A program made the position numbers and the translations under genes. A DNA stretch of 64,000 nt from Ylistrum balloti. Lineage: Eukaryota. The notes under the pieces were generated by a model. That model saw only the letters and a program-made list of their open reading frames with translations, was not told the DNA's origin and did not search any database. Shown here piece after piece: positions 1 through 64,000 of this stretch (position 1 is its first letter; every line of letters begins with the position of its first letter). The stretch is taken from NCBI RefSeq assembly GCF_031769215.1, contig NW_026782729.1, positions 62,001-126,000 of the forward strand, in the 5' to 3' direction.

Positions 1-1319
1 AAACTATTACAATTCCACTTTTACAGATGTATACATGATCTATAATTATCTGTAAAAATGCTATCAGAATTGTGTCATAATTTCCATTGAAAATAAATAC
101 TGACCCCCAATATGGCATCATCAAATGGCAGATTGTATGATAAGATTGGTGTCATAAAATCCAAGCATGTACTTACATTAACACTGATTTCTCCCATATA
201 TAATACTGATATCTCACAAAGTGTCCAAATCAACATGCAATTACAACAAAGGATAAAAACTAGATTACTGTGCGATTCCTAAAGGCATGGTTCAGCTAAG
301 AATTGGATAATTGTTATTCCTTAAGGAAAATTTGGTTATCAGTATCATGTTCACGGAAAGTAAGAGATTCTTTTGAATGGATCACATGTATAGAAACTAC
401 AAAACTTTCAGATTCCAAGCTACGTAAAACTGACCTGTCATAAAAGTATAGTGTATTATAGAATCTTAAGTCACATTTCCATTTCAGGGGAAAAAACATG
501 ACTGATTGTAAATGTTTATTTTGCGTAAATTCAAGGGGTTTTTTTCGTTTCTTTTTTTGAGGGGGGAGGGTGGGGGGGGCAATATGTTGCAAGAACCATA
601 GAAATGATTTGTAGATAACAGTTATATACCTCTAGCATCAGCATTCGGAAAATCTCATACTTTTGGTCAATTTTGGATGTAATACATGTAATGATGCCTT
701 TGGGCTGCCTATGGGAGATAACCATGTGATACTTTGTATGATGTGACCTATTTTGGCAGTATAACATAGCTTATACAAATGTTGGTGACTTGGCAAGACA
801 CACAAGGCTATAAAATGGCTAAGGAATGTAGTCAACACATTGTTTCTACACTAAATGCAATACCAAAAGAACCTGTTGTCAAAAAGAACTATTACAGAAA
901 CAAAATATACTCAAAATATAGTTATAAAAATCAGGACAAGCAGGATGAACGAAATTTAAGACTTGTGTAATATACACAGTATGATTTGCAACCAACAAGA
1001 CGGCTGTGTGGAAATAATATTGAGCTAAAATTACTATTGAATAAATTATCAATCTGTGAATAAAAATGAGTTTGATAAAATATTACAACTCACAATAAAT
1101 TAAGGGAGACAATTACTACAGCACTGCAACTAGCCAGGGTAGAAATGATACAATGTCATTAGCCCAGAAAGTACATATGACACATTAGTGTATAATTCAT
1201 TTCTCTATGATAAATAACATAATGTTACAATGATTGTTTGAGAGAGAAAAAAATTGTGTTAATTACAAATAAAATTATCTTTCCAGCATTTTCAAATCTG
1301 TTCATATTTAAATTAGACA

Positions 1320-1393
1320 AAAATAAATTTAACAACACTCTTCAATTAAATAAAGAAAATTCTTCAAAAATATTGCATACAGATTAATTTATT
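1320..1393 (-). terminator. Candidate polyadenylation signal (AATAAA) with downstream U/GU-rich element
   Basis: Plus-strand TTTATT at 1388-1393 reads AATAAA in the mRNA. The minus strand then reads ...ATATTTTTGAAGAATTTTCTTTATTTAATTGAAGAGTGTTGTT..., which is U- and GU-rich. Confidence 0.3.
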
Positions 1394-4300
1394 TCGGAAG
1401 TTGTACATTCCAGTACGACTGCACACTAACAAACTTAACAAACCTGCTTCAGATTAAATTGGTTTTCAACAATAAAGAATAAAACTCATTCAGCATTGCT
1501 AGTTGCCTAACACTTGGCATCGAATCACCTCCATCATTCTTGCATAATGTTTTTCTTTTAATGATTTGAAATTTTTTCAATTATTTGAAACATCTTTTTT
1601 AAAATAAAAAACTTTTTTCCAGGCCTTAACAAATCTTGAAGCAATAAATGATCTGTTTGACATCTTATGTAACACGTTTTGAAACTCATTTAACTGTATT
1701 CTGTTGATATGATACATATCTTACACTTTGTTAAAAAATATTGTTCACAATGTAATAAGTTAGGAAATAAGACTTAGGAGAAAAAAAATCAACACACACT
1801 GAGGAAAATGAAAACAAAACCAGAATTCTACAATATTTAATTTAGCACTCTTTGTATGGGTTTGGTTGTACCATCCTTCTTGGTGATCAAATGGGAATTA
1901 TTGTAAACTTTCATTTCCAAGCAAGAAGTGAAAAATTTAGTAACAATTCTTAAGTTAATCACATAAAGGAGAACTCCCTGTGTGAAAGCAATCAGTGTTA
2001 TCAGTCACATATTTCTAGGTTACAGAACATATGATTGTATAGATATATACCACAAACTCTATATACAAACTTGTACCTAAATGTGATTACATTCACATCA
2101 ATTTCATAACAAATATTCAATAACAATCTTTTTTTCTAATATTTTTTTTATAACTTTTTTGTTTTTCTGTCTAAAAATAACACACTTCAACATAGTTAAC
2201 AAGTAAAAAATAATGTACAAAAGTTTTTGAACAGATTTGCACATATATATATAACTGCATGTTTTCTTTCCAATATATTTCTAACTAGGCTGTGTACCTG
2301 AACTGAATTTCTTTAAATACAACAACAGAATGTACTGCAACTGAAAATGCACTGGATACATATTTAACATATGTATAACAGATGCTTCTTTTGAAGATAG
2401 GGTGGAACATTTGTTGTATTTATGAATTTTAACTATATCAAAAATGAATTACAAACACTCTTTCCATAAATAATCTCAAACATAACTTGTATTACTGACC
2501 ATATTCGATGGAATCATGTTTAAAATTCTATCCTACAGGTCATATGATGGGGCCGAGACCAAGTCCGTCTTTACGTAAGGAGGTCAAAGTTGTCTTCTAT
2601 GTCAACAGTCGGGAAAGTTGTAGATTAGACGAAGATTTAAATGCAGTTGATCATTCTGACTAGCATAATAAGACATAGTAATATCATATTATCTGTGATA
2701 TAACTGTGCAGAATCTGTTCAGAAAATAGTTGCACAAAACAAATGATGAATGAGTTGATACCTGTAAATGGTGAAAGACAACTACAATACCTGACTAACT
2801 CATCATCGTCAATAATAGTGGTGTCTACCTGCATACAGGTCCACCAATATGTACATGCTACACAAGGAATGATAATGGCCATCTCACAGACAGGGAGGAA
2901 TACATATAGGGTCTGGATGAGCAATGGACATGCAAAGGTGGGCGGAGCTCATTGTGTACAAGACTGCATAATGTATGGAGAAAGACACCATTCATACAGT
3001 TATTTACACCACTCATTACAGCCTTGTCACACTCATACATGATTAGTCTACTGCTACACTGTTTTATCATTCTTGCAATCTCTAATTCAAGCTCTCCTAG
3101 TATTTACATATATTTCTAATACTACTTATTTACAAGATCATTTGACCAGGTTCTATATTTCAATAATTAGCAGAACCTGATGTGTTTTACACTACAATAA
3201 CAAATGTGACAAAGGACAGTAACCTCTATTGTCAGACATTTGAGATATGTTTTGATGAAAAGATGTGACAAAGCACAACAAGAAATCTGGACTGGTATCT
3301 GGTATGATACTTTAGAGCAGAAGTGAAACACAGGGGTACATCAAGGAGCATCCCATGTCCCCCTGAATCTCACAAAGTCCGTCCATATATTGACTAGAAG
3401 GGTAGAAATGGGTGGTACCAACGACTTCATTTGCTAAGTCTGAACTTTACATGTAAAACAAAAGGTAGCTGAATTCACATTTATCAAAGCTCGGACGGCA
3501 TCGTAACGCATCAATGTTAAGTAGAAGTAAAACAGACATTAGATGTTTATAAGTACCATATCCATGCATGCATATTTGTTTATATTTGGCATCTAATAAA
3601 CACAGACATTTGAGCAAAGTGCCTTATCTTTTTACACACATTGAACTTGATCCATTGACCTGACACACTAATTTATCCAATTTACCCTCAGAATTTCTCC
3701 AAGCTGATGTTTCAAAATTAAGAATTATTGAAACATTTTCTGCATTACTTTGTTTTAATTTTTTTTTTATATTTTTCCCCCTCTTTTTGTGTCTTTTTTT
3801 TTTTTTTTTTTAAACATATACATTTTTTCTTACATATCATGCTATAATCATAATAGATTTTGTAACATGTCATCCTCTTATTCCTGGAGGCCATAACAAA
3901 GGATATTGATCATGGAAATGCATCTTTCAGACGTGATAATGAAATAATTCATGGAATGACAGTCATATCAGTGCGCTCATTTACTCTAGGCTCCGCCCAC
4001 CTCTCTTGATGCTGCCATTCAAAACATGTTAACCAATGAGATCTGAGTACACAATACAGACTAAAACAACAAGGATATGGAGAGTACAGTAGAAACCTTT
4101 GAGTGTTAATGTACCACACCGCTGATATAACACGACCTACTCTCTGTGTTCTTCCTGGGTATATATATATATAATGTGTATTTTCTATATGACCTGACTG
4201 TGTAAATAAAAAATCTGAAATATAGAGTACGATTTTAAACAGACATATAACTGGCTAGCTACTAAATTATCACAGTGTTATACCTTAACCCCAGCCTCTA

Positions 4301-5776
4301 CTATCACTCCTCCCCCTATATATACTGTACAGGCTATGATACAGCTAGCTGTCTATTGCTGACATCACTAATCTGATATGTGTCCTACTTAATACATCTA
4401 TAGATCTCCTTCATTCATCACAATCAACTCATTTAACATATATATTTCTCTAATTAGTATAATCTTCACCAATATGAAAATTTAATGCAATTTGGTTATT
4501 GTATAAATTCAAATATTTCATTATTCTTTGAGATATTTTTTTCTTAAATTAAAGTACTTAAGCAATTTTTAATGAAAATTAAATTCAATCACATTATTTG
4601 CCACAAAATACACATTTAGCCTTTAACATTTTTTCAATTTTTTTTAAACCAAGACCTCAGACTTCAGGACCTAGAATTATGTATTATGTGTATAGAGAGT
4701 CTAACCAATCTTGAATCACACATGATACTTATACAAAGGGTAACAAGAATGTATTGTATGAACATATATTTACAAAGTTCTGAAGTGACATGGACAATAC
4801 ATCTGTATATTTGATCCTTATGTGATGACTTAATTGAAATACATACAGCGTATTTGAATTTTAGACAGTGAATATATTGTTCTGTCACAATACATCATAT
4901 AAATGCAAATGTAGTGTTAACCAATCAGATTGCTTGTAAATAAGTTAAGATGGAAGACATTCTTATGATACAATGCAGTACTTGATTGGTCCGTTGTACT
5001 AGCGCTGCGAGTGGACGTTAACAATCCTGATATCATGTAGTGCTCGATTGGTCCGTTGTACTAGCGCTGTGAGTGGACGTTAGCATCCATCAGTTGATCA
5101 GCCCACACTGGTGGTGATCTACTTGGTGGGCCTGCAAGATTGTACTGGACAGCATGCAGTCTCCATAGTAATACATAGTCCTGTGGTATCTAGGACGTAC
5201 ACATTCCCACTACGTATCTAGGATATTCCTCCAGCATATAACAAACTGGTATTAATGTTTGAGTACTTTCTACCATGGTAAAATTTTCCCATAGATATAT
5301 CTTTTTCTATATTTATATATATATACATATATATATGTATTCACACATACAAGTCACACATATACTATTTTCCTAAGTCCACATAGTACACTGTGAACAT
5401 GATGACACAGCATCCTCATGTTTGCAGTGGTTGTCTTCAGTTTTGAAAATGAGACAACTATAAAAAATTTGGCTGCATACATTTGGAATCTAGTATGATC
5501 CTTCTAATGTAGACATACTTTTTCTAGCCATCAACATCATTCTCAAAAACTGCGGATCTATATTTTGCATAAACATATCTACATCTCTAACACATAATGT
5601 CTACCATCCTAAGACACGAGGAACTGTGATAAGTCTACAGCGGACGTCTGGGTCTTTGACCCATATTTGCCGAAGAGAGCTCCCACAGTTTGTGCTGATC
5701 TAGGTCCACACAAGCACATAATAAAAATATCACACGCAGACAAAATCTTTCTTCCTCCTAATTTTGTGGTGATTTA
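1370..5776 (-). other. ERR: Probable long 3'UTR of ERR (about 4.4 kb; distal end uncertain)
   Basis: Lies directly downstream of the stop, has no recognisable ORF, and contains U-rich and (UA)n tracts. By eye the first canonical AATAAA on the minus strand is at 1388-1393; several ATTAAA variants come earlier, so a shorter UTR is possible. Confidence 0.45.
4972..5088. repeat. 62-bp-period direct duplication in the putative 3'UTR
   Basis: GATTGGTCCGTTGTACTAGCGCTG(C/T)GAGTGGACGTTA occurs at 4984 and 5046. Confidence 0.9.
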
Positions 5777-6018
5777 TCAAGAATCTGCCTCCAACATTTC
5801 TAAGAAAAGCTTGTGCATCATCACTCGTCCATCCTTTTTCACATCAAACCAGTACTGTTTGGCGAGCAGTTTGATGTGTGTTAGTGGGGGCAGGAGAAGG
5901 TAGAGATGGCCAAGGCGGCGCAGATTTCCAGCATACCGAGACTTCACATAGTCAATCAGGGCATCTTGGAGTTTGTCCTGAAGGTTGCGTACAGCTTCGC
6001 TGTTCTCTATCACGACAT
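5777..6018 (-). CDS. ERR: ERR last coding exon: LBD helices 9-12 with AF-2 and TGA stop (242 nt)
   Basis: Translates (D)VVIENSEAVRNLQDKLQDALIDYVKSRYAGNLRRLGHLYLLLPPLTHIKLLAKQYWFDVKKDGRVMMHKLFLEMLEADS*; MHKLFLEMLEA is the ERR AF-2 helix. Acceptor ttcacag|AT at 6018. Confidence 0.96.
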
Positions 6019-7166
6019 CTGTGAACCAAACATAAAACAATTAATTTCCACACATTTCACAAATTGGTACATAAATAAATAGTAGTAGTAAATAGCAATT
6101 CTTACAAATATAATGTAGAATTAATCCTTAGTGAAAAAAATTCCCTCTGGCATCTGATACAAGCAATTCAAAGGTTCCCTTAATTTGAAAATATAAGTAT
6201 CTATTTTTGAAACCAAATTCCCTTAATAAAGAATTTTTTTGTGTAAATTAATGATCATTTCATATTGAACTTCATAAGAAATTTATCTGAAGTATGGCAT
6301 ATGTTGATAAAAGTAATTTTATACACAAATATTTGAATGTATGCAAATTTCACCTTTTGCTTTTAATTATGAAACAAAAAATAACAACTGGGAAAGTTGG
6401 TGTCAATCTAGAAATTATTTCCCCATTTAAGAAGAGAGTTTATTTCCTCAAAACTTGAGATTGATTCTGTGAGAATATAAGAGAAGATGCCATGGCGAAC
6501 AGCAGAATTTCAACATGACAGGGATTTAGGATACCCAATTACCATACCACACAAACTGAAAGTTTGGACAAGACTTCATAAACCAAAGTAATTCAAAATT
6601 CATTTCTATGAGATGTATTGTAGATAACTTTCTGAGGATTCTGCCAGTGGAAGGTTGACCTATTCATGATAAGCCTTCTGTTTATTACAATCATCTATAT
6701 TTCCTGAAATTATCTTTCATAAAATTTTCTCATACTATTTCCAATACCCATAACTAATCATCATCTTTTGTTTTTCTTTCAGTATGCTTCCGCAGCTAAT
6801 AAGCTAACTGAAGGCTTACTGAGGGCTGCAGAGCTCAATCAAATTCAGATTTAGAACTACCATAAGACTGCAGTAGATGAGTCATTACTGCGTTTCCCTG
6901 CATTACAAATAAATATTGCATGTTAGAATCCATACAGTGCACAGTCATGTAATATTGATACAAGTCAATAGATCTATCTCTCCTGCTCCCAGATAATTAC
7001 AATCTTCAGCACTGCTTAATCACAGCTCAGACAAGACAGTATGAGTATATCTTACCCTGATCAATATCCTTCTTAAAACTTAAGGAATTTAAATGATTCT
7101 GATGCCTTTTTGACCTAGTAATTTGAAAACCAATTTGATCTATGACAGCCTTTGATATGTACATAC

Positions 7167-7439
7167 CTATGTTACATAATGTCATGGCTTTCAGAAGGAG
7201 ATACTCTTCCTTTGTAACTCCCATATTTGTAAATTTTTTGGCGAGTTTGCGGGTGAGGTTATCAAGTTCTGGGCTACACTGGCATTTTTTACACTCATCC
7301 ACTGTCATTTGTAAATCTTCAGCAAAGCGTATGTAGCCAATGTAAGGACAGGATCTAAACACGAGATTCAGACAGAGTATCTCCAACCAGGAGTGCTGTA
7401 GAAGGTTCATCTGGTCACTCAGCGACAAATTGCAGAAAC
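7167..7439 (-). CDS. ERR: ERR exon: LBD helices 4-8 (273 nt)
   Basis: Translates (G)FCNLSLSDQMNLLQHSWLEILCLNLVFRSCPY...KEEYLLLKAMTLCNI(D). Acceptor acacag|GT at 7439, donor ATAG|gtatgt at 7167. The ORF-track tail GMYISK... is intron read-through. Confidence 0.96.
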
Positions 7440-8417
7440 CTGTGTGTAATTATACACAATTAGTGTCTACATACATAGTAATTATGTTATAATTAAAACC
7501 AAATCCAAAAACACATCATGCATTTACTTATTACAATCACAGGGAAACAGCTTAATTATATTTTTTTTTACTGGTGACAAAGCAAAAAATCCCAAAACAT
7601 AATAAACAATAAAACATGTTTTCAAAATGGTAATGGAGTTAAATTACAATGTTCATTTAGGTGAGTGGCATTTTGAAGTCTATCTGCATGTTCTTGTATG
7701 CAAAATATTTATGAAAGATAATATTTTACCACCAAACAAGTGAATAGCGCATAGTTTTACCAAATAATGACTAGCACCAGTAAACTCCTATATATAGGTA
7801 TATATAACGTATTTCTGAGTATATTATCTGTTGTTTTTCTATTTATCTTTTATTAGAAACTCAACTAAGCACAACTTCTGAACATGAACCTCATTAAAAA
7901 TCTGAGTATTGAGTAGATTTGGTCCCTCAACCTATAGTGTTTACATGTTGAAGTTGATATAATATTGAAAGGCTTCTTCTCAATATTTTGATTTTCATGC
8001 AAGATATCATGTAGCTGACAGATAAACACAGGGTTTTGCGAGATACAGGTCGATGAAGATTAAGGGGAAGTTTAACAGTTATCAAAAAGAGATATTTTAT
8101 TTCCTTTTGCAAATGAAGCTGGACGTGTTTGATGTTCAGATGTAAATCTTATGGTTCCATTGTTGTTTACCTTGTTACATCTGAGGATGTGACATCACTT
8201 ACTTGGATTGACTAAGATTAACATGGTGGATGTTGTTGATGACGCAGAAGACGCTTAACTGGTATTATTCTCCTAGCATTTTTTCAGGAGTCTCTGTGTA
8301 AATCTTTCCTATCTTGTCCTAGCTTTATTTTGAGAATGAATCGTGATTCTGTTGGTATGTGGGTATTTTCTTTCTTGGTTGTCTTTATATGGTACATACA
8401 GTCCTAACACTACATAC

Positions 8418-8594
8418 CTGGCACCTGTTTGGCCCAGCTTATAGTAATAACCAATTCTCGGTCAGCTAGATCAGAAAAGGCTGCTATAAAACGCATCTCA
8501 TCATTGACAAGCTCTGGTTCTGGGTTGGCATATAATTTGTCTAACTGTGATTCAATGTTCAGCAACTGTGTCAAAATCTTGTTTTCATGTTGGA
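8418..8594 (-). CDS. ERR: ERR exon: LBD helices 1-3 (177 nt)
   Basis: Translates (F)QHENKILTQLLNIESQLDKLYANPEPELVNDEMRFIAAFSDLADRELVITISWAKQVP(G), with the NR3 signature DLADRELV..WAK..PGF. Acceptor ttacag|TC, donor CCAG|gtatgt. Confidence 0.96.
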
Positions 8595-8804
8595 CTGTAA
8601 TGAAAAAATAAGAATGTTACCCAGTTATTATAAATGATATATATCAATACACTTAACACCGTCTATTTAAAGGAAGAAGGAAATAATCACTGACATGACT
8701 ATACATAATTATAGATAAACAGTTGTAATAATCTGTGACATCATTGGGTTTACTTCAGTTTCTAATTATTTAAAGCTCAATAATTTTATTTACAGGTTAC
8801 TTAC

Positions 8805-8921
8805 ATTCAAAGCATGCTTTTTTCACCATGGGCAGTATGGGTTGTATGAGTGGCTGACTGAGACTGTCCAAGCTTCTCTTGTATTTTTGTCTCCCACCGC
8901 GCACTCTGTCGAGACGCACAC
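8805..8921 (-). CDS. ERR: ERR exon: C-terminal extension (T/A box) and hinge (117 nt)
   Basis: Translates (G)[38 protein letters not shown]; [15 protein letters not shown] is the diagnostic ERR CTE. Acceptor ttacag|GT, donor GAAT|gtaagt; in frame with both neighbouring exons. Confidence 0.96.
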
Positions 8922-9076
8922 CTGTAATATCAAACACACAATGTTATTTTCATATTTTGAAAAGCCTGTGTTTTATGTAATGTCAGAACTGTTTCTTATT
9001 CTTTGTACAACTGTCTTGCATAGATAGCCAAATTAAATCAAGGAAGCCAAAATTCCTATTTTTTTTAATGAGAGTT

Positions 9077-9138
9077 GTCTCCCTTGTACTAGATTACGTT
9101 GTTCTCTGTCTCCCTTGTACTAGATTACGTTGTTCTCT
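9077..9138. repeat. 31-bp tandem duplication
   Basis: GTCTCCCTTGTACTAGATTACGTTGTTCTCT occurs at 9077 and 9108. Confidence 0.9.
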
Positions 9139-10434
9139 AACTAGATCAAAACAGCTAGTGTGTCAGGAATGCAGGCACAGACATTAAAATCTGGCATATT
9201 TCCTGGGCCGATTGTTTGTGGTGGAAGAATGGGTTGTTGACAAGTAGAGATGGTTGTTATCAAATGTCAGTGAGGTAAACAACAAAGATCCTGGTTATTT
9301 TATTACCACTGAAAATACACACCACCTATACAATTATTACATATATATGGATGTCTTTATGGATGATTTACGACTGAGTATATCAATAACAATGCTTTGC
9401 ATTAATTTTGTAAACAAATTAAAAGTCCCAATGCAAACCGATATGTCTTTGTCTATTTTGTAACACCTGCCTATTGAATGTGATATGACCAGTCTGGGCA
9501 GGTGAGCTGTTTAACAACATAATCCTATTAAGAAGGATGGAGGCTGCCTAACCTTTTCCCAGCATCATTATTTACCATTACATCAAAGGCAAATCAATAC
9601 ACCATCATTCCATAACACTTTTTACCAGACAGTGGGGTTATCAGCTACATGGTGTTCCATCTGATTTTGCTTCCAAATCATGGAACCTGCATTGGGATGA
9701 CCTATAGCATTAAACAGGCAGTGGAAGGTTCGTGGCTGCCCCAGTGTGTGCAGCCAATGCAGAATTGACAGGAACTCACCAAACTTATCTAAAATCACCG
9801 ACAGGCAGACAGATCATCTGACAAATGTGTCTACTCTGATCACAGCAGAGGGACACCCTTTTGTATAAAAAACAGCAAATTTTATTCTATTATTTCTCTA
9901 CAAAACATTTACAAAATGATTGAAAGCCATTTGCACCATATTGTGTCTGGATTTTATATGGAGTGGCTTGCTTGGCTCGATATTCCTTAATCCCAAAGCA
10001 ACATCAACATACGTGGTAGTTAGTACCTTTAGATTAACAACAACATGGCAACCGAGTAGAAAACTTCAAATTGATAATGGAATCATACACAAGACCAACC
10101 AAAGTTCTTGTCTCAAATGATTAAGGGCTGTGAGTGCCACTGTTTTCCTGGTGTAAACATTACTAAAGTGTTGTTTAACCTCTAAATCATTTGTGTTCTT
10201 TATGTAAAAAGGACGTGACTGCATTCAGAAAACAAACAACTATTATCTATTCACTGCAGATATTACACATCCCGGAGACTCTCTTTCTACCTCACTATCT
10301 CTTCATCTTGTCAAAATCTTTGCTAGGCTGATCTGAAGAGCTGCAAGGTTGTTCTGGTGGAGAGGTTTTTTTTATTTCACCTAATATTTTTTTTATTTGT
10401 GCTGCATTGTCTTCGTGGGGTTTTCTGGAGTGGA

Positions 10435-10570
10435 TATCATTGCTGAATATTCTGCTGAGCATATGTCATTTTGGGTTTTTCTGCTGGGAATGTCATCATC
10501 AGAATTTCTGCAGAGAATGTCATTGTGATGATTTCTAGAGAGTATGTCATTGCATGGATTTCTGGGAAGC
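10435..10570. repeat. Degenerate ~27-bp minisatellite, about 5 copies
   Basis: Recurrent ...TGTCATT...TTTCTG...GA(A/G)(A/T)ATGTCAT pattern with ~27-nt period. Confidence 0.6.
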
Positions 10571-11404
10571 TTTTCTTTTCACTGTTTAATCGAGCTTATC
10601 TTTACAGTTTTCTTTTGTATCCTTACAACACTGTACATACAAAAAAGAATGAAAGCATCCCAGTTGGGTGCAGGGTGTTTTTACCAGAGAATAACCTCTA
10701 TCATCAACTGCTTACTACATTGTGTAATGTTGACATATTACAAGCTAAAAGCAGGTAGTGCTACACTTGAAGTGTTGTTGGGTCAGATTGGTTAACCAGA
10801 CAAGGTTCATTTATACTGATACAAATCACAGCTGTTATCACCTTAATCATCACCAGTATCTTTCCTCACAAAACCAGTGACAAAGAACCTTTAAGACCAG
10901 AGAAAAATTATGAATAAATTATGGAGTCTCAAGGAATTATACTGTTAAGTTTTGCCATTCTGTTGTAAGCGATATGCACACTGGTGAGATAATCAATTTA
11001 TAAAGGGAAAATTCCAGACATTTCAAAGATGTAGAGAATGGCCTGGAAGGTTTTTTTAAAACAGTTTTTAACAAAACAAACATCGCAGACATTAATGGAC
11101 AGCTATCCACCACAGGCTATATACACCTGGCACCAAAACAAACTGTCAGATAATCCACAATCTGCAACAGATCAAATACGTACAGAAAATCTATGATTTG
11201 CTACTGTGCAAACAGTGACACTAATATTGACAACTAACCGATGGTGTGGTAGTCCTCACTGAGAAGGAACAATTATTAGACTACAATCTGCTGTATTATT
11301 CAGTGTTACAGGGTGATATTTGTTGTGATGTAGGTTTTTGTGGTACATTATTGAGAAAGTAGACTTGGTCTTAGTTAGTTGCAGGCAATGAACTACCATC
11401 CCCA

Positions 11405-13715
11405 CTAATACTAGTGAGCAGTAGGTGATAGTCTCTGTCATCCCTGATGGTCCTGATGAGCTGTAGATGATAAACCGTTTTACCCTCAATGGTCCTGATG
11501 AGCTGTAGATGATAAACCGTTTTACCCTCAATGGTCCTGATGAGCTGTAGATGATAAACCGTTTTACCCTCAATGGTCCTGATGAGCTGTAGATGATAGA
11601 CCGTTTTACCCTCAATGGTCCTGATGAGCTGTAGATGATAGACCGTTTTACCCTCAATGGTCCTGATGAGCTGTAGATGATAAACCGTTTTACCCTCAAT
11701 GGTCCTGATGAGCTGTAGATGATAAACCGTTTTACCCTCAATGGTCCTGATGAGCTGTAGATGATAAACCGTTTTACCCTCAATGGTCCTGATGAGCTGT
11801 AGATGATAAACCGTTTTACCCTCAATGGTCCTGATGAGCTGTAGATGATAGACCGTTTTACCCTCAATGGTCCTGATGAGCTGTAGATGATAGACCGTTT
11901 TACCCTCAATGGTCCTGATGAGCTGTAGATGATAGACCGTTTTACCCTCAATGGTCATGATGAGCTGTAGATGATAGACCGTTTTACCCTCAATGGTCCT
12001 GATGAGCTGTAGATGATAGACCGTTTTACCCTCAATGGTCCTGATGAGCTGTAGATGATAAACCGTTTTACCCTCAATGGTCCTGATGAGCTGTAGATGA
12101 TAGACCGTTTTACCCTCAATGGTCCTGATGAGCTGTAGATGATAGACCGTTTTACCCTCAATGGTCCTGATGAGCTGTAGATGATAGACCGTTTTACCCT
12201 CAATGGTCCTGATGAGCTGTAGATGATAAACCGTTTTACCCTCAATGGTCCTGATGAGCTGTAGATGATAGACCGTTTTACCCTCAATGGTCCTGATGAG
12301 CTGTAGATGATAGACCGTTTTACCCTCAATGGTCCTGATGAGCTGTAGATGATAAACCGTTTTACCCTCAATGGTCCTGATGAGCTGTAGATGATAGACC
12401 GTTTTACCCTCAATGGTCCTGATGAGCTGTAGATGATAAACCATTTTACCCTCAATGGTCATGATAAGCTGTAGATGATAGACCGTTTTACCCTCAATGG
12501 TCCTGATGAGCTCTAGATGAGACCACATTATCCTCAATGGTCCTGATGAGCTCTAGATGAGACCACATTATCCTCAATGGTCCTGATGAGCTGTAGATGA
12601 TAGACCGTTTTACCCTCAATGATCCTGATGAGCTCTAGATGAGACCACATTATCCTCAATGGTCCTGATGAGCTCTAGATGAGACCACATTATCCTCAAT
12701 GGTCCTGATGAGCTCTAGATGAGACCGAATTATCCTCAATGGTCCTGATGAGCTCTAGATGAGACCACATTATCCTCAATGGTCCTGATGAGCTCTAGAT
12801 GAGACCACATTATCCTCAATGGTCCTGATGAGCTGTAGATGATAGACCGTTTTACCCTCAATGGTCATGATAAGCTGTAGATGAGACCGAATTATCCTCA
12901 ATGGTCCTGATGAGCTCTAGATGAGACCACATTATCCTCAATGGTCCTGATGAGCTCTAGATGAGACCACATTATCCTCAATGGTCCTGATGAGCTCTAG
13001 ATGAGACCACATTATCCTCAATGGTCCTGATGAGCTCTAGATGAGACCACATTATCCTCAATGGTCCTGGTGAGCTGTAAATGAGACCACATTATCCTCA
13101 ATGGTCCTGATGAGCTCTAGATGAGACCACATTATCCTCAATGGTCCTGATGAGCTCTAGATGAGACCACATTATCCTCAATGGTCCTGATGAGCTCTAG
13201 ATGAGACCACATTATCCTCAATGGTCCTGATGAGCTGTAGATGAGACCACATTATCCTCAATGGTCCTGGTGAGCTGTAAATGAGACCACATTATCCTCA
13301 ATGGTCCTGATGAGCTGTAGATGAGACCACATTATCCTAAATGGTCCTGGTGAGCTGTAGATGAGACCACATTATCCTCAATGGTCCTGGTGAGCTCTAG
13401 ATGAGACCACATTATCCTCAATGGTCCTGATGAGCTCTAGATGAGACCACATTATCCTCAATGGTCCTGATGAGCTGTAGATGAGACCACATTATCCTCA
13501 ATGGTCCTGATGAGCTGTAGATGAGACCACATTATCCTCAATGGTCCTGATGAGACCACATTATCCTCAATGGTCCTGGTGAGCTGTAGATGAGACCACA
13601 TTATCCTCAATGGTCCTGATGAGCTGTAGATGAGACCACATTATCCTCAATGGTCCTGATGAGCTCTAGACGATAGACTCTTATCCTGTATAGTCCTGGT
13701 GAGCAGTTGTTGATG
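11405..13715. repeat. 2.3-kb composite minisatellite: about 25 x 42-bp units followed by about 29 x 40-bp related units
   Basis: 42-mer GGTCCTGATGAGCTGTAGATGATA(A/G)ACCGTTTTACCCTCAAT from ~11447 to ~12500, then 40-mer GGTCCTGATGAGCT(C/G)TAGATGAGACCACATTATCCTCAAT to ~13670. Degenerate units occur at both edges. Confidence 0.98.
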
Positions 13716-15959
13716 TTATTCTATCCTACTCATCTATCCTGATCTTGTCTATATAACCAGTAGATTTTAGGCAAACTATTAGTTTCTTCCATCCTAAACA
13801 GCTGTAATTTATGGACCTTTATACTAATTAGCACCCAGATGGTGGTAAATATATAGTGTTACACACAACTGCAGATTATCTGCAGTGTTGCAGCTAACAT
13901 AGCATGTACACAACAGGTTTGTCTGCGTATGTCAACAATGGCAGTGATAACTTATGTTTCTGAGGGGGAAATAAAGGATGTATGCCATCCTTTGGGCATT
14001 CACACATCACATGTACAGATGTAGGTGATGTATTTGGAGCAGAAGCTAAATATATAATGTCTGGACAGATCCTCATTATCTGAGACACAATAGAAATGTC
14101 ACATCAGTCATCTAACTGGCAATGAATGCACCTTATTCTAGTTGGATGAAGAATTCCATCCAGTTAAAATATCTCATTATTTGCCACTAGACACTTTGAA
14201 ATATTTATTGCAAGACTATTCTACATAAGAATACAGCACCATATGATGCACAGTGGCTAAAATAAATATTCCAGTGTCTGAACCTATTTATTGTTAATAC
14301 CTCACTCTACAAATGTTCTAGAAATGACCAGTCAAGGGAAAATACCCAAGTTAATGCACAGCTTAAGCAGTCATAAAAAAAGAAAGCTGGCACAACTCAA
14401 CCTCGCCCTTCAAAATTTGCATGATAATTCTGCCCTAATTTTCAGTTATAAAAACTATAAATTTAGCATCCATTTCAGATAAGATTATTGCTGCCAATTT
14501 GCTGTGAAGTTACACTGAAGTTTGGACATCTTTGTAGAAGGTTTTCTGTTCTGTTCTTTCTTTTCGAGTGATAACTGTGATAGAAAGTGACACAATGGGA
14601 GGTGTTTATAGCAGGGTCTCTACAATCAGGGCTTACTGATGCTTCCTGATTAACAATAACTATGATTTACATTGAAGATCAAGGTTGGAAAGGCCTTGTG
14701 CCTCCCCACATTTCACTGGATGTAATCAAGCCTCCAATAGCCTTACACCATTGCAACCAATACTGGTTTTGTCATTGATTTCTACCTAAACCATGCCAGC
14801 CTGAATGGTATCTTGTTGGGTCAATGCTCAGCAACATTCTGTCATACAAGACAACAGATAATGAAAATCTAGGGAGGGGCAGACCTAATATATCTAGATA
14901 CATTCCCAATGTATAACACTGTATAACACGAGACTTCTACCTCATGCGGTGCCTCAAGATAGGATGAGTTTTTAAACAGTCATTACCATAGATCAGAAAA
15001 CACCATGACACAAGGTTGATTAGTGACTACCTAACGAAAATTAACTTTAAACAGCATCTTCCCAGCTGGAGTTTGCCTAAACTGGCTTCCAGACAGTGTA
15101 TATAGCATCTGTACAACTGAGTAATTACGATATACGCTTTATATATGACAGGTGACATAGTTGACTATTCAGGAGTGAGATTTGTTGTTCTGAAACGACT
15201 TTGCTGCATTATGTATATTTGGCATGACATAACTGCATGAGCACATTTTTCAGAAGACCCTAAGACTTGATCAGGCTAGACACCATGAATTATGTCACTC
15301 ATATATATAAGGACCAGGAAACAGCTGACGTTAATGAGAAGGTGTAGAAAATGTCAGCCGTTTATTTATAATAATTAATTATTCCTTAATCAGAGAAGGA
15401 AAAGGTTTCCACACTGATGAAGGTAACGTATTTGTGTGATAGCAAAGCCTGGCTCCATTCACATGGATGAAACTGTCCATAAATTTACCAACACAAGGTA
15501 ATATTATACTGGCCAACAAAAACAACTGTCCTATATTACTGAGGAATATCTAAGATGTTTCGTTGAATCATATTACTCTGACATGACGCATTAGAAAACT
15601 GCTTTATATCTGCATGTATAATTAGCGGTTTGATAACCTTGTGTCTAGTGTATAGTAAAACTTTTTTGAATTGGTTAAACAGGAATATTGAAACTTTTCA
15701 TCACTGCTGAAGTTGGTGTTGTCTTCTAAATCTGTGACACATTTCAACCAATCAAGCAGTGGTGATAAAACTGCAATACATTGCCAGATTTTATCAGCAG
15801 TTATTTTAGTCCAACATAGTGGGACATGCTTGAGTTGTCATTAATATTTAAGATAATTGCAGATTTATGTCTTTCATCCCAGACATTAAAATAAAGAAGG
15901 ACTCGTTATAGAATCTATTACATGTATACATTAGATATCAAAAGGTAGTCTTCACTCCC

Positions 15960-16110
15960 TATAATTTTTCTTGTCAATGCACTATTTTCACCTGTGCCTA
16001 CAATTTTTCTTGTCAATGCACTATTTTCACCTGTGCCTACAATTTTTCTTGTCAATGCACTATTTTCACCTGTGCCTACAATTTTTCTTGTCAATGCACT
16101 ATTTTCACCT
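15960..16110. repeat. 39-bp minisatellite, about 4 copies
   Basis: Unit CAATTTTTCTTGTCAATGCACTATTTTCACCTGTGCCTA; explains the repeated TGENSALTRKIVG ORF. Confidence 0.95.
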
Positions 16111-16294
16111 GTAAACCAAGCCAGATAAAAGCCCAAAGTCCAATACTTTGCATGCTAAGGCAAAAACAACTTTGAGCAATTTATGTAGAACATTGATTTC
16201 AGTAATTAACTCAAGTGCTGACAGCAACACAGTGTATGTAATTCAGATAATCAAACCATCTACTCACAGAACCTACCCCCAAATACAATGCCAA

Positions 16295-16715
16295 CAGCTA
16301 TCTACAGGAAAACCGAGTGCTTATCAATCATAGGTTACAGCTATCTACAGGAAAACTGAGTGCTTATCAATCATAGGTTACAGCTATCTACAGGAAAACT
16401 AAGTGCTTATCAATCATAGGTTACAGCTGTCTACAGGAAAACTGAGTGCTTATCAATCATAGGTTACAGCTATCTACAGGAAAACTGAGTGCTTATCAAT
16501 CATAGGTTACAGCTATCTACAGGAAAACTAAGTGCTTATCAATCATAGGTTACAGCTGTCTACAGGAAAAAACAAGTGCTTATCAATCATAGGTTACAGC
16601 TATCTACAGGAAAACTGAGTGCTTATCAATCATAGGTTACAGCTGTCTACAGGAAAAAACAAGTGCTTATCAATCATAGGTTACAGCTATCTACAGGAAA
16701 ACGGGAGTGCTGATT
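16295..16715. repeat. 43-bp minisatellite, about 10 copies
   Basis: Unit ACAGCT(A/G)TCTACAGGAAAACTGAGTGCTTATCAATCATAGGTT; period 43 (16321 to 16364). Confidence 0.96.
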
Positions 16716-19079
16716 ATTCATAAGTTATATATATCCAAGGAGCTATTCCTCATACAGTTCAATATTAATGACCTTCATTAGCTTAGTGGACAATTCCACC
16801 TAAACCAAAATGCTTCCGTCTTACAGTAGTAAATCAAAGGAGAAACACACACTGGGGACCTGTAATGTAAATAAGGTGTGGCCTAATGATCACCTGGCAA
16901 TCATGTTCCATTTATACACTACATTTACATATTATGTAATATCCTTGAATTAGCAAGATTACATAGCACATATATAAGATTCCAGGCTTAAATTGGGAAG
17001 ACCATGCCTTATGTGCAAACTTTAAATAAAAACTCAATATTGCAGTAATTGACTGGTATGTAACCAAATGTAAGGCACAGTATGTTATGTCTCCAATCTC
17101 AATATCATGATCAAAGCAAAAATAGGAAAAGTTAACTTTAAATTCTAGGAAAATCTGTAAATTTAATTTCTGTAGGTATGAAGCCATCCAGCACCTTGGA
17201 CAGCTTTTAGACCTTGCTGTCCAGGACTGTCACCTTGCAGTAAATTGCACATATATGTTTTTTAACCAGCTTTTATCAGCACTGTCGGATGGCATTAACT
17301 CCCTAACGAGGGATGAAAATATTGAAGTGGTTTGTACCAGAAAGGAAGAAGAGAAATGGCAATACAATTTCAATAATCAAATTCAAGATGTCTGTCCTAT
17401 AGCCAGTTTTTCCAAATCAGACTGAAAATGAAACATGCACCATAAAGGACCAAAAGGAACCATCACTTCAAGAAAATTAGTGATAATAATCTTTAAGAAT
17501 CGAAATCAAAGATAGCCTCTTTTCCATCCATTGAATCTTCAAGCACAATTACAGCCTGAAGGATATCAATGTTAAAACAACTTCACTTTGCAGGTATTTC
17601 TCAGTGTCAGTGAAATAAAATGCACAGCTAGAATGTACTCAGAAACTCAGACAATCAGAAAATGTAAAAATATTGTGTCACTTTTGAATTGTCAGATCAA
17701 CACTTAAGTATAAGTATGGCACTGAAGAACTGGTGTCCATCTTGTAATTATGTTAAATGATGACCCAATAGATTTGTAAGAATATTGGTGTCAAGTCTAA
17801 ATCTAGTACTGACTTAAGTCATGTACAGAGTGTATTCACCTTTCACTTGGCACATATGTTGACATTAATATCAGATCACAAACTGTGTCACAACAGATCA
17901 TGACATATCAATGTGTGACAGGATAGCAGTAACCCACTAACAGCAGCAGTAGGTGAATTAACAAGCCATTGACAAGAAAATGTGATGGTGTCAATGTATT
18001 TCATGAATAAAATTTTTCCTATGTCCATGACCAGAAGAAGTTGATGATAATTCTTTACCTACCCATACAAAACTGACTTTTTCCAATCTTTTCCAAATAT
18101 AAGATAACAAAAGTCAAACTGCTTCTGAAGTCTATTATGTAATGGAAGGTTGGGGGGGGGGAGGAGCTATGTCACTGTCATATGTTACTTCATATACATG
18201 CATCAGAGTTATGAGGATATCATGGTAAGTAGGTGTGAAACATAAACATTCTGGAAACATTGATGATTATTGAAATATCATTTGTTTGTACTCTGATGAC
18301 TGCCTGCCCAAGGCTGAATCATGTCCACAACCAGCTATAGAAAAAGTAGACCATACAGTGTGGAAACCTGGAGTAAAGAGTTACTCTTCTTCTCTCTTTT
18401 TAGTTTGTTTACTACTTTTTTAAGAGGAAAATGCATACCACTTCCTGAAACCCAGCAGATGAACTACAACACAGACACTTAAAGGATGTTAGTTCTTTGA
18501 AGTTTTCTCCTGCTGGAGATTTTTCTCATCTGGATTTACATATCATTTGTTTGTTATTTTAGTGAATAGATAAAAAAACATGACAGGCTTATTACTAAGC
18601 AAATTGGCTTGTTAATGGATACACAGTATATAAGAAATAATAAACACCAATGACTTTACATACCCACTATGTATACGTAATAGAACAAAGCACACAAATG
18701 TGCATTTAAGTATGCTTTAAGTGCTATAAGAACAGTACTGCTAGGACAGATATATGCATATCATTCTTTTAACTTTGAAGGGACGGAGTTTTAACCTAAC
18801 AAATGCTCTCTAATGATACTGGTGTTCATAGGTTTAATAGTCATCAATCATGATCACACATTAAACTTGACATATTTTATTACTTATATGTAATTGTATA
18901 TAAAATATGGACGCTTTATTCAAATTTCTAACCAAAACAAGTAAATCAACCATGTGTGTGATTTGACATGGGACAGTTGACACTTCCTCTGGCTTGAGCC
19001 TAGTACACCATACAACAGTCATATACTGTGATTGACTCGACTATCAAAATTAATGTTCTTACACTACCTATTGTCTTTA

Positions 19080-19460
19080 ATTTACAAGCTAAGGGACAGT
19101 GATGTGTCTTTAAGTTACAAGCTTTAAGGAAGTGTGATATGTCTTTTAGTTATAAGCTTTAAGGGAATGTGATGTATCTTTAAGTTACAAACTTTAAGGA
19201 AGTGTGATATGTCTTTAAATTATAAGCTTTTAGGAAGTGCAATATGTCTTTTTGTTACAAGCTTTAAGGGACAGAGATGTATCTTTAAATTACAAGCTTT
19301 CAGAGACTGTGATATGTCTTTCAGTTACAAACTTGTAGAGACTGTGACATGACTTTAAGTTACAAACTATAAGGGAGTGTGATATGTCTTTAAGTTACAA
19401 ACTTTAAGGGAGTGTGAAACGTATCTAAGCTACAAGCTTTGAGGGATTGTGGTATGTCAA
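19080..19460. repeat. Degenerate ~35-bp minisatellite, about 11 copies
   Basis: Consensus TTACAAGCTTTAAGGGAGTGTGATATGTCTTTAAG repeated with substitutions. Confidence 0.88.
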
Positions 19461-20176
19461 TGAAACAGAAATTGAATTAAAACTTGTAAGAATATATAAT
19501 AATCTTTGAAAGTTTTAAATAAATGATGTACACCAAAACTAATCTGACTACAGATTGGATGGATTTTTCCTTCCATGTCTTTTTCTTTAGCTGATTCACT
19601 TCAATGTTGAATAAAATTACAAATGAAGATGCAATGTGGCTTGCACTATTAACACAAATAAGAACGATGAACATGGAAATTCAGTAGAAATGAGACAACT
19701 GATTGACTAATGCAGGTGTTGGCTCACTTTGCTGACAAGGAGAAAATCTGCAATTATCATAAATTAATTCTAATATGTCAAATGTGGTCAAAATGTCAAC
19801 CAAAGAATTATACTACAATTCTGACAAAATGACAAGAATAAGTCTTAAAGTTTACAAGTGCATGACTAATTGAATTCACAAGAGAAATTTGGAGAGAGTT
19901 TACATAATGGGATGTGTAAACGATGTAAATTGTTAAGGTACAAGATGTCAAGTAAAGATCAGGTCAGGATCAGAGTTGACGACAGTAAATGCAAACTGTC
20001 AACAACGTAACAAATGAGAGAAGTGTGTACTGATGATGAAAAACAACTGTTGCAGTCAGTCTCTAGTGTCTCTAGTACAATATCACTATTGGCAGGTTTC
20101 AATACAACACCATTTCAGAGTACTTCGGTGACCAATTGCTGAAACAAAAACTGTTTTACAAAATATGCCAAAATCA

Positions 20177-20500
20177 AACAAGGGCCATCAGAAATGGGTT
20201 ATGCTCCCCCATCGGAACACAAATCAAGTATGAAAAATAAAAAGGGCAACTCCTATATTATGCAAGAGAGTGATGGTTCTTGTGCAATGCACTTCCTCTT
20301 CTTGAGATCTATCTACCGATAAAGTTTGATGTTGATACATCATATAGCTTTAGTGTAATGCTCCAGAAAAAATTTAAGTATGAAAATAACAAAGGGCAAA
20401 AACTCTTAAATTATGCAATAGAGAGTGATGGCCCTTGTGCAATGCACTTCTCTTTGTTGTAATTCATCTACCCATTAAGTTTTATACAGACAGAAGCAGC
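20177..20500 (+). mobile_element. Truncated non-autonomous MITE/Helentron-associated (HINE-like) element with internal 150-bp tandem repeats, bivalve type
   Basis: Starts AACAAGGGCC...ATGCTCCCCC. It holds about 1.8 copies of a 150-bp unit (AAGTATGAAAA(A)TAA.AAAGGGCAA...ATTATGCAA.AGAGAGTGATGG..CTTGTGCAATGCACTT at 20226 and 20376) and ends in an ACAGACAG microsatellite remnant. This layout matches the satellite-bearing MITE-like elements known from bivalves; family not identified. Confidence 0.5.
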
Positions 20501-23500
20501 CAATGTATGTTCTCTCATTGGTGAGTGTAAAAAGGTTGTCCCAAAAACCAGGCCTTTTCAGCGCAACACTTTCTATGCCATGACTTAAATAGAGACTACT
20601 GCAGCAAAACACTCTTCCAATTTTTTATAACCTAATTAGTTCAAAGATAACATTTAAGCTCAAACTGTGTTTCCAAATTTTACCATATATCATGACATTT
20701 ATTGAACTATTAATGCAATCACCAGACAAAATACAGTGTTAACTTAATCCAAAGTCTATCCAAAGAGAAATATCATGAGATACCATCATATTTACAGACA
20801 TTTACTCCCACTCAGAGGAAAATGAATTAATTACTTACAGATCCCCTCTAGCACACTTACATCACCCAACAAGGGATTCCCGCTAAATCTTAATAAGCTA
20901 CAATTCTGGTAATTTCCTTGACACGCCAGATTAACACCCTGTAGAACACTTGTCTGGACTTGTTCATTTTCAAAAACACCCACTGCTGAGCTCTGGAAAG
21001 GAATTTCGTGCCATGCTATACAGGCCCTACAAAGTCAGTATGAGACCTATGCAAACAGTCTTTCTTGAAGTGAATTTAATAGTTGGAAAAGTCAGCCAAT
21101 TAAAAGATCATCTATATTTCCCCCTTGTTGTCAGTTCACCGATTACCCTTTCATACCTTAAATGAAAATCTTTCCATATTCAGTATACACCACCAGCAGT
21201 GTACCTTCAATACAACATTTACAATACACACGTAATATCTAACCTCAAAAAGCTGTAGGCCAAAACGTCTAATGTACCTGTCAATGATATTCAGTCATAC
21301 AACTTATTAAATCACTAATCTTTATTCATTCCATTTAAACAGAACAACTCCAGAGATTTACCCGTAATTATGGATTCATATCAATTATATCTTCGTGTGT
21401 AATAATGCAGTAACCGGAACCTCTGTTGTTGTATTAATTTGTCTCATGAAAGCGTGGTATTGTGATCAGGAATCAATGCTTTATTTGGCGAGATCCAATA
21501 TATGTTTGTTAGGGCTGATATGTTTTATCGGGGACTTGGCTCAGCAGGTCTAAACTAGTGGGAATAACAACCGCTAGTTTTTTATTATCTCTGTTTTAGT
21601 CCGGTGTCTCTATTATCTTAGAATGCATTATGTATCTAACTGTATGCTACATAGAAATGTCAAAGAATCAGGCTGTGTAGCATTTGGGAAAGAAAAATTC
21701 TTTACGAGACAGAAGTATCTGAATATATAGAATTCCAGAGGTATTGGAACGTGGGCTTGCATCTCGTAAGACAAAAATTCAATAATCATACATTATCGTA
21801 ATTAGCTTTATAAGCACTGAGAGAACACAAATGCATCTAGAATCGTGATTAATTGGCTGTATATCGTTCTACATTGGGGGTAAAAGAATCTATTCTTTTG
21901 GTGCTTGACATTTGTCTGTAGAAGTCTTGTTCATGGATGAGCTTGTGTCTGAATAAGAAACACTGTCGCCTAATATGTACAAGTTTAGCCATGTTGTTGT
22001 CTCGCCACAGTTGACATTAACCTCCTCATGTCTTTATGGACTCTTCCAGAAAAGAGCGTTACACCTAAATTTTGTCAATATCAATAAAAATGCTGAGAAA
22101 TCTCATTATTCATCAGGAGATCAGTGTTGCAAGTCCAGTTAGGAAGATCTTGTCTGGTCCCTACCCCTGTATCACACTGCCACAGAGGTCAATCAGCATA
22201 TATATAAGGCATGTATATATAAAGCACAGTTCTCATGCATATTCGTAAAATCTATCTTCCTAGTATTGATCTGACCTGTCCCTCCCCCCACCTTATCAGC
22301 TGAGGCACTGTCCATCCAGCAGAATACAATACATGTGTAGGCACGCAAACCACTGTGGTTTTAGTCTTCCCTCAGTGATAGAGGAGAAATCTCGACTAAT
22401 GCTTTAACTAATGCTTCTGGCTTACAGTCAAATTAAGGAGGAGATTCAAAAAGGGCAACAAACAAGTTGTGATTACCTACTCAGCCATCTGCAATATTTG
22501 ATAATTATCTTGCTTCTCTACCACATAAATGTCAAGGTTGCTAGCTATACACGGGCTACAGACAGAATCTGGAATCCATCGAGGACAAATCGCCTAAAGA
22601 TTAGTTTGTTTGCTTCCCTAACAAATTCTTTTTAAATGGATGAAAAGAAAGCATACCACCGTTAAAGCATAGTGTTACATACATATGTATTTATTCAATT
22701 TCTGAGCTTACACAAAACTGTTCCAGCACCAGAGCTGTTTGCTATTGTGGTGCTGCCAATATGATTCTCACAACACCTACTCACTACCAAATAGACAACT
22801 CATGCTCAAGCAGCTAACTCCCCTACCAGAGTATGTATAAACCCAATGGTATGCGCTCGGGAAGTTATGTAGGAAACAGCTACTTTTGACAATAAAACAG
22901 CAATGAAAAACTAGCAGAACTTTACAAGACAATCAAAGTTGTGTTGTGGTGTTCATTAAATCAAACCAACAATTATCCTAACAACATATACATAATCAGG
23001 AATTACTGCTGTTCGTTTCGGTGATATTCTCCTGTGACGTTGTTTGCAGGTGTTACTTTTGTTTGTCCGAAAGTGTTCTACGTGTTGTTTTGATGACCTG
23101 AACTGCCAGTAATGGAGACCATAAATATCACAGATGGTGGCTTCTGTACCTAAAGCAATCACCTAATTTGTACACTATTTCTTAACCTCCTCATAGCCAC
23201 ATAATAATACCCATGTAAGATATTTTAGAATGTTGGCATAACAGATACTGAGTACTATAATGGACAAGATTTTATTCTGTATGTCTCAGTTATGATAATG
23301 ATATGATTTCATTCTGTTGAATAGCTTCCAAGATTGGATTGCTTATGTTCAAAATAGAAACAAATTATATATAGAACTGTTAATTATGTAAGGTAAGAAC
23401 TAGTACTCCGGGTTGTACAGAAAATAATGAAATACCAGTCATCCATTTGATATCAAACCATGATAAATATCTATACTGTTTTATCCAGACTTAAACAAAG

Positions 23501-25529
23501 ATTTACTTTCTATGCCTTGACAACATCTTTAGCAATGTTAGTAATCTTCCATAAAAACCCACACACATTATGCCAGCTATTTCAGCCTCTCTGTCATATA
23601 ATCAGTGGTATGATAGATGCCAACAGGGATCATTTCTGATTTGTGAGCAGGAATTCATTCACATACAGTGTAGAATGAGGTTGTTAATCATCTCATACCT
23701 TCTGGGCTTTTTATGACAACATTGACAATAAATTGTGTTTCTAATTTAGTGTGGAAACAGTAATACACAATAGTAAGACACATCAGCGTCAACATTTCAC
23801 GTATATTATTTGATCCAAGAAATCAGACAGCAGAAGAAATCTGCTGTAATTCCCTTTGGTTTTGTTGTAAATATAGGATATTTCTATATAAACTTTGGGT
23901 CCATCATTTACTTCTGCACTGTAAACATGCCTTAAACTCTATACAACATATGATGAGCTAGGGAACATCGGAAACAAACTTAGCCAAATGAGAAGTTGTA
24001 GTAATGCTCCACAGATATTTCTGATGGAAATGCCAGGCTCTGGCATTGCCTACTGTCCTGCTATAGTCTGTTACTATTTACTACTACAGAATGAAAAAGA
24101 AACATTCTCCAGAACAAGAATATAATTTTCATTCCAGACCCAGTGTAATGGTTCATTGGCAGTTTATATTCCCTTTGTATTGTGTTGAAGGCATGAAAAT
24201 ATTAATGTCATGAAAACACAAGTAACTGCTTGTTGATAACGACACTGATCATCAAGCTATGCCTAAAACATTATGTTTTGTTCCAGCCAAGACTTGCTAT
24301 TGAAGCTTGTTTTGAGTGCGAGAAAAACTACCTTTGACATTTAAAGGGAAATTTACTTCAGTAATTGCTAGGACATGTTGCTCCTGTTCCAATCACCAGA
24401 GAGATATAAAGGCCGAGTGAAGTGTATCAGTTCCACATTCCATAATAATGTTTTTAGTGGGAGTATCTAATTTATTCAAAGATTTCATCTAAATTTCAGT
24501 CATTTAATGCAATATCCCTGCATTACATAGAGGATAATATCTGGAACACTCAAGTGAATAGCTGTCGCCAACTGTTACCAGTTTTAAAATGTTGCATTCA
24601 TCATTATTTCAAGACAAAAATCTGCATAAATTTCTCAAAAAGTATCAATACTTTTTGGCTCATGACTTTTTACGAAAAAATGATGACCATGAATTAGCAC
24701 TGAGAATCACTTCAAAACTCCTTATTTTGCAAACGTTTGATATTTCATGAAATGAAGGCAGGTAACATAGGCTATAAGTCAAAATAGAAAACCCAGGTAT
24801 CTTTTGTATGTCAAAATGTTGTTCTAATTAAATGTACATTTTTCAGTTTTTCCCAAAATTTAAATAAACAGAAATAGTTCAAATCCTCAGATCTTATCAA
24901 TGGTGATCAAATATAGTAAATGATGATTAATTAGGTAAAACAGCATCGTACTGATTTAATCAAATAATCAGGAAACACAACTATAAATCTATACATCCCA
25001 TGTATAAAGTTGTAAACATATATACTTGATATAGGTCTATATTTAAACACAGTAAAGAGTGGAAAATAAATTCTTGTCATCAGGGAAACAGTTTTTGCAT
25101 TATTGATTTTTTACATTCTTTCTGTGAAAACGAATCAGATCATGATATCTGTGTTTTCAAGTTTGTTTAAACAAATAGATTAATCCCAAAGGTCGTATTA
25201 AACGTGAGACCCTTTAAAGTACAGCAACAACCTATCACTGTGAACATTCCATTGATTCTAGTGTGACCATGGGACTCAAAAAAGTACAAGTCTGTTGATA
25301 GTCATGGTTCAACAGGGGGACTTGACCCGTGATTCCCATTCTCCAAATTCCTCCAAAACCTGGTACAGCAATAGCATTTGGAAAAGACACCAAATTTTTA
25401 TTCTTGAGTGATTGTTTGTGTGTTGTGACTTTGGTATTTAATGATTTGTCTGGAATGTCCAACATATCCATCAAAGAATGTTACCTAATAAAGAAAAACT
25501 GGAAATTCCTCAAACTACTAAAATCAAGT

Positions 25530-26110
25530 AATAAGATTTGCATAAGAGGTTGTCTCCCCTCAAGGAATAAGAGCTGTATAAAGAGTTGTCTTTCCTCCAA
25601 GAATCAAAGTTGTATTAGGGATTGTCTCCCCTTGAAGAATGAGAAATGTATAAACAACAGACTTTCCTTCAGGAATAAGATTTGTGTAAGAGGTTGTCTC
25701 CCCTCAAGGATTAAGAGTTGTATGAAGGGTTGTCTTTCTTCCTGGAATCAGACTTGTATTTGGAATTGTCTCCCCTTGAGGAATGACAGTTGTATATAGG
25801 GTTGTCTTTTCTCTAGGAATCAGAATTGTGTAAGAGGTTGTCTACCCTTGAGGAATGACAGTTGTATAATGGGTTGTTTTCCTGGAATCAGAATTGTGTA
25901 AGAGGTTGTCTACCCTTGAGGAATGACAGTTGTATAAAGGGTTGTCTTTCTTCCGGGAATCAGAGTTGTATTAGGAATTATCTCTCCTCAATGAATGAGA
26001 GTTTTATACAGAGTCATCTTTCTACATTTAGAATTAGTGTTGTGTAAGTGATTGTCTCCACTCCAGGAATCTCAGTTGTATTGGGGGTTGTTTCCTCTCC
26101 AGGATCAGAA
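25530..26110. repeat. Diverged 36-bp minisatellite with alternating (72/144-bp) higher-order structure, about 16 copies
   Basis: Consensus TGTATAAG(A/G)GGTTGTCT(CCCC/TTTC)T..AGGAAT.AGAGT. Units alternate CTCCCC/CTTTC and keep the 36-bp length except for one indel near 25870. Confidence 0.9.
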
Positions 26111-29100
26111 ATGTTCATCAACATCACTGTTGGATGTGTATTCAATATCGTGTCTGTAACTAGCCACCTGTCGACCTCACTCCAACTAATGGTGTAATAA
26201 TGGGCCATATGTCCTTAAGGAATACAACTTAGACCAATTAAATGTCACAGCCAATTTTATCTTTATCCCAATAGAGACTTAAAATGACTAATGGTCAACA
26301 AAATGGAAGGCACTTTAGCCAAGGGATAGTGGTCAATGAAGATAGTACATTGGAGTTTTTTTCTGTACAGAGCTGCACATTTCCAATAAACTCTGAATTT
26401 TGACACAAGATTTATGACAAGGAAGGATATTACTGTCATTTTAATCTCTTAATCAAAGACAGTTATCACAGATTGAATGTCCTTCTGGTCAACTTTTTGA
26501 CAAATCAAAACAGAAACAATGTATCAGGTGCTTGAGATATTCATGATGTCTACTATAAAATCTGATCCAAGATGACAATTAAAACCTCTATGTACATGTG
26601 ACACACAGCTTTCAAATGGCCACAATACTCAATAAAAAAAACAGAGAACTGAATATCAAAGAAGCCTCAAGTGAAAATCTGAAATGTATAGTTGGGATTC
26701 CTAACCAGAATGGTTATTGTTTTGCCAGTATCATAGATCATGGTTTGTCCTGCATCTTTGTGTTCGAGACCTTAAACAAAACTCTTTACAACAATTGCTA
26801 TGGACAGCAGGTGATTGGCCTCCCGCTTGATGTTCAGTAAGGTATTAAGAGCTGGATTTGCCCGAAGTATTGGTCATCTAGCAGGTTATCAGTTACAAAA
26901 GACGAGATGTCGTCTAGATGCTATTTAATCCTATTTCTAATCATTTGTGCTGGAAACAGGTGCCATTAAATGAATCCTGCATCATGTAGGTGTTTGGATC
27001 AGATGGTGCCAAGTAAGAATAATTGTTGTATCTCTTGATGCAGACTACATGAAATGATTCATATTTAATCAATTGTGTGATGAGCATTATCTTATGTTGT
27101 ATTACTGCATCTTAAAGACACACAGTAATTAGCTACTGCACTCACACCTTAGGGATATATAGAAGCAGCTATTTGAGAGTTGAAGGGTGATAACAGATGT
27201 GATGTAAACTGAAGTACACTGTTAATGTTTAACTATACCAGAAATATACCATCTTGCATAACAGCACTTGTCATGTGTACAAATCTGCCTTCCAGCTGTG
27301 GTTTGTGTATCTCCATGATTTAGACAGATCACAAACAACAGTTGTCATAGAGCCTTCAGTAAATCAACATTATATACTGAATTATCAGTCACCTTGACAA
27401 TAGAAATTCTATTGACAGCCAAAATACCATTACCTGTGGCACAAAACTGGAAGAAAAAATTAAGTCACATGTTCTGGGGAAAATTAAATTATACACAAAA
27501 CAATTGCACTTTAGATATGGCAATAATTTACAAATGTAAAGTCCAATAACACTAGAATTAGACACACAAAATAATGAACAGTAATGAAAGCTTTTAGATT
27601 TTGTCACAGGGAGAGTGAAGATTAATCTGTGGTTCTCTTTATAATCCTTACTGGTATTGTGGCATTAAACCTAACCTTTCAGATAGCACAAATTAGTGTT
27701 AGATCTCTCTATCAAATGTTACCCAGGTCTTAGCAATGTCCTTCCAGGGCAAAAATGCTTCCGATCAATGCATCCCCATTGATTATGTCAAGGCTTCTGT
27801 ACTTTGCAGAACAAGAGTTGAAATATGACGATGAATGGTCAATTAGACTGGCTTTAGAAGACAGTAATCATGGGTGAGGGTATGTTGTGAAGCAAGGCAT
27901 TGCTCTTTAGATTGCAGTGCCAGCCATTTGTCACGGATTGTGGATGGGTCAACCTGCCAGTGAAAGGGCCATCCCCTTCTCTGACTTAGGAAGACACCAT
28001 CCACCTACCATAAAGGGTCATGCATCATTCTCATCAAAGGTGATTGCAGAGTCTTTGAGTATCGACCATCCAACAAGCAATCAATAAAGGTTATCTTATG
28101 GGATCAGTAAAGGACACTAAAACAGAATTCATAGACCTGTATATGTCCTGTGTGTACAATTTTGCTTGTATACCAATGTTTTTAATCACCATGAAAGTTT
28201 GTCAGGTTTTAATAAAAAAATGTCCAGGCTTAATGATATGAAGACAAGAATACCAGGAATAGTATAGAATAACAGAATGATTAGAAGATTATTGTTTAGA
28301 TTCTTCAGTAAACAGAACAAAGCATTCTCTGGCATTCCTTAGAGACCCAGATGCAATATTTCCACATGAAATCACGCTTCTCAGTGATGCTGTAACTGGA
28401 TGAAGACATACTAGGAAGTGAACAAAATTTCAAAAACCAATATCTTAAATTCTGTATAAAAAAAGCCAAATGTAAAATAAAGAGTAATGGCCATGAAAAC
28501 ATATCAATTAATTTGAAAACCAAGAATCACCACGCCAAAAAAATTGCGACAAGCGAAAACTCCAACATATCAGCAGGTTTAATTAACTAAATAACAAGTA
28601 CACAACTTCAGTGTTGGCTGGCAACCTCGGTGAAGATTCATGAAATTAAGGAGAATACTGTTAGTTAGAACAACACTTTCCATGAAGACACAAAAAAAAA
28701 AGCAATTGGAATCAAGAATATTCTGCCTCTTCACTGGTCATGATTAATTAGTTGTTGGGAATGTAGTCCATCATAAAGAACTTGCTCTTTTAAACAGACT
28801 GCCAATGTATAAGTTAAAGTCATTTCCATGAATAAATTTTGTGATTTCACTTTTGAAATAACTATCAGCAGTCAACATCTAGTTTAAAATTTAGTAACTG
28901 TCAAAAAAAGTTTATTTCCTTTATGCATCACACTCTGATACATAACTAGTATGACCTTATATAGAGTTATAAATAAACTTCTTTCAAGTTGTTATTGCAA
29001 ATCGATTTAATTGGATTCACACATGATAATCATCAGTACTTAAAATAGAACACTTCAGTATTTTTCCATCCAATTTCTTTTGTGAGCTAAATGTTAAGGT

Positions 29101-31559
29101 CTTCCAATGTCTCGGCAAAAACATCTTGTCCAGAGTTTTCCATTAGACTTCTGGGATAGGGAAAACATTATAAAACTGTTAAAAAAGAACAGCAAAGTCT
29201 GATCACTTTATACTTTCAAAACATGAAAGGGAAATCCTACCAGCAAGCATGTCAAGAGACCCACTGTTCAAAGCACACTAAAAGCAGGCAGTGGACACAA
29301 GAAGAATTGCATGACATGGCACCACCTGCTGACACGCACATTTCTTTTTTTTCTCTCGTTTATTTTAATCTCTAATATTTCCTAATGATATTACAGCCTG
29401 CCTATTTCTGTCTTTTCCATCTGCAACTGGCATGGATTCAAACTTGTTAGAAGTTGTGGAAAGAGATAGCAAGTCAACATGCAACAGATATTTCCATAAT
29501 CCTGGCCTTTTCATTGCTAGTAACATATTATCGCTCTGTAGTATTCGCAAAGCCTAGCATTATCAATTTGTCTCCTCACACACTTGTCTGTCTAAACGAA
29601 AGCAGGGAACTCTCTAGGGAGAACCTAGGATACAGTGTTTTCTGCTGGTGTGATCCTCATTTAAATGACCAAGACAAACTACCAAACAAGTGTCTGTACT
29701 ATTTAACAGACATTTTGCCCCCTCATCTTTTTCTCTCTACCAATGCAGGCAGCAAATTTGGTGTTGCTTTCCGATTCTATTTAATTTAATGGGCGATGAT
29801 TGCTTTCTGACGGAGGAAGCAATTTATTGAACAGAATCAATATCAACAGTCACACTTTGCTGTCCCTACAGCGTTGGTCCCCTCCCATGGACAATATTGG
29901 TCCATCACATGAAAACGCAAATGTGGTATATTTTCAGCATGATATTGCAAGCTTGCCAAGACAGATATTCCCAGTCTTGTTACTTAAAACATTTAAATTG
30001 CACTGTTGTCCACCTTTTCACTGTCAGATACTGAAGTGGAAGGATTGATTAACAAGATCTGATAAGAAAGATCATTCATCAGTATATGTTACTGTATGTT
30101 ACAGCTGAGCTTTTGTCCCAAAGTCATTAAATATTCGCGTCATGAAGTCCTACTAAATGTACAGGAGGAAGATTTACCTTCTTATTAAAGCTTCACAGAA
30201 AATATAAAATCATCCATCTAGGGAATTAACCAATGTCAGCATGTAAACCATTTCTAAAGTAGTTGCCAATATGTCATAAACATTTTTGAAAAAGGATATT
30301 ATATGACTTATGCTGTGTGGTAATAAAAACCAGTGGGAAACGAAAATGACTGAGTACCAGTTGAAAACTATATCTTCAATCCGACAGACAGTTTGCCAAT
30401 AAGTAGATTACCAATTTTTTCTCCGATTTTAAAAGACTTGAGTGGCTGTGCCCGCCAAGAGAGTAATTTGAATGTTTGCTTTATCACATGTCAATAACAG
30501 GCTTTAGAAGCAATGTTTACTTTATGCACTGAACAACAGCAGATACACTAACACATATCAAACTCATTCCAATTTACACATTTAAATGTCAAATATTAAC
30601 ATAAGATTAAGGGGATAAATGTTTTGAATATGAACTCTTGACTAATGCCAGTACGTTCTGTACAGATAAATTATGTTTGTCAGACAGTTTGAGCATTCTG
30701 CCCGCACAAAACCCCTCGTTTAGGCTGTCATTGATCTGACATCATCCGGGCAAGCTCATCTCACAACAGGAACAATAGAACATCTTTGTCTTTATATGGA
30801 ATTATATATCTCACTAACAAGATTTGGGATAATTAATTTTCTATCTTGAGAACTGTATCTGTAATATTGTTAAGTTTGCATATTTATAACTTATTCGCAG
30901 TCTCTGTGTAAAATAGCATGATTCATCCATGCACCTCAAATCTGGAGAGGTGACACTAAGATATGATGGCATATTTATTGTGAAATTTTCAGGTTGAGTC
31001 ACCAAAGTTCACCTATTTTGATAGATGTGCATGTATTCAAGGACAATTACCCCCAAAACAGTTTTTCTTAAAGGCCAAGATTTCTTCTTTGAATTCTGAC
31101 ATTGATAATAATGGCTCTTTTATTGTCACTGGAAAAGTGTGTGAATAACTCTTCATGGCTGATTTGAACTGATGAATTTATTGAATCTTTATTTCCACAA
31201 ATTTTATTGATAACATTCTGTTTGCTGTTGGGTATAAATCCCATCAACAGATCAACAATAATCTGCTACAGACATCCAACCATATTTCTAGATAAATGCC
31301 ATCGTGGTTAACATCACAACAGTGTCAGCAATCTGGCTATATTTCTAGATAGAATGTTCTTGCGGTTAACATCACGATACTGTTCCCCCCCCCACCCCAG
31401 TGTCCCTTGTCAGTCACATTCTGTATACCTATTGTGTCCATTTCTCTTGTGAAAAATGAGGAGTAAAAGTTCAAGTTTTGATAAAGGACCAAATCCTACC
31501 ACATTGAGATCCATGTATCTTAATACTGGCTTATGTTATATATGTTGCTGAGCAGATTG

Positions 31560-31592
31560 GGGTTCACGGTCAAAAAGACAGGTCAGAGGTCA
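31560..31592 (+). promoter_or_regulatory. Cluster of four nuclear-receptor half-sites including a perfect DR1 (AGGTCA-G-AGGTCA)
   Basis: GGTTCA 31561-66, CGGTCA 31567-72, AGGTCA 31580-85 and AGGTCA 31587-92. Motif match only. Confidence 0.35.
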
Positions 31593-33237
31593 ACAAGATG
31601 GGAACCTGTCACCAACTCCCACTCATTTCCATAATACATTAGCTTAACATCCTTCATGAGCACTCAGCCAAACAGAAAACAATTTGTTGTCTCCATGGGT
31701 GTGACAGAAAGAATGACTTAATGTCAAAATCTGCATATTTCACTACTGTTACTTGTTCTCAATATTACTTTATTCATAATTTGAAGGACTATTTAATTGA
31801 AAATGTGTTTACTCTCTGGAAGAAACTCATTTTGATGCTAACCTTTCCATAAAAAAAGCACGTTAAAAAGGGAAAAAGAATTTAAACTGTAAATGAAACA
31901 GCTTTATCCTGCCTGGAAATGGGTTCGCAATAAAATCAAACTAGCATCAAATTACAGTAAAAGGTGCTGATCAGTCACATGAAATGTTCATTGCCCAAAA
32001 GACCCCAGGAAACGTATTGTATTGATAACTGGATCACCAGGGATAAGCTCGAGTCTTGTCAGACAGTATCCAGCGAGGAGTCTTGTATAACATTCTCATG
32101 TGAAATATTAGTTTAGGAGAAGCAATATTTTATGTAAATGACAAGGTCCTGAGGTAAATATACTGCTATACCAAAAATAAAATCCCCTCACTTCTCTATA
32201 GATGGATATCAGATATATATTGTACATATGTGTTTTACCTTTAAACCTGGGCATTCATAAAAGGTTAATCGCCGACAAACCTAGAAAGATTTCCTAATCC
32301 ATTACCAAAGTAGCAAATCTGAACACTTGTGATACTTAAAGGCGTCATTTGGATTCTCCTAGTAAAAAATCTCTGATTAATCACTCTTGTTTACAAAGGT
32401 TCACAACCCTACAAACTAACATTACCAAACAAGTTACTGAAATGACCTTTTTAACTTGTTAATCATGGTCGTGGGATATCATTAACCTGAGGTGTATAAC
32501 CCTCTTCATTAAGTTGCTTAAACATCCCGCAAGACAATAACGTCTAGACTTATACTTAAGGGGTTTCTTAATGCATTTTTATACTGACAAATCATGCAAA
32601 TATCTTGCCAAGGAAATCCTAAACAGTGATATAAAGCTTTGCTGTCAGATTAAATGATTCCACCAGACTATCACTAGATATCACAAACATTGCACAACCG
32701 GGCAATTTCTGTTCAAAACTGTTCCTTAGTAAAACAATGAAAAAATAACAGAAAAACCAAATTCCTGACCTAGTCTTCCAATGTATTGTCATGTGTGTTA
32801 TCTATTCACATAAAAAAAGGGTAAATGCTTGCAATAACATTTGGCCATGGGGTCCTTAATCCAATTGCTGGTGACAGATGGAATACACATGGAATGTAAC
32901 TGCGGTCAATGCCATTGGTACAGAGTGATTTTATTAGTACTGTATCTATCCAGTAATAAGTCCACCTATATCAAATCAGTACAATAACAAATGTTATCCA
33001 TTGTCCTGCATTAATACAAACATTCCCTGACTCTGAATAGAAGTTCCCTGGTCTTACTGCAGAGTAAACACGGTAATACCAGGTATGTGCTTTTATATCA
33101 TTGCCTTGGAAAAAGCACACGCAAGATTTCTTGTTGATTGACGATCACTTTGATTTTCAAACAATGTTGCTAAAAAGTTGCAATTTTTACTGAAGCGCGA
33201 AATTAACCGATTTTTGTTAGAATGAAGCTTCACTCAC

Positions 33238-33354
33238 CTTCCCTGAGCATGCCCACTCGTAAACATTTCTGGAAGCGACATGCTTGGCATGCCTTCCTTC
33301 TTCTCTTTGTAATCTCACAGTCTCCATTTGCTGGGCAAGAATACTCTATGTTAC
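33238..33354 (-). CDS. ERR: Estrogen-related receptor (NR3B), second zinc-finger exon of the DNA-binding domain (117 nt; missed by the ORF track)
   Basis: Manual translation of the minus strand gives (G)[38 protein letters not shown](G), the ERR D-box/second C4 finger. Acceptor ttccag|GT at 33354, donor AAG|gtgagt at 33238, phase 1 at both ends. Confidence 0.96.
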
Positions 33355-35734
33355 CTGGAAAAGATAAACAAATTTAACATTAGGTAGACGATACATATTA
33401 CACAAGATATCTTGGAAACAATTCACCATGCTGACAGCATTTTATCTATGACGTAAATGTATCAGCACTTCCTACACAACTAACAATTTTCCAATTGCCT
33501 TTTACATTGACTAAGAGCTATACAAAAGGAATGTGTTTATGTTTTCATATAAATCTCAGTTTAATCAAATGAAATTTGTATCTCCATTGCATGCAAACAC
33601 AATGAAATAAGGAAAAATCAATGCCTATTAAGTTGACTTCACAGCCATTCCCCATGCTTACAAAATCCTTTGTGTTGCTCTGGCAACAGATAAAAGGTTC
33701 TGCTGAATATGGTCTATATGACAACAGAACAGTATGTTTTGAGTGATGAATATTGATATTATATTTTATGAACGACCAATATACATCAGGCAACAATTAT
33801 CTGCTTTTTACTATGTAACTTTATTCCCTCATTGGGCTTTTACAATTTGAAAATAAAAACAATATGGACAAATGATACTGGGTTCTTATATTTACAAATG
33901 TAAAACATTGTTTCATTTAGTTTTGAGGTTGATCCACTACAAGAGGGCTAATCCTTAGCTTCCCACTCATGAATACAATATAATGTAGTTAGTTGTCTGA
34001 TGGTACTAGATCAATAGGGGTTTCAATACTGATACTGTCTGCATCACTATGGCCATATTTAGAGTATGGTCTATAAACAATACAAAGAGGCTCTGTTCTG
34101 TCGTAAAACCAAAAATATCCAATCATAAAATCTCTAAAGCCTCATCCCTCTACTCCGACAGAAAATTGTACCGCTTATTTGACCCTAGAGCTAAAGGAAA
34201 ACAAACATGTCTATGAAAGTGTTATGGTAGATATATATATGTTAAACTTGTTTGTATGGAGAAATCTAGATAGGTCAGCTTCACAATCAAACATCAAAGC
34301 TGTTGTAATGATTCCATTTATATGCAACTAGATAGCTTAAAAAAGATAACACTTTATGTTCATATCCCTGACTGATCATCGACTGTACATTATTGGTATT
34401 TAATATGAAGACATGGCACAGCCAATACCTACCATACAAATCACTATAACTATGGGAGAGGACGGAGAAAGAGAGACAGGGTATTGCTTGTCGCAATAAA
34501 AAAGCCACCGCCTAGACCAGTTTTATTATTGTCAGACTCCAAACTGTCAAATGACAATAGCCTGGAGTAGGATATGTAAGTATGTCTTTACCCACACAGC
34601 CTGAAACTACTGACATTGTGCAAAGTTGCAAATTTTAATCTGTAAATGAAATAAATTTAGCCACGAGAAGATTTAAGGCAAAATTTCAGCACTTGGAAGA
34701 TGTTACCCAAAAATAGTCATAACATTGGAAGATATGTTTACCTAAGTCTTCATTTCAACAGTTTCATACATTAGATATGTAAATGTCACAAGGTTCAGAT
34801 ACTAAAAGGTTCAGTAATAAAGTCAGACACATTCTTGCTTTATATTTCCTCCCGTCAATACTTTTGAAGAAAACGTTGACCATAAAACAATAAAAGAAAA
34901 GAATTTGCGATATAAATCCAATCTTTACTGTGTACACCAAACGAGATAATATATTAAGTAATGCAGTGTTTCTAGTCAAACAAGGCAAACTGAAGTGGAG
35001 CTTCAAGTGGCTAATAAGTAAACTCAACAAGGTATACTCTACACAGTGACACCTTGATGGAAGTCTTATAATGTTATACACATACAGGAACACTTCAAAG
35101 TTCAAGGCCAATTAAGACATACCCCTCAATCATTATCAACTCAGAGCAGACATAATTTGATGGCTAACTACTTGTTTGCATCATATTTTGAACCAGACTG
35201 TTTCAATTTCATGCAAATTTTAAAACTGAAGAATGATATGAAAATGCTAATGATGAGCCTTATGCACTCATTGCACAGAGGCGGCCGGTACACATAAGGC
35301 ATATCATATATCATAGGTGCATTACTGCAATTAAATTTCCTGCTCAGATCATTATAGGATCAGTCAAAAGTATCACAAACAATGCTTAAATCAAACAAAT
35401 TCCTTTGAAGTTCTTTGTTTAACCAATGTTCTCACTAACTTTTCACAAAGTTGATATGTTTCTAATGTAAATGGCGGTATGTTTGTCAGGCCACAGAGTG
35501 ATAAACAGTCAATAAAACAGTGAATTCAAAATCCATGAAATGCTGTTGACCAACTGTTCAAGCAGTCCCAGTAGAGAACATTTGATAAGTTTTATGATAT
35601 GAAACTACAGACCTGTCATTTTATGTATATGGTATAAAAGATCGAACAGTATATAAAACCTAACCTTCTGTATATTGTCATAAGCATTTGTGAAATACTT
35701 GTACCTGACTGTCAGCTAGGTTGGCAATGGTCAT

Positions 35735-35995
35735 AATTAAATGTTGACCTTGACCAGTGATTATTTCAATAGAAAAAGTTAAATGCAGACCTTAATCAAC
35801 ATTTCTTCAATAACTACAGTTATATGTTGACTTTGATTTGTCCTCACTCCAACAGCAAGTTAAATGCTGACCTTGACCTGTCTTCACTCCAATAATGAGT
35901 TAAATGCTGACCTTGACCTGTCTTCACTCCAATAATGAGTTAAATGCTGACCTTAACGTTTCTTCACCCCAAAGAGGAAGTGTTAAATGCAAACT
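35735..35995. repeat. 40-bp minisatellite (about 7 copies) carrying ERR response elements
   Basis: Unit AGTTAAATGCTGACCTTGACCTGTCTTCACTCCAATAATG. TGACCTTGA (=TCAAGGTCA) at 35745, 35868 and 35908; TGACCTTAA at 35948. Confidence 0.85.
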
Positions 35996-38900
35996 TAAGA
36001 CTTGCAAAAATAATGACTTCAGACTTGCCAACACTAATGACTAGAGACAAACGAGATTATGCTTCCCTGTTGACATAATTAAAAGATTACAGGATGTGAG
36101 TCACTACTTACTTTTTAACTCAAGAAACATCCTTTTACTTGTATTCTTTTCCAACTAAATCAAAGTACTTTAAAATCAAATTCATTATCTAGTACATCAG
36201 AACATGCAAATGATTTTAAAAATCTATAAAGATGTCTGAAAATAGACCTGATTAAAAAAAAAAAAAGACGTAAACAATTTAACCACTTGAAAACATTTCA
36301 GAAATTTTATTTCTTTATAATCCTTAATATTCCACAAAAAACCTAGAGTTGTAGAGTACCTTCAACCCATAAAAGTGTCAGCTGCATTTACTCTTCCACG
36401 CTGCCTTAAATCATAAATCAGTCAGCAAACCTTGCCTTGCTAATTGAACTTGTGTGTGAAGTTTCAGCTCCTTTAGTTGTGCTATGTATCCACAATTGGC
36501 TTTATTTACAAACATCTATCCTTCAACATAGCAACTGAATTGGAGCCAAATCTAGCTAACATTTGGAGAAAGAGACAACAAAAGAAACAGGTATTGCCTC
36601 AATTGTGCATAAAGGTTCAGTTTGGTGACAAAGAAACACCAAAAAGTAATCAAGGGAAATAACTCATGCTACCCAAGTATCATTTCCAGGTGTCACTAGG
36701 TGTGAATCTGACTTCCTTGAGTGAGGGTTCATTAAAACTCTGTCAGATATTAAATATACTATGTATAATCGATGATATATCAATATATTCTAATTAAAGA
36801 CGCAAAAGGCGTTCATTCATAAATAAATATTAATTTTTTCATGTGTTGTTTCTATAGGATAAATTCTACATGGCGTAGATTTGTATAAATATCTATTATA
36901 CAGATAAGAGTACATCCTTGTTGTATTTATCAATTTAACAATAATTACAAGTTGTTTGTTTCATCTGGAATTCCTCACCCCTGTTATTTATGATCGTGTC
37001 ACTTCTTTTACCAAAGTTGCTGAGGTTATTCAAATTTTGAAACACATGTCTAGAAATTTACATACTTTGCTTACATATACATACCACATTTTATTCTGTA
37101 CACATGCAAAAAAAATTTGAACATTTTTGTATAACACAACATAAACACATTTCTAGCAAGGTTCACTTTACTTCAGAAAGACCTTGACCTATCTTCCTTA
37201 AGTGCAGTATCAGGTTTCTTTATAGGACACATGTAAGACACTGCACTTCGTGCAAGAAATTTGACAAATGACAAGACTCAATTAAGAATGCTTAGGTAAT
37301 TAATGGTCAGCAAATTTGGCAAAATTATTATCATCATTTCAGTACACTCCAAACCCAAAACAAAACATAACCTTAATTAACCCTTGTGCAAAACCTTCTG
37401 ATAATGGCACCTACAAATCTAGCATTGTAACAAGAGGCGTGTATAGAGGTAAAAGTTCCTTGCCCGGTACAGACACTCAATGACACCCCAATTTACCCTA
37501 CTCAATGAGGTATTCCTGTAACCCTCTGACAAAAAATATATAGCTGATAATTAGAGGTAAATGCTTGGCCATCTGTTATTTTTTCCTCCTACAAACAAGA
37601 TTTAGATCAGCTTGTTTGGCTAAATGCCAATTATAACACCTTTCTGGTATCTGCAATAACCAAGGGTCTGATTTGATGAAATTCACAGACTTTCAGGAAA
37701 ATTTGACCCTAAATTACCATATGGGATCTACATCATTAGGTAATAGGTTATAATAAGTAGTGAAGGAGTATTTTAAATGTGCACCATGTTAAATGCAAGT
37801 GTAGTCGTAACATGATAAAACTGCAAATTTCCAGAACATGGTCAGAATTCTTGAGCATTGTTACGAGTTTGCCAATCTTTGTTATTGTCCTTTTATAAAA
37901 AAGCAATTTCTGTTGGCATGAGTAAATCAATTTCATTAGTGTTTATTGCAGCACAATTATGCAAAACCAATTGTTTGCATACTTGTACGCCTTTTATGTA
38001 TTCAATCATCCATAATTTTATTAATTTGAATTCTTTCCTCCCAACTAGAAACATTGTTAGCCTGCCAACAAACCCAGCAGTACATTGTGGTACCTTCAAG
38101 GGAACTCAGCATATCACCCTCAAAGAAAACAGGAAGAAATTCACTCTAGTTACACAGAGGCATCATCAACAGTTAGTAACACATGATGATACCTACTCCC
38201 TACAGGTAAAATAGATGTCTCAGGGTTAGTATAACCTAATACACTGACTGCTGATGTAACACTACATCAACTTGCAACAATGTCTAGAGTATTGTGATGG
38301 CCTATTTCCGTGTGGAGGAAATGCATCACAACCTCACCACTGCTCTGACATGACAGTTACATTAGTGTAAGAAACACTGGCCCCACACCAAACACTGTAT
38401 GCCAAAGCTCTGTTTTACATGCTGTCATTGTAAACACTCTGCATATCTCTAAGTTCCAGCAGTTCATTTCTCGGTGTATCCTCCATGTGCATCTTCCACA
38501 CCCAATAACACTAAAGTTCTCACAACCTTTCCCCATAAAAAACATCACCACAGCATATGAGTACCAAAATAACAAAGCTCCAATTAAAATCTGGCCATTT
38601 ACCATTGTGCAGATATATACAAATATTCCAAAAGAACATCCATTTAATAGGGGAGGTCTTTAACCCTTGGAATAAATTCTGTTATATGATGCCAGCCTCT
38701 ACTAAAATCCAGTGATGCAACATCTTATATATTTAGCATGCAAATTGTTAATTGTTTTGATAGTGGCTGGATTGTATTACCACAGTGTCCTTTTTAGGTA
38801 AGAAACAGGATAGTTTCAGATCCATCTGTCTCCTTTTCTACTTTTCATTACTTTAAAGCCTGCCAGGGGAGATGAAGTTGGTATATATATATTGACTTGC

Positions 38901-40859
38901 CCCCATCACCATCACACTGATTAATACTGTAACTGATCAATTACATCCACTTTTCCTTACTCCGGTTTTACAGTAGGTAAAATCTATAATACATTAACCA
39001 TAAAAACTGTTATCCAATGATGTGACTCCAATCTAAACCTAGCCAGCAATGTACAAAATTTATATTACTGCATGTCATGTATCCTGTATTTACACAAGTG
39101 TCCTGAAGATTAATGAGAAAGCACTTTAAACTAGATATTGAATTTAAAAGGCTGGAGTAATGTTAACATATACTTAAACCAGAAGTTTATTTTATCAATT
39201 TCTCTTTTTTATTTTGGTTTTTCTAATTATTCTTTAATGATTCTCCCTTAATTTGAACTACTTTTCTCACAGGATTATAAAATGAACCCATACTGAGCCT
39301 CTTAAATGTTTTTTTTTTCTAAGGTAGATAACATTACAAGGTAGAAAGATGGTGACACTGACTTTTAAAGGATATGGAGTTGAGTTGATGATATCTGTTT
39401 TAATCAGGATGAAAACTTTATATTATCGATGTAAAATAGATCACGTAACTTTTTAAGATAAATGTTGCTTTATATTTAGGCACTGTCACCCACTAGTAAA
39501 GATGTCTGTCTGTACACAGATGTAGAACACCTTGGGTGTTGTACGATGAGAGAGGTGTTGGTAAAATGTACCCAATAAGCTATATACATGTAGTATATGA
39601 ATTGTTATACTGACATGACACTGGCAGAGACTCAGGAATATAAAAAAGTGCCGGCTTTTCTATGTCACATCACATATGTTTGGTGGAAACATGAGAGACT
39701 GGTATATTCTTGTCAGCTGGTGGTATCAATTAACACTGCCCAATATCAAAGGTGCATTTGTACTTCAGGGTATACCACATCCCAGTGTGTCCATGACACC
39801 ACAGTTTCATCATAGACCCCTGTATAAAAACAAAGCCCACGGAATATATATAAGTAATAGATAGGACCATGGTATTGGCTTCTTCAGTTTGACTTATTCT
39901 TGCGATATAGCTGCTCATTTTCATGGGTCAAAATTTTCGTGATTTGCTAATAGAACAGTTCAATAGTATTTTAACCAATGGAAATCACGCAATTTAGAAG
40001 AAAAAAACATCTTATACACACCTGTCTAATAATGTCATGATTAAAATTCTAGCACTCATGAAAATGTGCCACAAAATAACAATAATATCCTCCTCACTAA
40101 TATAACCAGCCATACAGAATTCAGCTACCATTGGCCATTTGACACTTTGCCTATTCTTGCAACCTTGTCCTTAGCATCTGCAAAACAATACCTTATCAGA
40201 AATTTACTACAATAAAGACATACTGTTAATTCCTTTACAACATTCTTGTCTTGTAGTAACTTTATTGATACAGTATCTCCATATGCAAGATAAAAAAATT
40301 TATCCAGATAAATCGACTAGAAAATGTTAGCCTAAAAAGATAACAGCTTATCGGGTGGGTTTTATTTAATTATGACCAGCTGTTGAAGTAAGATGAATTT
40401 TTTTAAACAATAACTTCCTAGACATCTGTCTCAGAGAGGATTATGTACCTTATTAATAACCATACAAACTGTGATGTGACAAGTCTAGTCTCCTCTCATC
40501 TTTCCTATATTAAGTTAGCTATAAAGTTGCTGTATTTATACCAGTTTCAGTGAAGTGTGTGCAGGAAATCAGCAGATGGCTAACTTCTTTCCGGTGAAGG
40601 TGATTTCCTGTGATGAACTCTGACAAATGATACATGTTCCTGGTGAAATATCATTGATTTCATGCCAGCCATAAAATATCTGTGAAGTGTCAACAACACA
40701 ATAAATCTCTGTTAAGATGTCTGACTGAATGGTGACATACAACTGATGACACACCAAATCGCCCAGGTAGCTGTTATAGAATAAAAGGTGTAATTCAGTC
40801 TTCTCTACACGTCAAACAATTTATCACAGGGAGCCAGAAAACATTGACAGTTAAACAAA

Positions 40860-41890
40860 AACAACACTAAAACCTTCATCTGTCACACCTCACAAAACCC
40901 TCCCCTGTCACACCTCACTAGAACCCACACCTGTCACATCTCACTAAAATCCTCATCTGTCCACATCTCATAAAAACCCTCATCTGTCACACCTCAATAA
41001 TACCCTCACTTCACTAAAACCTTTGTCTGACCTCACAAAACCCTTTTCCGTCACACCTCACTAAAACTTTTGTCTGTATCACCTCACTAAAATCTTTGTC
41101 TGTCTTGCCTCACTAAAGCCCTCATCTGTCTTACCTTACCAAAACCTTAGTCTGTCTAACCTCACTAAAACCTTAGTCTGTCTAACCTCACCAAAACCTT
41201 AGTCTGTCTAACCTCACTAAAACCTTAGTCTGTCTAACCTCACTAAAACCTTAGTCTGTCTAACCTCACTAAAACCTTAGTCTGTCTAACCTCACTAAAA
41301 CCTTAGTCTGTCTAACCTCACTAAAACCTTTGTCTGTCTAACCTCACTAAAACCTTAGTCTGTCTAACCTCACTAAAACCTTAGTCTGTCTAACCTCACT
41401 AAAACCTTAGTCTGTCTAACCTCACTAAAGCCTTAGTCTGTCTAACCTCACTAAAACCTTTGTCTGTCTAACCTCACTAAAACCTTAGTCTGTCTAACCT
41501 CACTAAAACCTTAGTCTGTCTAACCTCACTAAAACCTTAGTCTGTATCACCTCACTAAAACCTTTGTCTGTCTAACCTCACTAAAACCTTAGTCTGTCTA
41601 ACCTCACCAAAACCTTTGTCTGTCTAACCTCACTAAAACCTTTGTCTGTCTAACCTCACTAAAACCTTTGTCTGTCTAACCTCACTAAAACCTTTGTCTG
41701 TCTAACCTCACTAAAACCTTTGTCTGTCACACCAACCTAAAACTTTTGTTGGTTTCACCACACTAACACCCTCATTTGTCATACATCACTAAAACCCTTC
41801 TCTGTCTCCCCTCGCTAATACCTTCGTTTGTCACACCTTATCTGTCACCCACTAATCTTTGTCTGTCACATCATGGTAAAATCTTTTTGT
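40860..41890. repeat. 26-bp minisatellite, about 39 copies, homogeneous core with degenerate flanks
   Basis: Unit CTCACTAAAACCTT(A/T)GTCTGTCTAAC; period 26 (41161 to 41187). Confidence 0.97.
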
Positions 41891-44454
41891 CTGTCAAATC
41901 ACATTTAAAACAGTTATGGCCATGAGAACAAAAAGTATCATCCCTTTCAGATATTATCCAAATGTCTGCATTATTAAGTTAGTTCAGATAGTTATCTGAA
42001 ACAAATATGATAATTAAAAGCATGCAGTCATACTTCATCAATGATAATTTTCCTTTTTCTTACAAAAACTGATTTTAAAGCAAAAATAATGATACAAAAC
42101 CTGACATAACAGAGAGATTTTATGTATCAATTACACACCCACACCCACCCACATAACATTGATTGATATCTAAAAAGATATATATCACTTTGTTCCAGCT
42201 TTATACATCAGTAACGCAAGAAATCTAAATATTTTTTAATAAATATATAGTTTGATACTTGAAAAGTGATTTAAGTTTTTAATTGTATATGTATATATAT
42301 ATATAAACACAAGAATAACCTTTCTATGCACAGCATGTTTCATTGACAATTATCATCTAAACACACTCTTGGCAAGCTGTGACGAATGTGCACTGAAGGA
42401 ATTGGGAACATGAAAGTGTTGTACAGTGCACATGTACTGACTACCGAGAGCTGTAGACTGTTGTATTGATACAGGAGTCCCTCAGCTCCCTTTAGATACA
42501 CTTTGAAACAGAGGTTTGATAGCTAGTGTTTTCTTACAGTAGTGTACTGTTTAAGTACTGTGTGCTAGGGACTTACATGGACAGATAATGTACTGCAAAA
42601 AGTACCTAGATTGTAATAAGTTTAACAGACATTTGTAATTGGATTGCAAAATGAAAGAAGGATGTAAATCATTGTATTATCATTGAAGTGAAACAATAAA
42701 AGAGTAGAGAATTACAGCTAAATGTCATCATTCCCTTTGAGACAGCAAGTACAAGAAAATGAAGAATATGGTTTTGTATGCTGATTACACTGAAAGCAAG
42801 TACAGGAGAGTTATTGTAAATTTAAATCACTCAACTAAACCAGAGAGGGAGAGCTGACATGGGATCCAAACTACTGCCATTTCAGTCTTCCCTTAATGTG
42901 ACAGTATGAGCAGTAAGACATATAATCCAAACAGACTAACATTAACACTGTTTGTATTGAATCAAGAATACAGAAGAAAATACAGAAATGTCATTCAAAA
43001 CAGCAAAAATTAAACAAATGGCATCTGCTTCGAGTACACGAAGTTCATGTTAAAAATCCATTTCATTAAGGAAATTTGATTTCTTTTAGATTAATGAAAA
43101 TCCCCAGACTGCTGTTGAAGCCCTCAATATGTCCGTCATTTGATAGAAAGCTCCAGAATGTTGCTCTATGAACTTTTCTATTCCAGGATGGTGCCAGCAA
43201 CTTGATGGTGCCTTAATAACCTACATTGAAGTCTCATATCACTCACATTTACTGACCAGCTGATTGTATTAACTAGAAATGTCTCTCATGTTTATGCTCA
43301 TTCTGGCATTAAACTCTTTTTATGTAAATTGTCTTTATTTCACAAGCTGAAATTTAATTAAACTACAACGTATGATATTTTTAGCCATAAAGAGATCTGT
43401 CTATTGGGGCTGCATTATCTAATAACGAATCTGTATTCAAGATATTTATCATATGGCTTGTACTGCTGATGTAATCCATCACTGCAGCATAGAGCTTAAG
43501 CTGAACTCTGACACCCACTCAACTTTCTTACTATTATATAAATTTTCTAAGATGTTGAAAATACAGCAATTATTCAATGAAATTGTTAAGATGTTGAGGA
43601 TTTTTCCATAATTTAGGAATGAAATTGACTATACGAATAGGGAAAACAGCCGAAATCATTGATATTTGTGTAATGACTTCCCAGAATTGTAAAGTCCATT
43701 TATAAACCTATAATTGAGTGCTGATGGTGATGTCATTACAATGGAACTATCAAGTGTTCAACACTGGAGACAGCTAACCTATACTGACTGGAAAGTATCG
43801 GTTTATTATCAAAACCAACATAAACTTCTGAACAGAGCCCATAACAATCATCATATGCTAACATATATTGATTTATCTGTATCCTGCTCTGAATTCCCTT
43901 AATCTATTCAAGTGAAAATATCTTCAAAGAGTTCTTTAAGTTTTAAAGATAATCAGGTTTTGATGAAGAATGCCCAATAGATTCACTGATGATACACTAT
44001 CATCTCCTGAAACACAGCTCCTTAACTCTAAGCCTTCCTTCATTAATGAAAATAATCATAGGCATGATTAGCATAACTGATTGTTTTATCACTAAGTAAT
44101 ATGTCTATCATTAGGTGCAGTTAGATAACAAATACAAGGGTGGGGCATCAGTGGCCCATTACACTGTTATTGTGTAAAAAGTTAGACCTATAGAATACTG
44201 ATATCATCCCACACTTATATTATAGGAGTTTCCTTCAACAGGATATTCTTCCACTGTAGGTTTTTTTATAGTAACATGTGTTTGTGAGGAAATCCTGAAG
44301 AATTGTCTATACACCTGAATCACATTATATACTGATATTGCCTTCAGAGATAAAAGGCCTTAATAGAAAAACAAACTCTGTGAATTACTGCTCCAAACAA
44401 ACCAGACAGTAAATCCCAGAAATACAAGCCATGTAGGCAATATTTTAGGACATG

Positions 44455-44627
44455 GTTACGTAACAGTGGATCACCAAACGAAACTGTATGAAATGTAATT
44501 GTGACGCAAACATTACAAAAACTATTGAGAAGTGTAATATAGACAAGCTGCTCCACTGAGCAGAGATTACCTTCAATCTGTCCACGTGGTAGGTACACGT
44601 GGTGAAAACACATCAAGTGTGACGTCA
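44455..44627. promoter_or_regulatory. Candidate intronic circadian/cAMP-type enhancer: D-box, tandem E-boxes and CRE
   Basis: GTTACGTAAC 44455-64; TGACGCAA 44502-09; CACGTG 44583-88 and 44596-601; TGACGTCA 44620-27. All are CpG-containing motifs in a CpG-poor background. Function is inferred. Confidence 0.5.
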
Positions 44628-47600
44628 GTAGCACAATAAATCAACTTCAGCCATCTTTTTATTACAACTGCTGAAGTTTACGTCCATTGTAGGATATAAA
44701 ATATACCTTCAAACCGTGCAGGTTTATATCAACAAACTGTTTTCTTTTCATAATGAATGAGCAGTATCTTTCTTATAGAACTTCTATCATTGAATCAAAT
44801 GACTCCCATTATTAATTATGATACAAAATTGCAAATGATCTTATACAAACCTTTCCTGCAGCCAGGTCATCTAACGACAACTCGATGTGCATGTTATTTG
44901 ATTGGAAACTTTCGACAATGAATACAAATCAGCAATGAAGGAAAAGATTAATGGTTGTTCAACAGGAAGAAAATCAACGTGCTCACATTACGGGATGAAG
45001 TGATTTGCATGCAGACATAAAAGAAATTGACATCTTACATGTTTTAACAGCCATCTTATGTTGCAATTTGGCATTAAATTGTCTTTCTTCTTCCATAAAT
45101 AACATATCAATGAAAAAAAAAAAAAGAAACGAAAAAAAAAAACAAAAAAATACATGTTGTAGTCAATAATTGAGCATTCTAAATCTGGATACAAGGCATC
45201 AGAGACATGGATTTAAGACTGCCACAAGAAGGCTGGTAATTTAGGAAGCAGGTACTTTGCGAACATCCTCCTACCGGACATGTTGGAACCGATGGTTCTG
45301 GACATCTCTAATTGTGTAACATCATTAAGGCAGTCGAAAGAAATGCGTTTTCAGAGTCTGTAATGTTGAACACATGTAAACCAATTCTTATTATAGTTTA
45401 ATTTCACAGACAAATCTTTCTGAGCGATATTTGTTTTTTTGGTTTTTTTTAATGCAGCTTTAGAAAGAAATTCAATTCTTACATACAGAGAATTGATTCC
45501 AAATACCAACGCTAGCACAAGGAGGCATTCAGACAAAACGAATGCTCTTTTGTGAATGTTCCACAATAAATGTGAACCTGCTGAGGCATACTGTTGTCTA
45601 CTGCTAAGATGTCTAATGTAGAAAAAGCATTTTTTTTTTCATGCCTACAACTTGGATAGAACTCAAGACTATAGCCTACTGTTTACCTAATGGTCTTGCC
45701 TAACCTATCTTACATAAATGCAAACTACATTGGAAAACAGAAAATGGCAAATGTAGATAAGGCACATTCCGTCCGAATTTCTTAAACCTATAACAGCTAA
45801 GTTGTCACGAGTACCTTATTTCATCATGACAACACCACTACACTGCAGTATAACATGTTATTTACCATTTCAACAAGTCAAGTTTTCAAGTAGGAACTGA
45901 CTGAAAACACATGGTATACTTATAAGTGTAGGTGTGAACAACAGAGCACATTTCATGTAAGGACTACTACCCTGAGAGTCTAGATTTCATGTTTATCACT
46001 AAATCTCATTACTTAGACTGTGGTTAATAAAGTCTAATGACCGCAGTCATATCTAAGCTTCCATAGCTGTTTTTCAAGACTGCCTTCACAATCATTCCTG
46101 TGAAACATGCAAGCTCAGTCTATTATAAAGAAGGATTAAGACACGAGTCTTTAAATTAACCAGCAATGTCTGACGCAATTGTCTTAAGCACTACTTCTAA
46201 TCCATTAATCTGTTCAGGTCATTGGGTCTCCGTATTTTGTATGGAGCTTTACCAGTGGCGTGATACGACATAGCTGTACTGAACTTTTGAGACAATAAAT
46301 CTTTCAGTTTTCCAAAAATTTGTATTACTCAGCTGGCCTTGACATGAAATAGTACACAAGGTTTGTGCCATTGTTGCCATCTGCCAATTGTTATAGACAA
46401 AAGAGTAACTTATCAGGCATTTAAACACTGACGAAGATCACAAGGCTAGTGCTAACTTGTTATACACTGACTATTGGCATTTAAACATGAATATGATTTT
46501 GCACAGTCAGTAATATTTCAGAATGCAGAATGGTTAAAACAGGGTATCTCAATGAATGTAGGTCTTGTATGACGTATATTGGTTTTGTACTTGTGGGGTC
46601 ATTGTATACGCTTCACTGCTCCCATATTCACCTGTGGTGGAAAGGACAGGTAGTATGAAACACTCGCTTAAAAAATATATTCTTTGTGTTTTCATTTAAT
46701 GTATGCTATAAACAGTTTCCATGGACACTCTAACGAATAATATGATATATGTAAATTTTGTCTCTGTAAAAAAGTAATATGATCTACAGTAATTTTCAAA
46801 AAATATAGTTAAAAAAATTTGTATATAACGAAAAAGGAAAACAATCATCTATCAAATATCTACTTGCAAAGCCAGCCAGTGACAACAAAGTCACCAACTT
46901 CTTCTTTAAAAAAAGAAATTAAACAATACATAACACTGCATGAATCTTATAGTACTCACTACACTAACAGGTGTGTCACATATTTCTGCAATAATCTAAT
47001 TGAAAAATTTCAATCTCTGCTTACACAAATTTCTTACATATATAAATATATATAAAGAAAAAAAACAGAGAAAAAAGAAAGGTAAGTGTTCAGTATGTCA
47101 AGGCTGCCTAACAAGACCAAGTCATTCTTGGCCTCTTCAGGGTTTCTTTTCTACAGCCTATAAACAAATTCTCCAAGGAAGTTTGGCAAAAACACAATAC
47201 AAACCACCAGGGATTCCACCCATTACAACATAACTGATGTATATACACATATTTCTGCTGTAATCAGATTTAACGTTTTTTGCTTTGCCCTGAAATCTAT
47301 TCACCATGTTTATGTACAATATACCTAGGGGGAACATCAATACTCATTGTATACCGATTTTCCATTCAATAAGTCTCTAAAACATGAATCCCTTCAAATA
47401 ATAAATTTTTATTTTATTAGTAATTGAATGCTTTATGTGTGCAATAACAATTATCTTTTTATTGTTTTGAACCATAATTAAACTTCAGCAAAATGAAATC
47501 TCTGCATTCTTAATATCATTTTCATTTTGATGTGAATTTTTCTATGTATGACTTGCACTGAAAATTAAATTCAAGTAAACCACTTAATTATATTCTGAAG

Positions 47601-49394
47601 CAAATTATGCACATACGCTTGAATTCTACAAGCAATGCCATTGTTGAAAATATAAATGGCAGCCTTGTATTAATAAATGAGTGATCTCATTAGCATGATT
47701 AAGTACAAGACGGAAATGATACCTTGCCAGAGGAGTTGTCCAAAGGTAAATGCACTTGGTAAAAAGATAGCAAGCCATGTCAAATGGTAATTACATACAA
47801 CCAAATATTGAATACAGCTCATCAAAAGCCTTCATTACCATGAGATCAGTAAGAAAAAAGTGTGCATTACAGTTTCCTGTGTAGAAACTTTGGTCATTTT
47901 CATGTCTACATGAAGTACGATAAAACCTCAGTTGACAGAAAAAACATGGATCCTTCTGTAGCAGCCATGAAAGTGTTTTCCTTAAATGAGTTAAATCATG
48001 GAAGAAAGTAGCCACAAACAATTTATACAGTATATTTTGTGTTTATTACATGTAAATCAGAGAACATTGCCAATTATGTAGAATATCAGAGATTATTTAT
48101 GTAATTGTATCATGTACTAGTATATGTTATGTAGGTTTGAAGATTTCTATCATATAGTATATATATAATATTAATATTACACGCGAAAAATTTGCTGAAA
48201 ATAAAAAAAAAATGATCCTCCTTATATTACACTTAGTAAATGTTGTCCTCTATCCTTTCTGCTCTGATTGTGTTTATTGTCAGCCATTAGAAAGGTGTCC
48301 CTACTGAACCCGGACTGTCACTGACATCATGCATGATATACACATGATCAAAGAAGACCTGTCACTATACACATCAACATATTATCTAAAACACTGCAGA
48401 AATGTTAAATTACATTTTTCAAAAGGTTTTCCTGACAATGAAAGATGATTCTCTACAGGTATAGAACACTAGTAACATCATTAGTAAAATGAGCTGTAGG
48501 TTAGTAGCTGGACTTGTCAAATACATTTATATGTTAACTATGTTTTGACTTGTTATTTATTATCAGCCCATGTGAATGCACATCCTTAGCAGGCAAATCA
48601 TTCTCTTATTGAAATCATCGTTGGATATATCAATGGAGATTTACACAAGCATCAGCCAAACTAATATAACCCTTTCCAAACATAATACCAACCATATGAA
48701 ATAAATATAACTGATTGATATCAGGAAAAAGCCTTACTGAAGCATACCTTGGCTAACACAGTAGTAACATAATTGCTTATGTGAGAAATGGTCTTTCGGT
48801 GTAATGGGAAATCAACTGTTGCCTTTACACCATTAAAATTTCTATCTCAATCATTGGAGGTGGCATTCGAGATACGACTCTTACACCAAAATCAAAACTA
48901 TATCACACTAGTATATCAAGGCTCAGAAAGGTATTTTTTAAATTGTGTTATTTCGTCTTTTCCTTAATACATAAATTTCTTGCATCTTCCAACTTAAGTT
49001 ATTTGCTATTTTAAGGATATTGCTTTTGCAGGTCATAAATTAACATGAAAAATTGCTTTGAACATGAAAAGAATGAGGAAATAGGTTTTGTTGTTCTAAA
49101 AGAGTGAGCATCTGAATATGTTACAAATTGTTTCCTTCTTCATCGGTTATATCTCCCTACAGACAAGCCCATCACAACAAAGAATGCCACCCATCACTTG
49201 TAATGGTCTTATAATCAACAAGGTTTGTTTCCAGGGACTTGTAAAGAAATCTTGTTGATGGATCCCATTTAACATCAATAAATCCCTTATGGTAAAACAA
49301 TGTGGCTCCTGGTTCTCAATTCCTCTCTCATTCACAATAACATCAATGTTCACTTGCCTTTGTATCAGTCATTAAACTTTCCCACCAAATAAAA

Positions 49395-50045
49395 ATATCC
49401 CTTGTTATTGGTCGAAAACAGCCAGGCCTTAATCAGTGTGCATTTCTATTTGCCAGGAACGAAAAAGCCTATATCAATGTGCCTTTCAATTGGTCAGGAA
49501 AAACATGACTAAATCAGTGTGCCTTTCTATTGGTCAGGAAAAACATGACTAAATCAGTGTGCCTTTCTATTGGTCAGGAAAAACATGACTAAATCAGTGT
49601 GCCTTTCTATTGGTCAGGAAAAACATGACTAAATCAGTGTGCCTTTCTATTGGTTAATGATAACCATGCCTCATTCAGTATGACTTTCTATTGGTCAATG
49701 ATAACTATGGCTAAATCAGTGCGCCTTTCTATTGGTCAGGAAAAACATGACTAAATCAGTGTGCCTTTCTATTGGTTAATGATAACCATGCCTCATTCAG
49801 TATGACTTTCTATTGGTCAATGATAACTATGGCTAAATCAGTGCGCCTTTCTATTGGTCAGGAAAAACATGACTAAATCAGTGTGCCTTTCTATTGGTTA
49901 ATGATAACCATGCCTCATTCAGTATGACTTTATATTGGTCAATGATAACTATGGCTAAATCAGTGCGCCTTTCTATTGGCCAATGATAAGCTTGCTTCAA
50001 TCAGAATGCATTTCTATTGGTCAGTAAAAAATGTCTATTAGAAAT
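49395..50045. repeat. 40/41-bp minisatellite with a 122-bp three-unit higher-order repeat; one CCAAT box per unit
   Basis: Unit AAATCAGTGTGCCTTTCTATTGGTCAGGAAAAACATGACT. ATTGG occurs at 15 positions from 49408 to 50016. The variant triplet recurs at 49649, 49771 and 49893. Confidence 0.95.
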
Positions 50046-53000
50046 GAATGTGCCTTTCATCTAGTCAATTACACACCTAGGTCAGTGGTCCTGTGCACTG
50101 ATGATATGATATGGATACACAAGATCTGGAGATCCTACATCGACAGGAACTAGATACCTATAACTAGTGCTACATCATGATGTAACACTCTAATAGACAA
50201 GTCTAGCCATGCACTAGGGATAAACACAGGGTTGTGGAATAAAGTCTGCACATCCGATTCTTCAAAGGGAGCCACCAACCAGGTCCAGACATATGGTGCA
50301 CCATCTTCGTTGTTTCTTTGTTCATGAAGAGACCTACTATATACATAGAAGCATGCAGTGCACCCAGGAGCTTTGTAAAAGACATTAAAAACATGTTCGC
50401 TGACTGTTATTTTGCTAAACGCAGCTAATTCTACAATATCCATAGCTGAACACACCAGAGGGAATACCTCAGTAATCAACAGTGAAGAATTATGCAAAAA
50501 GGTTCCTTTCACTGACAGACCTATTTCAGAAATGACTCAAACCCTGATCTAGAATAAAACTCATCTCTAATACCATTCATCATACAATAATCACAGAACA
50601 AGGCACCAAGGTAATAAAGTAATGGGTAAAACAACCATTTCTATGCCCTTCTCCTGTGGAACCAGCACTGATCACCAATTAAGGTGAATGTTGGTGGAGA
50701 GAAGTTTTGCAACCTGAACTCTTGGAGGAGAAAAAAAAAATGGAAAAAAACAATCAGCTCTCAGAGGCCCAAAATGTCTGCAGTATAGATATTATGTGTG
50801 CTTTAGTCAGTTGGCATTTAGAAAGGAAAGCTGCGTAGATAGGAGGATGTATTGAAGTGTTGTTTGGTGTCCCTCCTCCCAGTACAGCTAGTTGTTGGGT
50901 CTGTATTGATGTTTGGGCTCCATCAGCCAACGGATACAGACTGAAGGTATGTGTGTGGGTGGTAGTGATGGTTTGTGATGCTGATCACTTTGCCTATCAC
51001 TGGAGTTCAGATTCCAGGCTCCAGTCAGTGCATTTAACACCAAAACACAGCCAGGCTTTTAACACAGTGGTCAGGCTGGTGCTACTGAAATTGTCCAAGG
51101 GGGGATGAGGAAGGCTGTCAGACTTACAACACTACAGCCAGACTGTAATGCATTATACCTTTCTTTCCAACAATGCTACTGTTTTAGACTACTACAACAG
51201 CTGTGCATGTCCACCACACAGCTCTCGAGTTCCAAAACACAGGAAGGCAGTGAACTCATGGTATCTATCTTAGCATACTGTTATTATATATATCGCACCC
51301 AATTAGCCAGGACTGTTCCCTCAAAATCAGAGCCTGTACCTTGGGGAATATGCTCTACCTTTTTATTACACTTGATATATGCAGTATTCCTACTTGAAGG
51401 ATTTCACCCTTAGGCTTATACTTAGTCTCCACACTGGTGTCAGACAGATTCACTCCAGATGCCATATTTCTCAGTGACAGTTACAGTAGAGGAAATGGCC
51501 TGCATTTGAAGGTGGCTTGTAAATCTAATTATATATAATACAGATCAAAAGTTGTAAATATGCCAACATGAACATATGTTTGTTTCGAGATCTTTATCAG
51601 AGTTTCAGACAATTATCTGAAGTCAATATATTTGGTTTTAGCATAATATTTAGATCAACTTATAGCAACTTACACCAGCTATCCTGCAAGTTATCTAGAT
51701 ATCAGTCCTAGACACATTTGTTTAACACTTCTACAATCTAGGGTTGCAATGCAGGACAATGGAAAATTCCATAAACCTGCAATGCACTTTTGAACCACTA
51801 ATATCAGACCAAAGGCGATAGCACCAACCAAACATTTCATTCCAACTTCTGTGATGGTTTACATGCCACACTCAATTATTTAGTAACAACCTAAGAACTA
51901 ATTTTGTTACTAAGACAGTATAATAACATTACACTCAGGTCTATGTCTCCTCAGCCAGTACAACATAGGATATCCCAGCTACACCATGGTCAGGTTAACA
52001 CCCCTTAAGCAGTCTGAGACGACACAATTGTCTCTACATTCTGCTAGTGTCAATAACTGCAGTATATAGAAACCAAAATCTGGCCAACAAACCTTGGTAT
52101 GCTGTTAATTTATGTTTTAGAGAATGCACAGAAACACAAGCTTCTGACAGGTTTTTTATTTCCTCGTATGTGATAGACTGAAAAGAGACATAAGAGGCCA
52201 GGATGACGAGGGAGGTGAGATGACATATTTACACAAACTATTAATTTACCACCATGCACTGGTCAACTCCAATCAACAAGTAAGGAATCTGTGACCTGAT
52301 AAGTCTAATCTAAAGAGTCCAAATGAATGACCACTTTGTCAGACCAGTGGTCACGCCACATTGAAGGCCTTGGACACTCATTTTGATAGGTAGTAGTTAT
52401 TTTGTACTCATACCTCCTTGGATCAGTATGCAGGTTTATGTGTCAAAACAACCCATATACTGTCAGGTAAGCCATTTTTATCAGACTGCTTTATCTGTAG
52501 TACTGATAGACTAGGTCACACACATATCTGAATATCACTATATATGACTGCCATCAAAATTCCCTTACACTGTACTTATGCTAATCATATGCTATTTTAA
52601 GGGAGAGCTCTATTTTTAGATTATTTTATGTGTAAAATAAAGGTCAAGCTTCAAATAAATTTGACTGTAGAATATATCCCTGTCTTATGATCTCATGACT
52701 CACTTCTTATAATTAAATTTGTAATACTTAGGGGAGTTGCAAAGTGTTAATCATAATTTCTAGGGATGACATGTGCTAAATAGATAATGCAGAAATGACA
52801 AAATCTAAGAATGTATTGCGTAATTCACTGACCGAGTAGCATTTCCGGGAGGGTATTGTGAAATAGGAATATCTAGCCTTGACATATGTAATCTTTAATC
52901 CAACAAGCCGGAGGCCATGCCAGAAAATCCACAATTACACAGAAACACAAAACTTTCAAAAGTTTTAAAAACTTCAATTTTCAACATACATTGTAAATCT

Positions 53001-56000
53001 GTCCTTTTCAACCACCATCAGTAAAATGGATAAAACAAAATCTTACAGTAACACACTAAGTTGATTGCATCATATAACTTAGATTGCATGAGAAATTACA
53101 TAATAACATATGACAGGCAGCAACAGAACATCCAAGAAGGAAATTCATACACATGTATTTGTTCAAGTAAATGTCAAATCTGTCTTTTCAGACCTGCTAT
53201 GTGGTGTAGAGGCAGTCTGTGCTGGAGAACACTTTCAATGGCATTGACAAGATACAAACCATAGGCTAATACGATTACAGGTGGTAATGATGCCTTTTCC
53301 AACTTATGGCACAACTTACAAGACAACCTGAAATTGATTATAAGGAGGAAAAATAGGGAAAGTTGGCAGTTATCCCTAACACAATCATCAGGACGGTAAA
53401 TCATCCTTGTCCATCATCTAATGCTTGCCCATTTTTAGAATCCAACCCCCTAAAAAGGGGCAGCCCAAATCCTCTCCTGAAGTTCAACTGCAAAGTCTGT
53501 GGCTATGTTATGTTCAGTCACTTTGAAAGATGTTAGCAATAAACAGGAGCGATACCTTTCTGTTGTAAAGTTACAGTCTAGAGAATGGAAGAATTGATAT
53601 AATTAAGACCCAGACAAAAGAACTATGTTATGCCCATTAAGTGTGATTCTATAGTTCTAGCACCAAGGGAATCAACAGCCAGGAAAACAGACCTGCACTG
53701 TCATGGCTTACAAAGGAGGTGCACATTTACATCTAGTATCAAGGCACCTTTATATCTAGTATCAAGGAGATGCTTGCCATACGTACTGAGCATTATGCCA
53801 AGAGTGTGTGGCTTTTTAACCTTTCAATCTAGATTTTCTGGCTGTTTTGTGGAGATACCATAATAGCCAGCAACACAGGATGCTGTCGTCATTTCCAATC
53901 CATTTCTACATCAGATGATGGAAGTGGTTGGTCAGAAAATGAACACTTCCTTGCGTTGTCAGGAGGTCAGACCTTCTGGCCACTCTTATCGATTATTTAC
54001 ATTGGCTGTAGTATTTCATCCAGAGATAAATCATAATGATAGGAGAGTTCTGACACTGAATAGAAATCTGGGTAGCAGTTGCTGATATTCTTGTTTCCTT
54101 GACAAAACCCACTTAGTGCTAGATATTGCAGGTACACACAGTATTATGTCATTAATCAGTATTGACAAGCTGGTATAGGTATAAACTGTTAATTATTCCC
54201 AGGGAAATAAAGTGTAATTATTGATGAAAAACCAGCAATATCACACACATCATCAAAGGGGTGGTGCTAAACCTCATCATGGTCTGACGTGTATGTTAGC
54301 ACATAAAGGGTATATAGTGTCAATATATACTGAATATATTTACACGGTGTATGTTTTCTGACCCAATACTACTGACCCATCAACAGCTGTCACAAGCTTA
54401 TACTACTACTGCTACAGCGGTGGTTTATTGACAGTGTTTATCATCACATGTGTTTTGGATTTTGTGTCACAGTCTTCCTCAATGTTATACAATCAACCTT
54501 TGTCATAAAAAATTACCATCCACTATACAAGTGAAGAATGTGGGACGACCTCTTCATAATTACAAAACAAAGACATTAAGTAAAAACACATGCGAAGAGC
54601 ATGCCATGTTATGAAACAGCGGTGATAATAACCTATCATCACATCCTGACGTACAATGTTCTCTGTTGACGACAGTTCAAAAACAATGGGTATGGCGTAA
54701 TGAAGACCCCCTCATACGTAAGAGGTAACAAAACAGCCATTAGTGAAGTATGAAAACATTCCCAGTAATATTTGTAATATTTAGGGATAAGAGGGTGTAC
54801 CAGTCCTCTGACAACAAAATTGCATGGGATCATTTCTTTCAAGTACAAATATCATTTAGACAACATCACACGTGCAAATATGCTAAGTTAAAGGTCAGAG
54901 TGGGTATTAATTTTCGCCAGTGAAGAGAAAACAATTTTTTTTTCCCAGTATGCTCCAAATAATCACATGTAAACAATGTTTTCAACACTTGGGTTTCCTA
55001 AGTAGAATAACAGCACACTTATCAAACAGATAACTTTCATCCCTTACTGTTAGTAGTTGCTGACCATTATCAACAGATGACTTTAACAGATGCTCCTGTT
55101 TGAACTCTACATGAATATTGTTTTTTTTCAGCCTTGTTTCATAGTTCCAGTTCTTGAAACATATACAACTAAAGTCAGCTTATTCAACAGAACTGTTTTC
55201 TGTCACATAATCCTGTAAGTTATTAAGCTTAGATATTAAAATCAATATCAGTTCTACCATCCAGATCGTACAACATAAAAGTAAATCCTTCAAGCATTAC
55301 TGATGTACAGCAGTAACAATCAATATCTATTATTAAAAGTGGCTAGCTGTACTGATATATCCCTTTTTAGTTTAAAGGAACTAACTGTGTTATTATATCT
55401 CATAGTAATTGAAAGAGGCTAGCTGTACTAAAACAACTCACCATATATCATTAACGTCAGTTTTATGATAAAAAATCTACCTATGTATCAGCATCCCCCT
55501 TATAGCGGTATGCCTGGCAGCCACAGTAGCCTCTACCCTCATCATTAAGGTGATAAGAACTATGTAGTAACACCTAATATTGCTGAAGTGACAGATGCCC
55601 CTACCAGATCACCAATACACCCTTCACTCCTTACTAATACAACAAAATCATCAGGTCAGTCCCCTTAATTAATCACCCTTAATTTAGCTTGTTAGTATTG
55701 ATAATAATTTGAATACACATTATCGTATGTCTCAATGACTCCTCAGCTAACAAGATCTTGGGTTATAAAGAGCATTTCCAATACAGAACAGCGGGCTAAA
55801 TTTCTATTTCCAACACACTCTACTCAGACCCACTTATATCAACAAGACATGAACTCCAGGTCAACTTTAGCTTATAACTGTATTCTAAATGTTTATTGAT
55901 TATTTTCAATAGAAGATCAATACAGAATATCTACTGAAGTTTAAGTAAAAGCAATATGAAAGTCTGATACACAAGGATTGAGATATCATATGATACTCCT

Positions 56001-57771
56001 GGCCAATATCATTTGTTATGTGTCAGGGGATGATAGGCAAAAGAGGAAAACAAATGCTGGAAACCTGTTCCAGAAATATCTCTGCAGCAGCTGAGATAAA
56101 ATGATCTATAAATTACACAAAAGACGTCACTGAATAACAAGACAGACAGACCATCACAGGGGAACATTTACATTCCAAATATAAAGTTAAGTATAGGCAA
56201 CAAACAGAAATGTCTTCCATCAGCACACCCTGCTCGTCACTGCAGACAAGTGCTGCAGTTAAAGGTCTCAAGTGTCCCAGTAAACCTGCTGTATAATAAT
56301 GGTCTCTACTGGAAAAATCTTCCCATATCTGGGATGCTGAAACAATCTATTTAATCTGAAAGGGCTAGTTTTCCATCTGTTAGTAAACCCACTGCACTCT
56401 CCACTCTACATTCTCCTATATCTTTATTTACACCAATAATCACATCTAACCATCTTCTCGAACACCTAAACCCATCGGTAATGTGAGGCAGGTTCTGTGG
56501 AAGGAAGGATTTGATGTATAAATGAATCTTTTTTTATTTATAAAGCTATCAACCAAGACACCCTGTAAATTCTGTAGCAGTACGCCTAGTAAGATGCAAC
56601 AGATGGGCTGGAGTGAAGTGATAAAGGGCCACCGTACCCTCACTCTTCGAAAGACAATTACAGGCCTGGCCAGGGATGGTTAAGACAGTAATGTCTGATA
56701 AAGTGCTTGATACATTTTTTATCTACGTCTTGTGATAAAATGATTTAATGATTGTTATATTTCATTGTGATTGTACTTTTCTATTGAAACAATACCTACT
56801 ACCGGTAAGAAGAAAATACTACAAGGTGATAGAATTGCTTTGATGACATGCATTTGATCCTTCTGATGTAGCTACCTTGGTATGTAGTTTATGTGATTAT
56901 CATACAAACTGCCTAGTGTTGTTGCGCTTACATCCCTACCAGATAGAATGTGCAGTAATTTGTTAACATTTACATTAGCATTATCAAGTATCTGAATATG
57001 TAAACTGACCCTCATGTAACACAGCTCTAGTCTGAACAAGAAATATGTTACCATTGGCATTTTTATCCCGTGTGTTTGAACACATACCATTACATTATAC
57101 ATATATAAAAAGTATGTAAGTCAAAATAATATACAGAAGATAGAGCTATTTCTATTGATCTCAATGGATGTTGTAAAACAACCTGAAATCAATACGGGAC
57201 AGAAATATGATGAAGTTCCCACAGTAAAAATGGAAAACATATCCATCAAGTTCACTGGTTTCCTAAATGCATACAATATCTGTAACCAGTTGATCTGTGA
57301 TGGATCAACTCAGGAACACTACTCCTGTAAACGCTTCATTAAAGTATCACTTTTGTCATCTATCATCTTAGAAAAAAATGATTGTAGTATCGTTCTCGGA
57401 ACTGTTACTGCCTTGAGGAGATTTTAACAGTCAAAATCATTTTAATGCGCAAACTGCTTAAAAGTTATTACAGGCTATATAGCATTGTATAGTGTGATTC
57501 AACAATAGAGAAATGGTATGGTAAAGCTATGATAATGATTTACAGATGCTAAAGACTATCTCTTTATATACATAAATTGCTAAACCTATCTGGACAATGA
57601 ACCTATAACATAGGCAATTGACTGTCAAAAGCACTGAGCTGGCAGTTAGCTTGATTGCCTGTACCAGTAAACAGGGGAATTACTGTATCTCTAGCAAGGA
57701 ATGCTCCCTCCTTGCCTTACCAAATAGTTAGCAAACTTATCTATATAAGAAAACTTTTCCAGTATTGCAAA

Positions 57772-57989
57772 AAGTTTAGGTTTATTGTTGCTTTACATCC
57801 TATCAACAGCTACTGTCCCTTAAGGATGTGCCAGGTTTGGACATTGGAGGAGGAAAGCCCTGGAGAAAAACCACCAACCTCTACCAATACCTGGCGACTG
57901 CCCCATGTAGGCCACGAACCTGTGACACAGAGTAGGAGGGTTAGTGATGAAGACAGTCAAATGCCTTAAACACTAAACCACTGCAGCCC
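57772..57989 (-). mobile_element. tRNA-derived SINE, full length but diverged (about 218 bp)
   Basis: Minus strand: head GGGCTGCAGTGGTTTAGTGTTTAAGG (box A), GGTTCGTGGCC (box B), central GGTGGTTTTTCTCCAGGG-CTTTCCTCCTCC resembling the conserved core domain of metazoan SINEs, and tail GCTGTTGATAGGATGTAAAGCAACAATAAACCTAAAC. Confidence 0.8.
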
Positions 57990-59384
57990 GTGTATTGCAA
58001 CAAGTTAGAGTATTTAGCAAATAAAGTTTTAATGAGAATTCCTCTCTAGTATCAATATGTTTTTCTTGTCACTAATTAATTATTATTTTGTGCATGATAG
58101 AAACTCCAATCTCAACAACAGTCCTTGTTCCTTAACAGTCACAATGCATATTGGGGTACCACAATGCACTCTGAGAGAGATTGAAAAAACTCCTTTACTA
58201 TTAAATAAAGTATGAGAATATATTTCCTCTATATCAAAGCTAACTTACTAATGTTTCAATGCCTCTAAGCAAGCTGTGATAGTAAAGATTTAAAGCTTGC
58301 ACACATATTGAAAATACACAGACCTGAGAATGTTTCTAGAAACAAATGTTTCTGTAATGAAATGTTCTGGTGCTTACTCTCTAGCAGTAAAAATACTGTA
58401 ATGTTGGGCAAAGCCTATAAAGTCGATGTCTGAAACTCTTCATTAAATTAACAGTCTCCTGCAGACACGCCAAATAATGACAGCAACGTCTACAAAAGTA
58501 TTATTACTTGCTATTCTTGTAAGAATAAAATGTCGTGTGTATAACACAAGCAAAACTAGATAAGAATAGTCTACTAACTCTTATTATTGAATTATTACTC
58601 TTTCTCGGATTACAAAAAAATGAATGAAAGACTCGGCCTTTATGACATAATCTATTAACATAACCCTCTGTCAACATAAAAAAACCTTAATGAATACAGT
58701 ACATTCAGGCCTCATCAGTATCACCTACATCTTGCTTGGTAGCGATTTTTTTTTAAGTTTTGATACATCCTATATTCCAGGAAGTTTTTGACTCTCACTT
58801 TTTGTCCTCAACATACAATGGCAGTACATTTATCATGATTATAAATACCAGCACACAGCAAGCCATATAAATGCTGGCTAAAGAATCTGTCTGAGCTAGA
58901 ATCCACATCTGAATTAGATTATACGTTATTATTGTCCATATGACAATCTACATATCTCTGTACCCGTTGAATTAAAAGCTATAATGATATTTAGGGTCAC
59001 TATATACAAGTACATATTCACTCAACTGTAAAAAACAACATCACGCTCTAATTTATTCTAGTAGAAAAATAAACTCAAAAGAGTGATCTTTCAGAGATAT
59101 CAATAATTTGACAAAACATGATTTAGCTTTTTGTAGGTCTCATCGTCATCTAGATTTTCATACAAAACATATTTGATTTCCTGTTACACTGAATGGACAT
59201 TAGCCCAATATTCGATAAAATGATGAATTGATCTAGGAGCTTGGACGCCATCAATCTGCTAACAAGACAAACATAGATGTGACTTTACATAAACTTAATG
59301 GCTGGGCTACTCTCTGTGGGCAATACAGAGCCTATATATCTACCAACACTTCTCCCAACTAACACTCCTGCTGGAATGAGCAAC

Positions 59385-59725
59385 ACTTCTAAAGAGGCGA
59401 ATGTCCATCACTTCTACAGGCGGAAATGACCTGCATCTCCATCTACACTCTTCTTTAGGTGCAAATGACCTTCACTTTTATAGGCACATATGACCTTCAA
59501 TTTTACAGGCACAAATGACTGTCACTTCTACAGATGGAAATTACCAACACTTCTAAAGCTGGGAATGACCTATATTTCTATAAGCATGAATGACCTTCTC
59601 TTCTACAGATAAAAATGACAAACACTTAAAGCTTGGAATGACCTTAAATTCTATACTGGGCACAAATGACCTATACTTCTAAAGGTAGGAATGATCTACA
59701 CTTCTATGGGTAGGAATTACCCTCC
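59385..59725. repeat. Degenerate ~25-26-bp minisatellite rich in TGACCT nuclear-receptor half-sites
   Basis: Consensus AAATGACCTTCACTTCTACAGGCAC. TGACCT at about 59428, 59466, 59491, 59566, 59591, 59639 and 59667. Confidence 0.8.
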
Positions 59726-60519
59726 TACCATTAAAACAATGCAAATATCGAATTGATTAACAAGTTTATTATGAGCTAAGCATCCGAAATACAATTATTG
59801 GCCTTTGTACCTCTCAGAAAAGGTCACCTCTATAGAGAAGCTTTGTACAGACAGGTGATAGCAGACCTGGTCTTCACTAAAATAATCAGAGAAAGTGTAG
59901 GTGTTTCTCAATGTAGCATTCAATCTATTTAAAATCTAGGAAATGATGCGAATGGCCACATCATGGATATATGCTAGTGAAAATGTCAACCATTCAACAT
60001 GTTAACAGCATGGTTATTGCAAATAAATGTCAGAACTTCATTCTGCAAAGCCACAAATCACAAGCAGACACCATTAACAGCATCATTGTGATTTATTGAA
60101 ACACCTGCTAAGATCAGGCCTCGCTATTACGACTTCATTCTATACAATTTGGAAGTATAATGAAATATTACTCATGTTCTGAACCTCAAAAAGCATACTG
60201 ATATTTTCTGTATACATTGTTTTGAAAAGATATGTAATTTTTTAAGTCTTTGAAGTTCTATACACTACCATCCAGAAAACAAAAGCTTATTAATAGAAAA
60301 TAAAACCAAGATTCTATCAACAACAATAAAAGTACAGGCAATCATGTTACATTGAGTTGGATGTGTTGGTGTAATTCATTCTAGTGTTTTTTGCAGCATT
60401 GAGAATTGAAACCATATGCTGAATATTATGTAACATCAGAAATAAAAAGAATTTGTGGTTTGTTATACAATTCTCTGAAACTTATATAACATGAGAGTAT
60501 GTTGATGGGAGGTTGTAGC

Positions 60520-61225
60520 ATTTGAGATTTAATAGTGTATGGATGGGAGGTAGTAGCACCAGAGTTAGCTGTGTGTGGATGGCAGTAGAAGCACCAGATT
60601 TAACTGTGTGGATGGAGGTAGAAGCACCAGATTTAACTGTGTGGATGGAGGTAGTAGCACCAGATTTAACTGTGTGTGGATGGAGGTAGAAGCACCGGAT
60701 TTGCCTGTGTGTAGATGGAGGTAGAAGCACCAGATTTAGCTTTGTGTGGATGGAGGTAGAAGCACCAGATTTAACTGTGTCTGGATGAAGGTAGAAGCAC
60801 CAGATTTAACTGTGTCTGGATGGAGGTAGAAGCACCAGATTTAACTGTGTGTGGATGGAGGTAGAAGCACCGGATTTAACTGTGTGTAGATGGAGGTAGA
60901 AGCACCAGATTTAGCTTTGTGTGGATGGAGGTAGAAGCACCAGATTTAACTGTGTCTGGATGAAGGTAGAAGCACCAGATTTAACTGTGTCTGGATGGAG
61001 GTAGAAGCACCAGATTTAACTGTGTGTTGATGGAGGAAGAAGCACCAGATTTAACTGTGTATAGATGGCGGTAGAAGCACCAGAGTTAGCTGTGTGTGGA
61101 TAGAAATAAAAGCATCAGAGTTTACTGTGTGCTTGTGTGTGTGAGGTAGTAGCACCAGTTAATAACATGTGGATAGGAAACAGCAGCATAAGTAAGTTGC
61201 GTGTGAGTGGGAGGTAGTAGCACAA
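60520..61225. repeat. 33/35-bp minisatellite, about 20 copies
   Basis: Unit GCACCAGATTTAACTGTGT(GT)GGATGGAGGTAGAA; explains ORF 60482-60730. Confidence 0.95.
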
Positions 61226-61309
61226 GACAAACTATCAGCACACACAAGACACCACACCATACAATAGAGAGACCTAAAAATCAATGACAATATACTTCCT
61301 TTCAACTAC

Positions 61310-61915
61310 TGATCAAAAGTGACCAGTGAATCAAAAAGGCTAAGTTTGGAATGCACAATGGAGCAAAGAGTCTTCTTTTGGACTGACCAATGAAACAATT
61401 GAGTCTGCTTCTGGACTGACCAATGAAACAATGAGTCTACTTTTGGACTGACCAATGAAACAATGTGTCTGCTTCTGGACTGACCAATGAAACAAAGAAC
61501 TCGCTTCTAGAGTGACTGATGAAGTAAAGTTTATGCTTCTAGAGCGACCAATGAAGTAAGGAGTCTGTATATGGAGTGATCAATGAAACAAAGAATCTAC
61601 TTTGATAGTGACCAATGAAACAATATTCTGCTTCAACAATGACCAGTGAAAAAAAAGTCTGCTTCAACAATGACCAGTGAAACAAAAGTCTGCTTCAACA
61701 ATGACCAGTGAAACAAAAGTCTGCTTCAACAATGACCAATGAAACAAAAGTCTGCTTCAACAAGGACCAGTGAAACAAAAGTCTGCTTCAACAATGACCA
61801 ATGAAACAAAGTCTGCTTCAACAATGACTAATGAGACAAATAATCTGTTTTTTTAGCAACCAAGGAAACAAATAATCTGATTCTTGAAGGACCAATGAAA
61901 CCAAATGTCCAATGA
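61310..61915. repeat. 31-33-bp minisatellite, about 18 copies, two subfamilies, many units with a CCAAT box
   Basis: Left units TCTGCTTCTGGACTGACCAATGAAACAATGAG; right units TCTGCTTCAACAATGACCA(A/G)TGAAACAAAAG. CCAAT at 61387, 61420, 61452, 61484 and later units. Confidence 0.92.
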
Positions 61916-62699
61916 CTCTTAAATATGGCATCCCCTTCTTCTTAGTGTAATGACATGTACAACTCAAACCTTTATCATAATGCATTGTATCTTAAGAACA
62001 AATTAACAAATGCTATCACTGACATCTTGTGACCTAACAATGAGGTAAAACAGAAAGCTGTAAAGGTCTGGTACCATACTTGTTTCCAAAACCTCATACA
62101 TTCCAGTTACAATCCAATGTAACCTTTTCGGAGGAGTCATGCCATGCTTCCAGCACGGGCATTATCTAATCATGCCTGTACATGCAATGCATGGGTATCT
62201 TCAAAAGGATAATTAATTTTGTACAACTGAATCAATGCCGAAAAGAAAGAGCTCTCATAAATATCTGATATTTACGTGACAGTGAGACTTCCAGGACCAA
62301 ACAGCTCCTGGACCAATCGAACAGCTGGCCAAGTCAGCAATGAGTGCTACTTCTTTCCCTGATTTAATTAGCTTCAGATTTGCCCTCAATACATAGAACA
62401 AGCTCACTTACAGTGAGAAAGGTGTCAAATAGTGCCTTTAAACCTTTTCCACTGGCATTGATCAAAAGTGAGAGTTTGTAGAATAAAACAATCCAATGTC
62501 CCAATGGACACCATGTATTAAGTACTCCCTTGAGCACAGTGATTGCCTGATACATACTAAATGCAAAAGGATTATTCTCTTTAAAGAAGCAGATTAACAC
62601 AAGATAGACACTTCCACTAAATCTAATGCTATGAGTCTGGCACTATTACAGTTAATTGTGCACTGATTGAGATTACAACTTCATCACATGTATAAATTC

Positions 62700-63060
62700 A
62701 GAGGTCTACTATATGGAGACCAACTGAAAAGGTTTGTTGTGAATGATTGAAGAAGTCGTAGTGATTAACTCTAGTGTCTGTCAAAAGAATCTACTGTGTA
62801 GTGATTAAATCCTGTGTCTTAAAAGAATCTACTATGGAGTGATTGAGTCTGCTGTATAATGATTAAATGATTTTACAGTGTAAAGATTGAAAGCGTCTAT
62901 TGTGAAATGACTGCAGGAATCTACTGTGTAGTGACTGAGTCTACAGTGTAATGATTGCAGAAGTCTGCTATTTAGTGATTAAATCAAGTGTCTGTTAAAA
63001 AAGTCTACTGTAAAGTGATTGATTCTGATGTGAAGTAATTGAGCTTGTTTAATGATTGGA
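62700..63060. repeat. Old degenerate ~21-25-bp tandem repeat
   Basis: Recurrent (G/A)TCTACTGTGTAGTGATTG-like motif with irregular spacing. Confidence 0.55.
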
Positions 63061-64000
63061 AGAATTATGCAAAATGCCTTGAAATTAACAGGATGTATTG
63101 GGAGATATATGACAATTCCAGTACACTTTTCTTAGTGGCAGACATCTGGATCCACAAATTACTGATGGAAGCTTATGAGGAACACACCAGGCATGAGACT
63201 GCATGCTATCTGTATGCAAATACCCCATAAACTACACACAACTTCTCTCTGCAATCAGATTTATGTTTAAGTTAAAGAAATAACCTGACAGAATACTTTC
63301 TTTTTTGTTTAATTTTCAATACAAAATTACTTTCTAAAAAAAGACTGCCACTCAACAGAATTCAGCCAGTATCCTGTATGCTGAATTGTATTAGATTTGC
63401 TGCTAATAAATCATACTCTACACCACTTCCTTATCTAACACACACTGAGCAAGACAGTTGTGTTGTAGAGTTAAAGTTTACCAGTAGCCACTGCACTTTA
63501 AAACTCAACTTCAGTTTTTGAATTAAGATCAAAGACATAGATTACAAAATGAAACAATGGTGTCAAATTTAAAAAGTCAAGAGGGGGCCATGATAAGAAA
63601 TGACAAGTCCAAGTTACTGGTCCTACTCTTGAAAGGTACTTAGTTTAACATTTTCAATGATTCATATGATCTTGTATAGTGGAATATGTCCATTGTAATA
63701 TATTCATGACCTACCAGGGCATATATTCAGCAGGGCCTAGATACAAGTTACATTATTCTATATGACAAAACTGTAAAATGAATTAATGATAATAAAGAAA
63801 AGCAAATAAATTTTGATTTCTTCTATTTTTGTAAAAAAAAAATTTTCACAGAGCTGCAACTTTGGCAATTTTCAGAAAGAAATTTAACTGACATCAAAGT
63901 TAAACATCAAATCTTCCAACATGCTCATTAGAAAATGGAGGAAATGAAACACAAATTACCATTAACTGCAGTAGGACTGAATGCTAAATAGTTACAACCA

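Follow-up and report, generated by a model that had tools for sequence, protein, structure and literature searches.

Within 173 bp of a long intron in a scallop estrogen-related receptor (ERR) gene lie a perfect palindromic D-box, a tandem pair of canonical E-boxes and a full CRE, and this combination raises the question of whether the element ties ERR to a circadian or tidal clock. The DNA analysed here, which we refer to as the window, is a stretch of 64 kb. Its preliminary description took the cluster to be a clock- and cAMP-driven enhancer of ERR, a proposal that we find to be supported in part: host gene, intronic position and CRE are borne out, the clock module is not. A plausible reading of the sequence is that the cluster is an ordinary candidate CREB-type intronic enhancer.

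The motif cluster as observed is confirmed to be real, and its anatomy, orthology, pattern of conservation, polymorphism and rarity are all directly observed. Every motif is exactly where it had been reported (Table 1), and the counts previously made by eye are right: CACGTG occurs three times in the 64-kb window, outside the cluster only at 54869, and the CRE palindrome TGACGTCA just once. The two E-boxes of the cluster read CACGTG-GTAGGTA-CACGTG in the window assembly, and thus comprise a canonical site with a second E-box at a distance within the 6-7 nt range. D-boxes are sites for PAR-bZIP and E4BP4-NFIL3 proteins (VRI and PDP1 in insects), and their consensus RTTAYGTAAY has seven strand matches in the window, amongst which GTTACGTAAC is the only one that contains a CpG.

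Table 1. Positions of the ERR exons, the motifs of the cluster and the surrounding elements, in window coordinates unless a contig is named.
Feature	Position	Strand	Remarks
ERR first coding exon	contig C872:133345-133692 (~71.3 kb in window coordinates, outside the window)		start codon, N-terminal domain, first finger
ERR second zinc finger coding exon, aa 113-155	33236-33364	-	cluster ~11.1 kb upstream in gene orientation
ERR hinge and ligand-binding-domain exons	8806-8922, 8413-8592, 7144-7443, 5780-6019 (including stop codon)	-	tblastn, Pfam PF00104
GGGTGGGGC box	44138-44146		near cluster
CpG-retaining 1.3-kb patch	44251-45550	.	CpG o/e 0.57, the window maximum, vs 0.25 overall
D-box-like palindrome GTTACGTAAC	44455-44464	.	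perfect fit to RTTAYGTAAY
TGACGCAA, CRE/C-EBP-like hybrid	44502-44509	.	flanks conserved, CpG not
First copy of 13-bp tandem duplication, GTCCACGTGGTAG	44580-44592	.	E-box 37 nt upstream of CRE; direct repeat D3, spacing 13
First E-box CACGTG	44583-44588		inside first 13-bp copy
Second copy of 13-bp tandem duplication, GTACACGTGGTGA	44593-44605	.	E-box 24 nt upstream of CRE; positional orthologue of conserved E-box
Second E-box CACGTG	44596-44601		inside second 13-bp copy; spacer to first 7 nt, GTAGGTA
Alignable conserved block around and downstream of CRE	44593-44698	.	BLAST identity 78.6-80% to L033, L038, L034
Full palindromic CRE TGACGTCA(G)	44620-44628	.	palindrome itself 44620-44627
AACGTG (minus strand CACGTT)	44976-44981		near cluster

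The host gene had been named as a molluscan ERR, and this assignment is borne out: it is the ERR (NR3B) of a pectinid scallop, encoded on the minus strand. The exon for the first zinc finger carries, together with the start codon, the ERR-type P-box CEACKAFF; the exon for the second finger is most similar to ERR gamma, alpha and beta (E = 8e-20 to 7e-19, against 9e-12 for ER); and the best PDB match of the ligand-binding-domain exon is ERR gamma. The gene accordingly combines a C4 zinc-finger DNA-binding domain bearing a CEACKA P-box with an ERR-like second finger and an ERR-like ligand-binding domain. The peptides of the ERR exons, which were searched singly and not as a joined spliced model, are 93-100% identical to the proteins "estrogen-related receptor gamma-like" of Pecten maximus, Ylistrum balloti and Mizuhopecten yessoensis, the full-length proteins being database entries. 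An intron of ~38 kb separates the two zinc-finger exons and contains the cluster, at a distance of 26.7 kb from exon 1 and 11.1 kb from exon 2. The cluster is both intronic and single-copy, in agreement with the unique intron of the preliminary description.

Other identities for the DNA at the cluster were considered and rejected. A coding exon was set aside on the grounds that the 96-aa ORF running across the cluster belongs to no Pfam family; a protein word search found no relative of this ORF but also missed the ORF itself, which leaves little weight to its empty outcome. A non-coding RNA was rejected because Rfam returned nothing, either on 42-47 kb at a permissive threshold or on the whole window at the gathering threshold, and a nested gene nearby because none of the ten ORFs between 38 and 54 kb has a Pfam match. 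Two minisatellites lie elsewhere in the window. One, at 11447-13000+, is built from at least 37 copies of a 42-bp unit with 95% match and gives rise to a 388-aa ORF at 11371-12537 (minus strand) and to spurious low-complexity Pfam matches. The other, at 40865-41838, is C-rich, with ~31 copies of a 26/52-bp unit, and is the cause of a GC skew of -0.56.

The informativeness of any conservation at the cluster depends on how well the surrounding locus can be aligned. For comparison with the window, complete ERR genes were fetched via the annotated proteins of P. maximus (L033), Y. balloti (L034) and M. yessoensis (L038). All three are colinear with the window, and 21-29 kb of its 64 kb can be aligned at ~77% identity, so that the comparison of conservation is informative; it shows the window locus as what appears, from its sequence, to be a fourth genus-level lineage beside the three fetched loci. 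In the more distant Ostrea edulis, Tegillarca granosa and Mytilus coruscus only the ERR exons align and nothing non-coding does, and the absence of the block from these loci is uninformative.

The motifs of the cluster differ sharply in their conservation across the four scallops. All four pectinid genera have the CRE unchanged, as TGACGTCAG. The E-box 24 nt upstream of it is CACGTG in P. maximus, M. yessoensis and the window (where it is the second copy) and TATGTG in Y. balloti, giving a single E-box near the CRE in the first two species and none in Y. balloti. The three other scallops have nothing that corresponds to the window's other E-box, 37 nt upstream of the CRE, and the tandem is neither kept in the relatives nor fixed within the species. 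In alignment A1 the D-box position is occupied by GTTGCATAAC in P. maximus, GTTGAATAGC in M. yessoensis and GAGGCATAAC in Y. balloti, and the BLAST chain leaves it unaligned in two species and shows a different sequence in the third; the perfect site is present only in the lineage of the window. The TGACGCAA site is replaced by TGACACAA, TGACTCAA and TGATACAA within an otherwise conserved block, the following CAAACATTACAAAAA being largely conserved, and its CpG is specific to the window's lineage. Downstream of the CRE, the strings TAAATCAAC, TTTATT.CAA and GAAGTTTAC are invariant in the four. The conservation in relatives on which the preliminary description had staked its reading thus extends to the CRE and, in three of the four genera, to the E-box, and fails for the D-box, the second E-box and the 7-bp spacing, the tandem being confined to the window's lineage, where it is a 13-bp duplication.

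How much weight this conservation can bear is set by its surroundings. Long invariant runs are common at this locus because 62% of aligned positions are invariant across the four loci, and the best 80-bp window of the cluster, with 38 of 80 positions invariant, is equalled or beaten by 24% of all windows and by 65% of those that contain alignment. The conservation of the cluster block is therefore no better than average for the alignable intron of the ERR locus. The CpG of the CRE is one of only 22 among 178 aligned non-coding CpGs (12%) that are kept four-way, against 43% of all dinucleotides. Non-coding CpG-containing 8-mers that are invariant in the manner of the CRE make up 1.5% of all and 4.1% of aligned ones, and the resulting empirical p of 0.015-0.04 covers one motif of five that were chosen post hoc. 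Overall, the conservation signal at the cluster is modest.

The CRE lies within the part of the window that has best retained its CpGs (Table 1). The 750 bp preceding this patch contain almost no CpG. All of its first seven CpGs are in ACG and five of the seven in ACGT, a context that accounts for 12% of CpGs window-wide. The orthologous 1.3-kb patches have a CpG o/e of 0.47-0.59 against a locus mean of 0.34-0.35, which places them within the top 7-17% of windows per locus.

The tandem arrangement of the E-boxes has a simple origin. The two sites are copies of a 13-bp tandem duplication, GTCCACGTGGT(AG) / GTACACGTGGT(GA), that is specific to the window's lineage, and their 7-nt spacing follows from the duplicated unit being 13 bp long. 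Nor is the pair uniform in other sequencing data. The region is covered by five DNA data sets and by zero RNA runs, and variation was compared over 41600-47599 in four DNA runs (X1, X2, X3 and X5) from two studies with two organism labels. At 44599 the window has G and all four runs have A, which alters the CpG of the second E-box and converts it to CACATG. A further substitution is found at 44634, seven bases past the CRE. These four runs agree with the window at the D-box, at TGACGCAA, at the first E-box and at the CRE. The runs differ from the window by ~1 position per 100 bp, and the cluster has one difference in its 173 bp; since this matches the surrounding density, variation in the cluster is not visibly reduced. 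The DNA runs also contain one extra 25-bp unit after 41710 in the C-rich minisatellite, and the copy number of the 40865-41838 array is therefore polymorphic.

The chance of meeting such a cluster was estimated by simulation and by searching the whole genome, all of the chance figures being qualified by the post hoc choice of the cluster. In a first-order Markov model with the composition of the window, the full cluster was found in none of 2000 window-sized sequences, a tandem E-box at 6-7 nt in one, and any E-box together with a CRE within 173 bp in 14. When the model was given the composition of the local 1.3-kb patch, 200,000 patch-sized sequences yielded no full cluster, 97 pairings of E-box and CRE and eight tandems. 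In the whole genome, four sites combine a tandem E-box (6-7 nt) with TGACGTCA no more than 30 nt further on, against none for the reversed control; besides the cluster, these are a copy of an interspersed repeat, a site in a minisatellite and a third on contig C556, all of them inspected as possible markers of clock genes. Tandem E-boxes at 6-7 nt number 248 across the genome against 45 for the reversed control (~5-fold), an excess that arises largely through repeats, and E-box/CRE pairs within 5-40 nt number ~1200 against ~125 (~10-fold). The configuration of the cluster is thus rare, but real genomes build such arrangements mainly through repeated or duplicated DNA.

From this standpoint it has to be asked whether the cluster is itself a degraded copy of an interspersed repeat carrying an E-box, TGAAAACA and a CRE, an explanation to which we assign very little probability. 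Such a family exists: it has at least 40 copies, carries CACGT(G/T)CTGAAAACA...TGACGTCA and is 71-80% identical to the 45 nt at 44583-44627, and the cluster is the best match of the family profile in the window. This match is, however, not significant (E = 0.23, 3.8 bits) and is confined to the motifs, ending with them. The preliminary description had pointed to a multi-copy transposon as a threat to its reading; the genome search, with a 501-bp query (44300-44800) against 648 Mb, gave one copy, the query itself. The three other loci are moreover orthologous and colinear, with a sequence here (GTAAGAACA..TCAGTG) that is unlike the repeat, and orthology of the locus in three genera makes a recent insertion unlikely. 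On the basis of the single genomic match, the weak profile score and this orthology, a copy of a transposon or interspersed repeat was rejected as the identity of the cluster. The members of the repeat family (for example L002:916-1250, at G000:C40:607.6 kb, together with L004, L008, L010 and L012) are up to ~650 bp long and 67-85% identical to one another. They contain one or more E-boxes, a full CRE and the ETS-like string CCGGAAGTG, and are the source of part of the genome's E-box/CRE pairs. A minisatellite at G000:C207:321.3-321.6 kb (L031:1-400) has a unit of ~60-70 bp with TAATGCACGTGTGTGACGTCAG and so presents an E-box plus CRE in tandem.

In its original form, the circadian reading holds that a PAR-bZIP protein at the D-box, CLOCK:BMAL1 at an E1-E2 element and CREB at the CRE together couple ERR to a circadian or tidal rhythm, a coupling that, if it exists, would be lineage-recent. 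The three motif classes do lie within 173 bp of the window assembly, their combination is unique in the genome, and the D-box, first E-box and CRE are free of variants in the four DNA runs. In mouse E1-E2 elements, spacers of 6-7 nt allow cooperative binding of CLOCK:BMAL1 and stronger transactivation (Rey et al. 2011, PMC3043000), and the two E-boxes of the scallop window assembly, with their 7-nt spacer, resemble these elements. The scallop tandem differs from them in being a lineage-specific 13-bp duplication that is absent from three related genera and polymorphic, with one E-box reading CACATG in all four DNA runs, which come from two studies. Both the D-box and the tandem arrangement are missing in P. 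maximus, M. yessoensis and Y. balloti, so that GTTACGTAAC, for all its likeness to a PAR-bZIP D-box, is at most a recent gain from sites such as GTTGCATAAC and its variants. The flanking bases point in the same direction. CLOCK:BMAL1 prefers an A on the 3' flank of the E-box, and the flanks CCACGTGG and ACACGTGG do not have it; they suit MYC/MAX-type sites at least equally. The circadian reading, which leans on spacing rules for E1-E2 elements established in mouse, is weakened by the youth of its diagnostic parts, by the origin of one of them in a duplication and by the polymorphism of one E-box, and as a description of the cluster it is not supported; we consider it improbable. Clock input at the cluster is possible via one E-box, since a single E-box is still able to recruit CLOCK:BMAL1 in mouse (PMC3043000), but it is not indicated. 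A variant of the idea holds that an ancestral enhancer of ERR made up of CRE and E-box was elaborated in one lineage into a new circadian or tidal coupling of this metabolic nuclear receptor, two substitutions producing the perfect D-box and the 13-bp duplication the E1-E2 pair at 7 nt. This too seems distinctly improbable. Were such a clock-type elaboration true, the G/A difference at 44599 would constitute a natural allele series.

The explanation that we tentatively place first, although it falls somewhat short of an even chance, is that the cluster is an intronic cis-regulatory module for CREB/ATF-type bZIP factors with an old core of CRE and E-box. This core would consist of the full palindromic CRE TGACGTCA, the CACGTG 24 nt upstream and a few conserved downstream blocks. 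The CRE would be read by CREB/ATF-type bZIP factors, and the neighbouring E-box would be bound by a bHLH-ZIP factor, for which USF, MYC/MAX, MITF/TFE and CLOCK:BMAL1 are candidates that cannot be told apart from the sequence. The module would thereby link the transcription of ERR to cAMP/Ca2+ or stress signalling, in the manner of mammalian ERR gamma under CREB/CRTC2. The features that give the cluster its circadian look, namely the perfect D-box, the 7-nt spaced second E-box and the CpG of TGACGCAA, are recent additions in the window's lineage, made by point changes and by the 13-bp tandem duplication, and are superfluous for explaining the conserved part. Both factor binding and enhancer activity are what we infer here. 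Of the clock- and cAMP-driven enhancer originally proposed, it is the cAMP/CRE part that gains support, because TGACGTCA is invariant in four genera whilst only 12% of non-coding CpGs are so kept; the clock part does not stand.

Two known systems offer likenesses to the CREB/ATF-type module. Activity-regulated promoters and enhancers pair a USF-type E-box with a CRE, BDNF promoter IV being an example, and the conserved core in scallops likewise has one CACGTG ~15-19 nt from a full CRE; the analogy is one of architecture only, no homology having been found. In the account of a review (PMC7453979, citing Kim et al. 2012), the expression of ERR gamma in mouse liver rises with cAMP in a CREB/CRTC2-dependent manner. 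Mammalian ERR gamma (ESRRG) shares with the scallop locus the presence of a canonical CRE in an ERR-family gene, but the mammalian element is in a promoter and is known experimentally, whereas the scallop CRE is deep intronic and is recognised from sequence and conservation only.

Against the CREB/ATF-type module must be set the doubtful but serious possibility that the cluster is functionless, the product of slow intron divergence, of a less methylated patch that keeps its CpGs, of a chance 13-bp slippage and of a post hoc pick from many windows. Much is consistent with this: the conservation of the block is average for the locus, only two of the five motifs extend beyond the window's lineage, the tandem E-box arose by duplication and is polymorphic, two of the three other sites with a tandem E-box and CRE are an interspersed repeat and a minisatellite, and E-box/CRE pairs are found ~1200 times genome-wide. 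Counting against it are the retention of the CRE's CpG in four genera where 88% of aligned CpGs were not kept, the raised CpG o/e at the orthologous place in all four species, the enrichment of ACGT cores even among local CpGs (5/7 against 12%) and the occurrence of the full cluster in none of the 200,000 simulations of patch composition. A further alternative, that the CRE drives the promoter of an unannotated intronic or antisense transcript rather than an enhancer of ERR, would also account for a CRE and E-box within a CpG-retaining patch, which is a typical promoter architecture, for the conserved T-rich TTTATTACAA ~31 nt downstream of the CRE, and for the ~10-fold excess of E-box/CRE pairs over the reversed control, as expected if many of these lie at promoters. 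Yet zero RNA runs contain the region, the ORFs within ~10 kb have no Pfam family, Rfam gives no match, neither the TATAAAA at 44694 nor the YY1-like GCCATCTT motifs are conserved, and ERR is the only gene called in the three annotated orthologous loci; we regard such a promoter as having a slim probability. A string on the plus strand that resembles a splice donor, TACAGGTAAT(G/C)AAATAC, is common to the three other scallops at ~44720 (A1 columns 452-470), ~90 nt downstream of the CRE, where the window reads GCAGGTTTAT and the alignment is weak. This string may be a hint of a short first exon in antisense orientation.

Should the conserved CRE act as the CREB/ATF-type module predicts, the cAMP/CREB control of ERR described for mammalian liver would apply in a bivalve too, and studies of metabolic regulation in scallops would gain a defined intronic element. 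The locus also carries a caution, in that the parts that catch the eye, namely the perfect D-box and the tandem E-box with its exact spacing, are the youngest and least constrained, the tandem having come from a slippage duplication. At present the cluster is a candidate enhancer at the level of sequence; several such candidates are to be expected in any large intron, and far better conserved blocks share this one.

The best conserved non-coding block of the window, at 62207-62283, belongs to the ERR intron that also houses the cluster and is ~9 kb away from exon 1. Here 77 of 80 positions (62209-62288) are invariant across the four loci, with runs of 33 and 42 identical bases, and both TAATTAAT and TTACGTGAC are present; as an enhancer candidate this block is much stronger than the motif cluster. 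The region at 3983-5757, downstream of the ERR stop codon and presumably 3' UTR, is also among the most conserved parts of the locus, and invariant runs of 52 and 56 bases are found at 5698-5821. CpGs conserved four-way occur in several other bZIP-like sites, namely AGACGTCAC (56125), ATTGCGTAAT (52819; 9/10 match to the D-box), GGCGTCAT (32343), AACGTC (32541) and AACGTG (21750). ACGT accounts for five of the 22 four-way conserved CpGs against 12% overall, an enrichment that is not significant as counted, and several CRE/PAR-like sites may have been conserved at the ERR locus.
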